Below, piece after piece: positions 1 through 41,294 of a stretch of 41,294 bases of DNA (position 1 is the first letter of the stretch; every line of letters begins with the position of its first letter). The position numbers and the translations under genes were made by a program. The notes beneath the pieces were generated by a model. That model saw only the letters and a list, made by a program, of their open reading frames with translations. It searched no databases and was not told the DNA's origin. Location of the stretch: the NCBI GenBank assembly GCA_045863395.1, contig BTVJ01000064.1, forward strand, positions 1-41,294. The letters run 5' to 3'. This stretch comes from Myxococcales bacterium (GTDB taxonomy: Bacteria > Myxococcota_A > UBA9042 > JABWCM01 > BTVJ01).

Positions 1-151
1 CACAAATGATGATGCAATCCGGAGGGTCGAGGCGCCCCGCCAGGCGCTCGGGCCAGGCGCAGGAATACTCAGGGTAATTCAAGCTTGGGCCGGGCGTCTG
101 GCGGGGATGGATCGGCCCTCCCGGTTGCATCATCATTTCGGCGACGCCCTA

Positions 152-1252
152 CTAGGGCACCAGATGGATCATCACCGTCGCCTTGACCTCGAACGGCGTC
201 ATGCTGTCCTCGGTCACGACCTTGCCCTTGGCGCTCACCGTGAGCGTGTAGTCTCCCGGCGGGAAGGGGTCGCCCTTCGGGTTGCCGAAGTCCGACGGAC
301 CGAACCACTCGCGGCCGTCCCACGAGAAGGTGCCCGGCCAGCTCCCCGGTGAGAGCGTCTTCGGTGTCTCATCTGGCCCCTGGCACAGGCCCGAGTCACA
401 CAGGCAGTAGTACACGTCCCCTCCGGCGAGGCGCTCGAACGTGATCAGGCCGCTCGGTCCGGGCTGGTCACACTGGCCCCCGTCCTGGGGCAGTGCGATG
501 ACGCCCCCCAGCGGCTCCGTGATCGTGACGGTGTAGGGGATGGAGATGCCCGCGGCAGCCTCCGCCAGCGTGAAGGTGCAGTCGATGGCGCCGATGGTGA
601 TGGACGCTCCGTCGAGACCAGACTCGCTCGTGGGCTCGCAGGCCTGCGCCACCTTCTCGCACACCACGTGCTCCGCCTCACAGGAACAGGCGCAGCCGGC
701 CGTCGGGGGCGAGTCGGTCCAGCCGGCGCAGGTCAGGCACATGGTCTGGTGGCACTCTGCGAAGGCGGCCGCGTCGGGCGCGCACGCCCAGCCCTGGTCG
801 GTGCAGATCTCGCCGGGCGCCTTCTCTCCCCAGCAGGTGAACGGAGGGCAGTCCGTGCGGAGGACGCCCTCCTCGCAGACCCAGGCGCCCCCCTCGCAGA
901 TCGCCGGGCCGTAGAAGACGTCACCGCCGCAGCTCGGCGCGCACAGGGGCGCGACGCCCTCACAGGAGTGCGCGGTGTCGCCGGCGTCTGGCGTCGGGGC
1001 GTCGCCGGCGTCCTGCGGGCCAGCATCTCCCGGTCCTGCGTCAGACGCGACGGTGTCGCCGGGCCCCGCGTCATCCAAGGTGTCGAGGGACGCCGTATCT
1101 CCCCCGTCCGTCGTGGAATCTGCGCCGGCGGTGTCCGCGGAGGTCGTGTCCTGCCCCGCGCCCGTGTCGGTCACTCCCGCGCCCTGGTCCGCGTCGTCGG
1201 CGCACCCGGTGAGCGCCGCGAGCAGCGCAGCGCTGAGGATCCATCTCTTCAT
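152..1252 (-). CDS. Cys-rich lipoprotein of unknown function (myxobacterial type)
   Basis: Signal peptide with lipobox LTG-C (MKRWILSAALLAALTGC), then a D/A/G/T-rich linker, Cys-rich modules and a beta-rich C-terminal domain. Confidence 0.8.
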   Translation of the reverse strand: MKRWILSAALLAALTGCADDADQGAGVTDTGAGQDTTSADTAGADSTTDGGDTASLDTLDDAGPGDTVASDAGPGDAGPQDAGDAPTPDAGDTAHSCEGVAPLCAPSCGGDVFYGPAICEGGAWVCEEGVLRTDCPPFTCWGEKAPGEICTDQGWACAPDAAAFAECHQTMCLTCAGWTDSPPTAGCACSCEAEHVVCEKVAQACEPTSESGLDGASITIGAIDCTFTLAEAAAGISIPYTVTITEPLGGVIALPQDGGQCDQPGPSGLITFERLAGGDVYYCLCDSGLCQGPDETPKTLSPGSWPGTFSWDGREWFGPSDFGNPKGDPFPPGDYTLTVSAKGKVVTEDSMTPFEVKATVMIHLVP

Positions 1253-1360
1253 GGGGTTGCTCCTGTGCGGACGCCCGACCGCCTCCGATGCTACGCCCGG
1301 GGTGCAGGTCGTTGCAAGGCCGGCGCCGCTCCGCTAGCCTGCGGCTCTCACGGAGGTCCC

Positions 1361-2806
1361 ATGTCCACGAGGCTCCTGATCACCGGTCCCGACCACGCAT
1401 CCACCGCCCCGAGCCGTGTCCTCATCGGCACGCGCACCGCTCTGCGGTCGAGCACCGCCCGCGAGCGCCTGGGCGGCGCGCTCAGCCCCGAGCTCCTCGA
1501 TGCCATGGTGTCGTCTCTGTCCCCCGACGAGGACGCAGACGCCACCTCGACCTGGGTCTCCGACGGGGGGGCGCGACGCGTCGCCGTCTGCGCCCTCGAC
1601 GACCGGGTCTCCCGTGCCAACGCCGCGTCGCGACCCTATGCGCTGCTTGCTGCTCTGCGAAAGGGGGTCCCGGGCGCTGGCGACGTGACGGTGGACGTGC
1701 TGCTGGACGACGGGAGCCACGCCCTCGCCGCGGCCGTCGCCGCGGGGCGTGCCTTCCCCAGATACCGCCGCCGCAGCGGCCCGGACGTCGAGCGCACGGT
1801 GACCGTTCGCCTCGTGCCCCTCGCGGGCGCCCTGGAGGACGTGACGACGGCCCAGATCGTGGCCAACGCGGTGCGGCACGCCGCAGACCTGGTCGACCGC
1901 CCCACGTCGGAGCTCCACACGGACGCCCTGGTGGCCGAGGCGCGGGAGGTGGCCGCCCGCGTCGGCGCCACGGTCCAGGTGCTACAGGGCGAGGAGCTGG
2001 TCCGCCAGGGTCTGGGCGGTCTGGTCGGGGTCGGCAAGGCCGCAGAGCACGGGCCCGCGCTGGTCGTGCTCACCCACGCCCCCGAGGGCGCCACGCGCAC
2101 CTGGGCGTGGGTCGGCAAGGGCATCGTGTACGACACGGGCGGCCTGTCCATGAAGGGCAAGACCGACATGCCCGGCATGAAGACGGACATGGGCGGGGCC
2201 GCGGCCGTGCTCTGCGCCTTCGAAGCCGCGGCCCGGGTCAGCGGGTCGGCCCGCATCCACGCCGTGCTCTGCCTCGCCGAGAACTCCGTGGGTCCGCACG
2301 CCACCCGGCCCGACGACGTCCTGACCCTCTACTCGGGCCGCACCGTCGAGGTGAACAACACCGACGCGGAGGGCCGCCTCGTGCTCGCGGACGGCGTCGC
2401 GTGGGCGGCCCGCCACCTGGCCCCCGACGCAATCGTGGACATGGCGACCCTCACCGGCGCCCAGCTCATGGCCACGGGGCGGCGCCACGCCGCCGTCGTG
2501 TGCAACGACGACGAGCTGGAGGCGGCGGTGGTGCGGGCCGGTCGCCTCTCGGGGGATCTGGTGGCCCCCCTGCCCTACTGCCCGGAGTTCTACGTCCGGG
2601 AGTTCCGCAGCAAGATCGCCGACATGAAGAACTCGGTGAAGGACCGCATGAACGCCCAGAGCTCGTGCGCCGCCCAGTTCGTCGCGGAGCACCTCGGCGG
2701 GTACAAGGGTCCGTGGCTCCACGTGGACATGGCGGGCCCGGTACGGGATGGTGAGCGTGCCACCGGCTGGGGCGTCGGCCTGCTGGTCGCTCTGCTGCGT
2801 AGCTGA
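1361..2806 (+). CDS. M17 leucyl aminopeptidase family protein (NPEPL1-like)
   Basis: Motifs VGKGIVYDTGG, MKTDMGGAA, NNTDAEGRL and DMATLTGA. Start ATG 1361 follows GGAGG; the ORF track's longer N-terminus overlaps the upstream gene. Confidence 0.93.
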   Translation: MSTRLLITGPDHASTAPSRVLIGTRTALRSSTARERLGGALSPELLDAMVSSLSPDEDADATSTWVSDGGARRVAVCALDDRVSRANAASRPYALLAALRKGVPGAGDVTVDVLLDDGSHALAAAVAAGRAFPRYRRRSGPDVERTVTVRLVPLAGALEDVTTAQIVANAVRHAADLVDRPTSELHTDALVAEAREVAARVGATVQVLQGEELVRQGLGGLVGVGKAAEHGPALVVLTHAPEGATRTWAWVGKGIVYDTGGLSMKGKTDMPGMKTDMGGAAAVLCAFEAAARVSGSARIHAVLCLAENSVGPHATRPDDVLTLYSGRTVEVNNTDAEGRLVLADGVAWAARHLAPDAIVDMATLTGAQLMATGRRHAAVVCNDDELEAAVVRAGRLSGDLVAPLPYCPEFYVREFRSKIADMKNSVKDRMNAQSSCAAQFVAEHLGGYKGPWLHVDMAGPVRDGERATGWGVGLLVALLRS

Positions 2807-2807
2807 G

Positions 2808-3458
2808 TCAGGGCTCGTCGTACTCGCTGACCGGGCGCGACGGACCTGGCCTCCCCGCTCCCAACGTGCTCCCGCGCCCCTTGCGGCTGGGCGACCCGCT
2901 CGACAGCTTGCGGTCCGCGTGCGGATTGTCGCTTCGGGCGACGGACCCGCTGTGGCCCTGGCCGAAGGCCGCTTCGGTGACCGGGTGGTTGCTTCCGGGC
3001 CTGCCAGTCGCCAGGGTGCTGCCCCGCACCGCGACCGGGGCCTCCCGCGGGTGGACGTAGCGCGCCGGGCCGCGCATGGTCGGGCGGTCGACGCGGAGCA
3101 GCGCCGCCACGTCGTCCGGCAGCCGGGCACGGAGGAAGTCCGTCACGTCGTCGCTCATGGCCCGGGCCAGCCCCTCGCAGACCACCTGTGTCTGCTCCAG
3201 CGCGGCGCCGACGGGCACGCCAGCTCCGATGGCCACGCGGAGCACCAGATCGTCCAGCGGGAACGCCTGATGGGGCTCATCCTGGTTCAGCGCCCCCGCC
3301 AACGAGCCCGGCAGCAGCCCCGCCATGGCCAGCCGATCATGGGGCGTCAGCAGGGCCCCCAGGTGGGTGACCACGTTCTCGGAGACGGCGCGGGCCTCCT
3401 CCTCCGAGCGCAGCCCCGCGTGATCCAGAACGTGTTGCAGCAGCAATGTGTACTCCAC
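2808..3458 (-). CDS. DUF2267-like protein with low-complexity C-terminal tail
   Basis: Two helical repeats of the DUF2267 type (EEARAVSENVVTHLGALL...LAGLLP; QVVCEGLARAMSDDVTDFLRARLPDD). GTG start at 3458 follows GGAGG. Confidence 0.7.
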   Translation of the reverse strand: MEYTLLLQHVLDHAGLRSEEEARAVSENVVTHLGALLTPHDRLAMAGLLPGSLAGALNQDEPHQAFPLDDLVLRVAIGAGVPVGAALEQTQVVCEGLARAMSDDVTDFLRARLPDDVAALLRVDRPTMRGPARYVHPREAPVAVRGSTLATGRPGSNHPVTEAAFGQGHSGSVARSDNPHADRKLSSGSPSRKGRGSTLGAGRPGPSRPVSEYDEP

Positions 3459-3674
3459 GGTCGCCTCCGGCGGTGTACGGCGCCCCCATCTCACAAGTCA
3501 GACGCCCTCGCGCTCCCGTCAAGGGCGGCGACGGTTTCATCGCCCGCGGCGCATGGAGCGCGCGCGTGCGCGGCCCGGCATGGACTCCTTCCTCCCCGTG
3601 GTGGGCGGGTGTATCGTGGGCGCCGGGCCGCGGCCCTGGCGGAGCAAGCGGCCCCGGCGATCACGGAGGACATC

Positions 3675-5687
3675 ATGCAGAGGCTGGCGGTGACCCTGGT
3701 CGCGCTCGTGGCGCTCGTGGGGTGCGGGACCGATCCGCAGGTGACCATTGCGAACGACGGCAGCGGCGGGAGTCCCTATGGGGGCAACGACGGGGGGGTC
3801 GAGACCGGCCTCGACACCGCGGACTTCGAGGCGGGGGACGCCAGCGCGCTGGAGGACGCGGCGGGATCGGGCGACGGCGGGTCCGTCGATGCGGGCACGG
3901 GGGACGCGGGGAAGGAGGACGCCGGGGCCACTACGACGGATGCCGCCCAGGACACCGGCGCAGCGACGAACGATGCGGGTGTGGACGCCGCCCCCGACGC
4001 GCCACAGGACGCCCAGGACGCCCCGGCGCCGTGGTGCGGTGACGGGACCTGCGACGCCGGCGAGGCGTGCGGGGACTGCGCCACGGACTGCGGTGTGTGC
4101 CCCGACCCGTGCGGCGACGGGGCCTGCGACACCGGCGCCGGCGAGGGCTGCGCCACGTGCCCGAAAGACTGCGGTGCGTGCCCCGACCCGTGCGGCGACG
4201 GGACCTGCGACGCCGCCAAGGGCGAGACGTGCGCTACCTGCGCGCCGGACTGCGGAGCCTGCCCCATCCCGTGCGGTGACGGGACCTGCGCGCCGAGCGA
4301 GTCCTGCGTGACCTGCGTGGCCGACTGCGGGGCGTGTCCCTCTCCGTGCGGGGATGGCTCGTGCAAGGGCACGGACGGCGAGACGTGCTCCACCTGCCCC
4401 GCCGACTGTGGCGCCTGCCCCAAGTGCGGTGACGGCACCTGCAACCCGGGCGAGACCTGCGGGAGCTGCCCCGGCGACTGCGGCGCATGCCCGCCGGAGT
4501 GCGGCGACGGCGCCTGCGACGCCGCCGAGTCCTGCTCGTCGTGCCCCGGTGATTGCGGGACATGCGTGCCCACCTGCGGAGACGGCGCATGCAATGGGGC
4601 CGAGGCCTGCGACTCGTGCCCCGGGGACTGCGGCGCCTGCCCGCCCAAGTGCGGCGACGGCCAGTGCAACGGGGAGGAGTCCTGCGCGAGCTGCACCGGA
4701 GACTGTGGCCCCTGCGCCGCGACCTGCGGCGACGCGAGCTGCTCCCCGGACGAGGGCTGCCAGAGCTGCCCGCAGGACTGCGGCGCCTGCCCACCTGCCA
4801 TCGTGTTCCAGGACGACTGGAAGGAGGTGCTGACGGGGGCGCCCGCCCAAGGCGGCTTCCTGCGCATCGCCTACGACATCGACCGCCTGCCGGAGTGCCG
4901 CGGGGTGAAGAGCGGCCTCCCTGCCTGGACCGTCGAGGTCTTCTACACCTGGGACCTGAGCCAGCCGGCGGCCAAGGTGCCGGTCATCGCCGTCAACGGG
5001 CAGACGGGCCAGGTGGAGGTGGTGGAGCCCACCATCCCGGTCCCGCCTGGCGCCACGGACATCTGGCTCTGGGCGCACAACGTGGACGTCCTGGGCTGCG
5101 AGACGTGGGACTCGGACTTCGAGAACAACTACCGCTTCCCCGTCTTCGAGAAGGCCGCCCTGGCGCAGCCCGTGGGGTGGGCCGGCAACTTCCACATGGT
5201 GGAGTCCACCAACGGGGCCAACGCCTTCCTCGGCGACGTCGACCCTGCGTGGTACTTCGCCACCATGGCGGGCGAGGGCAAGACGACGTGGGTGCAGACG
5301 GAGGTCTGGGTGCCCGGCATCACGGACCGGACCTACCAGAACGCAGACGTGACGGCGCAGGTGGCGGCGGTGGCGGTGGTGGCCATCGTGCGCACGGACG
5401 CCACCGCGGGAGGGACCCCAGGGGGCGCCATGGTGGAGGTGCCGCTCCAGTACGTGGGCAAGGCGGGCAACAACTTCGTGTACCGCTGGGCGCCGGCCTC
5501 GCTGGTGGGGACCGTCCCGTTGGTGCCGAACGGGGCCTACCGCTATCGCTTCGAGCTGCGCACCCCAGGGGGGGAGGTCACGGGCATCGGGAAGCCCGGC
5601 GCCAACGACGACCCGCGGCGCTACGTTCTCGCGACCTTCGCCGACTGCACCCTGTTCCCGTACGACCCTCCCGGCTTCTGCCAGTAG
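3675..5687 (+). CDS. Lipoprotein with 10 Cys-rich CGDGxC repeats and a DUF6209-like C-terminal region
   Basis: GGAGGA then ATG 3675; lipobox LVG-C; D/A/G-rich linker; 10 repeats; then FQDDW...LRIAYDIDRLPECRG...WDSDFENNYRF. Confidence 0.8.
   Translation: MQRLAVTLVALVALVGCGTDPQVTIANDGSGGSPYGGNDGGVETGLDTADFEAGDASALEDAAGSGDGGSVDAGTGDAGKEDAGATTTDAAQDTGAATNDAGVDAAPDAPQDAQDAPAPWCGDGTCDAGEACGDCATDCGVCPDPCGDGACDTGAGEGCATCPKDCGACPDPCGDGTCDAAKGETCATCAPDCGACPIPCGDGTCAPSESCVTCVADCGACPSPCGDGSCKGTDGETCSTCPADCGACPKCGDGTCNPGETCGSCPGDCGACPPECGDGACDAAESCSSCPGDCGTCVPTCGDGACNGAEACDSCPGDCGACPPKCGDGQCNGEESCASCTGDCGPCAATCGDASCSPDEGCQSCPQDCGACPPAIVFQDDWKEVLTGAPAQGGFLRIAYDIDRLPECRGVKSGLPAWTVEVFYTWDLSQPAAKVPVIAVNGQTGQVEVVEPTIPVPPGATDIWLWAHNVDVLGCETWDSDFENNYRFPVFEKAALAQPVGWAGNFHMVESTNGANAFLGDVDPAWYFATMAGEGKTTWVQTEVWVPGITDRTYQNADVTAQVAAVAVVAIVRTDATAGGTPGGAMVEVPLQYVGKAGNNFVYRWAPASLVGTVPLVPNGAYRYRFELRTPGGEVTGIGKPGANDDPRRYVLATFADCTLFPYDPPGFCQ
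4035..4790 (+). repeat. Intragenic tandem repeat: 10 x CGDGxC..E.C..C..DCG.C (about 25-27 aa each)
   Basis: Counted directly in the translation of 3675..5687. Confidence 0.9.
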
Positions 5688-5689
5688 GC

Positions 5690-6766
5690 TCACGCCAGAT
5701 TCAGCGCTCGTGCCGACAGCGCGGCGCCGAGGGCGCGGCCCGCCTCGGTCAGGCCATCGGCGCTGGCGACGATTCGCACTGCCGCACGGTTGGCGTCCCG
5801 CAGCACCTGGAGCCGCTGCGCCGCGGGCTGCGACCAAGGACCGCCGGCGAGGGAGGCCAGCCACTCCATGACGCGCACCCAGGCGTGCAGGCCCATGAGC
5901 ACCGTGCGGATCGGGCGCGGGTCGGGGCGCCAGGGGACGGCGTAGCGCGGGGTGTCTGGAGACTGGGCGAAGGGGTGCGCGTCCTCCGCCAGGTAGTACT
6001 TCAGGTGGCTGGCCTCGTGGACCAGGGTCTCCGCCACGACGAGGGGCCGGTCGCACGGAGAGAGCCAGATGGCGCTGCGCACGTCGGGGATGCTGGCCGA
6101 GCGGCTGACCCCCGGCTCCGCGGCGATGGGCAGGAGCGCGGGGGCCAGCGCCGCGGCCTCGGCCAGGACCGCTGGGGCCGTGGTGGCAAGGATCTCGGCG
6201 CCAGGGGCGAAGGAGCGAGTCGCGGCGGTCGACGCCAGTGGCCGGAAGCGCGGCATGCGCCCCTCGTCGTCGCCGGCACCGATGACGGAGAAGGGGCCCG
6301 CCTGGACGGAGGGAAGCGCGCTGGTGAGGAGGACCCCACCGCGGACCTGCACCGGGACGGCCGCCGAGCCATGGAGCACGCGGCCATCCACCGGGATGCG
6401 CGCACGCCCGCGGGGGCCAAGGGGAATGACGAGCTCCGCGTCGAGGCCGTCGAGGAGGGCCACCGCCAGCTCGAAGCGCGGCGCCAGCTCGCAGTGGCGC
6501 GCCTCTGCCCCGGTCCATCGGGCGAGGGCCGGGTCCAGGCACAGGGCCAGGCGGGCGCGGGGGCTCGCCGCGAGCACGGCCCGGGCAGCCGAGACGAGGG
6601 CGCGGCGGGGTCCCGGCGGGCTGCCGGGGGCGACCTGGCGGACCGTTTGGCTGAAGCGCCGGAGGAGCTGCGGGACCCACCGCGCCGCGACAAGCGCCTC
6701 CACGTCGTCAGGGGTCCAGCAGCCGAGCGCCTCCACCGCGCCCGGGTGGTCGGTCAGCGGATCCAT
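5690..6766 (-). CDS. HEXXH-motif protein (aKG-HExxH peptide beta-hydroxylase family)
   Basis: AETLVHEASHLKY and YAVPWRPDPRPIRTVLMGLHAW supply the HExxH and PWRxDxRP signatures. Confidence 0.85.
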   Translation of the reverse strand: MDPLTDHPGAVEALGCWTPDDVEALVAARWVPQLLRRFSQTVRQVAPGSPPGPRRALVSAARAVLAASPRARLALCLDPALARWTGAEARHCELAPRFELAVALLDGLDAELVIPLGPRGRARIPVDGRVLHGSAAVPVQVRGGVLLTSALPSVQAGPFSVIGAGDDEGRMPRFRPLASTAATRSFAPGAEILATTAPAVLAEAAALAPALLPIAAEPGVSRSASIPDVRSAIWLSPCDRPLVVAETLVHEASHLKYYLAEDAHPFAQSPDTPRYAVPWRPDPRPIRTVLMGLHAWVRVMEWLASLAGGPWSQPAAQRLQVLRDANRAAVRIVASADGLTEAGRALGAALSARALNLA

Positions 6767-7713
6767 CGCCGCCCGAGCAGCACCACGCCGAGGCCCAGCA
6801 GGATCGCGGCCGCCAGCGCCCAGGGCACTCCGGGGGCGTAGCGCGTGTGCAGGGCCAGCAGCGGAGTTGGGGCGACCTCCAGCAGCAGGAGGCGCCGGCC
6901 GGAGAGAACCTCCGAGCGACCGGGCAGCAGGAACACCCTCTGACCGTCAGGGGTGTTCACGATGGCCGTCGGCGCGTCCCCCCAGTGCCCCCGCCGATGG
7001 ACTGCCAGCACCGCGAGGCGCAGGTCACCGAGGGCGCAGTCTCCACCGGCCACGGCGACGCAGGAGGACCGCCCATCCGTGATGGTGGCGGCGAGGGCCT
7101 GGCGTGCCCAGCTCGCCAGGAGGCGCACGGTGGACGAGCCGCTCCACAATGGCTGGTTGTAGCCGACGGTGACCGCCCGGGTGCCGTCCGCGTCGCGCAC
7201 CTCCACGTGCCCGAGGACCCTCCGGGGCATGCCGCCGGGCCCCAGCTCCACGTCGACGCCAGAGACCCGCGCCTCGGTGCCGTCGGCGAGGGGCGCCCAG
7301 CCGTCGGTCAGCGCCACGACACCCTGATCCTGCGCCCAGAGCCCGTTGACGCCGTGGGCGACGAGGCTCACCAGGAAGGCGACGTGGAAGACGGCCGCGC
7401 CATAGTGGAACGGAGAGCGCATCCCGCTCCGCCACTTCCTCGCGACGCTGCTCCAGGTCGCCAGGGCCGTGTTGAGGGCGTAGAGGCCCATGACGGGCAC
7501 GAGCAGGTACAGCCACACATGGGTCGCGTCCGGCGCGTCGAAGAACGGGCGCAGCTCGTCGAGCTGGAGCCCTGCGGACGCTCCGTCGCGGGTGTTCGCG
7601 ATGACGACGGAGCCGATGGCGAGCAGCAGGACCGTCGCCTGCCCACAGAGCAGCCCGAGCCCTTGCGAGCGCAGCCACGCGAGGCGCCCCGTATCCTGCG
7701 GGTCAGAAGGCAT
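6754..7713 (-). CDS. ResB/Ccs1-like cytochrome c biogenesis membrane protein
   Basis: Three N-terminal TM helices with a His in the third (GAAVFHVAFL), a periplasmic region with YNQPL, and a C-terminal PGVPWAL TM helix. It overlaps the end of ccsA. Confidence 0.7.
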   Translation of the reverse strand: MPSDPQDTGRLAWLRSQGLGLLCGQATVLLLAIGSVVIANTRDGASAGLQLDELRPFFDAPDATHVWLYLLVPVMGLYALNTALATWSSVARKWRSGMRSPFHYGAAVFHVAFLVSLVAHGVNGLWAQDQGVVALTDGWAPLADGTEARVSGVDVELGPGGMPRRVLGHVEVRDADGTRAVTVGYNQPLWSGSSTVRLLASWARQALAATITDGRSSCVAVAGGDCALGDLRLAVLAVHRRGHWGDAPTAIVNTPDGQRVFLLPGRSEVLSGRRLLLLEVAPTPLLALHTRYAPGVPWALAAAILLGLGVVLLGRRWIR

Positions 7714-8503
7714 GGCTCGACCCGCCGAAGAAGAAGGACGTGCCGACGTATGCCACGAAGACCCACAGGAACCCGACCACGGCGAGGGCGGGCCGCACCC
7801 AGGGCCGCGTGCGCAGCGAGGGCGTGAGGCGCAGGTGGATGAAGCTCGCATAGTGGAACCACAGGATCACCGACCAGATGACCTTCGGGTCCCACAGGAA
7901 CCAGGCCCCCCAGGCGACGACCCCCCAGATCCCACCGAAGATCATCGAGACCGACCACAGCCCGAAGCCCTGCAGGGCCCACCGATCCACGCGCAGGAGC
8001 AGCCCCGGGTCTCGCCTGGCGGACCCGGGGGCAGCCCATGCGATGCCGGCCGCCGCCGCCGCCGTCCAGAGCGCATAGGCGGCGAAGGAGAGCGGCACGT
8101 GCAGCGGGTACCAGATGGTCACGAGGACCGGGATGGGGGCCCGCAGGTCCAAGGGGAAGGTCCACGCCGCCCAGATGAGCCCGAGCAGCGGAGCGCCCAT
8201 GGCGGCGACCCAGACCCGCGATGGGCGCCACGTGAAGACCGCCACCCACGCCATGGCCAGGGCCGCGCCGGAGAACGACTCCAGCTTGTTGTTGAGCGGG
8301 AACCACGCGACCTCGATGCCGCGCCCCACGGTCATGACGGTGTGGAGCAGCGCGCCAGCCGCGACGAGCCAGCGCCCCACGGGGGGGCGCGCCAACGCGA
8401 CGGCGACGGCGACGGTGTAGGCGACCAGCGACGCCAGGAACAGCCCGCTCAAGACGGGGTGGGCATCTGCAGCGAGGGTGGGATCCTGCATGGTGGGGGG
8501 CAT
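7703..8503 (-). CDS. ccsA: Cytochrome c biogenesis protein CcsA (system II)
   Basis: Trp-rich WWD motif GGIWGVVAWGAWFLWDPK, flanking His residues (LHVPL, FIHLR) and multiple TM helices. Confidence 0.9.
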   Translation of the reverse strand: MPPTMQDPTLAADAHPVLSGLFLASLVAYTVAVAVALARPPVGRWLVAAGALLHTVMTVGRGIEVAWFPLNNKLESFSGAALAMAWVAVFTWRPSRVWVAAMGAPLLGLIWAAWTFPLDLRAPIPVLVTIWYPLHVPLSFAAYALWTAAAAAGIAWAAPGSARRDPGLLLRVDRWALQGFGLWSVSMIFGGIWGVVAWGAWFLWDPKVIWSVILWFHYASFIHLRLTPSLRTRPWVRPALAVVGFLWVFVAYVGTSFFFGGSSHAF

Positions 8504-8506
8504 GGC

Positions 8507-8577
8507 GGGGTCAAGTATACTCAGATCTCATATCCTGGCACGCCCAAAAAATATGAGAACTGAGTATACTTGACCCC
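8507..8577. repeat. AT-rich 27-bp inverted repeat with 17-nt loop (hairpin; REP/MITE-like or terminator)
   Basis: GGGGTCAAGTATACTCAGATCTCATAT (8507-8533) pairs with ATATGAGAACTGAGTATACTTGACCCC (8551-8577) at 26 of 27 positions. Confidence 0.85.
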
Positions 8578-10152
8578 CTACCTCAGCCCCAGCTCCTTCA
8601 GGCGGAAGAGGAGGCCGCGCTTCGAGACGCGGAGGGCCCCTGCCAGCGCATCGACGTCCTCGCCGTGGGTGCGGCGCGCGGCCAGCACCTCGTCGAGGGT
8701 CACGTCGCTCGCCTTGCGGACTCGGGTGCTGCGCTCGATGAGGGCGTAGAGGGACGTGCGCGACACGTTGAGGGCCCGCGCCGCGGCGCCGACCTTCCAG
8801 GCGTTCTTCTCCAGCGCGCCGATCAGCTCGTCCTCGGTGACCGTGTTGGGGTCGCGCCACGCGGTGTCCGGCTGCTCCGCAGGGACCGGCGCCTCCGCCT
8901 GGGGCTGCGTGAGCTGCCGCTCGACCGCAGGGTCGAGCCACGCCACGTCCGAGCCACGGCTGGTGATGACGATCTGGCGGACCACGTTCTTGAGCTCGCG
9001 CACGTTGCCGGGCCAGCCGTAGCAGAGGAGCAGCGCGACCACCCGCGCCGGCAGCCACGGGGCCTGGTCTCGCGGCTCCAGGCGCCACGCCTCGCCGGTC
9101 GCCTGGAGCTCGGCGCGCAGGAAGTAGGCCACGAGCCTGCCCACGTCGTCCCGGCGCTCCCGCAGCGGCGGCAGCGAGATCACGTAGCCGCTGAGCCTGT
9201 GCAGCAGGGCCGAGCGGAAGGTCCGCTCCGCGCACGCCTGCTCCAGGTCGGTGTCCGTCGCCGCCAGCAGGCGCACGTTGACCCGTCGGGTCACCGGAGA
9301 CCCGACGGGCTGGAGCTCCCCGGTCTCCAGCACGCGCAGCAGCATGGCCTGCACGTCCATCGGCGCCTCTCCGATCTCGTCGAGGAACAGCGTGCCGCCG
9401 TCCATGCGCTGGAAGTGCCCGGCGTGATCCTTCACGGCGCCGGTGAAGGCTCCCCGCGCGTGCCCGAACAGGTCCGACGCGGCCGTCGTCGCCGGGATGG
9501 CCCCCATGTTGACCGCGAGCCACGGCCGCCCCCGCCTGGGGCTCGTGGCGTGGATGGCGCGCGCCACCAGCTCCTTCCCGGTGCCCGTCTCGCCACGGAT
9601 CAGGATCGGGATCTCCAGATCGGCCACCTGCCGGATCTGGGCGCGCACCTGCTCGACGCGCGGGCTCGATCCGACGATGCCCAGGTCGTCCCCCGGCCGC
9701 GCCGGAGGCCCCAGCCAGTGCAGCAGCACGACCACCCGGGCCGCCACCTCGATGATCACGCCGCGGTCCAGGTCGGCGGCCGAGATCTCACGCGGGCTCG
9801 TCAGCGGCTGTCCGTCCACGACGGTGACCGCCCCCGAGGGTACGAGGCGGACGGCCCCCCCCGCCGGCTCGATGAGAAGCGGCTGGCGGCTGACGTAGGG
9901 GTCGTCGATGGCGCGAGCAGAGCCACCTGCCGGCAGCGTGAACGGTGGCTCCATGCGGGACAGGCGGGCCGCCCGCCCGGCGACGAGCGTCGTGAGCCGC
10001 GCCTGCTCGCCGACGCGGCTCACGTCCGGGTGCCAGGCGATGGTCAGGCCCGGCACCCGGGTGCTCAAGCGCCCGGTCTGGCCGGGCTGCAGCGTATCCT
10101 GGGAGCCCCGCAGGGTAGTCGCCTGGATGTTGTTTCGGGCCATGGGCGGCAT
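8578..10152 (-). CDS. Sigma54-dependent transcriptional activator with FHA-like N-terminus
   Basis: GETGTGKE, GAFTGA, LFLDEIG and WPGNVRELKN motifs; C-terminal HTH; N-terminal IDDPYVSR is FHA-like. Confidence 0.93.
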   Translation of the reverse strand: MPPMARNNIQATTLRGSQDTLQPGQTGRLSTRVPGLTIAWHPDVSRVGEQARLTTLVAGRAARLSRMEPPFTLPAGGSARAIDDPYVSRQPLLIEPAGGAVRLVPSGAVTVVDGQPLTSPREISAADLDRGVIIEVAARVVVLLHWLGPPARPGDDLGIVGSSPRVEQVRAQIRQVADLEIPILIRGETGTGKELVARAIHATSPRRGRPWLAVNMGAIPATTAASDLFGHARGAFTGAVKDHAGHFQRMDGGTLFLDEIGEAPMDVQAMLLRVLETGELQPVGSPVTRRVNVRLLAATDTDLEQACAERTFRSALLHRLSGYVISLPPLRERRDDVGRLVAYFLRAELQATGEAWRLEPRDQAPWLPARVVALLLCYGWPGNVRELKNVVRQIVITSRGSDVAWLDPAVERQLTQPQAEAPVPAEQPDTAWRDPNTVTEDELIGALEKNAWKVGAAARALNVSRTSLYALIERSTRVRKASDVTLDEVLAARRTHGEDVDALAGALRVSKRGLLFRLKELGLR

Positions 10153-10154
10153 CC

Positions 10155-12077
10155 TCAGGGCAACGAGCCCGACGACTCTACCCTACCCGTGAGGTGCCGC
10201 TCCAGCCACCCGAGACACTCCTGGTACCACCGGCGGGCGTTGGCGGGCTTCTGGATCCAGTGCCCCTCCTCGGGGAACAGCACGAGGCGGCTCGGCACCC
10301 CCCGCTGCTGCAGCGCCGTGAACGCGGCGATGCCCTCCAGGACCGGCACCCGGAAGTCCTGCTCACCGTGCAGCACGAGCATGGGCGTCGACCACCGCTC
10401 GACCGTGCGGCTCGGGGACAGCTCGTCGTACAGCGAGGACGCCTCCGGGGGGCTGCCCCCGAACTCCCACGCAGGGAACCACAGCTCCTCGGTCCCCCAG
10501 TAGAGATTGCGCAGCTCGAAGATGCCCGCGTGGCAGATCAGCGCCCGGAAGCGATCACTGTGCCCTTGGAGCCAGCACATCATGTAGCCGCCGAAGCTCC
10601 CGCCCGCCGCCGCCAGGCGCTCGCCGTCCAGCTCGGGGTGCTCCCGCAGGGCGTGGTCGATGCCCGCCATGAGGTCCGCGACCACCCGCCCGCCCCAGTC
10701 ACCGCGGATCTGGTCCGTGAACGCCTGCCCGTAACCCGTGCTGCCGCGCGGGTTGACCAGCAGGACCGCCACGCCCGCCCCCGCAAAGACCTGGGGGTTC
10801 CACCGCATGTGGAAGTGCGCCATGAACGCAGACTGGGGCCCACCGTGGACCAGCACGAGCAGGGGCACACGCTCCCGCTCCCCGGGCGGCAGCACGAGGA
10901 AGCCGTGCACGCGGTCGCCGTCGGCCCCCTCCCACCACAGGTCCTCGCCCGCGTGCCACTCCACGTCGGCGAGCTGCGGATTGAGCACGGTCAGCCGGGT
11001 CAGCGCGCCGGTGTCAGCCGCCAGGCGCCACAGGTCTGCCGGCGCGTCCAGGGACTCCAGAGAGACGACGAGGTCACCGCCCGGCAGCTCGTCCACGAGC
11101 TGGGCGTAGCGGCCCTGGAGCACGGGCCCCACGACTCCGTCCAGAGAGACGCGCCAGATGGAGTGACGGCCCCAATCCTGGCCGTCGAACAAGATTGAAT
11201 CCCCCGAGCGGGCCCACTGGAAGCGCCTGATCGGGCGATCCAGGGTCGCGGTCAGGCACCGCACGGAGTCGGTCTTCGTATCGAGGACGAAGAGGTTCCG
11301 CGCATCGGACTCATATCCCGGACGGCTCATGCCGAGCCACGCCAGATACCGCCCGTCCGGAGACCACCGCGGATCCACCTCGCACGCCTCGCTGGTGGTG
11401 ACTCTCGACGGCTCCGATGCAGGCGCGACCCGCCACACCGTGTTGTTGGTGCCCAGCGCCGGCTGGGGGTCCGGGTTCCAGACCAGCGCCACCTCGTCGG
11501 ACCCGGGGCGCGCGTCGAAGTCTCGCTCGCCTTCCAGGGCGATGGGTGGGCAATCCGCGTCCGTGTCACTGAGGACCACGGTGTGACCCGACGCCAGGTC
11601 CGCACGAAACACCACGTTGCGGTGGTGATCCCGCCACTCGTTCCAGTGGCGGAACAGCAGGCGCTCCGCCGTCCTCACCCCTTTGGGTGGGTCCGCTGGG
11701 GTCGTCGTGCTCGCGTACAGGAGCGAGCCGTCGGCCCAGGCAAAGGCGCTGACCCCATCCTTGACCGCCGTGAGCACCACGGGGTCCCCTCCGGCGGACG
11801 GGAGCGCCCAGACCTGGGTGCTCCCCGCGCGGTTGGACAGGAAGCCGAGGGTCCCGTCCGGCGAGAAGCGCGGCGAGGTGTTGGACGTGCCCGTCCGCGT
11901 GAGCTGGGCGAGGGGCCCGCCGTCCGTCGCCACCCGATACAAGTGGGTCGTGACGGTGTTTGCCTCGGGATCATGGCGCGCCACCGCGCACACGACGAAG
12001 CGACCGTCCGGGGACGCCGCCGCCGGACCGAGGCGTCTGACCGCGAGAAGATCGTCTACTGAAAAGCACCTCTTCAC
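10155..12077 (-). CDS. S9 prolyl oligopeptidase family peptidase (dipeptidyl/acylaminoacyl peptidase)
   Basis: TolB/PD40-like propeller repeats, HGGP, GGSFGG nucleophile elbow, DFRV and EGH catalytic residues. Confidence 0.93.
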   Translation of the reverse strand: MKRCFSVDDLLAVRRLGPAAASPDGRFVVCAVARHDPEANTVTTHLYRVATDGGPLAQLTRTGTSNTSPRFSPDGTLGFLSNRAGSTQVWALPSAGGDPVVLTAVKDGVSAFAWADGSLLYASTTTPADPPKGVRTAERLLFRHWNEWRDHHRNVVFRADLASGHTVVLSDTDADCPPIALEGERDFDARPGSDEVALVWNPDPQPALGTNNTVWRVAPASEPSRVTTSEACEVDPRWSPDGRYLAWLGMSRPGYESDARNLFVLDTKTDSVRCLTATLDRPIRRFQWARSGDSILFDGQDWGRHSIWRVSLDGVVGPVLQGRYAQLVDELPGGDLVVSLESLDAPADLWRLAADTGALTRLTVLNPQLADVEWHAGEDLWWEGADGDRVHGFLVLPPGERERVPLLVLVHGGPQSAFMAHFHMRWNPQVFAGAGVAVLLVNPRGSTGYGQAFTDQIRGDWGGRVVADLMAGIDHALREHPELDGERLAAAGGSFGGYMMCWLQGHSDRFRALICHAGIFELRNLYWGTEELWFPAWEFGGSPPEASSLYDELSPSRTVERWSTPMLVLHGEQDFRVPVLEGIAAFTALQQRGVPSRLVLFPEEGHWIQKPANARRWYQECLGWLERHLTGRVESSGSLP

Positions 12078-13651
12078 GGTCGCCCCTTCGATTCGAGCGG
12101 AACCCGCTCGGTCAGTCCCCGCCGCACCGAAGCCGACCGCACGACGAACCAGGCCGTGGCGACCAACGTCACGGCCAGGCTGAAGACGACGGTCTCCAGA
12201 TCGAGGGTCACCACCTTACCCGCCAGGGACCCGCCCAGGCTGATGGACGAGCCCCCAAGGCCGTAGAGTGGGCTGACCGAGGCGATCCACTGCGCCAACT
12301 TCGGGTCGTTGGTCGCCCCAGCGGCGATGGCGGTCAGGATCCACGGGAGCACGAAGGCCAGGAAGGCCGTCAGCAGGAGGCCCGAGCGGTAGGAGCCGCG
12401 CATCGTGAGCCGCATCGACTCGATGGCGCTGCCCACGAAGGCCACCACCGCCGCGGCGCAGGCGAGCGCGAGGGCCGCGTGTCCGTCGTAGAGCCGCTCC
12501 ATGGGCACGCGGCGCCCGACCACCACCGAGACCAACAGCCACCCGCCGACGATCAGCCCCGCGAAGGCCAGGATCACCGGCAGCGCTGTGGCGCCGTCCT
12601 CCAGCCATCCAGGGGCGGCCTTCCCAGCGCGCCGGGCGCGGCGGGTGGTGCGGACCAGGTCCATGTAGCCGGGCGCGAGGCTCGCCATGAGGATCGACGC
12701 CAGGAAGGCAGCCGCCCAGAGATAGGCGACGACCGCCACCCCGGCCATGTCCTCCCCGCCCATGTTCGACCACTGCCCCGTCCCGAGCGCGGTCCACGAG
12801 CCACCGATGAGCAGCACGGTCACGATGGTGAAGAACAAGAAGGCCCCGGGCCGCGAGAACGCCGGAGTCTCGTCTCGCCGCAGCTTGCGCGCGCTCGCCC
12901 ACAGCAGGAACCCGATGGCGATGCCTTGGACCACCAGCGTCCAGGCGATGGGGTGGAGCGGGAAGCCGTAGAAGTCCACGGTGCCGCCGATGGTCAGGTC
13001 GAAGATTGGCCCGGCGGCCAGCGACGCCATCGCGGGGATGGGCGTCAGGTAGGACAGGGTCACGAAGCCCGCGGCGTGCAGCGGCACCGCCCCGAAGAGC
13101 AGGAACATCGCCACGACCATGACAGAGCCGGAGACGCTCCGGCGCCCGCCCCCCGACAGGGCCATGGTCAGGGCCATGGACTGGAGCACGACGCCGCCCA
13201 GCGCGATGAGCGCGACCTGGACGATCACGGTCAGCGGGTTTCCTCCGCCGAGCACGGACGCAATCAACGTGAAGGGCAGCAGCGCCGCCACGACCAGATA
13301 CTCTCGCGCCACCGGCCCGATCAGGTAGCCGATAGCGTCCGTCCACGGCGTCGTCGGCGTCGCCCGGTGAAAGTCGAGGATGCCGCTCGCGCGCTCGTCG
13401 ACCATGGTGCCGGCCACCTGCACGGTGCCGCGAAGCAGCAGCACGGCGCCCATGGTGAACAGCCCCACGTTGGTCACGACCAGCCAGGCCTCGCTGTACT
13501 TTGCAACGCCGCCAGCGAGCAGGCCGCACAGCCCCAGCACCACGGCGATGGCCAGCGTGGGGAGCGCCTGTTTGCCGCGCAGCCGCCGGCGGGCCTGTGC
13601 AACGAGAATCGGGTTGTCTCGCAGCCGCAGCCGCGGCTCACTTCCGGTCAC
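12074..13651 (-). CDS. ABC-2-type permease-like membrane protein
   Basis: NPILV N-terminus, ERASGILDF motif and many TM helices; 4-nt overlap with the ABC ATPase gene. Confidence 0.75.
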   Translation of the reverse strand: MTGSEPRLRLRDNPILVAQARRRLRGKQALPTLAIAVVLGLCGLLAGGVAKYSEAWLVVTNVGLFTMGAVLLLRGTVQVAGTMVDERASGILDFHRATPTTPWTDAIGYLIGPVAREYLVVAALLPFTLIASVLGGGNPLTVIVQVALIALGGVVLQSMALTMALSGGGRRSVSGSVMVVAMFLLFGAVPLHAAGFVTLSYLTPIPAMASLAAGPIFDLTIGGTVDFYGFPLHPIAWTLVVQGIAIGFLLWASARKLRRDETPAFSRPGAFLFFTIVTVLLIGGSWTALGTGQWSNMGGEDMAGVAVVAYLWAAAFLASILMASLAPGYMDLVRTTRRARRAGKAAPGWLEDGATALPVILAFAGLIVGGWLLVSVVVGRRVPMERLYDGHAALALACAAAVVAFVGSAIESMRLTMRGSYRSGLLLTAFLAFVLPWILTAIAAGATNDPKLAQWIASVSPLYGLGGSSISLGGSLAGKVVTLDLETVVFSLAVTLVATAWFVVRSASVRRGLTERVPLESKGRP

Positions 13652-14583
13652 GAGACCCTCCCGGCGCTGACGGACAGGAAGATGTCCTGCAGGTTGCCCT
13701 CCCGCTCGTGGAAGTCGACGAGGGGATACCCCTGGGAGACCAGATCCCGGAGCAGCGTCGCGACCCCGTCCAGGTCCCCCTCGAAGTCGAAGGTCACCCG
13801 CTCACCGTCCGCCGCGACGGACTGAATCCCTGCGCGGGCAGCCAGCCATGCGCCGATTCCGTCGTCCGGTCTCAGGAGCTTGAGCGCCATGGATCGCGCG
13901 GGCCGCATCTGCCGCAGGATGTCCTGGATGCGGCCCGTCACCACCATGCGCCCCTGCTCCATGATACCGACGCTGTTGCAGAAGTCGGCCATCTCGGACA
14001 GGATGTGGCTGGAGACGAGCACCGCCTTGCCCCGCTTGCCCAAACCCACGATCACGTCGCGGAGGTCCATGCGCGCCCGGGGGTCAAGACCAGACGCCGG
14101 CTCGTCCAGCAGCAGCACGTCCGGGTCATGGAGCAGGGTCTTCGCGAGGAAGAGTCTCTGCTTCATACCACGGCTGAGCGACCCTGCTGGTGATTTTGCC
14201 TTCTCGGTCAACTGCACGCTGTCGAGCAGCTCGTCGATTCGTGGCCCACGAGACTCGCGTGGAATCCCGTAGGCCGACGCGAACAGATCGAGAAACTCCC
14301 AGACCGTCAGATCCTCGTAGACGGGCGGAAAATCCGGCATGAGCCCGATGCGGGGGAGCGCCGCCAGCGGTGAGTCGATCACGTTGACTCCGCCGACGCG
14401 CACGACCCCATAGGTCGGCTCCAGGAGCGTCGATATCACTCGGATGATCGACGTCTTGCCGGCGCCGTTCGGCCCGATGAGCCCGTAGACCATGCCGGCC
14501 TCGACCGTGAACGAGACGTCGTCCACCGCCGTGACGTCCTCGTAGTCGACGCGCAGCTCCTCGATGGCCAGCAGTGCGGTCAT
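13648..14583 (-). CDS. ABC transporter ATP-binding protein
   Basis: GPNGAGKT, LSRGMKQR, LLLDEP and SSH motifs. Confidence 0.95.
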   Translation of the reverse strand: MTALLAIEELRVDYEDVTAVDDVSFTVEAGMVYGLIGPNGAGKTSIIRVISTLLEPTYGVVRVGGVNVIDSPLAALPRIGLMPDFPPVYEDLTVWEFLDLFASAYGIPRESRGPRIDELLDSVQLTEKAKSPAGSLSRGMKQRLFLAKTLLHDPDVLLLDEPASGLDPRARMDLRDVIVGLGKRGKAVLVSSHILSEMADFCNSVGIMEQGRMVVTGRIQDILRQMRPARSMALKLLRPDDGIGAWLAARAGIQSVAADGERVTFDFEGDLDGVATLLRDLVSQGYPLVDFHEREGNLQDIFLSVSAGRVS

Positions 14584-14602
14584 TGCGCCTCCCTCGCGAG
14601 CC

Positions 14603-16396
14603 TCACGCGTACAGCCGCGCGATGGCGTCCCCGTGCTTCTCGTTGACGACCTTCCGCTTGACCTTGAGCGTAGGGGTCAGCTCCCCACCGTCCACGCTGA
14701 AGTCCGAGGACAGGATCTCGAAGCGCTTGACCGTCTCGTAGCGGGCGAGGCCCTCGTTGACGCGCTCGATGCCCCTCTCCAGGTGCGCCCTCACCTTGGG
14801 GTGCGCCGCGAGGGCGGCGAGGTCCGAGGGCAACCCGTTGGCCGAGGCGAACACGGCCGCAGCCTCCGGGTCCAGGGTCAGCAGCGCCACCAGATAAGGG
14901 CGGCTGTCGCCGATGACCACCGCCTGGGACACGAGGTCGAGGTCCTTGAGGCGCGCCTCGATGTTCTGCGGTGCGACGTTCTTGCCGCCCGCCGTGATGA
15001 TCAGGTCCTTCTTGCGGTCGGTGATGCGCAGGTGCCCGGTCTCCGTCAGCTCACCCACGTCCCCCGAGTGGAGCCACCCGTCGGACAACGCCTCCGCCGT
15101 CGCCTCCGGCGCCTTGAAGTAGCCCATGAACACGTTGTCGCCGCGCACCAGGATCTCTCCGTCGGGCGCGATCAGGACGTCCACGCCCGGCAGCGCCTGC
15201 CCCACCGTGCCGAACTTCACCGCGCCGGGCTGGTTGAAGCTCGTGGGCCCCGACCCCTCGGACTGACCATAGACCTCGTAGATGAGCAGGTCGAGGGACA
15301 GGAAGAAGTCGAGCACGTCACGAGAGATGGGGGCCGCTCCCGTCACGAGCAGGCGCCCCCGGTCGAGGCCGATGGCCGCCTTGACCTTGGAGAGCACCAG
15401 CCGGTCAGCCACCGCATAGCGCAGCGCCAGGAGCCCCGTGGGCTCCTCGCCACGCTTGCGCAGCTCGCCCACCTGCCGCGCCGTGGACCGGGCGAAGTCC
15501 ACGAGCTTCGCCTTGAACCCCGTCGCCAGAGCCAGCTTCCCCTGGAGCGCGGCGGCGAACTTCTCCCACACCCGCGGCACCGCCAGGAAGATGGTGGGGC
15601 GCGCCTCGGGGAGGTTGTCCTTCAGCTTGTCGAGCCCCTCAGCAAACCAGATGGGGTAGCCGCCGGTGATCGGCAGGTGGATGGAGAACATCTGCTCCGC
15701 GATGTGGGACAGGGGCAGATAGGACAGGGAGCAGTCGTCGGGAGAGACCGCCTCGCCCCCTCGGGTCATCATGTCGATGGCCGACCGCGCCGTCCACGCC
15801 AGGTTCTTGTGGGACAGCATGGCGCCTTTGGGCGGCCCCGTCGTCCCCGACGTGTAGATCAGCGTCGCCAGCTCCGCCTCGCGGATGGCGCTCATGCGCA
15901 CCGCGTGGTCCTCCTCGGCGCCCGCCCCCTCGGCCAGGAACGCCTCCCACGAGACCGCCTTCGGGTGGTCCACCTCGTCGCCCTCGTCGAGCAGCACCAC
16001 CTTGCGGAGCTGCGGCAGCGAGTCCAGGCGGGAGTGGACCTTCTCCCACTGGACGCGGTTCTCGACGACGCAGACGGGCGCCTCCGCGTGCTCGACGATG
16101 TAGGCGACCTGCTCCGGCGTGCAGGTCTGGTAGATGCCCGCCGGGACGCAGCCCACGGCCATGGCGCCCACGTCCGCGATCAGCCACTCGGGGCGGTTGT
16201 TGGCGAGGACGGTCACCGCCGCCCCGTGGGGGACGCCGTTGGCGATCAGCGCGCACCCGAAGCGGCGCACGTCGTCGGCGTACTCCTTCCAACTGATGGG
16301 GTGCCAGTGCCCGTGCTCCTTCTGGTAGAGCGCCGGGTGGCTCGGCATGCGCGCGGCGTTTGCGAAGAAGCGGTCGACGATGGTGTCGCGTGCCAT
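14603..16396 (-). CDS. fadD: Long-chain fatty acid-CoA ligase (AMP-dependent synthetase)
   Basis: YTSGTTGPPKG, YGQSE, GWLHSGDVG, ITDRKKDLII and ELTPTLKVKR motifs. ATG 16396 follows GGAGG. Confidence 0.9.
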   Translation of the reverse strand: MARDTIVDRFFANAARMPSHPALYQKEHGHWHPISWKEYADDVRRFGCALIANGVPHGAAVTVLANNRPEWLIADVGAMAVGCVPAGIYQTCTPEQVAYIVEHAEAPVCVVENRVQWEKVHSRLDSLPQLRKVVLLDEGDEVDHPKAVSWEAFLAEGAGAEEDHAVRMSAIREAELATLIYTSGTTGPPKGAMLSHKNLAWTARSAIDMMTRGGEAVSPDDCSLSYLPLSHIAEQMFSIHLPITGGYPIWFAEGLDKLKDNLPEARPTIFLAVPRVWEKFAAALQGKLALATGFKAKLVDFARSTARQVGELRKRGEEPTGLLALRYAVADRLVLSKVKAAIGLDRGRLLVTGAAPISRDVLDFFLSLDLLIYEVYGQSEGSGPTSFNQPGAVKFGTVGQALPGVDVLIAPDGEILVRGDNVFMGYFKAPEATAEALSDGWLHSGDVGELTETGHLRITDRKKDLIITAGGKNVAPQNIEARLKDLDLVSQAVVIGDSRPYLVALLTLDPEAAAVFASANGLPSDLAALAAHPKVRAHLERGIERVNEGLARYETVKRFEILSSDFSVDGGELTPTLKVKRKVVNEKHGDAIARLYA

Positions 16397-16463
16397 GGCT
16401 GCCTCCTGGGTGGGCGTCCGAGGATCGCCCACCGGCGGGCCCTTGGCAAGCGCAATCGCGCCT

Positions 16464-17711
16464 CTAACGAGGAGTGAGCGTCCCCTCGAGGTGGTCCGCC
16501 AGCGCCCGCGCGATGCCGGGCTTGCCGACCATGCGCGTCGGCGCCCCGCCCGTCGCCAGCCAGGCCACCTGCTCCCCCGCCGGGCCCACCTCCTCGCCCC
16601 GGTTGGCGACCACCGCGTCGTAGCCCTCCGCGAGGCGACCCGCCGCGATGCCCATGAGGGCCGCGTGGTCCAGGCCCTCCTCGTACTTGAAGGTGACCAT
16701 GTAGAGCGAGGGGTGGCGCTCGCGGACGACCTTGATGACCTTCTCGGTGGGCACCAGCTCCAAGGACGTCAGCGCCCCACCGCTCGGGATCTTGCCCGCG
16801 GCGACGACCTTGGGCCGGTAGTCCGCCACGGCCGCGGTGAAGATGCCCGCCGCGTAGCCCCCAGCGAGGGCACCGAGCACCCGCTCGACGTACTCGTCAT
16901 AGGTCTGCGCCACGACGTGGGGGAGCCAGGCAGGCGGCGTGAACGTGGCCGCGCCGTGGACAAGGAAGGCGTCCGCGCCGCGCAGATGCAGCTCCCGCGC
17001 GATCTCCGCCCCCAGCCTGCCCTCGAACTTGTTCGTGAGACGGCGGATGCCGTCGATGGGCACGGGCGTCGGGCCCCCGGTGACCAGCACGCGGACGCCG
17101 CGCAGCGGAGAGCGGCTCGTCGCGCGGCACGTGGCGGCCACCAGGACCTCGTCGTCGGGGATCTTGTCCTTGCCGTCCTCCTGCCGCGGCGGAATGAGGG
17201 TCACACCCAGAGACCGCAGGCTCGCGAGGGACTCCCGCAAGATGGCGTTGTGCATCGTGCCGTGCATGGCCGGCGCCAGCAGCACGGCGGCCTGCCCCCG
17301 CTCGACGCGCCCCAGCGCCGAGGCGAGGGTGGTCGTCACCACCGTGTCCGCGATGCCGTGGCGCAGCTTGTTGACGGTGTTGTACGTCGCCTGCGGCGCC
17401 AGGTAGGCGTCGAACCGGGCGGTATCGGAGAGGTGCTCCGCCGTGGGCCCGAGCCGCGTCACCACGGGGTTCGTCGTGGCCCAGGCGAGGGCGTCTTCGG
17501 TGGTGTAGCGCAGCGCCTCGGGGGTCGCGTAGGCGACGACGTCGGCCCCCTCCCGGCGCAGCGCACGCGCCACGAAGGGCCCCCTCATGGCCGCGATGCC
17601 CCCACACAGCATCAAGGCGACGCGCTTCCCGGCGAGGTGCCCCCCCTCGACCGCGACCTCCCGGTCGTGCAGCAACGAGTCGGGCGGGGCGGACAGATCC
17701 CAGTCGCTCAT
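16464..17711 (-). CDS. coaBC: Bifunctional phosphopantothenoylcysteine decarboxylase/synthetase
   Basis: Flavoprotein domain (GGIAA, ATYNTVNKL, PAMH) followed by VLVTGGPT...IDGIRRLTN, AAVADY and VVAN. Confidence 0.88.
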   Translation of the reverse strand: MSDWDLSAPPDSLLHDREVAVEGGHLAGKRVALMLCGGIAAMRGPFVARALRREGADVVAYATPEALRYTTEDALAWATTNPVVTRLGPTAEHLSDTARFDAYLAPQATYNTVNKLRHGIADTVVTTTLASALGRVERGQAAVLLAPAMHGTMHNAILRESLASLRSLGVTLIPPRQEDGKDKIPDDEVLVAATCRATSRSPLRGVRVLVTGGPTPVPIDGIRRLTNKFEGRLGAEIARELHLRGADAFLVHGAATFTPPAWLPHVVAQTYDEYVERVLGALAGGYAAGIFTAAVADYRPKVVAAGKIPSGGALTSLELVPTEKVIKVVRERHPSLYMVTFKYEEGLDHAALMGIAAGRLAEGYDAVVANRGEEVGPAGEQVAWLATGGAPTRMVGKPGIARALADHLEGTLTPR

Positions 17712-17733
17712 TGGGCACCTCCGGCGCCGGACG

Positions 17734-18894
17734 CTACCCGGGCGGCCCGCCGGCTGTCAACGCGTCCAGCGCCTCCACGACCAGGGCCGGCTCGTGGTGC
17801 CCGTTGGGCCAGTGGGGCCCGAAGCGCAGCACCCCGTCGGGGATGGACACCGCGATGCCTTGGGTTGCCAGCCCCCGCAGCAGGTCCTGGACGCGCACGC
17901 CCGGTGGGGGCAGGAAGGACAGGATGCCCGAGCGGGCCCCATGATCGGGAGCGCGCAGGCTCGTGAAGCCGCGCGCCACCATCGCGGGCTCCAGCAGGTC
18001 GTGCCACCGCTGGACGTGGTCGAAGATCGCGGCGGGGCCGAGCCCCTCGATGAGCTGCGCCGCGGCGTCCAGCGCCGCCAGCCCCGCGGCGTTCTGGGCG
18101 CCCCCCTCGAAGACCGCCGCCGTGCGCTTGAGCGGGCGGTCGTACCGCAGGTGCCCGGGGCCGTCGAGCAGGAAGCGCGCCGCGTCCTCGTGGCTCAGCC
18201 ACCCCGCCAGGCGGGGGCGCAGGGTGGGGGCGCGGTGGGGCGCGACATACAGGAAGCCCGCGCCCTCGATGCCCATGAGCCACTTGTGGCTCCCGCACGC
18301 CAGGTAGTCGATGGCGCCCACATCCAGCGGGACCACCCCGAGCGCCTGGATTCCGTCGACGAAGAGCTCCGCCCCGTGGGCCTCGCACAGCGCAGAGATG
18401 TGCTCCCAGGGCATGCGCAGGCCCGTCTGGAACTGCACCGCGCTGAGCGCAACGAGGCGCACCCCCCGCCGCAGCTCCTCCTCCACACGCCCGACATCCC
18501 CCGGCGGAGCCCAGACCAGCTCGAGCCCGTTCTCAGCGGCCGCCTGCTGCCACGGCGTGATGTTCGTAGGGAACTCCCCCTCGAACAGCAGCACCCGGTC
18601 GCCGCGTCGCCACGGCAGGCACTGGGCGACGGCGATGACGCCGGACGTGGTGTTGGGCATGAAGGCGATGTCGCCCGGGGACGCGCCGATCAGCCCTGCA
18701 AGCCGTCCCCGGAGCACCTCGCGCTGGTCGCGCCACCGCAGATGCGCCATGACCCCGTGGGTCGCGTAGTCCTCGAGCACCGCCGCGACGGCCTCGATGA
18801 CCCGGACCGATGGCGGCGAGATGCCACAGTGGTTGACATACACCCGCGCCGCCAGACGCGGAAAGAGCGCGCGATCCCCAAGCATCGCGCTCAC
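17734..18894 (-). CDS. Aminotransferase class V (PLP-dependent, cysteine desulfurase/lyase-like)
   Basis: NTTSG, EFPTN, VDGIQALG and GSHKWLMG (PLP lysine). Confidence 0.9.
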   Translation of the reverse strand: MSAMLGDRALFPRLAARVYVNHCGISPPSVRVIEAVAAVLEDYATHGVMAHLRWRDQREVLRGRLAGLIGASPGDIAFMPNTTSGVIAVAQCLPWRRGDRVLLFEGEFPTNITPWQQAAAENGLELVWAPPGDVGRVEEELRRGVRLVALSAVQFQTGLRMPWEHISALCEAHGAELFVDGIQALGVVPLDVGAIDYLACGSHKWLMGIEGAGFLYVAPHRAPTLRPRLAGWLSHEDAARFLLDGPGHLRYDRPLKRTAAVFEGGAQNAAGLAALDAAAQLIEGLGPAAIFDHVQRWHDLLEPAMVARGFTSLRAPDHGARSGILSFLPPPGVRVQDLLRGLATQGIAVSIPDGVLRFGPHWPNGHHEPALVVEALDALTAGGPPG

Positions 18895-19694
18895 CGCTGC
18901 ACGCAGGGGTCAGCCAGCAGCTCCGGGCGATACTCGAAGTGCATGGTGTCGAAGTGGTACCACTTGCCGCCCCAGATGAAGCCGTGCCGCTCGAAGACCT
19001 CCACCACGTCCATGGAGATCCGGTTTCTCCACGCCAGACGCCCGTCGGGTCCGGGCTTGACCCACCCCCAGAAATCGCTGCTCGCGACGCCCACGTCGAT
19101 GGCCACCGCGTAGCTGTGCATGCTGCGGCGCTTCGTGCCCCGGATCGCGCGCCAGTTGAAGGTGCCCGCGGTCTTGGCGACGGTCGGAGCGGACGGCAGC
19201 TTCGCGACCTCGTCGGAGACCGCCTGGAGCCGCTCGTGCACCCGGTTGACCGTCGTCACCCGCACCGTCTCACCGCCAAGCCACCGGACCGGCGCCAGGG
19301 TCTTGCGCACGGCGGCCGCGCTGTCCCCGTACATCTTTGCGAAGAACGGCTCGTGCCGGATGCGCCCGGGCTCCACGTTGAGGGGCGGCGGCGGCTGCCA
19401 CGCCCCGCCGAGGGGATAGCGCTGGGCCATCTGGTCCTCCAGATCCGCCGTGTCGAGCAGCACCTCGTGGTCCGGCTTGGCGACGCCGTCGTCCCAGGCC
19501 ATGCGGGTGCCGTCGCACCACACGAGCTCGCTCGGCGTCGCGGAGCAGAGCTGCTCCGGGTAGGCGGCGAGCAGGCAGCGCAGGCCGGCGGGCAGCGCCA
19601 CATCCGCGCCGGGAGCCGTGACGGGCTGCGCCGACGCAAGGGGCGCAGCCGAGGCGAGCAGGGCGAGCGCGATGACGAGCAGGAGGGAGCGCAT
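18891..19694 (-). CDS. M15 family metallopeptidase (D,D-carboxypeptidase-like), secreted
   Basis: Signal peptide; FNWRAIRGT, SMHSYAVAID and WGGKWYHFDTMHFEYRPE motifs. Confidence 0.9.
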   Translation of the reverse strand: MRSLLLVIALALLASAAPLASAQPVTAPGADVALPAGLRCLLAAYPEQLCSATPSELVWCDGTRMAWDDGVAKPDHEVLLDTADLEDQMAQRYPLGGAWQPPPPLNVEPGRIRHEPFFAKMYGDSAAAVRKTLAPVRWLGGETVRVTTVNRVHERLQAVSDEVAKLPSAPTVAKTAGTFNWRAIRGTKRRSMHSYAVAIDVGVASSDFWGWVKPGPDGRLAWRNRISMDVVEVFERHGFIWGGKWYHFDTMHFEYRPELLADPCVQR

Positions 19695-19795
19695 GCCGCA
19701 CAGCAATGCCCGCGACCATCACCGCTGTCAACCGCGATCACCGCTCGACCACCGCCGCAGTCCGTGCGAGGATCGAGGGTGATCAGGAGGAAGTC

Positions 19796-21673
19796 ATGCG
19801 AACCCTCGTCATGCTGCTGCTGGCGCCCGCGGCTGCCCTGGCCGCTCCCATCTCCTGGGACGCGCCCGTCACGGTGTCGGGCAGCAACCCCGCCCTCGTC
19901 GCCGACCCGGACGGCGGAGTGCACGTGGTCACGTCTGGCTCCGGCGTCCGGTACGTCCGCCTCTCGCCAACAAGCGACGTTCTCGTAGACGAGGAGGTGC
20001 CCGGCGCCGGCAACGCGACGAGCGGCTTCGGCTTCGGTCCCGGGCTCGCGCTCGACGGCGCGCTCCACGTCGTGTGGGCCGTCAGCCACGGAGACTCCGT
20101 CTACTCTGCGTGGTACTCCCGCAAGGAAGGAGGCTGGACCGCGCCGCTGGAGGTCCAGGGCCCCACCCTGCGCGGCTATGCGCCGTCCGTCGCCGCCAGC
20201 GGGGTGGCCCACGTGGTGGTGAGCGCGGTGCCCGACGGCTACGAGACACCCTTCGGCGTCGCCAACTACGTGCGCATCTCAGGCGGCGCCGTCGTCGACG
20301 CGAAGACCATCGGCGAGGTGCGGGTGGACGACTTCGCGACGATCACGGCCTCGGGAGCGGTCGTCCACGCGCTGTTCGGCTACCCGAGCCCTGGCGGGTT
20401 CATCGGGCAGGCCCGATCCACCGACGGGGGTCAGGAGTTCGTCTCGGGACCCGAGCTGCAGCACGGGGAGTGCGGTGGCCGCGTGGGGCAACCCTCCCTG
20501 GTCAACCTGGGCGCGGAGGCCCACGCGGCCTATGGATGCGAGAAGGACGCGAGCGCCGGGGACGGGCCGTCCGTCCGCTACGCGCGGCTCGTGGACGGCC
20601 TCCACGTGCAGGACAGTCGGGTGACCCCGCCGGGCGCCCAGCAACCGTGGCACCTGACCCTGGGCATCGGGCGGGTCGCCGTCGCCGGGCAGACGCGCGT
20701 CGTGGCATGGGCCACCCGCGACGAGGACGCAGACGTCTCCGTGCAGGTGTCCGAGGACGGCGCCGTCTGGAGCGCCCCCGACCTGGTGGACCAGGGCTGT
20801 GGTGGGGCCGAGGGGCGCAACGCCATCGCGCTTGCCGCGGGCGGGGGCTCCGTGTGGCTCGCGTGCCCCTCCAAGAACACACGGCTCCACCGGGGGACCC
20901 TCACACAGACCCCAGCGCCTGCGTGTGACCCGCCCATCCGCGCCATCTCGCTCTTCCCCGAAGCCGCCACGGGCAGCGGCGCCACCTTCGAGGCCACCTA
21001 CGAGCACTGCGAGGGAGGGGGAGCCTTCCGCATCGTCCAGCTCCGCGTCGCAGACGTCGTCGCGGCGGATGTGCCTGCCGTGGATGTGTCCTACGAAGAC
21101 GGGATGCTGCACCTCGGCGACCAGAGCTGTCCCCCCGGCCAGGGCGCCCTGTCCACGCCCCTTGCGACGCTCGACTGCGCCGCCTCGACTGTGCTTGCCG
21201 ACGGGCTGCGCCTGACCCTCCGCGCGGCGATCACCTTCGACCCATCCTTCGCCGGGACCCACGGCGTGTTCTTCGACGCGAAAGGGGGAAGCGGCACGCC
21301 GGAGCCGCGCCTCAACTGGACCCCCATGGGCACCTTCACAGTGGTCACCGCCGACCCCGGCGGAGACGCCGGCCCGGCACCCGGCCCGGACGCGGTCGCC
21401 CCAGAGCCGGACACTGCTGCCGCCCAGGACGCGCGCTCCACGACGGGACCTGGCGACGTGGAGCCGGGCGGAGACGTCGCGGGCGCACCTGGTGCGCCCC
21501 CCGGCGGCGCGCAGGGTGCCTCGGGCGGGGGGTTCGTTGCTCAAGGGCCACCGCCGAAGACCGTGGAGACGACAGCCGAGGGCTGTGGGGCGCCGGCCCC
21601 TCTGTCCTGGTGGGCACCGGGCGTCCTGGTGGTCCTCCTCCGGCGCCGCGGACGCGCGGGCGGCGACGGCTGA
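19796..21673 (+). CDS. Secreted/surface protein with propeller-like N-terminal region and MYXO-CTERM-like tail
   Basis: AGGAGG then ATG 19796; signal peptide; BNR-like ARSTDGG motif; P/A/G/D linker; C-terminal GC, hydrophobic stretch and RRR. Confidence 0.7.
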   Translation: MRTLVMLLLAPAAALAAPISWDAPVTVSGSNPALVADPDGGVHVVTSGSGVRYVRLSPTSDVLVDEEVPGAGNATSGFGFGPGLALDGALHVVWAVSHGDSVYSAWYSRKEGGWTAPLEVQGPTLRGYAPSVAASGVAHVVVSAVPDGYETPFGVANYVRISGGAVVDAKTIGEVRVDDFATITASGAVVHALFGYPSPGGFIGQARSTDGGQEFVSGPELQHGECGGRVGQPSLVNLGAEAHAAYGCEKDASAGDGPSVRYARLVDGLHVQDSRVTPPGAQQPWHLTLGIGRVAVAGQTRVVAWATRDEDADVSVQVSEDGAVWSAPDLVDQGCGGAEGRNAIALAAGGGSVWLACPSKNTRLHRGTLTQTPAPACDPPIRAISLFPEAATGSGATFEATYEHCEGGGAFRIVQLRVADVVAADVPAVDVSYEDGMLHLGDQSCPPGQGALSTPLATLDCAASTVLADGLRLTLRAAITFDPSFAGTHGVFFDAKGGSGTPEPRLNWTPMGTFTVVTADPGGDAGPAPGPDAVAPEPDTAAAQDARSTTGPGDVEPGGDVAGAPGAPPGGAQGASGGGFVAQGPPPKTVETTAEGCGAPAPLSWWAPGVLVVLLRRRGRAGGDG

Positions 21674-21794
21674 CGCCTGCGCAGGAGTCCTTGCCTGCGC
21701 TTGCTCCCGACCGCGCGCCTCGCTACTCTCGACGCGCACCACGGAAAGCCCCGCCGCCGGACGCCAGAGGGTGGCGGGCTCGCGAGAGTGACCC

Positions 21795-22730
21795 ATGCTT
21801 CGATACCGCGCCGACCTCCGCACCCTGGCCTTCGTGGCCACCTACTTCGTGCTCTTCGCCGTGGGGTGGGTCGTCGACCCGCCGCTCTGGGCGCTGATCC
21901 CGTTCCTGGTCGTGCTGTGCAGCTTCGCGTGGTTCTGCGCCGTGATCACCCACAACGTGATCCACCTGCCCGTGTTCCGCAGCGCCGCGCTGAACAAGGT
22001 CTTCCAGGTGGTCCTGACCATGACCTACGGCCACCCCGTGAGCGCCTTCGTCCCCGGCCACAACCTGAGCCATCACAAGTACACGCAGACCGCCCGCGAC
22101 GTGATGCGCACGACCAAGGTGCGCTACCGCTGGAACCTCCTGAACGGGGCGCTCTTCTTCTTCACCGTCGGCGGCTCCATCATGAAGGGGGACATCAGCT
22201 TCGGCACGGCCATGCGCAAGCACCGCCCCAAGTGGTTCCGCCAGTTCCTGCTGGAGTCCGGGGTCTTCATCGCGGTGTCCGTCGCGCTGCTTGTCCTCGA
22301 CTGGCGGAAGTTCCTGCTCTACTGGTACCTGCCCCACTTCTGGGCCGCCTGGGGCATCGTGACCATCAACTTCCTGCAGCACGACGGGGCGGAGCCTGAC
22401 CACCCCTACAACCACTCCCGCAACTTCACGGGCCGCTTCTTCGGCTGGTGGACCTTCAACAACGGCTTCCACGCCGCCCACCACATCGAGGCCGGGCGCC
22501 ACTGGAGCCTGCTCCGTAAGATGCACGAGGAGGAGGTCGCGCCCCACATCGACCCGCGGCTGTGCGAGCCGTCCATCGCCGCCTACATCTGGAGAACGTT
22601 CATCTGGCCGGCGAAGCGCGTGCGCTACGACGGCGCGCCCGTGGTGCTGCCTCCCCCCGAGCCCGACGAGAGCTGGATCCCCGCCCGCGCCGAGACCCCG
22701 TCCGACGTGTCGCTGGGGGCCGTGGCCTGA
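21795..22730 (+). CDS. Membrane fatty acid desaturase
   Basis: Three His boxes (HNVIH, HNLSHH, HAAHH) plus QH and TM segments. Confidence 0.9.
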   Translation: MLRYRADLRTLAFVATYFVLFAVGWVVDPPLWALIPFLVVLCSFAWFCAVITHNVIHLPVFRSAALNKVFQVVLTMTYGHPVSAFVPGHNLSHHKYTQTARDVMRTTKVRYRWNLLNGALFFFTVGGSIMKGDISFGTAMRKHRPKWFRQFLLESGVFIAVSVALLVLDWRKFLLYWYLPHFWAAWGIVTINFLQHDGAEPDHPYNHSRNFTGRFFGWWTFNNGFHAAHHIEAGRHWSLLRKMHEEEVAPHIDPRLCEPSIAAYIWRTFIWPAKRVRYDGAPVVLPPPEPDESWIPARAETPSDVSLGAVA

Positions 22731-22731
22731 C

Positions 22732-24225
22732 TCAGATGCTGACGCGCAGGTTGATGCCGAGGTCGATGAGCTGCGGGTTCAGCTTGACCCCGGGGAAGGA
22801 CAGCACCCCGGGGATCTCCACGGCCGGGATGTCCACGCCGAAGCGCAGCTCGCCCCCCTTGGTGCCGTAGTGGCCGGCCACGTAGGTCTGGATGTCGAGC
22901 CAGGTCAGGACGCGGGCTGTCACGTCGAGCCGTGACAGGAAGGACAGGTCGCTCAGGTTGCCCAGCGTCGAGAACGTGACGCTGCCGTCGTCCCAGGCGC
23001 CCGGCGACGGAAACAGAAGATAGAGCGCCGCGTACCACTCCCCGAGATAGAAGGGCTGAAAGCCTCCTTCACCCAAGGCGCTCTGGTAGAGGAGCCACGG
23101 GTAGAGGTCCTTGCCGTCGTAGCCTCGCTGGTTCCAGAAGGCCTCGGCCCCCACGTAGAGCACGTCTTCATCCGAGTAGTTGACGCCATAGTTGAGGCCC
23201 CAGGCCACCTGGACCGCCACGTCGTCCCCCACGTCCTGCTCCGTCGGGAGGGTGAAGGTGGCGAGATTGAAGTCTCCCTCCCACGCCTTGCCGTCGATTC
23301 CGAAGGAGACTCCGACCTCCCCGTACAGGTCGACGTCCCCGATGCCCGCGGAGAAGTCGAAGCCCACCCGGGGTTTGCGCCCCTTCTGGTAGACCGCCGA
23401 GAGGGACAGCTCCGCCGACTCGATGACGAACTCCGCTCGCCCCGCCACGCCGAGCTTGTCGAGGCCGTTCGCCTCGTCCAGCATTCCCACCACGTAGAAG
23501 TTCCAGCCGAGGGACTCCACGGGGACGTGTACCTTCGCCAGCGTCACACCCGTGCGCTCGTCGTAGAAGGCCAGCGGATCGCGCCGCGCCGCGTTGACCA
23601 CGTCCACCGGGGTCCACAGGCGCGCCGTCCCCCACCGGATGGGCTGCTTGCCGAGCGTCATGAAGACCGCCCGGGCGATGTCGAACTTGAGCCAGAGCTG
23701 GTCGAGCAGCACGTCGGGGTTGTCGCCTGGGGCCTGGCCGAACGCGCCCGTGGCGTCGGGATCGACCGTGGGGTCGTACTTGAGTCTGCCGCGCACGTAG
23801 GCCCGCACCCGATCTCCCGGTCGGGCGTCGAAGTAGATGTCCACCAGGTTCGGCATGGACAGCGTGTTATCCTCGATGTCGTTCCCTTCGAGGATGGAGT
23901 ATGTGGTGCGCAGGTAGACGAAGCCCCCGATGGCGAGGGTGTCCTCGATGATCTCCAGGCCGGTGATGTCTGACTGGCCGAGGACGTCGTCGTCGCGAGA
24001 GGGTGGACGAGGGGGAGACTCGGGCGCCGAGTCTGGTGCGGGGGCAACTTCGGGCGCGTCGCCCGGCTCCTCGCCGAAGATGGAGTCCTCGTCCCGATCG
24101 AGGGGCGTGCTGGGGGGAGGCTCCGCCGGACTCTCCCCGAAGATGGCGTCCTCGTCGCGGACCGGCTCGTCCGCCCGGGCGGTGGCGCTCGCGGCGAGGA
24201 CGGCGAGGACGAGCCAGCCCCTCAT
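22732..24225 (-). CDS. Putative outer-membrane beta-barrel protein
   Basis: Signal peptide MRGWLVLAVLAASATARA, acidic linker, LGKQPIRWG motif and amphipathic beta-strands. ATGA overlap with the upstream gene. Confidence 0.7.
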   Translation of the reverse strand: MRGWLVLAVLAASATARADEPVRDEDAIFGESPAEPPPSTPLDRDEDSIFGEEPGDAPEVAPAPDSAPESPPRPPSRDDDVLGQSDITGLEIIEDTLAIGGFVYLRTTYSILEGNDIEDNTLSMPNLVDIYFDARPGDRVRAYVRGRLKYDPTVDPDATGAFGQAPGDNPDVLLDQLWLKFDIARAVFMTLGKQPIRWGTARLWTPVDVVNAARRDPLAFYDERTGVTLAKVHVPVESLGWNFYVVGMLDEANGLDKLGVAGRAEFVIESAELSLSAVYQKGRKPRVGFDFSAGIGDVDLYGEVGVSFGIDGKAWEGDFNLATFTLPTEQDVGDDVAVQVAWGLNYGVNYSDEDVLYVGAEAFWNQRGYDGKDLYPWLLYQSALGEGGFQPFYLGEWYAALYLLFPSPGAWDDGSVTFSTLGNLSDLSFLSRLDVTARVLTWLDIQTYVAGHYGTKGGELRFGVDIPAVEIPGVLSFPGVKLNPQLIDLGINLRVSI

Positions 24226-24992
24226 CGGCTCTTGCTCTCCAGCCACGCCTTCGTGAACATATTGGCGTCCAGGGACCGCAGATCCACGGACTTGATGACG
24301 ACCATGGTCTGGTTGCCCTTCTCCACCTCGTCGTAGAAGCGCATCTCCAGCGGGTACCAGACGTCGGCGCCCTTGGACTCGCTGAACACCTTCTGCCACT
24401 TGGGGAAGTAGGCCGTGCGCATCAGCTTGCCGGACAGGGCGAAGTCCTGCTGCTTCAGCACGTTGCCGGACGCCTTGTCCACCCACAGGTGCAGGATGGG
24501 GTAGGCGACGTCCTCGCCCTCCTTGGCGTTGAGCACCAGCTTCCACGCCTCGAACTTGCCGAGCTTCTCTTCGCCGCCGAACGTGGGGGTGAACTCCTCG
24601 GCGAGGCGCGACTCGTCGAAGTCCGCGCGCCGCGAGTCGCTGCCGGCGATTCGCTCCCGCTCCGTCCGGCGCTCCCACTTGCCGACGGTCGGGTCGTACA
24701 TCCACAGGTTCTTGTCGATGCGGAGATACCCCTTCCCTTGCTCCGCCTTGGGCTTGAGGAAGAGGATCATCAGCTTGTCGTCGGCGTCCCGGCGGTAGAC
24801 GACCGCCTCGTAGACGACGTCCTCCTTGTCCTTCTCCTTGGCCTGGATATACGCCAGGGACTTGTAGTCTCCGCCGTTTCGCTGGCGGTCGTCGATGGTC
24901 TGGAGCACCTTCAGCATCTCCGCGTCGCCGAGGGCCCAGGCGAGCGAGGGGAGCAACGTGAGCGCGAGGGTCAGGAGCATGGCACGGCGCAT
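24222..24992 (-). CDS. Outer membrane lipoprotein-sorting protein (LolA-like)
   Basis: Signal peptide; FLKPKAEQGKGYL, NLWMYDP, IAGSD and LWVDK motifs; lies in an operon with FtsX permeases. Confidence 0.8.
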   Translation of the reverse strand: MRRAMLLTLALTLLPSLAWALGDAEMLKVLQTIDDRQRNGGDYKSLAYIQAKEKDKEDVVYEAVVYRRDADDKLMILFLKPKAEQGKGYLRIDKNLWMYDPTVGKWERRTERERIAGSDSRRADFDESRLAEEFTPTFGGEEKLGKFEAWKLVLNAKEGEDVAYPILHLWVDKASGNVLKQQDFALSGKLMRTAYFPKWQKVFSESKGADVWYPLEMRFYDEVEKGNQTMVVIKSVDLRSLDANMFTKAWLESKSR

Positions 24993-25011
24993 GGGGTCCT
25001 CCGAATTGGAA

Positions 25012-26355
25012 TCAGCCGACGTGGTGCATGGCGCTCACCGGGCGCAGCTTCATGGCGCGCCAGGCCGGGTACAGCGCGCTGAGCGTGGTCAGGACCGTGA
25101 TGATCAGGATGGCCCGAATCACGGCATACGCCTCCACCTCCAGCCAGAGCGTATCGGACATGGTGAAGATCTGGAACGCCTCGATGGGCACGGACACCCC
25201 AGACGTGTTGATCGCCCAGGCGACGAGCGCGCCACCCAGGGCGCCGGTCACGGTGCTGAGAAATCCCAGGGCCCCCGCCTCCATGAGGAACATCCACAGG
25301 ACGCGCCCCTTCTGCATACCGATGGCGCGCATGGTGCCGATCTCCCGGGTGCGCTCCCGGATTGCGATCCAGAGGGTGTTCATGATGCCGACCATGATCA
25401 GCCCCATCAGGATGGCGACCAGCAGGACGGTCAGGGTGTCGAGCGCGTCGATGGTCCAGCTCATGAACGAGATCTCGTCGCGCCAGTTGGTGATGTCGAT
25501 CTTCTGCCCGGTCCAGTCCTCCCGGCGCACGATGTCGAACTTCATCCAGAAGGGCTGCGCCAGGTGCTCCATGAGCAGGTATCCCTCATCGGCGAGCACC
25601 TTGCGCAGGTGGTCCTCCACGGCGGGGATGTCCTTCGGGTCTTTGAGATAGATCTGGATGGCGCCGGTGGTGTCCTCGTTCATGCGGTAGATGTCGCGCA
25701 CCACCTGCTGGGGCACGAACACGCTCCACGCCGACATGAAGCCCACGTTCTGCGCGACGGCGCCGACGGTCACGTCCACCGTGTTGTTGACACCGCGCCA
25801 GGTGGGGGCGCTGAGCGTCACCTTGTCTCCCACGTCCACCTCCAGGCGCTTGGCCTGGTCCACGAAGAGCAGGATGGTGTTCGGCTGGGCCAGCGAGGCG
25901 AAGTCTCCGAGGATCTTCGGCTCGCCTCCTTCCTTGTAGGCGCGCTGCTCCGCGAGCTTGAGTACGACGGTGAGCCCCTTCTCCTGCGCGATGTCGACCC
26001 CATTGACGCCTGCCTGGAACGAGCCCGTGTCGCTGATCACCTTGGCCCACCCGCGGCCCCGGTCGATCACGTAGTCGAGCCCGGGAGTCTCCCGCTCGAC
26101 GATGGCGCGCACCTTCTTGTAGTCGGTGACCAGGGGCGCGGGATTGTTGTCGGTGACCTTGTAGAACCCCGCGACGTTGACGTGGCCGCTGGAGAGCGTC
26201 GTCGCCGCCTCCAGCATGGTCGACTGGATGCCCGTCGAGAGCCCCAGCAGAATCACGAGGAGCGCCGTCACCGCCGCGATGGCAGACCCGAGGAAGATGT
26301 TTCGCCGCCTGTGCTGGAGCAGGCTTCGGAGCGCGATGAGCAGGAGCTGTCCCAT
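25012..26355 (-). CDS. ABC transporter permease, FtsX/LolCE-like
   Basis: RERTREIGTMRAIG and YPAWRAMKLRPVSAM motifs. Confidence 0.9.
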   Translation of the reverse strand: MGQLLLIALRSLLQHRRRNIFLGSAIAAVTALLVILLGLSTGIQSTMLEAATTLSSGHVNVAGFYKVTDNNPAPLVTDYKKVRAIVERETPGLDYVIDRGRGWAKVISDTGSFQAGVNGVDIAQEKGLTVVLKLAEQRAYKEGGEPKILGDFASLAQPNTILLFVDQAKRLEVDVGDKVTLSAPTWRGVNNTVDVTVGAVAQNVGFMSAWSVFVPQQVVRDIYRMNEDTTGAIQIYLKDPKDIPAVEDHLRKVLADEGYLLMEHLAQPFWMKFDIVRREDWTGQKIDITNWRDEISFMSWTIDALDTLTVLLVAILMGLIMVGIMNTLWIAIRERTREIGTMRAIGMQKGRVLWMFLMEAGALGFLSTVTGALGGALVAWAINTSGVSVPIEAFQIFTMSDTLWLEVEAYAVIRAILIITVLTTLSALYPAWRAMKLRPVSAMHHVG

Positions 26356-26361
26356 GGCGGG

Positions 26362-28464
26362 TCACTCGTCCTTCTGCATCGCCTCGAGCGGGGTGATCCG
26401 CGTCGCGACGAAGGCGGGGTAGAAGGTGGAAAGAGCCGAGACCACGAACATGACGCCGAAGGCGATAATCAGGTGGAGCGGCGCGAGGAAGGGGTGGAGC
26501 CGCGGCCCGCCGAACAGGAAGCGCATGATGTCGCTGGTCGCCGGGATGCCGGCGCTCCCCATGGCCAGGACGATGCCGCTCCCGACCGCAATCCCGAGCA
26601 GCCCGAAGATGGTGCCCTGCACGCCCGACTCGACGAGGAAGCTCCACATGACGAAGCCGCGCTGAGCCCCGATGGCGCGCATGGTGCCGATCTCACGCAC
26701 GCGCTCCATGGTGGCCATGACCATGGAGTTGTTGATGATCACCAGCGCCACGGCGAAGATGATGAAGATGGCCACGTAGAGCACGATGCGGATCACGGTG
26801 ATGAACTGGCCGATCAGGCCCGCCGCTGTCTGCCAATCGACCACCTTGAGATTCAAGCCCTTCTCGTCGCTGACCCGCCGAATCTCGGCCATGGTCTCCT
26901 GGATCTTGGATGGGTCCTTGAGGATGACGGCGGCGTTGATCGCGATGCCGTGCTCGATCTCGGCGGTCGAGTAGGTGCGGGCGAGCAGCTCGTCCGTGAA
27001 GTTTCGCCGCTCGCTCAGGTCCACGTCGGCAAACTCGTCGAAGCCCGTGGTCGCCACCTCCTCGGTCAGGGAGTCTCCCCCGAAGAGAGCGTCCTCCGCA
27101 TTCTCCCGCGTGACCTCGGCCGCCCCGACGCCCTGCTTGATCGCCGCGATCTCCGCCGCGTCCGCCTCGGTGCGATACCCGTACAGGTCGCGAAACGTCA
27201 TGAGATCGATGAGGTTGTGGCTGCCGGCGAGATCCGAGTCCTCCAGGCTCTTGAACTGGAAGGTCCCGTAGACCTTGACGTTGACCGACTTCATGTACCC
27301 GGACTTGGTGAACGCCGTGATGGTCATCACCTCGCCCATGGGGATCCGGTAGAGCGTGATGTGCGGCGCCACCGCGTCGTAGAAGACCTTGTAGCGCGCG
27401 TCGAAGGTGGAGTCGTCCATGTCCAGGAAGGCCTGCACCAGGGGGATGAGGTCGTCTCCGGCGGGAGCCCCGGAGCCGAGGCTCTCCCGGAGCGCCGCGA
27501 CGACCTCCGCCGTCTTCAGCGGGTCGATCTGGTAGACGATTTCCTTGTACTGGCTCACGTTGCGCTTGACCATCTGCTGAAGCTCCGAATCCTCGGCGAT
27601 GGTCTTTCCGTCCCGATCCCGGGCCTTCTTGATGGAGTCGAGTCGGCGCGCCGTTCGGTGCTTCACCCACTGCTCGTAGATGTGGTCGCTGAAGAGGAAC
27701 CCGCGCTTTCCCGGTGGTACGGCCGTCCCCTTCACGATCTCGAAGCGGTCGAAGTTGCGGGCGAAGGAGTCGAGATCCGTCCCGATGTACCGGAGCCACA
27801 CCATGTCCGAGTCGATGGCGAGGGGTCCGACCTGGTTCTCCAGATACTCGAGCGCAGAGAGCGGATCCTGGCGAAACTCCTCCCAGAAGGCATCGCTGGC
27901 GGCCCGGGAGACGGCGTCCACCTCCTCCTGCTTGATCACCTCGGTGCGCGCCACGTCCTTCAGGCGCACGAAGTCCGCCTGCATGAGCGTGACGATCTGC
28001 CGCACGACGCGCCCGTGCGCCTCGATGGCCTCCGGATCTCCGCTGCGCACAGCGGCCCGGAGCTGCCGCAGGCGCTCCTCGATGGCGCTCCCGAGGAACA
28101 CGATGGAGCCGTTGAGGCCCATGGGCACGATGGACTCGATGTTCTCGATGCCGGACAGCCCCTCCTTCACCGCGGTGAAGTCCGGCAGGGTCCCGATGTC
28201 TCCCTCGCCCATGAGCATGTCGCCGAACAGGGCCAGCTCGTCCTTGGCGTCCTTGGAGTAGACCTGGATGTGCCCGGCGAGGCTCCCCACGATGCTCTGG
28301 GACATGGACGAGTTGACCGAGTCCAGGAGCGAGTTCCCCACCACCACCAGCGCAGTCCCGAAGAGGATGATCGCGCCGACGATCAGCGTCTTCGCCTTGT
28401 GCGCCAGGAGGTTACGGAGCCCGATGCGGACCAGGATGCCGGCGGGCAGCCCGAAGATCCTCAT
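26362..28464 (-). CDS. ABC transporter permease, FtsX/LolCE-like, with large periplasmic domain
   Basis: ERVREIGTMRAIG and YPAFVATRITPLEAM motifs; 700 aa. Confidence 0.9.
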   Translation of the reverse strand: MRIFGLPAGILVRIGLRNLLAHKAKTLIVGAIILFGTALVVVGNSLLDSVNSSMSQSIVGSLAGHIQVYSKDAKDELALFGDMLMGEGDIGTLPDFTAVKEGLSGIENIESIVPMGLNGSIVFLGSAIEERLRQLRAAVRSGDPEAIEAHGRVVRQIVTLMQADFVRLKDVARTEVIKQEEVDAVSRAASDAFWEEFRQDPLSALEYLENQVGPLAIDSDMVWLRYIGTDLDSFARNFDRFEIVKGTAVPPGKRGFLFSDHIYEQWVKHRTARRLDSIKKARDRDGKTIAEDSELQQMVKRNVSQYKEIVYQIDPLKTAEVVAALRESLGSGAPAGDDLIPLVQAFLDMDDSTFDARYKVFYDAVAPHITLYRIPMGEVMTITAFTKSGYMKSVNVKVYGTFQFKSLEDSDLAGSHNLIDLMTFRDLYGYRTEADAAEIAAIKQGVGAAEVTRENAEDALFGGDSLTEEVATTGFDEFADVDLSERRNFTDELLARTYSTAEIEHGIAINAAVILKDPSKIQETMAEIRRVSDEKGLNLKVVDWQTAAGLIGQFITVIRIVLYVAIFIIFAVALVIINNSMVMATMERVREIGTMRAIGAQRGFVMWSFLVESGVQGTIFGLLGIAVGSGIVLAMGSAGIPATSDIMRFLFGGPRLHPFLAPLHLIIAFGVMFVVSALSTFYPAFVATRITPLEAMQKDE

Positions 28465-29183
28465 CGCGCCACCCCCACGTAGGACGGCATGGCCCCGAGC
28501 GTGGCGTTGGCGTCGAGGATGTTCCCGTCCTCCAGCAGGATGATGCGGTTGGCGTGGGACCAGACCTTCGGATCGTGGGTAGAGAAGATGAACGTGGTCT
28601 TGTCGGCCGCATTGATCTCGCGCATCAGGTCGATGATCGCGTTGCCGGTGCCCGAGTCCAGGTTCGCCGTCGGCTCGTCGGCCAGCACGATGGCGGGGCT
28701 CGTCACCAGCGCCCGCGCGATGGCCACGCGCTGCCGCTGGCCGCCGGACAGCTCGTTGGGGCGGTGCTTCTCGTAGGCGTTCAGCCCCACCTTGTCGAGG
28801 AAGTAGCGCACCTTGTCGCGCCGCTGGGAGGAGGTGGTGCGCCCCTGGAGCAGCAGCGGGAACTCCACGTTCTGAAACACGTTCAGCACGTTGACCAGGT
28901 TGAAGGTCTGGAAGATGAACCCGAGCTTGTCGAGGCGGAGCCGCGTGAGCTGCCGCTCGCTCAGCGTGGCGGTGTCCTGCCCGTCGACGGCGACGACGCC
29001 GCTGGTCGCGGTGTCCACGCAGCCGACCAGGTTGAGGAGCGTGGTCTTGCCCGAGCCCGAGGGCCCCGCGATGCTGACGAACTCGCCCCGCTGGATGGCG
29101 ACGGACACCTCCCGCAGCGCGGGCACCACCACCTTGCCCAGGGTGTAGTTCTTGACGACCTTGTTCAGCTCGACGATGGCCAT
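28461..29183 (-). CDS. ABC transporter ATP-binding protein (LolD/MacB-like)
   Basis: GPSGSGKT, LSGGQRQRVAIARAL and LADEPTANLD motifs. Confidence 0.95.
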   Translation of the reverse strand: MAIVELNKVVKNYTLGKVVVPALREVSVAIQRGEFVSIAGPSGSGKTTLLNLVGCVDTATSGVVAVDGQDTATLSERQLTRLRLDKLGFIFQTFNLVNVLNVFQNVEFPLLLQGRTTSSQRRDKVRYFLDKVGLNAYEKHRPNELSGGQRQRVAIARALVTSPAIVLADEPTANLDSGTGNAIIDLMREINAADKTTFIFSTHDPKVWSHANRIILLEDGNILDANATLGAMPSYVGVAR

Positions 29184-29267
29184 GGGGTGCTCCTCGGTGA
29201 GGCGCCGCGGTGCTCGGGCGGGGTAACGGAGCGGGCGGGGGACGGATTCCCTCGTCGAGGGCGGAAG

Positions 29268-29582
29268 CTACTCCGGCTTCAGCAGGGAGGCAAGCTCGCC
29301 GCTACTGTGCATGTCCTTCGTGATGTCGCAGCCGCCGATGAACTCCCCGTCGACGTAGAGCTGCGGGATGGTCGGCCACTCGGAGAACGCCTTGATCCCC
29401 TCCCGGATCTCGCCGTCGGCGAGCACGTTGACCCCGACGTACGGCACGCCGTAGCCGTTGAGGATCTGCACCACGGCCGCCGAGAACCCGCACTGCGGGA
29501 AGCTCGGCGTGCCCTTCATGTAGAGCACCACCCTGTTGTTGCTGATGGTCTCCCGGATCTCGGACTCCACGTCGCGGCTCAT
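29268..29582 (-). CDS. grxD: Monothiol glutaredoxin Grx4
   Basis: KGTPSFPQCGFS, WPTIPQLY and GGCD motifs; overlaps the bolA stop codon. Confidence 0.96.
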   Translation of the reverse strand: MSRDVESEIRETISNNRVVLYMKGTPSFPQCGFSAAVVQILNGYGVPYVGVNVLADGEIREGIKAFSEWPTIPQLYVDGEFIGGCDITKDMHSSGELASLLKPE

Positions 29583-29854
29583 CGCGCACTCTCCTTTCCG
29601 AAAGCGGGCGAGCGGGCTTCCCACTGCGCCGGCGTAAACGTCTGCAATGCCAGGGCGTGGATGGTCCGCCCGTCCACCAGCTCACCGAGCGCCCGGTACA
29701 CGGCCTTGTGCTGCTGCACCCGGCTCATCCCCTCGAACTGGGCCGCGATGACCACGGCCTCGAGGTGATCCCCCGTCCCCGTCATGTCCCCCACCAGGGC
29801 CGTCGCCCCCGGCAGGGCCTGCTCGATGATCTGCTTGACGTCGTCGACCTGCAT
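29579..29854 (-). CDS. bolA: BolA family protein
   Basis: GDHLEAVVIAAQFEGMSRVQQHKAVY and IHALALQT motifs; adjacent to grxD. Confidence 0.93.
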   Translation of the reverse strand: MQVDDVKQIIEQALPGATALVGDMTGTGDHLEAVVIAAQFEGMSRVQQHKAVYRALGELVDGRTIHALALQTFTPAQWEARSPAFGKESAR

Positions 29855-29939
29855 GTCCGCTCCTGGCTCCAAGCCCGGGACCGCCCCGAGCGCGGCACAG
29901 CATAGCGGCTCCCGCGGGGGAGGGAAGGGGGGCTCGTCG

Positions 29940-29952
29940 TAAGTAGTTGATT
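29940..29952. promoter_or_regulatory. IHF-consensus site at the left edge of the cas island
   Basis: TAAGTAGTTGATT matches YAANNNNTTGATW (reverse complement of WATCAANNNNTTR) at every defined position, in an AT-rich patch. Confidence 0.45.
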
Positions 29953-30038
29953 ATATGCGGAAAGAACTCGGTTCAGGGACCGAGCGCCGCCAATGCGGAC
30001 CGGAGTAGTCTGGGTTCATGCCATTCGGCCAGCGATGC

Positions 30039-30311
<273 letters not shown>

Positions 30312-31292
30312 TCATCCGGCTGCGGCTCGGCCGTCCATCACCTCGGTGCGCAGGCGCGCGACGCGGGTGTCAATGGCATCGCGCGGGCCCCGGTCCCCCG
30401 GCCCCTGGGCAGCCATGGCCTCTTCGAAGAGCGACAGCCACCGCTTGAGCGCCCGGGTCTGCAGGCGAACTCCGCGCGCGCCGAGAAGCTGGAAATCGTC
30501 TGGCGCCACCATGCGCCGGTTGATCACCGAGAGCGTGAGCCGGTCGACGACGCGCACGCGAAAGGGCTCGATGACGTCCAGGGCCAAGGACGACCTGCCG
30601 TAGCGGACGCCATGATAGTACCCGACACGGGGGTCGAAGCCTGCCGCCTCCAGCCGCCCCGCGATCTCGCTGGCGAGCAGCGTGTAGCCGAGGTTGAGCA
30701 GGGCGTTGACCTCGTCCTCGGCCGGGTGGCGCGAGCGCCGCGTGAAGGCGAAAGGCGGCCTCACCATCGTGGAGAACCCCTCGAACCAGGCGGCTGCGGC
30801 CGCTCCCTCGATTCCCCGGAGGGAGTCCAGGTCCGCTGCATCGGCGCAGCGAGGGACTGCCTGGTCGAGCCGCACGAGCACCCCGTCGAGCACCGGGGCC
30901 GCGTCGGGGTGGTTGCGGCGGTACCGCTGCGCGTGCTCCCGCGCCCCCCGAATCTTGTCGGTGACCAGCCCCTTCGCGAGCGCCAGCCGGAAATCCTGCT
31001 GCGTGTAGCGGGCGTGCTGGGCAAGACGCAGGAAGACATTGCCCGACTCAGGCCCCACGATCTGGCCCCGGTACCGCCCCTGGGACGAGAGCAGCACCAC
31101 GGAGACCCCATGGCGCAGGAGCAGCGCGATCGCCTGCGTCGTGAGCTGGACGTTCCCCATGAGCACGACCCGGTCCAGCTCGTCGGCGGCCCAGCGGTCG
31201 AGCTCCTGACGGTCGACGGAGACGGCGATCTGGGCGGCCGACCGGTGGATGCGCGCCCCCTGGTGAGTCACGTAGACGACCTTGCGGACCAT
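30312..31292 (-). CDS. cas1: CRISPR-associated endonuclease Cas1
   Basis: LRGIEGAAA, VNALLNLGY, GFDPRVGYYH and LALDVIEPFR motifs; catalytic E, H and D residues are present. Confidence 0.96.
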   Translation of the reverse strand: MVRKVVYVTHQGARIHRSAAQIAVSVDRQELDRWAADELDRVVLMGNVQLTTQAIALLLRHGVSVVLLSSQGRYRGQIVGPESGNVFLRLAQHARYTQQDFRLALAKGLVTDKIRGAREHAQRYRRNHPDAAPVLDGVLVRLDQAVPRCADAADLDSLRGIEGAAAAAWFEGFSTMVRPPFAFTRRSRHPAEDEVNALLNLGYTLLASEIAGRLEAAGFDPRVGYYHGVRYGRSSLALDVIEPFRVRVVDRLTLSVINRRMVAPDDFQLLGARGVRLQTRALKRWLSLFEEAMAAQGPGDRGPRDAIDTRVARLRTEVMDGRAAAG

Positions 31293-31320
31293 GCTCTCTC
31301 CTGGTTGCGGTTCTGGGGCG

Positions 31321-33846
31321 TCAGGCCCATTCGTGGTTGGTGACGGGAGCCACGAGGACCCCGGCGCTGCCTGTCGCGGGGCCGGCTCCTGCCTGCGCCG
31401 CGCGCATCCCCGCGGGCACCTCTTCGAGGCGGGCGATGATCGCCGCTGGGACGGCCTGCGAGGCGGGCGCCGCAGAGGACGTCGCCGCGGGCGTGGCTTC
31501 CGGCCCGGGGCGAGGCGCTGGACGCCCAGGGCTGTCCCGCCACGCCCGCAGGAACCCTCCCGCGTGAAGGAGCGGCGTCGGAAAGCCCCCCCGGCGAAGA
31601 CGCTCAGAGAAGTCGCAGCGGCAGTCGGGCGCCAGCTCCGGGTGCTTGTCCTGAAGACGCCGGCAGCCGATGGGGACCGCGGTCAGTCTGCCGATGTGCC
31701 GCTGCGTCTCGGCCACGTCGTAGTTTCGGCACTTCCCGATGATCGCATGGATGGCGCGCTCCCCGTGAGTCCCCAGGTGCCCGAGCGAGTGAAGGAGGCT
31801 CGTCCGCTCATGGTGCGTCAGGTGGCCTACCATGGCGCTGCGCCGCGCCAGTCCGCTCAGGAGCTGGCAGCCGCTCATCACCCGCGCCACGCCGGCGCCA
31901 AAGCTATCCATGGCGGGCAACGCCGCGGGCACGAACACGCTCTCTCCCGTCGGGCGAGGGGAAGCAACAGGCAGCGGGAGGGCAGAAGGACCACCACAGA
32001 AGATCCCCTCGAGGGTCGGTGAGACGCTCGTCCCATCGTCCCACGTCAGGTGGCTCCGCCGACCGGTGCCGCGGTGGACGCCGAGCGGGAGCGCCATCAC
32101 GCGGTCATGGGCGTCGGTGGCCTCGTCGCCGGCAGGAAGCGCCTCCAGGGTGACAGCACCTCCCGCGTCCCCTGCACGGCGGCACCACTCCGCCACCAGT
32201 CGTGCCACGTCTGCCGCGCACACGCGGCCTTCGAGGGGGATCCACACATGAGCGCCGCGGCCCCCGGTGTCTTCCACCAGGAACCGGACGCCCGCCTGGC
32301 GCAGAGCAGTACCCAGGGCTGCGACGGCCACATCTATCGGATCGCGGCCGTCACGAGGCCCGTCGATGTCGATGACGGCAAGCGTGCAGGCGCCGTCGTC
32401 GAGGCGCGGAGCCACCGCCAGGCGCTGGCGGCCCATCAGGTGCTCTCGCACATCGGGCGGCCCCGGCGGACGGCTGACCCGCACGTACTCTCCCTGGCCG
32501 GCAGCAGTGGGCTCCCACACCGCGAACCAGGACGCGCCCGCGCAGAACAAGGCGAGCCAGGCGTCCACGGCGTCGTCGTCGATGGCCGGATCGGGGGACG
32601 GCTCAGAGGTCGCGGGCGTATCAGTCCGTGCCATGGCCTCCTGCCAGGCTGCCTGCGCGCCCTCGAAGTCTCCTCGAGCGGCCAGGCTCTCTGCCTGATC
32701 CAGGAGCGCCGCCACCTCCCCGCGGGCGTCCTCGGGAGCGGGGTCGTCGGTCTCGGGCTCCGTCTCCCCCGGCTCCTCGGCCCACTCGGCGCGCGCCTCC
32801 TCGTCGAGGTCGGGCTCGGGCGCATCGGGGTGCTGCCCCAGACGCTCGTGCAGCAGCTCCCGCGCCACCCGGTCATGGACGCCGAGGGACGTCCCTGGAG
32901 GGAGCGGCGTATTGAAGTACTGGGCCCACCCGCGGATGATGGGCTCGATGCGCTCGCGGAGGGTCGCGGTGGGAGTCGCAGGCTCCTGATCGAGGCGCGC
33001 CCGCAGCGACTCGAGCGCCCCTTCGCTGGCCCGGAAGCCACGCGCGCCGACGACGAAGCCGAGCCACGGGAAGCCCTCCGACGCGGCGATGACCTTGTCG
33101 GACCCGGCCTTGACGGAGAAGCCGCGCCGAGAGAGCTCCGTGCGGAACAGGCCCAGGGCACGCTGGGCCTCCGCAGATGTCGAGGCCACGGCGCACAGGT
33201 TGTCGCTGTATCGCAGGAAGCTGAGGCCAGCGTCCTCCATCGCCCGGTCAAAGCGGGTCAGCGCCAGGTTGGCCAGCGACGGAGACAGGGCGCACCCTTG
33301 GGCGAGTCCCACTCCAGGACGCGTGGCGTGGGCGTGGAGGAGTGACGCGACCAAGCTGTGCACATCGGCATCGACGAGGTGGCGCACCTCGTCGAGCAGG
33401 GCGGGCAGCGGCACCGTGTCGAAGAAGTCGCGTATGTCCGCGATGGCCGCCCACCCCAGGCCTTCGGAGACGCGGCGAGAGACCAGCTCCACGGCGTGTC
33501 GGGCCGACTTCCCCCGCCGGTAGGCCCAGGCGGCCGAGGAGAGCACGCGCTCGATGCGTGGGTCGACCACGGCGCGGAGCAGCTCGACGACGACGCGATC
33601 ATCCACGGTCGGAACGGCAAGGCGTCGCATCCCGCCACCCGGCTTGCGGATTCGATGGCGTGCAAGGGGCCCCGGGCGCCAGGTGCCGCTCTGGAGGCGC
33701 TCGGACAGCTCTGCCGCGCGCGTCTCCCGGTCCTGGCGCCACGCAGCAGGTGTCACGCCGTCGGCGCCGGCCGCGGCGCTGCGGCGCGCCACGGTCTCGA
33801 ACGCCAGCTCGATGGCAGCAGGAGTCATCCGGTCGCGCAGGGCCAT
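31321..33846 (-). CDS. Reverse transcriptase fused to CRISPR-associated primase-polymerase (RT, TPR-like helix, AEP, Cys-rich PriCT-like domain; CART-CAPP-like), with a disordered tail ending HEWA
   Basis: RT: IRKPGGGMRRLAVPTVDDR, ADIRDFFD, AQGCALSP, YSDN, FPWLGF. AEP: VIDID, EDTGGRGAHVW, ALPLGVHRGTG. C-terminal Cys domain: CQLL...KCRNY...PIGCRRL...CRC...PTPL. Lies immediately upstream of cas1-cas2. Confidence 0.88.
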   Translation of the reverse strand: MALRDRMTPAAIELAFETVARRSAAAGADGVTPAAWRQDRETRAAELSERLQSGTWRPGPLARHRIRKPGGGMRRLAVPTVDDRVVVELLRAVVDPRIERVLSSAAWAYRRGKSARHAVELVSRRVSEGLGWAAIADIRDFFDTVPLPALLDEVRHLVDADVHSLVASLLHAHATRPGVGLAQGCALSPSLANLALTRFDRAMEDAGLSFLRYSDNLCAVASTSAEAQRALGLFRTELSRRGFSVKAGSDKVIAASEGFPWLGFVVGARGFRASEGALESLRARLDQEPATPTATLRERIEPIIRGWAQYFNTPLPPGTSLGVHDRVARELLHERLGQHPDAPEPDLDEEARAEWAEEPGETEPETDDPAPEDARGEVAALLDQAESLAARGDFEGAQAAWQEAMARTDTPATSEPSPDPAIDDDAVDAWLALFCAGASWFAVWEPTAAGQGEYVRVSRPPGPPDVREHLMGRQRLAVAPRLDDGACTLAVIDIDGPRDGRDPIDVAVAALGTALRQAGVRFLVEDTGGRGAHVWIPLEGRVCAADVARLVAEWCRRAGDAGGAVTLEALPAGDEATDAHDRVMALPLGVHRGTGRRSHLTWDDGTSVSPTLEGIFCGGPSALPLPVASPRPTGESVFVPAALPAMDSFGAGVARVMSGCQLLSGLARRSAMVGHLTHHERTSLLHSLGHLGTHGERAIHAIIGKCRNYDVAETQRHIGRLTAVPIGCRRLQDKHPELAPDCRCDFSERLRRGGFPTPLLHAGGFLRAWRDSPGRPAPRPGPEATPAATSSAAPASQAVPAAIIARLEEVPAGMRAAQAGAGPATGSAGVLVAPVTNHEWA

Positions 33847-33854
33847 GGTTCACC

Positions 33855-34226
33855 TCAGACGTCGATCAGCTCTCCAAACTCGTCGATTCGGGGCATGCGC
33901 CGGGGCGCAGGCTGGGGGGGAGTCGGCGGACTCTCGGGCGGGAGCCGCGTGACGGACTCGACGCGCTGCGCAGAGGCGCGCTCAGCCACCCGACGAGGCT
34001 CGGGGCATGCAGGCGTGCCGCTGAGCGTGGTGCGCTCACGACGTCCCGCTTCCTCCTGCGCGGCGACCCACCGCCCGATCACGTGACGCAGCCGTCCGAA
34101 CTCCTGGGCCACGCGGGAGTCCACGCGCTGAACGGCCACGAGGGTTGCGATGCAGAGCCCACAGCAGGCGAGGACCAGCACGATGGCGAACCCCGTCAGC
34201 ATGGCCACGTCCGAGACCTCAGTCAT
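33855..34226 (-). CDS. Small single-pass membrane protein of unknown function
   Basis: One hydrophobic helix (MLTGFAIVLVLACCGLCIATLVAV), a Pro-rich tail, and C-terminus RIDEFGELIDV. It has an SD and an 8-nt overlap with the E1 stop. Confidence 0.7.
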   Translation of the reverse strand: MTEVSDVAMLTGFAIVLVLACCGLCIATLVAVQRVDSRVAQEFGRLRHVIGRWVAAQEEAGRRERTTLSGTPACPEPRRVAERASAQRVESVTRLPPESPPTPPQPAPRRMPRIDEFGELIDV

Positions 34227-35370
34227 CGCCCCCTCCGCAGACCGGGCACTCGGGCCAGCGCTCCGCCTGCACGACCAGCCGATCCAGCGGCTCCTCGAAG
34301 ACCCACGTCTCGGGCTCCATGGTGACGAACATCAGGTTGCCCCGCTGCTCGCCGTGTGAGAACCACGGGTCGACTGGCGCCCCGGACACGAACACGAGCG
34401 CGAGGCGCGCGGCGATGGCCGTGCCCAGGGTCACGTTCACCGGGAGCGCCGGGACGCCGCGGGCGGGGGCAGTCTCCACGGCGTAGGGCTGGAGCGAGCC
34501 CCTCACCGGGGCATGGCGGCCGCCCTCTGCGTAGGTGGAGCAGAGGTGGCACGGCCCCTTCGCGGCGTCGGTGACCAGCTCGATGCGGACGCTGGCCGCC
34601 AGGTCCGAGAAGGCCACATACAGGGTCGGAAACCCGAGGCGCGCGGCCAAGCCGTTGACGACGGCCCGGGAGTCGCGGGTGTCCGTGGCGACGACCACCA
34701 GGTCCGGTCGAGCCGTCTGGAGCAGGTCGGAGAACGCCACCGCATCCCGCACGACGTTCAGGGCGTGGCCTTCGACACGTGCGCCGGGAACCGACGCACG
34801 GACGGCGTCTCTCCAGACCAGGGCCTTCCGGCGCCCCACCGAGGAGGGCGAGACCATGAGTCCCCACCGGACCAGGTTCTCTGTCTCGAGCCGCTCGGGG
34901 TCCACGGCATGGACCGCCAGCCCGAGACGCGCCAGCCGTGTGGCGAGATCGGAGCCCACGGAGCCGGTCCCCACGACGACGACGGTCTTGCTCGACAGGG
35001 CGTCGGCTCCGGGCACCCCACGAACGCGGTCCAAGTATTTGGACTCATCGACGACGACGACGTCGATGGGCAGGCCGCCTTGGGTGGCCACCGCATCGCT
35101 TGCGCGGAGCACGATGTCGCTCGTGTCGAAGGTGGTACCGGGCATCAGCACGACCCCGAGGCGCTGGTCGAGGGTCGGGTCGGCGGAGACTGCCTGGACG
35201 CGGTAGATGGGGCCGTCGTCGGCCGGCTCGACGGAGCCGTAGAGGGCATGTGGAGTCGAGGTCGCGGCCAACCGGGCCACATCGAGCAGCTTCGCGGAGA
35301 TGACGAGCGCACCTGGGGAACGCCTCGACCGCGACTCGATTCGGTGGATGTACTCGTCCAGGGTCGTCAT
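34219..35370 (-). CDS. ThiF/E1-like adenylyltransferase with N-terminal extension
   Basis: VVVVGTGSVGS, VDPERLETENLVR, GRRKA and ATDTRDSR motifs; Zn-binding CHLC and CPVC. Confidence 0.9.
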   Translation of the reverse strand: MTTLDEYIHRIESRSRRSPGALVISAKLLDVARLAATSTPHALYGSVEPADDGPIYRVQAVSADPTLDQRLGVVLMPGTTFDTSDIVLRASDAVATQGGLPIDVVVVDESKYLDRVRGVPGADALSSKTVVVVGTGSVGSDLATRLARLGLAVHAVDPERLETENLVRWGLMVSPSSVGRRKALVWRDAVRASVPGARVEGHALNVVRDAVAFSDLLQTARPDLVVVATDTRDSRAVVNGLAARLGFPTLYVAFSDLAASVRIELVTDAAKGPCHLCSTYAEGGRHAPVRGSLQPYAVETAPARGVPALPVNVTLGTAIAARLALVFVSGAPVDPWFSHGEQRGNLMFVTMEPETWVFEEPLDRLVVQAERWPECPVCGGGDD

Positions 35371-35373
35371 GGC

Positions 35374-36345
35374 TCACCTCCCATCGAGGAAGCGCCCGAG
35401 GGCGCGAAAGAAGTCTGCGAGCGTGCGCCGGGGCCCCCCCGGCACCTGGTAGTCCGCCCGCGTCAGCGCGACGGGCGCGTGCTTCGTGGCTGTGTGCTGC
35501 GGGCCGTCCAGAGCCTCCGCGACCAGATCATCCAGGCGATGGAGGCTGCTCCAGCCGTGCCGAAGCGGCACAGCGGAGAGCTGACCGTGCACGTCGCCGC
35601 GCAGCACCAGGGGGGCTCCCACGGGATATTCGGGAGGAAAAACCACGGAGACGCTCACGCTGCCGCTACGAATCTGAGCTGCCAGGGGCCCGCCGGGTGG
35701 GGCCACGGGTTGAACAGTCGCGTGGAAGCGGCGCCGGATGGACTCCAGGTCGCTCTCGACCCGAGCAGCCGCAGCGTGCCGGAACGTCGCCGCGGCCACC
35801 GGCTCGATCTCTCGGAGCAGCTCCGACAGGGGGGGCAGAGTCTCCAGGGCCGCCGCGGCGGCCGCCTCGCCATCGTCGATTGCCATGACGGGCACCTGCT
35901 CCACTTGGGCGCCCCAAGAGCCGGTGTCACTCGCCACGAAGCCGAGCACGGAGGGCGGGTTGCCCGGCCGACCGGTACCAAGGACCAGCACGAGGTGACT
36001 GCGGCGCTGTTCGCCGTCGCGCAGGATGGACGTCGCAGTCGCTCGATCCGTCTCGGAGAGATACGGCATCCAGAAGGGATGCACGTGCCAGTCGCCCACG
36101 TACGTCGCACCTTGGATGCGCCTCTGGATGCTCGCGATCATCCGGCTCTGCCAGGCGCCGTCGGTGACCACGTGGGACCCTCCCGTCGAGGCCGCCGGAC
36201 CCGCCGGCAGCGCATAGAGCAGGACCGTCTTCCCCGGCAGCTCGAGGGCGACCAAGGACCCCCCGGCCTCCACCTTGTCGCGGAGACCGTCCTGGACGGC
36301 TCGCTCGACGACCTCGAACGCCGACTGGGACATCAGAACATTCAT
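35374..36345 (-). CDS. JAB/MPN (JAMM) metallopeptidase fused to a Cys-less E2/UBC-like domain
   Basis: EAGG...YVGDWHVHPFWMPYLSETD fits HxH-x7-SxxD. The C-terminal RVESDL...VVFPPEYPVGAPLV...WSS resembles the UBC fold. ATG 36345 follows GGAGG. Confidence 0.85.
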   Translation of the reverse strand: MNVLMSQSAFEVVERAVQDGLRDKVEAGGSLVALELPGKTVLLYALPAGPAASTGGSHVVTDGAWQSRMIASIQRRIQGATYVGDWHVHPFWMPYLSETDRATATSILRDGEQRRSHLVLVLGTGRPGNPPSVLGFVASDTGSWGAQVEQVPVMAIDDGEAAAAAALETLPPLSELLREIEPVAAATFRHAAAARVESDLESIRRRFHATVQPVAPPGGPLAAQIRSGSVSVSVVFPPEYPVGAPLVLRGDVHGQLSAVPLRHGWSSLHRLDDLVAEALDGPQHTATKHAPVALTRADYQVPGGPRRTLADFFRALGRFLDGR

Positions 36346-36400
36346 CGCGCCTCCGATTGAGTGGTAGCCGATGGACAACGCGGGTTGAACCGTGGTCGGG

Positions 36401-36820
36401 TCAGACCCAGACGCGCCCCGTCTCCTTCCACTCCTCGTAGTGAAACAGCCAGGCCGACACCCACGCGAGCAGAGTGACGATGGTCGACCGCCTGGTGAAC
36501 GCCTCCCCATGGTCCAGGCAGAGAGAGCCGTCGATGAACCGGTGAGGGGTGTTGGCTGGGAGATCCGGCTCGACGATGTGGGCGACCGGCATGACCCCGT
36601 CGCCGTAGTTTGGTGGCAGCGCCACGAGGATCCGGTACGCAGCCCGCAGAGAGCGGTTTGGTCCTACGATTCCCGTGGCGTACGTGATGCCGTTGTGGTG
36701 GACGTCCACGGTGAACCCTGGGTACTCCTGGGCGAGCACGTCTCTCTCCATGAACAGTCGCTCGCGTCCCTCGGGCGTCTCCCAGAACTGTCCAACTGCT
36801 GCCCAGACGTGCGCGCGCAT
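36401..36820 (-). CDS. Prokaryotic E2 (ubiquitin-conjugating-like) protein
   Basis: RERLFMERDVL, YRILVALPPNY, PHRFIDGSLCL (putative catalytic Cys101) and AWLFHYEEWKETG. GGAGGTG precedes ATG 36820. Confidence 0.82.
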   Translation of the reverse strand: MRAHVWAAVGQFWETPEGRERLFMERDVLAQEYPGFTVDVHHNGITYATGIVGPNRSLRAAYRILVALPPNYGDGVMPVAHIVEPDLPANTPHRFIDGSLCLDHGEAFTRRSTIVTLLAWVSAWLFHYEEWKETGRVWV

Positions 36821-36822
36821 GG

Positions 36823-37071
36823 TCACACCTCCACCAGAGAGGCGAAGTCGCACTTGGACTCGCTGGCGTCGATGCAGGCACCACCCCACTCGTGATCCTT
36901 CATGCTCACGCCCGCAGGAGCTTTGCCGTCTGGAGCGTGCTGCGACGGCTTTCCGGCGCTGGCGTGTGGAGCGGCGTGGGCGGGGTCCACGGCGACCATC
37001 TCACCGTTGACGATGCGGACTGACCCAGCCTCCTTGAGGTGTCTGCGGAGCTCCTCGATGGTCTCGTTCAT
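36823..37071 (-). CDS. Small 82-aa protein, candidate modifier/substrate peptide (contains HEWGG)
   Basis: GGAGG SD, GC3-rich codons, stop 2 nt before the E2 start; first gene of the operon. Alternative start at 37086. Confidence 0.7.
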   Translation of the reverse strand: MNETIEELRRHLKEAGSVRIVNGEMVAVDPAHAAPHASAGKPSQHAPDGKAPAGVSMKDHEWGGACIDASESKCDFASLVEV

Positions 37072-37140
37072 TTCCCGCGCCTCCATGCCTCGATGAGGGT
37101 CTCAGATTGGCGCGACCGCACCCTCGGCCACGCACGGTAC

Positions 37141-37180
37141 AGCCTACGAGCGTCGAGGACGCTCCCCTGTTGACATGTCA
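37141..37180. promoter_or_regulatory. Candidate promoter/operator palindromes upstream of the operon
   Basis: GAGCGTC-GAG-GACGCTC (37148-37164) and TGACATGTCA (37171-37180); a TAGGCT -10-like hexamer on the minus strand at 37141-37146. Confidence 0.3.
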
Positions 37181-37428
37181 CCAGAGCACGCGAAGCCAAA
37201 GACATGCACTGCGGCTTGGGCAAGTCGCGTCAGACACATGCCAGCAGCAGCTCTCAAGGCTGATCGGCGCGCGCGGAGGGGCGGCCGGCATCGACGGCCG
37301 TCGGGTCAATAACCCCAGCACCGAGGCGTGCCAGCCGGTAGGAACCTCGCCTCGGGGGAGAGGGGCGAACGCCGGGGGCGGCTGACCCAGGTGACGGTCT
37401 TCGCGTCCCGGCATGGGAGGATCACATC

Positions 37429-39180
37429 GTGGGACGGGATTGCGGAGCAGCAGGCGCGACAGCGGGCTCAGTCAGCCCTCCGGGTGCGCGAGGGCACCAC
37501 GGGCCACCAGGCGACGCAGAGCACGCAGACGAAAGGCGCGGGCCACGGCTCCTGCGGTCGCAACCGGGCGCGCATCCCTTCGCGGGCGCCCCGGAGTACG
37601 ACGATGCCGCAGCAGTGATCGGCGCAGAGGAGCCCAGCACGCGACGTCATACCGGGGACCTCGACCCCTCGGACGATGACGCGGCAGCAGCGACCGGCGC
37701 GGAGGAGCCCCGAACGTGGAGGGAACTGCAGGGTGTGCTGGCAGCCGCGCACGTCCTGTTCGGGGCGACGCGCACGGGCGCGGCGCAGCGCGCTCTGGAG
37801 GACTTCCACGGTGTCCTCATGCGCATCCCGCACGAAGGCTGCCGGGACCCGTCATCGCTCTGTCGCCGACTCAGGGACAAGTCGGAGATCTGTCCAAGCC
37901 GGATGCGCGCGTGGGTCGCTGCGGCCATTGGGACCGCGGCCGGGGACTCGGCCTCCCTCCCCTCAGCGTCCCTCTTCCGACGACCCGACGACCTGCTCCT
38001 GGACTTGAGGGAGGTGGAAGCGCTGGCGCATCGCAACCGGCGGTCGTGGTCACCCACGCTCGGCGCCGACCTCCAGCAGGCGGCCCGCCGCGCCGTGAGC
38101 GTGGCCATCGACCGCAAGGCGGCGCTTTGCCGCTCACGGCGTCCTCGCCGCGCCGGCAGCGGAGTTGTGCCGGACCTTGATCGCGTCGCATCGTGGCTCA
38201 GTGACCACCCCAAAGTTCATCGCATGGACCACGCTTCGTTCGTATACGAGCGCATCGACACCATCTGCGAGGTTCTCGACAGGACCCTGGACCGTGGCGC
38301 CCACGCCCCGCTCGCGGCCATGGCATCGGCAGCGGCGCCCCACCTGATGGTGCTCGAGCGCACGGCCATCCTCCGCCGCCTCGCGGAGGCCGTGTCAATG
38401 ACCAGCGCGGACGGGACCCGCACGTGTACCGCCCTTTGGGCCCTGACGGACCTCGTCGGAGCGCACCTATATAAGGATGGCGACCTTGACCAGCTCGGCC
38501 ACGCGGTCCTCAACGACGATGTGAAGCGCTGTATCGAGGACCAAGCGCACGGGGTGGAGGCGCGCGCAAGAGACACCGCAACGGCATCCAAGAGCCGCGC
38601 GCTCCGCCCCATCCTCCTCGCCGTCGCAGCCTTCGAGCGACTGCGTGGACTGACCGCGCATCGCGCCGGGGCCGACCTCCACGTCGTTCTGCACCACCTG
38701 TCCCGCGCCAAAGCACACGCGCTCGATGCATCCCACGAGACCTTGCAGGTCGCCCTCGTAGCAGACGAGTCCGTGGTGCGCCGCGCCCACGGACAGACGG
38801 CGGAGGCCATCGCGTCGCTGGCCCGGGCCCTCGTCATCGCCAGAGGGCACCGCAACCACCGCATGCGCTTCGTCCTTCATCGCGAAGCCGCCTACACCTG
38901 CGCACAGCACGGAGCCCCGCTCCTCGCCCTGGAACACGCCTCGCTGGCGCACGAGACCCTGGACATCATCGACGACCTGTGCGAGATCCAGGTCCAGGGC
39001 CGCATGCGCCCCGGGTGGTACCAGCCCAGCTTCCGCGCAGAGCTGAAGAGGCTCTACGCAGACCTCGAAGGAGCGGGCGTCGCAGTCGAAGCGCTGCAAG
39101 CATCCCACCCCGCCGCCGCCGAGAGCCGTCGTCCGGAAGCACCGACCGACGGCTCGAGGCGTTCCCAACTGAACCGCTAG
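37429..39180 (+). CDS. Hypothetical alpha-helical protein (TPR-like C-terminal half); start uncertain
   Basis: Long ORF that fills the gap between the operon and the CRISPR leader; Ala/Leu-rich helical repeats (AEAIASLARALVIAR, LALEHASLAHETL). Confidence 0.55.
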   Translation: MGRDCGAAGATAGSVSPPGARGHHGPPGDAEHADERRGPRLLRSQPGAHPFAGAPEYDDAAAVIGAEEPSTRRHTGDLDPSDDDAAAATGAEEPRTWRELQGVLAAAHVLFGATRTGAAQRALEDFHGVLMRIPHEGCRDPSSLCRRLRDKSEICPSRMRAWVAAAIGTAAGDSASLPSASLFRRPDDLLLDLREVEALAHRNRRSWSPTLGADLQQAARRAVSVAIDRKAALCRSRRPRRAGSGVVPDLDRVASWLSDHPKVHRMDHASFVYERIDTICEVLDRTLDRGAHAPLAAMASAAAPHLMVLERTAILRRLAEAVSMTSADGTRTCTALWALTDLVGAHLYKDGDLDQLGHAVLNDDVKRCIEDQAHGVEARARDTATASKSRALRPILLAVAAFERLRGLTAHRAGADLHVVLHHLSRAKAHALDASHETLQVALVADESVVRRAHGQTAEAIASLARALVIARGHRNHRMRFVLHREAAYTCAQHGAPLLALEHASLAHETLDIIDDLCEIQVQGRMRPGWYQPSFRAELKRLYADLEGAGVAVEALQASHPAAAESRRPEAPTDGSRRSQLNR

Positions 39181-39363
39181 CCTCCGCGAACGCCCAAACG
39201 GGGGGTATGCTAGCGAAAGAAGGAAGTCATGTTATTTCAATCGGATAGCATCCCCAGAGGCACTTCGCTGCTATGAAAGACTTGCGCACTCGGGGCAAAG
39301 TCGGGCACATTAGCGCTGGAGCCGACGCGCAGTGGCTTGGTGCAAGGGCGCGAAGAGGTGGCT
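39181..39363 (+). promoter_or_regulatory. CRISPR leader
   Basis: Non-coding, relatively AT-rich stretch before the first repeat, with an IHF-like TATGAAAGACTTG at 39272-39284 (one mismatch to WATCAANNNNTTR). Confidence 0.7.
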
Positions 39364-41294
39364 CCTGGAGGGGGGGCGCCCGCTACGAGGGCATTGAGAC
39401 CGATGATCATGTCCTTCTTGTAGTACGTCTTCTGCTTGTGACCTGGAGGGGGGGCGCCCGCTACGAGGGCATTGAGACACGGAAGGAATGTGCTAGTTGG
39501 CGGGGAGTTGGTCGTCCCTGGAGGGGGGGCGCCCGCTACGAGGGCATTGAGACTACCTGGCTTTTGTCAGCCAGAATAACGGCTACTTCGAAACCTGGAG
39601 GGGGGGCGCCCGCTACGAGGGCATTGAGACCCGAGGACCGTGACGTCGGCGGCGGCGGCGGCGGGACAGCCTGGAGGGGGGGCGCCCGCTACGAGGGCAT
39701 TGAGACACCTTGACCTCGGGCGCGGGCGGGGGAGCGGCCTTGATCCTGGAGGGGGGGCGCCCGCTACGAGGGCATTGAGACTCGAGGATTTCGCCGCGCT
39801 TGCTGCTGCACCGCCAGAAGTACCTGGAGGGGGGGCGCCCGCTACGAGGGCATTGAGACCCCGCGCACTTGCCGCCGATGCAGGCGTCCGCATCGGTCCT
39901 GGAGGGGGGGCGCCCGCTACGAGGGCATTGAGACGATGATGAAGAGAAGAACGGCCACGACGAGAAGGATCCTGGAGGGGGGGCGCCCGCTACGAGGGCA
40001 TTGAGACACTGCGGTGCGGGCGTCTGCGGTGCGGGCGTCTGCGACCCTGGAGGGGGGGCGCCCGCTACGAGGGCATTGAGACCGTCGGGTGTCGCATGAC
40101 AACCCGACTTTTTTGTTGAGAACCTGGAGGGGGGGCGCCCGCTACGAGGGCATTGAGACACACAATCCCACTCCGAACACCCTTGTTCGGAGAGAGAACC
40201 TGGAGGGGGGGCGCCCGCTACGAGGGCATTGAGACTGCTGACAGTGAAAATGCGGTACGTTGCCATCTGACTTCCCCTGGAGGGGGGGCGCCCGCTACGA
40301 GGGCATTGAGACCGATCGTACATCTCGAAGGCCACGATGATGATGGCGATGAACCTGGAGGGGGGGCGCCCGCTACGAGGGCATTGAGACCCGGGCCTTA
40401 ACGAGGGTGCAAAAGAAACAATGAACAACCTGGAGGGGGGGCGCCCGCTACGAGGGCATTGAGACCCGCGAGCGACACTGCTCACGAGCGGTTGGTCGAA
40501 CCAACCTGGAGGGGGGGCGCCCGCTACGAGGGCATTGAGACCGACACCCGGGATGCCCTGCGCGCCGTCCTTGCCGTCCCCTGGAGGGGGGGCGCCCGCT
40601 ACGAGGGCATTGAGACACGATGTGGACGACTTCGAGAAGCAGGAAGGTCATCCATCCTGGAGGGGGGGCGCCCGCTACGAGGGCATTGAGACGAAACGGA
40701 CACCCCAACCACGGCGTCGTTGCCTGGTCGGGCCTGGAGGGGGGGCGCCCGCTACGAGGGCATTGAGACCTATATAAACCGCATCAGGAGTTTCTTTCGG
40801 CAGTCTCCTGGAGGGGGGGCGCCCGCTACGAGGGCATTGAGACACTTTGCCCCGATTCGATTGACCCGCCATTCTTCGCAACCTGGAGGGGGGGCGCCCG
40901 CTACGAGGGCATTGAGACGCGGGGTGGGGCCAGCTACAGGTTGTGCTGGCAGCCCCAGGCCTGGAGGGGGGGCGCCCGCTACGAGGGCATTGAGACAGAC
41001 GCGCAGGGGCCCGGGGACCACGTGGTACCCGGAAACGCCTGGAGGGGGGGCGCCCGCTACGAGGGCATTGAGACGTAGGTCGCCCCGAACGCCAGGAGCT
41101 CCTCGACCGTCGACCTGGAGGGGGGGCGCCCGCTACGAGGGCATTGAGACCCTTGATGTCGCGCAAGTCGGCCTCCATCCGACTCGTGTCCACCCTGGAG
41201 GGGGGGCGCCCGCTACGAGGGCATTGAGACGCTGAAGAAATCCTCGCCGCCCCACCACAGGGGCCTCGTCCTGGAGGGGGGGCGCCCGCTACGA
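39364..41294 (+). CRISPR. CRISPR array; repeat CCTGGAGGGGGGGCGCCCGCTACGAGGGCATTGAGAC (37 nt), 25 full repeats plus 1 partial, 25 spacers of 36-43 nt; truncated by the window end
   Basis: Identical repeats from 39364 to 41230, partial copy from 41270. The GCCC/GGGC stem followed by the 8-nt ATTGAGAC handle, and the leader position, give + orientation. Confidence 0.99.

Follow-up and report, generated by a model that had tools for sequence, protein, structure and literature searches.

Why does an RT-primase (RT-CAPP) encoded beside Cas1 and Cas2 carry an H-x-W-[G/A] motif that recurs in two other products of the same operon? The question is raised by a 41,294-nucleotide stretch of Myxococcales bacterium DNA (contig BTVJ01000064.1), referred to here as the window. 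Its minus-strand operon runs in the order small peptide, E2, JAB, E1, membrane (TM) protein, RT-CAPP, Cas1 and Cas2. Pfam and PADLOC searches bore out the gene names given by a sequence-only reading of the window, and the three motif copies lie where that reading had placed them, all on the minus strand. The features are:

30039..30308, minus strand: Cas2, 89 aa (NCBIfam TIGR01573 cas2, 4.7e-12)
30312..31292, minus strand: Cas1, 326 aa (Pfam Cas_Cas1, 5e-85)
31321..33846, minus strand: RT-CAPP, 841 aa (Pfam RVT_1 1.6e-19, AEP-TOTE 4.7e-10; PADLOC RT 3.5e-56, PrimPol 'adaptation polymerase' 1.9e-17)
31324..31335, minus strand: H-E-W-A at the very C-terminus of RT-CAPP (final four residues), with the stop codon next (31321-31323)
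33855..34226, minus strand: single-pass membrane (TM) protein, 123 aa (read from sequence)
34219..35370, minus strand: E1, 383 aa (Pfam ThiF 2.6e-20; PADLOC E1-E2 models 3e-23)
35374..36345, minus strand: JAB/JAMM peptidase, 323 aa from MNVLMSQ (PADLOC JAB 4e-10; alignment; AF2 model)
36401..36820, minus strand: E2, 139 aa, UBC fold (PADLOC E2 8e-18; catalytic Cys101 in DGSLCLDH)
36800..36811, minus strand: H-V-W-A, E2 residues 4-7 (E2 starts MRAHVWA), where the junction motif falls in fused homologues
36823..37071, minus strand: small peptide, 82 aa from MNET (alternative ATG at 37086), homologous to the E2 N-terminal extension
36883..36894, minus strand: H-E-W-G of the peptide, with 19 residues downstream of the motif
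37429..39180, plus strand: 583-aa ORF without a family assignment, divergent from the operon and between it and the array
39363..41294, plus strand: CRISPR array, at least 26 repeats of ~37 nt (...GCGCCCGCTACGAGGGCATTGAGAC), 73-80 nt start to start

The RT-primase tail is confined to loci with E1, E2 and JAB, which suggests that these bacteria would attach the RT-primase to other proteins in the manner of ubiquitin. Judged from sequence, the operon is probably (we estimate about 55%) a CRISPR spacer-acquisition module with an acquired type II CBASS-like conjugation set, in which HxW[GA] is the tag and the RT-primase the substrate. No published description of such a system was found.

RT-CAPP comprises an RT domain, a PrimPol/AEP domain (DxD, GRGxHxW), a Cys/His-rich C-terminal domain and a non-conserved linker, after which it ends in ...GVLVAPVTNHEWA. 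In relatives at 38-47% identity the extreme C-terminus is kept, and the ~60-70 residues before it are non-conserved and unalignable. All 22 aligned sequences (38-46% identity) have H838, W840 and A841. H-x-W-A is exactly terminal in 16/18 full-length RT-CAPPs of this distinct clade and is followed by 9-10 extra residues in the remaining two; at locus L115, the residues beyond the tag arose through loss of the stop codon. C-terminal fragments of clade members (5/5) also end in H.WA. The motif codons differ synonymously among relatives (CAC/CAT, GAA/GAG, GCC/GCG/GCT) and the spacing up to the start of cas1 also varies, indicating that selection acts at the protein level.

The ORF of the small peptide (containing ...GVSMKDHEWGGACIDAS...) encodes a conserved N-terminal mini-domain of ~30 aa (helix and hairpin), a Pro/Ala linker, GVSMKDHEWG and a 19-residue extension. 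In 49/65 E2 homologues the same element is the N-terminal extension of E2, with the junction GVxVKPHEWG placed between the conserved mini-domain and the E2 core. The window holds the split form of this peptide-E2 fusion, with the E2 start codon (ATG) 2 nt beyond the peptide stop. The 49 K-P-H-x-W-G junctions read HEWG (38), HDWG (7), HQWG (3) or HNWG (1), and 41 fused homologues show no variation at H, W and G and at least 90% conservation at K and P. The sequence after the motif Gly is freely variable, being a whole E2 domain, two residues ('RS' or 'TA') or 19 residues; Ala comes next in 31/49 homologues. Profile-profile comparison of the peptide with RT-CAPP C-termini aligned the tail alone (12 columns, GV..PHEW, E 1.5e-4). 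The motif ends in Gly in 49/49 E2-search matches, whereas it ends in Ala in 23/23 RT-CAPPs, and the two could have different readers.

In an AF2 model of a fused homologue, residues 3-14 form a helix and residues 19-22 and 25-28 form strands, with another short strand (51-52) immediately preceding HEWG. The pLDDT is 50-67 in the mini-domain and <50 across the linker and HEWG, and the model shows no docking in cis. The HVWA copy at the E2 N-terminus had been proposed as a docking or processing site. This proposal is not supported as a general rule, given that the second copy is absent from 16/16 other split E2s and coincides in position with the single junction motif of the fusions. One other homologue, P0210, has a second copy. 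No DNA-level duplication signal was found for HVWA, which is probably a relic of the peptide-E2 junction.

The earlier claim that the copies are not due to chance is upheld by the rarity of HEW[GA] in the genome and by conservation of the motif across homologues. In the whole 8.77 Mb genome, H.W[GA] ends 5/56,005 open frames of at least 80 aa, and the frames of the four other near-terminal matches are not coding-like. HEW[GA] occurs 29 times in the 14.2 million residues of this genome's open frames, corresponding to 1.7e-4 expected occurrences in 82 aa.

One check had been proposed beforehand: the motif ought to occur together with the conjugation genes. It was run and came out as predicted. 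The 16/18 clade members with a terminal tag stand against 0/125 other RT-CAPP-type matches with H.W[GA] in the last 20 residues. E2, JAB and E1 lie directly upstream at all four distinct clade loci and were detected at 0/18 other RT-CAPP or CAPP-Cas1 loci (tblastn, 1e-4), including a second locus in the window's own genome; all loci are related and come from one phylum, so these co-occurrence counts are not independent events. Every clade locus with context (the window, L001/L083, L002 and L115) has the order peptide-E2-JAB-E1-TM-RT-CAPP-Cas1. Across a 401-genome sample of the phylum, clade RT-CAPP and an E2 above 200 bits are held by the same 3 genomes. Because motif and genes track together, a tie between the tag and E1, E2 and JAB, analogous to the CD-NTase tail, is well supported by comparison. 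It is this tie that stands from the proposal of HxW[G/A] as an E1/JAB recognition tag; the interpretation overall is partly supported.

In support of a common tag, the rare variant H-R-W-A occurs at both sites of L115, the junction having KNHRWA and RT-CAPP having PPHRWA. The x residues of the peptide/RT-CAPP pairs are E/E (window, L001), E/D (L002) and R/R (L115), and those of three further, indirectly matched pairs are E/A, E/E and D/E. Co-variation at this position is not strict. The divergent relative L118 encodes a peptide-E2, a JAB-E1 fusion, RT-CAPP and Cas1, with no tag common to its junction (LKEHTFAAG) and RT-CAPP end (...LARVRRNTP).

The E1/E2/JAB set is complete, with catalytic motifs intact. 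E1 has a ThiF/MoeB-type adenylation domain (GxGxxG, ATDTRDSR, CxxC...CPxC), and its best solved relatives are the Cap2 structures 7tsq, 7tsx and 7to3 (E 6e-11 to 2e-10). The catalytic Cys of E2 is invariant in alignments. E2 belongs to the E2-CBASS family, PF26395 matching 60/65 homologues. Foldseek with a model of the E2 homologue P0157 matched Cdc34, Ubc13 and UFC1; by sequence, 8hsb_B is a weak E2 match (E 0.022). JAB consists of an MPN domain (H-x-H...S-x-x-D) and a C-terminal alpha/beta domain with an invariant FPPEYPxGAP, and its Foldseek matches include Rpn11, AMSH, CSN5 and Cap3 (9ild_A).

One of the nearest known relatives is type II CBASS of the E1E2/JAB class (Cap2, Cap3, CD-NTase; Ledvina et al., Jenson et al. 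2023), which has in common the Cap2-like E1, CBASS-type E2 and JAB, and likewise has no beta-grasp Ubl. According to Ledvina et al., its cGAS carries an extended, non-conserved C-terminal tail with a conserved extreme end, AMP-linked in the Cap2 E1 site. The putative substrate RT-CAPP shares the long disordered C-terminal region and highly conserved end, which by analogy would be the hallmark of a Cap2 substrate. Unlike type II CBASS, the window system has no CD-NTase and no cyclic-nucleotide effector, its tail being on an RT-PrimPol beside Cas1 and Cas2. E1 is not joined to E2, which has an N-terminal extension of its own containing an internal tag copy; JAB has the additional C-terminal domain, and the operon includes a small membrane protein. 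In place of a Gly-type end, the tag is P-H-x-W-A.

Bil systems (BilA Ubl, BilB E2, BilC JAB, BilD E1; Chambers et al. 2023 preprint, Hor et al. 2023 preprint) have the same gene order of small protein, E2, JAB and E1. BilC cuts BilA between Gly97 and Ala98, and in type II BilA the Gly may be followed by as many as 9 residues; such JAB pre-processing matches HEWG|A with its variable extensions. In contrast to BilA, the small protein has ~60 residues to Gly, is not recognisable as a beta-grasp Ubl and in most cases forms one protein with E2; in contrast to Bil, E2 and E1 are of CBASS lineage and the operon belongs to a CRISPR adaptation module. The adaptation half resembles CAPP and CART-CAPP (Zabrady et al. 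2021, PMC8211822; 2023, PMC10415136), with RT, AEP/PrimPol and Cys-rich C-terminal domain beside cas1-cas2 and a CRISPR array. Other RT-CAPPs have a C-terminal coiled-coil and beta domain (ending ...W-x-I-E-L), where the window clade has a linker ending PPHEWA. Also unlike them, 14/18 clade members have Y-x-D-N, not Y-x-D-D, as RT motif C (YSDN in the window), with PrimPol motifs intact. Searched by term, PMC8211822 gave no mention of ubiquitin, ThiF or JAB, and PMC10415136 none of ubiquitin.

By analogy with Cap2/Cap3 and CD-NTases, we infer the following chemical steps and target. [P]-H-x-W-[G/A], at the end of a flexible linker and after a short GV-hydrophobic strand, would be the tag read by the enzyme set. 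The RT-primase would be made with this tag already exposed (...PPHEWA-COOH). E1 would adenylate the terminal Ala, a thioester would form on Cys101 of E2, and E2 would join the whole RT-primase to a target through a lysine or amine. Candidate targets are Cas1/Cas2, RT-CAPP itself, the peptide and the membrane protein. JAB would remove the conjugate and may also trim the rare RT-CAPPs with 9-10 residues beyond the tag. The internal tag of the peptide or E2 extension (GVxVKPHEWG|A...) would require a cut after Gly, made by JAB (like BilC on BilA) or by E2 itself (like E2-CBASS), which would free a second, miniature substrate or release E2. The earlier suggestion that JAB trims the peptide after HEWG agrees with the variable downstream residues, Ala in 31/49 and the Gly|Ala precedent of BilC. 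JAB is not the sole candidate, since E2-CBASS enzymes make the cut behind such a Gly on their own, with neither JAB nor E1 (PMC12948482).

Alternatively, HxW[GA] may be a non-covalent docking motif for one pocket that brings RT-CAPP into a complex without its ever being ligated, which we consider unlikely. The pocket could, for example, lie in JAB (its C-terminal FPPEYP domain), in the N-terminal domain of E1, on the backside of E2 or in Cas1; E2's own N-terminal copy would compete as autoinhibitor or switch, and the true conjugation substrate would be something else or the peptide alone. Because the motif is internal in the 49/65 fusions and in 2/18 RT-CAPPs, a free carboxylate is not always present, and with its aromatic and His content the motif is unlike the Gly-Gly ends that classical Ubls have. 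The TM protein, a third product of the operon, also fits a linear-motif complex: an N-terminal hydrophobic helix and a disordered Pro/Arg-rich linker precede a conserved C-terminal [F/Y/H]GEL (...IDEFGELIDV), and this architecture and end motif recur between E1 and RT-CAPP in L001, L002 and L115. A docking motif need not be terminal, however, whereas this one is exactly C-terminal with Ala last in 16/18 RT-CAPPs. Its partners are moreover a complete, catalytically intact E1/E2/JAB set of a kind that acts on C-termini, and the closest characterised systems employ exactly such tails covalently.

It is quite improbable that E2 alone does the chemistry, recognising a helix and three-strand mini-domain ending in HEWG, cutting after Gly and linking covalently without E1. 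Fused forms would then self-process, E1 and JAB would serve recycling or another step, and the RT-CAPP tail, which is without the mini-domain, would be a competitor, product mimic or regulator rather than a substrate. The precedent is E2-CBASS, the type II 'short' CBASS with CdnG and E2 only (Xiao et al. 2026, PMC12948482, and earlier work cited there), whose E2 is likewise of PF26395. In that paper, the CdnG C-terminus is an alpha-helix and three-stranded sheet with a conserved Gly last, and SmE2 removes GFP placed after this Gly and becomes covalently linked. The modelled helix, two strands and short strand before HEWG would be a similar element, and the peptide Gly always has further, removable residues after it. 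Against this, E1 and JAB are conserved at all four distinct loci, whereas the lack of both defines E2-CBASS. E2-CBASS also has the element at the cyclase end, not on or just before E2. Apart from the weak 8hsb_B match, searches gave no sequence similarity to solved CdnG-E2 complexes, and the mini-domain is modelled at low confidence. A second protein, RT-CAPP, has strand and tag only, and the exact position of the tag at its free end in 16/18 is left unexplained.

C-terminal non-polar ...A ends can serve as degrons in bacteria, and RT-primase turnover might require tight control, but a degradation or quality-control signal for housekeeping proteases, its likeness to the peptide being convergence or chance, is very improbable when a second protein of the operon has the H-x-W core and GV-strand context, one genome (L115) has H-R-W-A in both proteins, only loci with E1, E2 and JAB have the motif, and HEW[GA] is so rare in the window's genome.

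Cas1 comes after RT-CAPP in L001, L002, L083 and L115. The 583-aa ORF has no match in Pfam, PADLOC or NCBIfam and a 25%-identical homologue in the same divergent position in L115; its membership of the system is uncertain. The array continues beyond the window end, hence its repeat count is a lower bound, and in L002 a similar array of 28 repeats ending ATTGAGAC adjoins the peptide-E2 gene. The genome has a myxobacterial look, and its relatives are Myxococcota MAGs; in keeping with this, it carries sigma-54 activators and LolCDE.

The genome that holds the window is an 8.77 Mb draft in 186 contigs, in which sigma-54 activators and LolCDE genes were detected; these genes and the closest relatives indicate Myxococcota. 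The GC content of the window is 65–77%. Eight genes form a single tight operon on the minus strand, in the order peptide / E2 / JAB / E1 / membrane protein / RT-CAPP / Cas1 / Cas2. RT-CAPP, a reverse transcriptase (RT) fused to a CAPP (PrimPol/AEP) polymerase, was reportedly studied by Toro et al. in 2019. The operon and its surroundings comprise the following features.

Features of the operon and its flank
36823–37071, minus strand: small peptide; no Pfam or PADLOC family
36401–36820, minus strand: E2; ATG 2 nt after the peptide stop; PADLOC E2, 8e-18
35374–36345, minus strand: JAB peptidase; PADLOC JAB, 4e-10; Pfam Prok-JAB, 7e-4, below cut-off
34219–35370, minus strand: E1; Pfam ThiF, 2.6e-20; PADLOC E1-E2 models, 3e-23
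33855–34226, minus strand: single-pass membrane protein, 123 aa, between E1 and RT-CAPP
31321–33846, minus strand: RT-CAPP, 841 aa; Pfam RVT_1, 1.6e-19, and AEP-TOTE, 4.7e-10; PADLOC RT, 3.5e-56, and PrimPol 'adaptation polymerase', 1.9e-17
30312–31292, minus strand: Cas1; Pfam Cas1, 5e-85
30039–30308, minus strand: Cas2; NCBIfam cas2, 4.7e-12
37429–39180, plus strand: 583-aa ORF without known family, between the operon and the CRISPR array
39363–41294: CRISPR array of at least 26 repeats

The sequence-only reading had placed copies of an H-x-W-[G/A] motif at the RT-CAPP C-terminus, in the small peptide and at the E2 N-terminus, and had judged them unlikely to be chance. All three were recovered at the positions assigned to them, and the judgement was borne out by the rarity of HEW[GA], found 29 times in the 14.2 million residues of the genome's open frames. 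Across the whole genome, H.W[GA] stands at the end of 5 of the 56,005 open frames. Four further near-terminal HEW[GA] matches fall in frames rich in Arg/Ala/Pro whose GC content by codon position is atypical; these are not credible genes, and further tagged substrates in the genome were rejected.

The window RT-CAPP ends in ...NHEWA. Four relatives at 43–47% identity, retrieved by word-indexed search, all end in PPHEWA or PPHAWA. A profile search of 1.84 billion representatives returned, among the 150 matches listed, a top group above 800 bits that is clearly apart from the rest at 445 bits or less. The exact H-x-W-A end is present in 16 of the 18 full-length members of this tagged clade (two of the 18 being proteins added from the word-indexed search), and the remaining two (P0013 and P0016) continue past PPHEWA or PPHRWA for a further 10 and 9 residues, respectively. 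C-terminal fragments have the motif at the end in 5/5 cases; four N-terminal fragments were left out of the tail count. The variable residue is E (14 proteins), D (3), T (3), R (2) or A (1). None of the 125 other matches listed, 118 of which have at least 800 aa, contains H.W[GA] in its last 20 residues, and 67 of the other RT-CAPP-type matches (at least 800 aa) end in a coiled-coil and beta domain finishing ...W-x-I-E-L.

In an alignment of 22 sequences, no variation is seen at H838, W840 and A841, and conservation is at least 90% at P836 and P837, whereas the linker leading up to these residues does not align, as in a C-terminal region that is disordered and has a strongly conserved extreme end. 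The motif codons differ synonymously among loci and the gap to the cas1 start ranges from an overlap to 28 nt. A nucleotide-level cause of the conservation is therefore excluded, and a cas1 ribosome-binding site or similar constraint was rejected. On these alignments, the tail is best described as a clade-wide, terminal, protein-level feature. Extension past the tag was also seen: at the related locus L115 (G289:C128) the stop after PPHRWA has been lost, adding 9 residues up to a stop that overlaps the cas1 ATG, and the 10-residue extension of P0013 is comparable.

The PrimPol motifs DxD and GRGxHxW are present in 18/18 clade members. In 14/18 members including the window (RYSDNL, RT-CAPP residues 212–217, 33196–33213, minus strand), RT motif C has lost its second catalytic Asp to become Y-x-D-N; among other RT-CAPPs, Y-x-D-D alone occurs in 99/118. 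In the tagged clade, the RT domain may have lost some or all of its activity.

The small peptide corresponds to an N-terminal extension that is fused to E2 in 49 of 65 homologues. This extension has a mini-domain of strongly conserved sequence (M-D-P-Q-R-I-E-E-F-R-R-K-L-R-E-G-R-P-V-R-V-V-N-G-Q-V), then a Pro/Ala linker that varies and, immediately before the E2 core, G-V-x-V-K-P-H-x-W-G. The six-residue forms in the 49 homologues are KPHEWG (35), KPHDWG (7), KPHQWG (3) and four others once each, and H, W and G of the junction motif are invariant in 41 aligned full-length fusions. Split E2s that start just past the motif position make up 16/65, and none of these contains the motif. What follows the Gly is variable. 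Directly after it stands A (31 homologues), S (9), T (5), V (2), I (1) or M (1); the peptides of L001 and its near-identical relative L083 end HEWG-RS or HEWG-TA, with a stop overlapping the E2 start, and the window peptide runs on for 19 residues. A peptide 73% identical to that of the window (P0008) keeps DHEWG and is divergent beyond it. Since the Gly may thus be followed by a complete E2 domain, by two residues or by nineteen, it behaves, as far as the comparison of sequences goes, as a processing site.

The split forms show how the two frames are arranged. The E2 frame is displaced by one base directly after HEWG in L001 (361–395) and L083 (1404–1440); in split forms, an ATG within the GAA-TGG-GG codons starts the E2 frame, and several database E2s begin MG[PLI]xV. 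An AF2 model of the fused homologue P0157 has a helix at 3–14, strands at 19–22, 25–28 and 51–52, and HEWG at 56–59, at a pLDDT of 37–67 in this part. No beta-grasp was found in this model, the peptide measuring ~60 residues up to the Gly, and an Atlas search with the peptide gave no usable match.

The third motif copy is peculiar to the window, being the only N-terminal copy among 17 split E2s seen. The window E2 start, MRAHVWA-AVGQFWETPEG, aligns to KPHEWG-...PFYxxxEG of the fusions within one residue, and the copy therefore stands at the position of the junction motif. We read this HVWA, from its alignment, as a relic of the peptide-E2 junction; it may also be a second processing site. In P0210 (56% identity over the E2 core), RAHEWS lies 44 residues beyond KPHEWG, both before the E2 core. 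A recent tandem duplication of the window's peptide and E2 copies found no support (local DNA alignment score of 9, matched by 125/500 shuffles).

The most likely reading of these features is that the RT-CAPP is a substrate of a type II CBASS-like E1/E2/JAB set, with H-x-W-[G/A] as the tag of that conjugation set. The RT-CAPP would be made ready for use, and the peptide or E2 extension would need cutting; the chemical steps, which in type II CBASS are adenylation of the tail by E1, conjugation via E2 and release by JAB, are proposed by analogy with other systems. The same motif could instead mediate non-covalent docking, which we consider unlikely. When profiles of the peptides and of the last 95 RT-CAPP residues were set against each other, 12 columns aligned, GV..PHEW, with an E-value of 1.5e-4 for a single comparison and a probability of 51%. 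Homology of the whole C-terminal 95 residues to the peptide was rejected (global hhalign 2.5%, the 12-column tail alone aligning), as was homology of the peptide mini-domain to the coiled-coil and beta domain of other RT-CAPPs (hhalign probability 2%). By these profiles, the two tails are apparently alike in the tag alone. L115 has the rare H-R-W-A at both sites, in a GVEVKNHRWA|MAFEW junction and in RT-CAPP PPHRWA followed by 9 residues. Elsewhere the peptide/RT-CAPP residue at x is E/E, E/E and E/D, with three further presumed pairs E/A, E/E and D/E. This absence of strict covariation counts against RT-CAPP as a tagged conjugation substrate. So does the terminal residue: the peptide motif ends in Gly in 49/49 E2-search matches, with Ala at the L115 junction only, and the RT-CAPP motif always ends in Ala.

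The sequence-only reading had also predicted that the tag should track with the conjugation genes. A species-genome collection was scanned with the full RT-CAPP alignment, giving 80 loci; two (L001, L002) hold true RT-CAPP relatives and 78 are group II intron-type RTs matching the RT part alone. L001 and L002 have peptide/E2, JAB, E1, RT-CAPP and Cas1 in the order of the window. A metagenome scan anchored on E2 gave five loci (L082–L086), of which L083 has a complete operon, L082, L084 and L085 end before RT-CAPP would be reached, and L086 is a remnant with E2 and JAB truncated. A CAPP match was found in 19/401 sampled genomes of the phylum, and 21 loci were fetched (20 from this sample plus the second locus of the window's genome). 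L115 and L116 (the latter the same place as L002) belong to the tagged clade and have E2, JAB and E1. Tag and conjugation genes were thus present together in the tagged clade, as predicted; in the 18 other RT-CAPP or CAPP-Cas1 loci, E1, E2 and JAB were found in none (tblastn 1e-4; 2.8–19.5 kb fetched), and the polymerases are without the tag. In one of the 18, L128, an HRWA occurs internally, within the beta domain and 24 residues before the end. Matching the E2 profile against the 401 genomes gave 10 genomes with a match, and scores above 200 bits only in G000 (the window's genome), G279 and G289, the same three genomes that hold a tagged RT-CAPP. These co-occurrence counts are not independent events because the loci are relatives, and all relatives come from one phylum, which counts against the conjugation-substrate reading.

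The window's genome itself contributes one of the 18 loci, a second adaptation locus on contig C78 (L081, ~7126–13275). It encodes a TPR-CAPP (615 aa), Cas1 and an RT-CAPP of ~990 aa that ends ...RFKLERDL and has the RT motif C Y-A-D-D; no E1, E2 or JAB was found near it. L081 is a natural internal control.

The three conjugation enzymes retain their catalytic features. E2 Cys101, in DGSLCLDH, is invariant among homologues. In the P0157 model the E2 core has a pLDDT mostly above 90, the mini-domain 50–67, and the linker and HEWG below 50; structural matches are the UBC enzymes Cdc34, Ubc13 and UFC1 (E from 7e-5). Pfam PF26395 (E2-CBASS) is a precomputed domain on 60/65 homologues, 47–55% identical to the window E2, to which it is assigned via these homologues. 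E1 has GxGxxG, ATDTRDSR and two Cys pairs, and its best solved relatives by sequence are Cap2 (7tsq, 7tsx, 7to3; E 6e-11 to 2e-10), followed by SUMO E1, UBA5 and MoeB. The JAMM residues of JAB (H-x-H...S-x-x-D) are invariant, and a JAB model (mean pLDDT 75) matched Rpn11, AMSH, CSN5 and Cap3 9ild_A (TM 0.73 by target) in a Foldseek search dominated by the MPN domain. The C-terminal half of JAB (35374–35850, minus strand) forms an additional alpha/beta domain, in which FPPEYPxGAP and GWSSLHRL are invariant; as read from the sequence, the domain seems to recall the flap motif of UBC/RWD folds.

Comparison with known systems places the operon between several of them. It shares a Cap2-type E1 adenylation domain, a Cap3-like JAB/JAMM peptidase and a substrate-type enzyme tail with type II CBASS (E1E2/JAB class). 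Type II CBASS has a CD-NTase cyclase, whereas none is among the eight operon proteins; the PADLOC 'Cyclase' match PDLC00816 was rejected, as it aligns to the C-terminal E2 part of the model alone (positions 421–535 of 542). E1 and E2 are fused in Cap2 of type II CBASS but are separate genes here, with the JAB gene between them, likewise in L001, L002 and L115. The gene order small protein, E2, JAB, E1 is common to Bil (BilABCD), which has the beta-grasp Ubl BilA in place of a peptide without recognisable beta-grasp. With CART-CAPP / CAPP the operon shares the RT and AEP/PrimPol domains and the position beside cas1-cas2 and a CRISPR array. In the preprints on these systems, the conserved C-terminal end of type II CBASS cGAS is AMP-linked in the Cap2 E1 site (Ledvina et al.), the JAB BilC cleaves the Gly97–Ala98 bond of BilA, and up to nine residues follow the Gly in type II BilA (Chambers et al.).

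A rival reading is chemistry by E2 alone, as in E2-CBASS (type II short), with which the operon has an E2 of Pfam PF26395 in common. In Xiao et al. 2026 (PMC12948482), the cyclase of an E2-only CBASS ends in a helix, a three-stranded sheet and a conserved Gly, and its E2 removes GFP fused to the cyclase C-terminus and becomes covalently linked without E1. Features of such a partner element (E2-CBASS-type helix plus three strands, Gly, removable residues) were seen only in the low-confidence AF2 model of P0157; the Gly is invariant. E2-CBASS is without E1 or JAB, whereas both are present and conserved here, and we regard E2-only chemistry as improbable. That the conserved RT-CAPP end is a degron, in an operon that carries the same motif in its peptide, we hold to be very improbable indeed. 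The operon mixes features of type II CBASS, Bil and E2-CBASS and belongs to none of the three, since a cyclase and a beta-grasp Ubl are absent and an E1 stands beside an E2-CBASS-type E2.

Taking RT-CAPP as a conjugation substrate, we tentatively propose, at a probability of roughly 0.3 and by analogy with CBASS, that ubiquitin-like conjugation controls CRISPR adaptation. The RT-primase would be the modifier. CBASS-derived E1/E2 would tether it reversibly and covalently, via its PPHEWA end, to some partner, for example Cas1-Cas2, the membrane protein or the E2-derived peptide, and JAB would switch the tether off. Such control would achieve after translation what RT-Cas1 and RT-CAPP-Cas1 fusions achieve genetically. 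If the conjugation reading is true, the CD-NTase-tail mechanism is a portable module on unrelated bacterial immune enzymes; with the RT-primase as substrate, the 'enzyme as its own ubiquitin' principle would be general and not a CBASS peculiarity, and CRISPR adaptation would gain a covalent, reversible regulatory layer. The finding brings CRISPR spacer acquisition together with ubiquitin-like conjugation in bacteria (type II CBASS, Bil), two fields not previously linked in the literature searched, where nothing was found that describes E1/E2/JAB alongside an RT-primase or CRISPR adaptation. Term searches gave no 'ubiquitin', 'ThiF' or 'JAB' in Zabrady 2021 (PMC8211822) and no 'ubiquitin' in Zabrady 2023 (PMC10415136). 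The system lends itself to experiment through its 6-residue tag, defined terminal residue, catalytic Cys and JAMM site, and its fused, split and extended variants are natural controls; tag and enzymes could serve as a compact, orthogonal protein-ligation tool.

A divergent locus, L118 (G076:C35, 4859–9461), encodes a peptide-E2 of 193 aa with LKEHTFAAG at the junction, a 534-aa fusion of JAB and E1, an RT-CAPP whose last residues are ...LARVRRNTP, and Cas1. Its peptide and RT-CAPP have no common tail, which counts against the tag reading. The locus adjoins a type I restriction-modification methylase-like gene. P0199 has peptide-E2 joined to the C-terminal half of Cas1 and apparently arose by a deletion that removed JAB, E1 and RT-CAPP; in P0220 and L086, E2 has an internal deletion and JAB is truncated. 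P0199, P0210, P0220 and L086 are variant or decayed forms.

In L115, a homologue 25% identical to the 583-aa ORF occupies the equivalent divergent position; L001 and L002 yielded none. The architecture of the 123-aa membrane protein is kept in L001, L002 and L115, where a Pro/Arg-rich linker joins a TM helix to a C-terminal [F/Y/H]-G-E-L. This protein may be an anchor or a conjugation target, and its [F/Y/H]-G-E-L is the third conserved terminal short motif in the operon.

Follow-up and report, generated by a model that had tools for sequence, protein, structure and literature searches.

The window, that is, the whole 41,294-nt stretch of DNA analysed here, carries on its minus strand an operon that runs in the order small ORF, E2, JAB, E1, membrane protein, RT-primase-polymerase, Cas1 and Cas2. 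The small ORF (36823..37071) encodes 82 aa followed by a TGA stop (36823-36825) and would give rise to the precursor of a predicted tag module. Next to it lies a 139-aa E2 with a UBC fold (36401..36820; PADLOC E2, 1.3e-17), colinear with the fused forms described below, whose catalytic Cys is found in DGSLCLD. This residue is invariant across 44 sequences (C157) and present in the window E2, and Foldseek run on the model of a relative returned UBC matches. The third gene encodes a JAB/JAMM peptidase with the motif HVHPFWMPYLSETD and an extra C-terminal domain (35374..36348; PADLOC JAB, 4.4e-10); its Pfam Prok-JAB match (7.2e-4) is under the cut-off of that model, the JAMM motif read from the translation is intact, and the protein is the predicted processing enzyme of the small ORF product. 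The E1 is a ThiF-type adenylating enzyme (34219..35370; Pfam ThiF, 2.6e-20; PADLOC E1-E2, 3.2e-23) and, on the basis of a complex model, the predicted activator of the tag. It is followed by a 123-aa single-pass membrane protein (33855..34226), which in translation ends in RIDEFGELIDV; a C-terminal motif akin to this end was also seen in two other loci (L019 and L021). The 841-aa RT-primase-polymerase (31321..33846) has NHEWA as its last residues, with H-E-W-A encoded at 31324-31335, and the operon closes with Cas1 (30312-31292; Pfam Cas1 match for P0046) and Cas2 (30039-30308). A CRISPR array of at least 26 repeats (39363..41294) reaches the contig end. Where the sequence is long enough to tell, the same modifier/E2/JAB/E1 gene order recurs, in 12 further loci. 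Among 7 operon proteins, neither Pfam nor PADLOC gave a match to DUF6527 (BubE) or to a JAB-E1 fusion. No cyclase was found in the operon, the PADLOC 'Cyclase' model PDLC00816 covering the E2 solely at the E2-like end of the model (421-535), and the matches to NCBIfam Cap3 (E 0.0017, far under its cut-off) and 6A-MBL cap2_3 (under its cut-off) were weak.

The program-made ORF listing gives a longer frame of 87 aa (36823..37086) that encloses the 82-aa form. We rejected its start at 37086, which is without a ribosome-binding site, as homologs begin at the second Met. The 82-aa start agrees with the way every homolog begins, M-[ND]-x-x-x-[IL]-E-E, and is preceded by a GGAGG ribosome-binding site (37080..37084, minus strand) with an 8-nt spacer to the ATG (37071-37069). 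A second GGAGG, that of the E2 gene (36828..36832, minus strand), lies within the final codons of the small ORF and is followed in the sequence by the stop TGA, CC and ATG, an arrangement from which we infer that translation of the small ORF is coupled to the E2 start. GC content by codon position in the small ORF (0.68/0.48/0.80) resembles that of the adjoining genes. Judged by its own GGAGG site, the coupling to E2, the coding-type GC3 and the identity to its closest homolog (P0002), the small ORF is a real gene. Two RNA-library contigs (X12 and X14) span it together with E2 and JAB and end 41-52 nt upstream of its ATG, where the DNA run continues past; as a sign of transcription these ends are a weak hint, as both runs come from one study and RNA contigs give neither strand nor level. 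No sequence variants within the small ORF were found in the sequencing runs, two of which (X15 and X17) leave parts of the stretch uncovered and are uninformative there, and no sigma-70-like promoter or terminator was found between 36950 and 37450. A single-protein locus search of genome contigs returned no relative and was then repeated with alignment A1. A word-based search with residues 1-64 of P0003 gave no short stand-alone homologs, but a profile search of 1.84 billion proteins did find them, and it detected the module in 20 representatives at E<=1e-3. This recurrence, the codon-position GC content and the presence of the module as a fusion in 46/65 of the E2 homologs mark the small ORF as more than a chance reading frame.

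The product of the small ORF can be divided into five segments, all encoded on the minus strand. An alpha-helix (residues 5-15, IEELRRHLKEA; 37027..37059) with invariant R9 and L12 is followed by a beta-hairpin (residues 17-28, SVRIVNGEMVAV; 36988..37023) with invariant G23, both assigned from AlphaFold2 and the alignment (A2 for the helix). A disordered A/P/H/G-rich linker (residues 29-53; 36913..36987) varies among homologs in length and sequence, and over the 12 residues preceding the tail motif Pro occupies 186/744 positions in homologs. Then come the tail motif GVSMKDHEWG (residues 54-63; 36883..36912), with the family consensus GVxVKPHEWG and G63 as the predicted mature C-terminus, and an unconserved 19-aa extension, GACIDASESKCDFASLVEV (residues 64-82; 36826..36882), of which 5/19 residues are identical to P0002. 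With a 17-row alignment, AlphaFold2 modelled the window protein with one helix (5-15), two strands (17-21 and 24-28) and otherwise coil (mean pLDDT 63.7); the small head reaches only ~70 pLDDT in the monomer models. The model of a fused relative showed the same helix and hairpin and no further fold. According to these models the module is not a beta-grasp but a helix, a hairpin and a disordered linker. This agrees with the preliminary description, which had expected a helix, a hairpin, a disordered linker and no ubiquitin fold, and each of whose sequence elements can be read exactly in the translation (NETIEELRRHLKE, VRIVNGEMVAVD, a stretch rich in A/P/H, HEWGG, and ACIDASESKCDFASLVEV with two Cys).

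The small ORF is not an orphan leader gene, since by sequence comparison the module is the N-terminal part of E2 in most relatives, a point that the preliminary description had overlooked. Among 65 E2 homologs, 46 are fused to the module, 15 are E2-only and 4 are aberrant; of the 17 loci that were read, 9 are fused (L002, with a 194-aa protein, and L003 among the fused forms) and 8 are split; in the window the gene is split. The window ORF aligns to residues 5-67 of the fused protein (E 5.6e-7). The E2 tree contains 11 changes between fused and split states, at least 3 of them forced by well-supported branches. The module has separated from E2 at least three independent times, each just past GVxVKPHEWG. 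The window E2 itself opens with MRAHVWAA (36797-36820, minus strand), a degenerate second copy of the motif, and a similar doubled arrangement occurs inside one frame in P0057. We also considered, and rejected, a frameshift or read-through that would join the small ORF to E2 in the window. The frames differ, no slippery site was seen, and the joined product would hold a ~24-aa insert that is missing from all relatives.

The tail motif is near-invariant and flanked by variable linkers. In alignment A2, K58 is invariant, H60 and W62 are conserved in at least 90% of sequences, and the motif-final residue is Gly in 14/17 and Ala in 3/17; in the 44 fused forms this Gly reaches at least 90%. Compared with P0002 (73% identical overall), 55/63 residues are identical through G63 as opposed to 5/19 beyond it, and P0002 carries Asp at the position of G64 and has lost both extension Cys. 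Because the conserved Gly is therefore G63, the extension is 19 aa long and the cut is predicted after G63, which corrects the 18-aa extension after GG that had been proposed. Stand-alone proteins continue past the Gly for 0, 0, 2, 2, 2, 3, 4, 5, 6, 11, 11 and 19 residues, although P0074, the sole one ending exactly at Gly, could be clipped by a contig end. Six split loci stop at +2, including L038, which is the same protein as P0069 of the stand-alone list. Pro directly follows the Gly in 0/65 sequences, against 2-16 occurrences at every single position from +2 to +8, bearing in mind that the counted sequences are related and that counts such as 0/65 overstate their independence. With its Gly, a following residue that is small and never Pro, and stand-alone forms that stop at or just past the motif, this region looks like a processing site. 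Variable tails would also be expected from gene fission at a domain boundary without any cleavage.

Another feature missed by the preliminary description is that the RT-primase-polymerase ends in the same motif. Of seven RT-primase-polymerases that are complete, five have [PN]-H-[ED]-W-A as their exact C-terminus, one has the motif plus 9 aa, and one, from a distant locus, has none. In one genome (G001), HRWA is found in both the small module and the RT-primase-polymerase. In the 8.77-Mb genome to which the window belongs, the RT end was the sole match to H-[DE]-W-[GA]-stop, against 2 and 1 matches to the reversed control pattern. The module profile matched RT C-termini only weakly (E 0.001-0.6 against 6 sequences) and only over the last ~12 residues, so we do not claim homology of the whole tail. 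In an operon that lacks the RT (G046), a stand-alone small protein ends exactly in TWA and is the sole credible ORF there with such an end. In at least six distinct loci, the module gene is located in the CRISPR adaptation operon and shares its tail with it. By analogy with the CD-NTase of type II CBASS, the E1, E2 and JAB probably take the RT-primase-polymerase, with its HEWA-COOH end, as their second substrate; if so, the conjugation system would either work on the CRISPR adaptation enzyme or be in competition with it.

We then turn to the structural model of E1 in complex with residues 1-63. Three runs gave ipSAE values of 0.79, 0.80 and 0.80, and the best of 3 controls gave 0.00; the mark used for ipSAE was attained by 116/157 solved complexes and 2/215 mismatched pairs, a benchmark that is rough here, where own alignments were used and ATP was included. 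Partner pLDDT stays at or above 70, and the three runs share at least 90% of contacts. Residues 55 and 57-63 of the partner, together with the head, touch E1 residues 134, 136-139 (the GxGxxG loop), 228-230 (a conserved A-T-D), 252-262 and 339-370; helix 5-15 contacts E1, and the lowest-error contacts are at module residues 15-18, 20 and 23. The model supports a tail that may reach the E1 adenylation site and its ATP loop. As the free C-terminus was chosen beforehand, a true substrate and a decoy look alike in such a model, and the tail-in-groove pose may partly be the model's memory, E1-Ubl and Cap2-CD-NTase complexes having already been solved.

We give about an even chance to the reading in which the small ORF product is a JAB-processed, E1-activated tag without a beta-grasp fold, akin to the Bub Ubl-E2 pre-protein. 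It would be the precursor of a 63-residue modifier in which a disordered linker connects a helix-hairpin head to a tail with KDHEWG at its end, plus a 19-aa throw-away extension. The small ORF would be translated from its own ribosome-binding site, in coupling with E2. JAB, by analogy with BubAB and BilA, would then cut past G63; in fused relatives the cut would fall between tag and E2. The head may dock on E1 and the released tail slip into the adenylation site to be adenylated there, as the complex model would allow, after which the tag would move to the catalytic Cys of E2 and on to a target amine. The preliminary description had proposed a ubiquitin substitute trimmed by JAB, and this part is supported by the Gly motif, the variable tails, the lack of Pro at the next position, the BubAB precedent and the E1 model; only its cut position, G64, had to be given up. 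More tentatively, and with somewhat less than an even chance, Myxococcota may possess a 63-residue 'mini-ubiquitin', released by JAB, activated by E1 through a KPHEWG tail and encoded either as the front end of E2 or as its own gene, alongside an RT with a copy of that tail, both being conjugated by one E1-E2-JAB set that places spacer acquisition under ubiquitin-like control. To our knowledge, the E1/E2-type conjugation systems described to date work without exception on a beta-grasp modifier or, as in CBASS, on a large enzyme's C-terminus. If the tag reading is true, E1-E2-peptidase machinery needs just a docking head and a Gly-ended tail, which bears on the origin of ubiquitin-like tagging. 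The tail common to the module and the CRISPR adaptation enzyme points to post-translational control of spacer acquisition, an idea that we did not find in the literature searched. That literature also gave no description of a link between E1/E2/JAB and RT-PrimPol-Cas1-Cas2, although such operons might be listed in the supplements to the Bub and Bil preprints, and a term search inside the CAPP paper (PMC8211822) returned 0 occurrences of ubiquitin, ThiF or JAB.

The main rival, which we consider possible, though rather unlikely, is that the module is never activated and serves as an unconjugated decoy or docking arm, binding E1 (or JAB) by its RT-like motif. In its variants, it would recruit E2 to E1, or act as a pseudo-substrate that competes with the RT tail and tunes RT conjugation, working as a separate subunit in split genomes. 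Such a role would fit a module that is simply part of the E2 chain in 46/65 homologs and a motif that copies the RT C-terminus, which is enough by itself for the RT to be the true substrate. The complex model, too, gives E1 binding only and no chemistry, and the MRAHVWAA copy at the N-terminus of the window E2 cannot serve as a C-terminal substrate. Against this, the complex model brings the end of the tail up to the catalytic Asp region and the loop that binds ATP, places hardly within reach of an internal uncleaved motif, and the residues around the Gly resemble a processing site, as set out above. The RT-less G046 operon, moreover, retains its small protein ending in TWA without another candidate substrate, and BubAB offers a precedent for cleavage (PMC11601596).

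We regard as very improbable that the small ORF is a functionless remnant, in which a fused E2 gene was broken by duplication or insertion and left an open but inactive upstream piece. The motif does occur twice in the window, as KDHEWG in the ORF and as RAHVWA where the E2 begins, the two copies being separated by an unconserved insert, and P0057 is similarly doubled within one frame. Decay, however, would not explain why conservation with P0002 holds up to G63 and drops in the tail, why the ORF keeps its own ribosome-binding site, its coupling to the E2 start and its coding-type GC3, or why split forms with an intact module recur in at least 3 lineages. Equally slight are the prospects of a cryptic or incomplete beta-grasp, in which helix, hairpin and a strand-like GVxVK tail would together make up a truncated ThiS/MoaD-like fold, completed only on E1 or another partner. 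The order of helix, hairpin and Gly-ended tail presumably recalls the second half of ThiS, and the head does contact E1 in the complex model. Yet the two AlphaFold2 models contain one helix and one hairpin only, the linker of 25-40 residues is variable in length and Pro-rich, and no Ubl-family match was obtained for the small ORF in PADLOC, NCBIfam, the Atlas feature search or Pfam, where at E<=1 one insignificant DNA ligase match was returned; the Atlas structure matches were discounted, the underlying model being very poor (pLDDT 0.37). Finally, the RiPP-like precursor that had been offered as an alternative, with the two-Cys peptide after GG as a released product, is hardly credible: its leader-GG-core look is confined to this one sequence, the tail is unconserved and both Cys are gone even in the 73%-identical P0002, other stand-alone tails measure 0-11 aa or E2 follows directly, and Pfam detected no modifying or export family among the 26 window proteins.

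The tag reading can be compared with several known systems. In type I Bub, the BubAB Ubl-E2 pre-protein is cleaved by the JAB domain of BubCD directly past a conserved Gly (Ye, Gong, Chambers, Corbett 2024 preprint, PMC11601596). Our family resembles Bub in placing the modifier N-terminal of E2 in one chain (46/65 homologs and 9/17 loci, the window being split), in the conserved Gly at the junction with a JAB/JAMM peptidase in the same operon, and in the presence of both stand-alone and fused modifier genes in the wider family. It departs from Bub in that a 63-residue helix-hairpin-linker-motif module replaces one to three beta-grasp domains, the E2 retains an invariant Cys where Bub is reported to use oxyester chemistry (PMC11601596), JAB and E1 are separate genes without a DUF6527 protein, and the operon runs on into RT-primase-polymerase, Cas1 and Cas2. 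In Bil, BilC pre-processes BilA and exposes a C-terminal Gly (Chambers et al. 2023 preprint, PMC10557695). The order modifier, E2, JAB, E1 is shared with the anti-phage ubiquitination system BilABCD (Chambers et al. 2023; Hor et al.); there, unlike here, BilA is a beta-grasp Ubl and BilD a two-domain canonical-type E1, and our E2, JAB and E1 score best on PADLOC models named plainly E2, JAB and E1-E2.

In type II CBASS, it is the C-terminus of the CD-NTase that Cap2 and Cap3 act on (Ledvina et al., Jenson et al. 2023). The likeness lies in an E1 and E2 thought to activate the C-terminus of a same-operon protein that is not a beta-grasp, with JAB reversing or trimming, in a large enzyme of the operon, here the RT-primase-polymerase, that ends in the motif, and in the PADLOC E2, JAB and E1-E2 matches. 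The operon in the window differs in having neither cyclase nor effector and in encoding E1 and E2 separately; alongside the predicted enzyme substrate it encodes a small dedicated module that shares the tail of that enzyme, and the partner is a CRISPR adaptation polymerase.

The small ORF gave no Pfam match to the Pup family, and no PafA/Dop-type ligase was present among the 26 window proteins scanned. Pup, with about 60 residues, is a small and mostly disordered tag whose recognition goes through a short helix and a C-terminal motif; its last residues are GGQ or GGE, and the glutamine-synthetase-like PafA/Dop ligate it via a side-chain carboxylate, without E1/E2. The Pup-like label of the preliminary description therefore holds as a loose analogy, in size, disorder, short helix and C-terminal motif, and fails for the motif itself and the type of ligase, the tail here being HEWG and E1 and E2 standing in place of PafA/Dop. 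In eukaryotic ubiquitin-ribosomal protein fusions and in the C-terminal propeptides of SUMO, NEDD8 and Atg8, a conserved Gly is followed by a partner or a short unconserved extension that a dedicated protease removes. The same succession of conserved Gly and fusion partner or short unconserved tail is found in the family described here, in a different host, with a different fold and with HEWG in place of an RGG-type tail.

The 82-codon minus-strand ORF at 36823–37071 (stop codon included) is, judging from its sequence and its relatives, a real and conserved coding unit. A GGAGG ribosome-binding site (37080–37084, minus) precedes the ATG at 37071 with an 8-nt spacer; an 87-aa version starting at 37086 was rejected, as it is without a GGAGG-type site and the second Met is the start in all homologs. 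The GC content at the three codon positions (0.68/0.48/0.80) resembles that of the flanking genes (GC3 0.82–0.93), and no such coding-type pattern was present in the other five frames over the ORF. Its 3′ end reads ...CTG GTG GAG GTG TGA and includes the GGAGG of the E2 gene, whose ATG (36820) lies 2 bases past the stop, so the two genes are translationally coupled. The ORF had no match to any Pfam, PADLOC or NCBIfam family. Metatranscriptome contigs from two libraries of one study cover 35614–37112 and 35922–37123, comprising the JAB, E2 and small-ORF genes. Both end (37112 and 37123) 41–52 nt upstream of the small-ORF ATG, with a DNA run extending to 37400, and these ends may mark a transcript 5′ end. 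Since neither strand nor level can be read from the contigs and DNA carry-over is possible, they give a weak hint that the small ORF is the first gene of its transcript; no promoter consensus was found for it.

Comparison with relatives showed the small ORF to be an N-terminal E2 module that has been split off. A word-based search with the small protein returned a single homolog, the 82-aa P0002 (73% identity). E2 searches of whole genomes found in-frame module–E2 fusions of 194 aa (L002, genome G040) and 184 aa (L003, genome G001), and with the fused protein as query the window small ORF matched residues 5–67 (41% identity, E 5.6e-7) and the window E2 residues 50–194. Of 65 database homologs retrieved with the fused protein, 46 have module and E2 in one chain, 15 are E2-only proteins starting directly past the motif, and four are aberrant (P0048, P0056, P0057 and P0067). 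At the DNA level, nine loci are fused (L019, L020, L022, L023, L024, L025, L026, L032 and L034) and eight are split (the window, L021, L027, L028, L029, L035, L037 and L038), with L027 and L035 near-identical. A 17-module profile run against 1.84 billion representatives gave 20 matches at E ≤ 1e-3, including 12 stand-alone small proteins that retain the motif; the family is rare, and its named records are Myxococcota MAGs. The E2-domain tree required 11 fused/split changes, at least three of them forced by well-supported branches. It held 62 rows (44 fused and 18 split, where 'split' for database-only rows is the ORF call alone); nine rows that were chimeric, truncated, frameshifted or not caught by the regular expression were omitted (P0031, P0041, P0044, P0046, P0048, P0049, P0056, P0057 and P0063).

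The window E2 begins with MRAHVWAA (36797–36820, minus), a degenerate second motif copy, so the split here would have arisen with a junction duplication; in P0057 the motif occurs twice within a single frame (MKPHEWGAG ... RAHEWSA). At L034 (2787–3923, equal to P0046), a 308-aa ORF runs from module–E2 straight into the second, C-terminal half of Cas1 (Pfam Cas_Cas1, 1.8e-26); it lacks JAB, E1 and the RT-primase-polymerase (RT) in between and probably derives from the operon by deletion. Small ORFs of similar layout also lie before more distant E2 genes of ~30% identity (L013 1265–1462 in genome G284; L012 ~1896–2153 in genome G051), with a helix (ISELEKILEQ), a hairpin (VPVEILPNGEIRAL), a linker and then ...MREDLGGEY or ...HDPHGEY. 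Given these, a small head–linker–motif gene before E2 may be a design wider than the module family.

In the window, the E2 (139 aa, minus, ATG at 36820; PADLOC E2 1.3e-17) is followed on the same strand by a JAB peptidase (PADLOC 4.4e-10; Pfam Prok-JAB 7.2e-4, under its cut-off) with a visible HxHx7SxxD motif, a ThiF-type E1 (Pfam 2.6e-20), a single-pass membrane protein of 123 aa (33855–34226), an 841-aa fusion of RT and archaeo-eukaryotic primase-polymerase (Pfam RVT_1 and AEP-TOTE; the NCBIfam CRISPR-associated primase-polymerase A1 match is under that model's cut-off), Cas1 and Cas2. From 39363 to the contig end at 41294, 26 or more repeats (~37 nt, spacing 73–80) form a CRISPR array; the window contains no cas effector genes, and housekeeping genes lie to the left of Cas2. 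The gene order E2-JAB-E1-(membrane protein)-RT-PrimPol-Cas1-Cas2 is found again in L019, L020, L027, L035 and L038, in L023 as far as its contig reaches, and more distantly in L022.

The RT C-terminus and the module have a tail motif in common. The window RT ends ...APVTNHEWA-stop (end of the gene at 31321–31338, minus), and comparable ends were found in L019 (...GIPPHDWA-stop), L027 and L035 (...GLPPHEWA-stop), L038 (...ETLPHDWA-stop) and L020 (...LLPPHRWA, then 9 more residues). The distant L022 RT had no motif-type C-terminus, and that of L023 is cut by the contig end. In genome G001, the E2 arm (KNHRWA) and the RT (PPHRWA) alike have Arg and Ala, one case of co-variation. The module profile aligned weakly to RT C-termini, over the last ~12 residues only. 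A search of the 8.77-Mb genome to which the window belongs for H-[DE]-W-[GA] directly before a T-R-R stop matched the RT end alone; the reversed pattern, used as a control, matched 2 and 1 times. As the RT end copies the tail motif and is the only such ORF end in the genome, these data suggest that the RT is itself a substrate of E1, E2 and JAB. In genome G046 (L021), the operon comprises genes for the small protein, E2, JAB and E1 and is devoid of RT and Cas genes; no other credible ORF with a similar motif end was found at that locus.

Across the 44 fused forms, the module consists of a head (M-x-P-x-R-I-E-E-F-R-R-K-L-R-E-G-R-P-V-R-V-V-x-G), a linker of 15–40 residues variable in length and sequence, and a tail (G-V-x-V-K-P-H-E-W-G) whose conserved Gly is G63 in window numbering; a further 1–15 variable residues lead to the E2 core. 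Three module residues (R10, G24 and H59) are invariant in these forms and 14 are at least 90% conserved (M1, E7, E8, K12, L13, R14, G16, V21, G53, V56, K57, P58, W61 and G62). The model of a fused relative (pLDDT 82) has a helix (3–14), two strands (19–22 and 25–28) and a disordered stretch (29–66) before an E2 core (pLDDT 93–98) that matches UBC enzymes (1q34_A, E 9e-5), and that of the window small protein (pLDDT 63.7) has a helix (5–15), strands 17–21 and 24–28, and coil elsewhere. A beta-grasp is seen in neither, and the module is not one; the helix-like, hairpin-like, A/P/H-rich, HEWGG and two-Cys segments of the preliminary description were all found in the protein. Directly past the conserved Gly stand A (32), S (10), T (6), G (4), V (4), R (4), M (2) or D (1). 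Pro never occupied this position (0/65); it occurred 2–16 times at every position from +2 to +8 and accounted for 186 of the 744 positions of the linker before the motif. As the sequences are related, these counts may point to a processing site at the module–E2 junction. As published precedents, the Ubl of type I Bub is described as always made as a Ubl–E2 fusion, BubAB, which the JAB domain of BubCD cleaves directly past a conserved Gly (PMC11601596), and in Bil the JAB BilC pre-processes BilA (PMC10557695).

We modeled the E1 (10-row alignment) with small-protein residues 1–63 (17-row alignment) and ATP. The complex reached ipSAE values of 0.79, 0.80 and 0.80, against 0.00 for the best of three controls; that mark was attained by 116/157 solved complexes and 2/215 mismatched pairs, counts that apply only roughly here because we used our own alignments and included the ligand. 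At least 90% of contacts agreed among the three runs, with partner pLDDT ≥ 70. Head residues 5, 8–9, 12–13, 15–23, 25 and 30 and tail residues 55 and 57–63 touch E1 at 134 and 136–139 (the GxGxxG nucleotide loop), 228–230 (a conserved A-T-D), 252–256, 260–262 and 339–370; the E1 alignment shows little or no variation at G134, G136, S137, V138, A228, D230, W356 and F358. The model supports binding of the module to E1 with the tail at the adenylation site, in a pose that the free C-terminus we chose and solved E1–Ubl complexes may bias.

In the mechanism we propose, JAB would cut the small protein after G63, E1 would adenylate the resulting tag, the E2 Cys would carry it, and it would be conjugated to a target; the RT could be a parallel substrate, like the CD-NTase in type II CBASS. 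Taken as a whole, this chain stands at about an even chance of being correct. The main competing explanation, that the module is never conjugated and instead either docks or imitates the RT tail as a decoy, is possible yet less likely; against it stand the modeled tail end reaching the ATP loop, the processing-site signature, and the G046 operon, which has the small protein and no RT.

Other explanations fared worse. A functionless remnant and a cryptic beta-grasp are both very improbable. A RiPP-like precursor is the least credible: P0002 matches the small protein at 55 of 63 residues up to G63 and 5 of 19 beyond, reads HEWGD and is missing both Cys.

Stand-alone proteins vary in how far they run past the conserved Gly/Ala: 0 residues in the G046 protein (ending ...KPTTWA) and in P0074, possibly cut by its contig end; 2 in six loci (L027, L028, L029, L035, L037 and L038) and in three representatives, of which P0069 and the L038 protein are the same; 3, 4, 5, 6, 11 and 11 in other representatives; and 19 in the window protein and P0002. 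No common sequence was found among these extensions, which by this comparison are dispensable; their variable ends likewise fit a processing site at the module–E2 junction.

By analogy, the system may operate in the manner of a Bub or Bil modifier, with enzymes resembling those of CBASS. It differs in that the module, judged by the beta-grasp criterion, falls outside the Ubls, that the Bub hallmarks DUF6527, JAB–E1 fusion and non-Cys chemistry are absent, and that the CBASS cyclase and Cap2 fusion are absent. In the literature searched, we found no description of the module, nor, with a term search of the CAPP paper added, any link of E1/E2/JAB to RT-PrimPol-Cas1-Cas2.

Three further features of these loci were observed. 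JAB carries a C-terminal extra domain of ~140 residues (35374–35800, minus; VVFPPEYPxGAP...PLRxGWSSLHRL), kept in L019 and L020 and without a Pfam match, whose YPxxxP pattern presumably recalls UBC/UEV/RWD folds. Small single-pass membrane proteins (window 33855–34226, minus; L019 7711–7986; L021 9270–10232) lie between E1 and RT, or past E1 in the RT-less G046 operon; they have in common a C-terminal R-[IV]-[DN]-x-[FY]-G-E-[LI] motif (RIDEFGEL, RVDAYGEL, RVNQYGEI, RINGYGEI) and may be an anchor or a target. Finally, a divergent 583-aa ORF (37429–39180, plus) without a family match is homologous to a divergent 508-aa ORF beside the G001 operon (L020 12657–14183; 24% identity over 435 aa, E 1e-19) and is a conserved, putative accessory gene.
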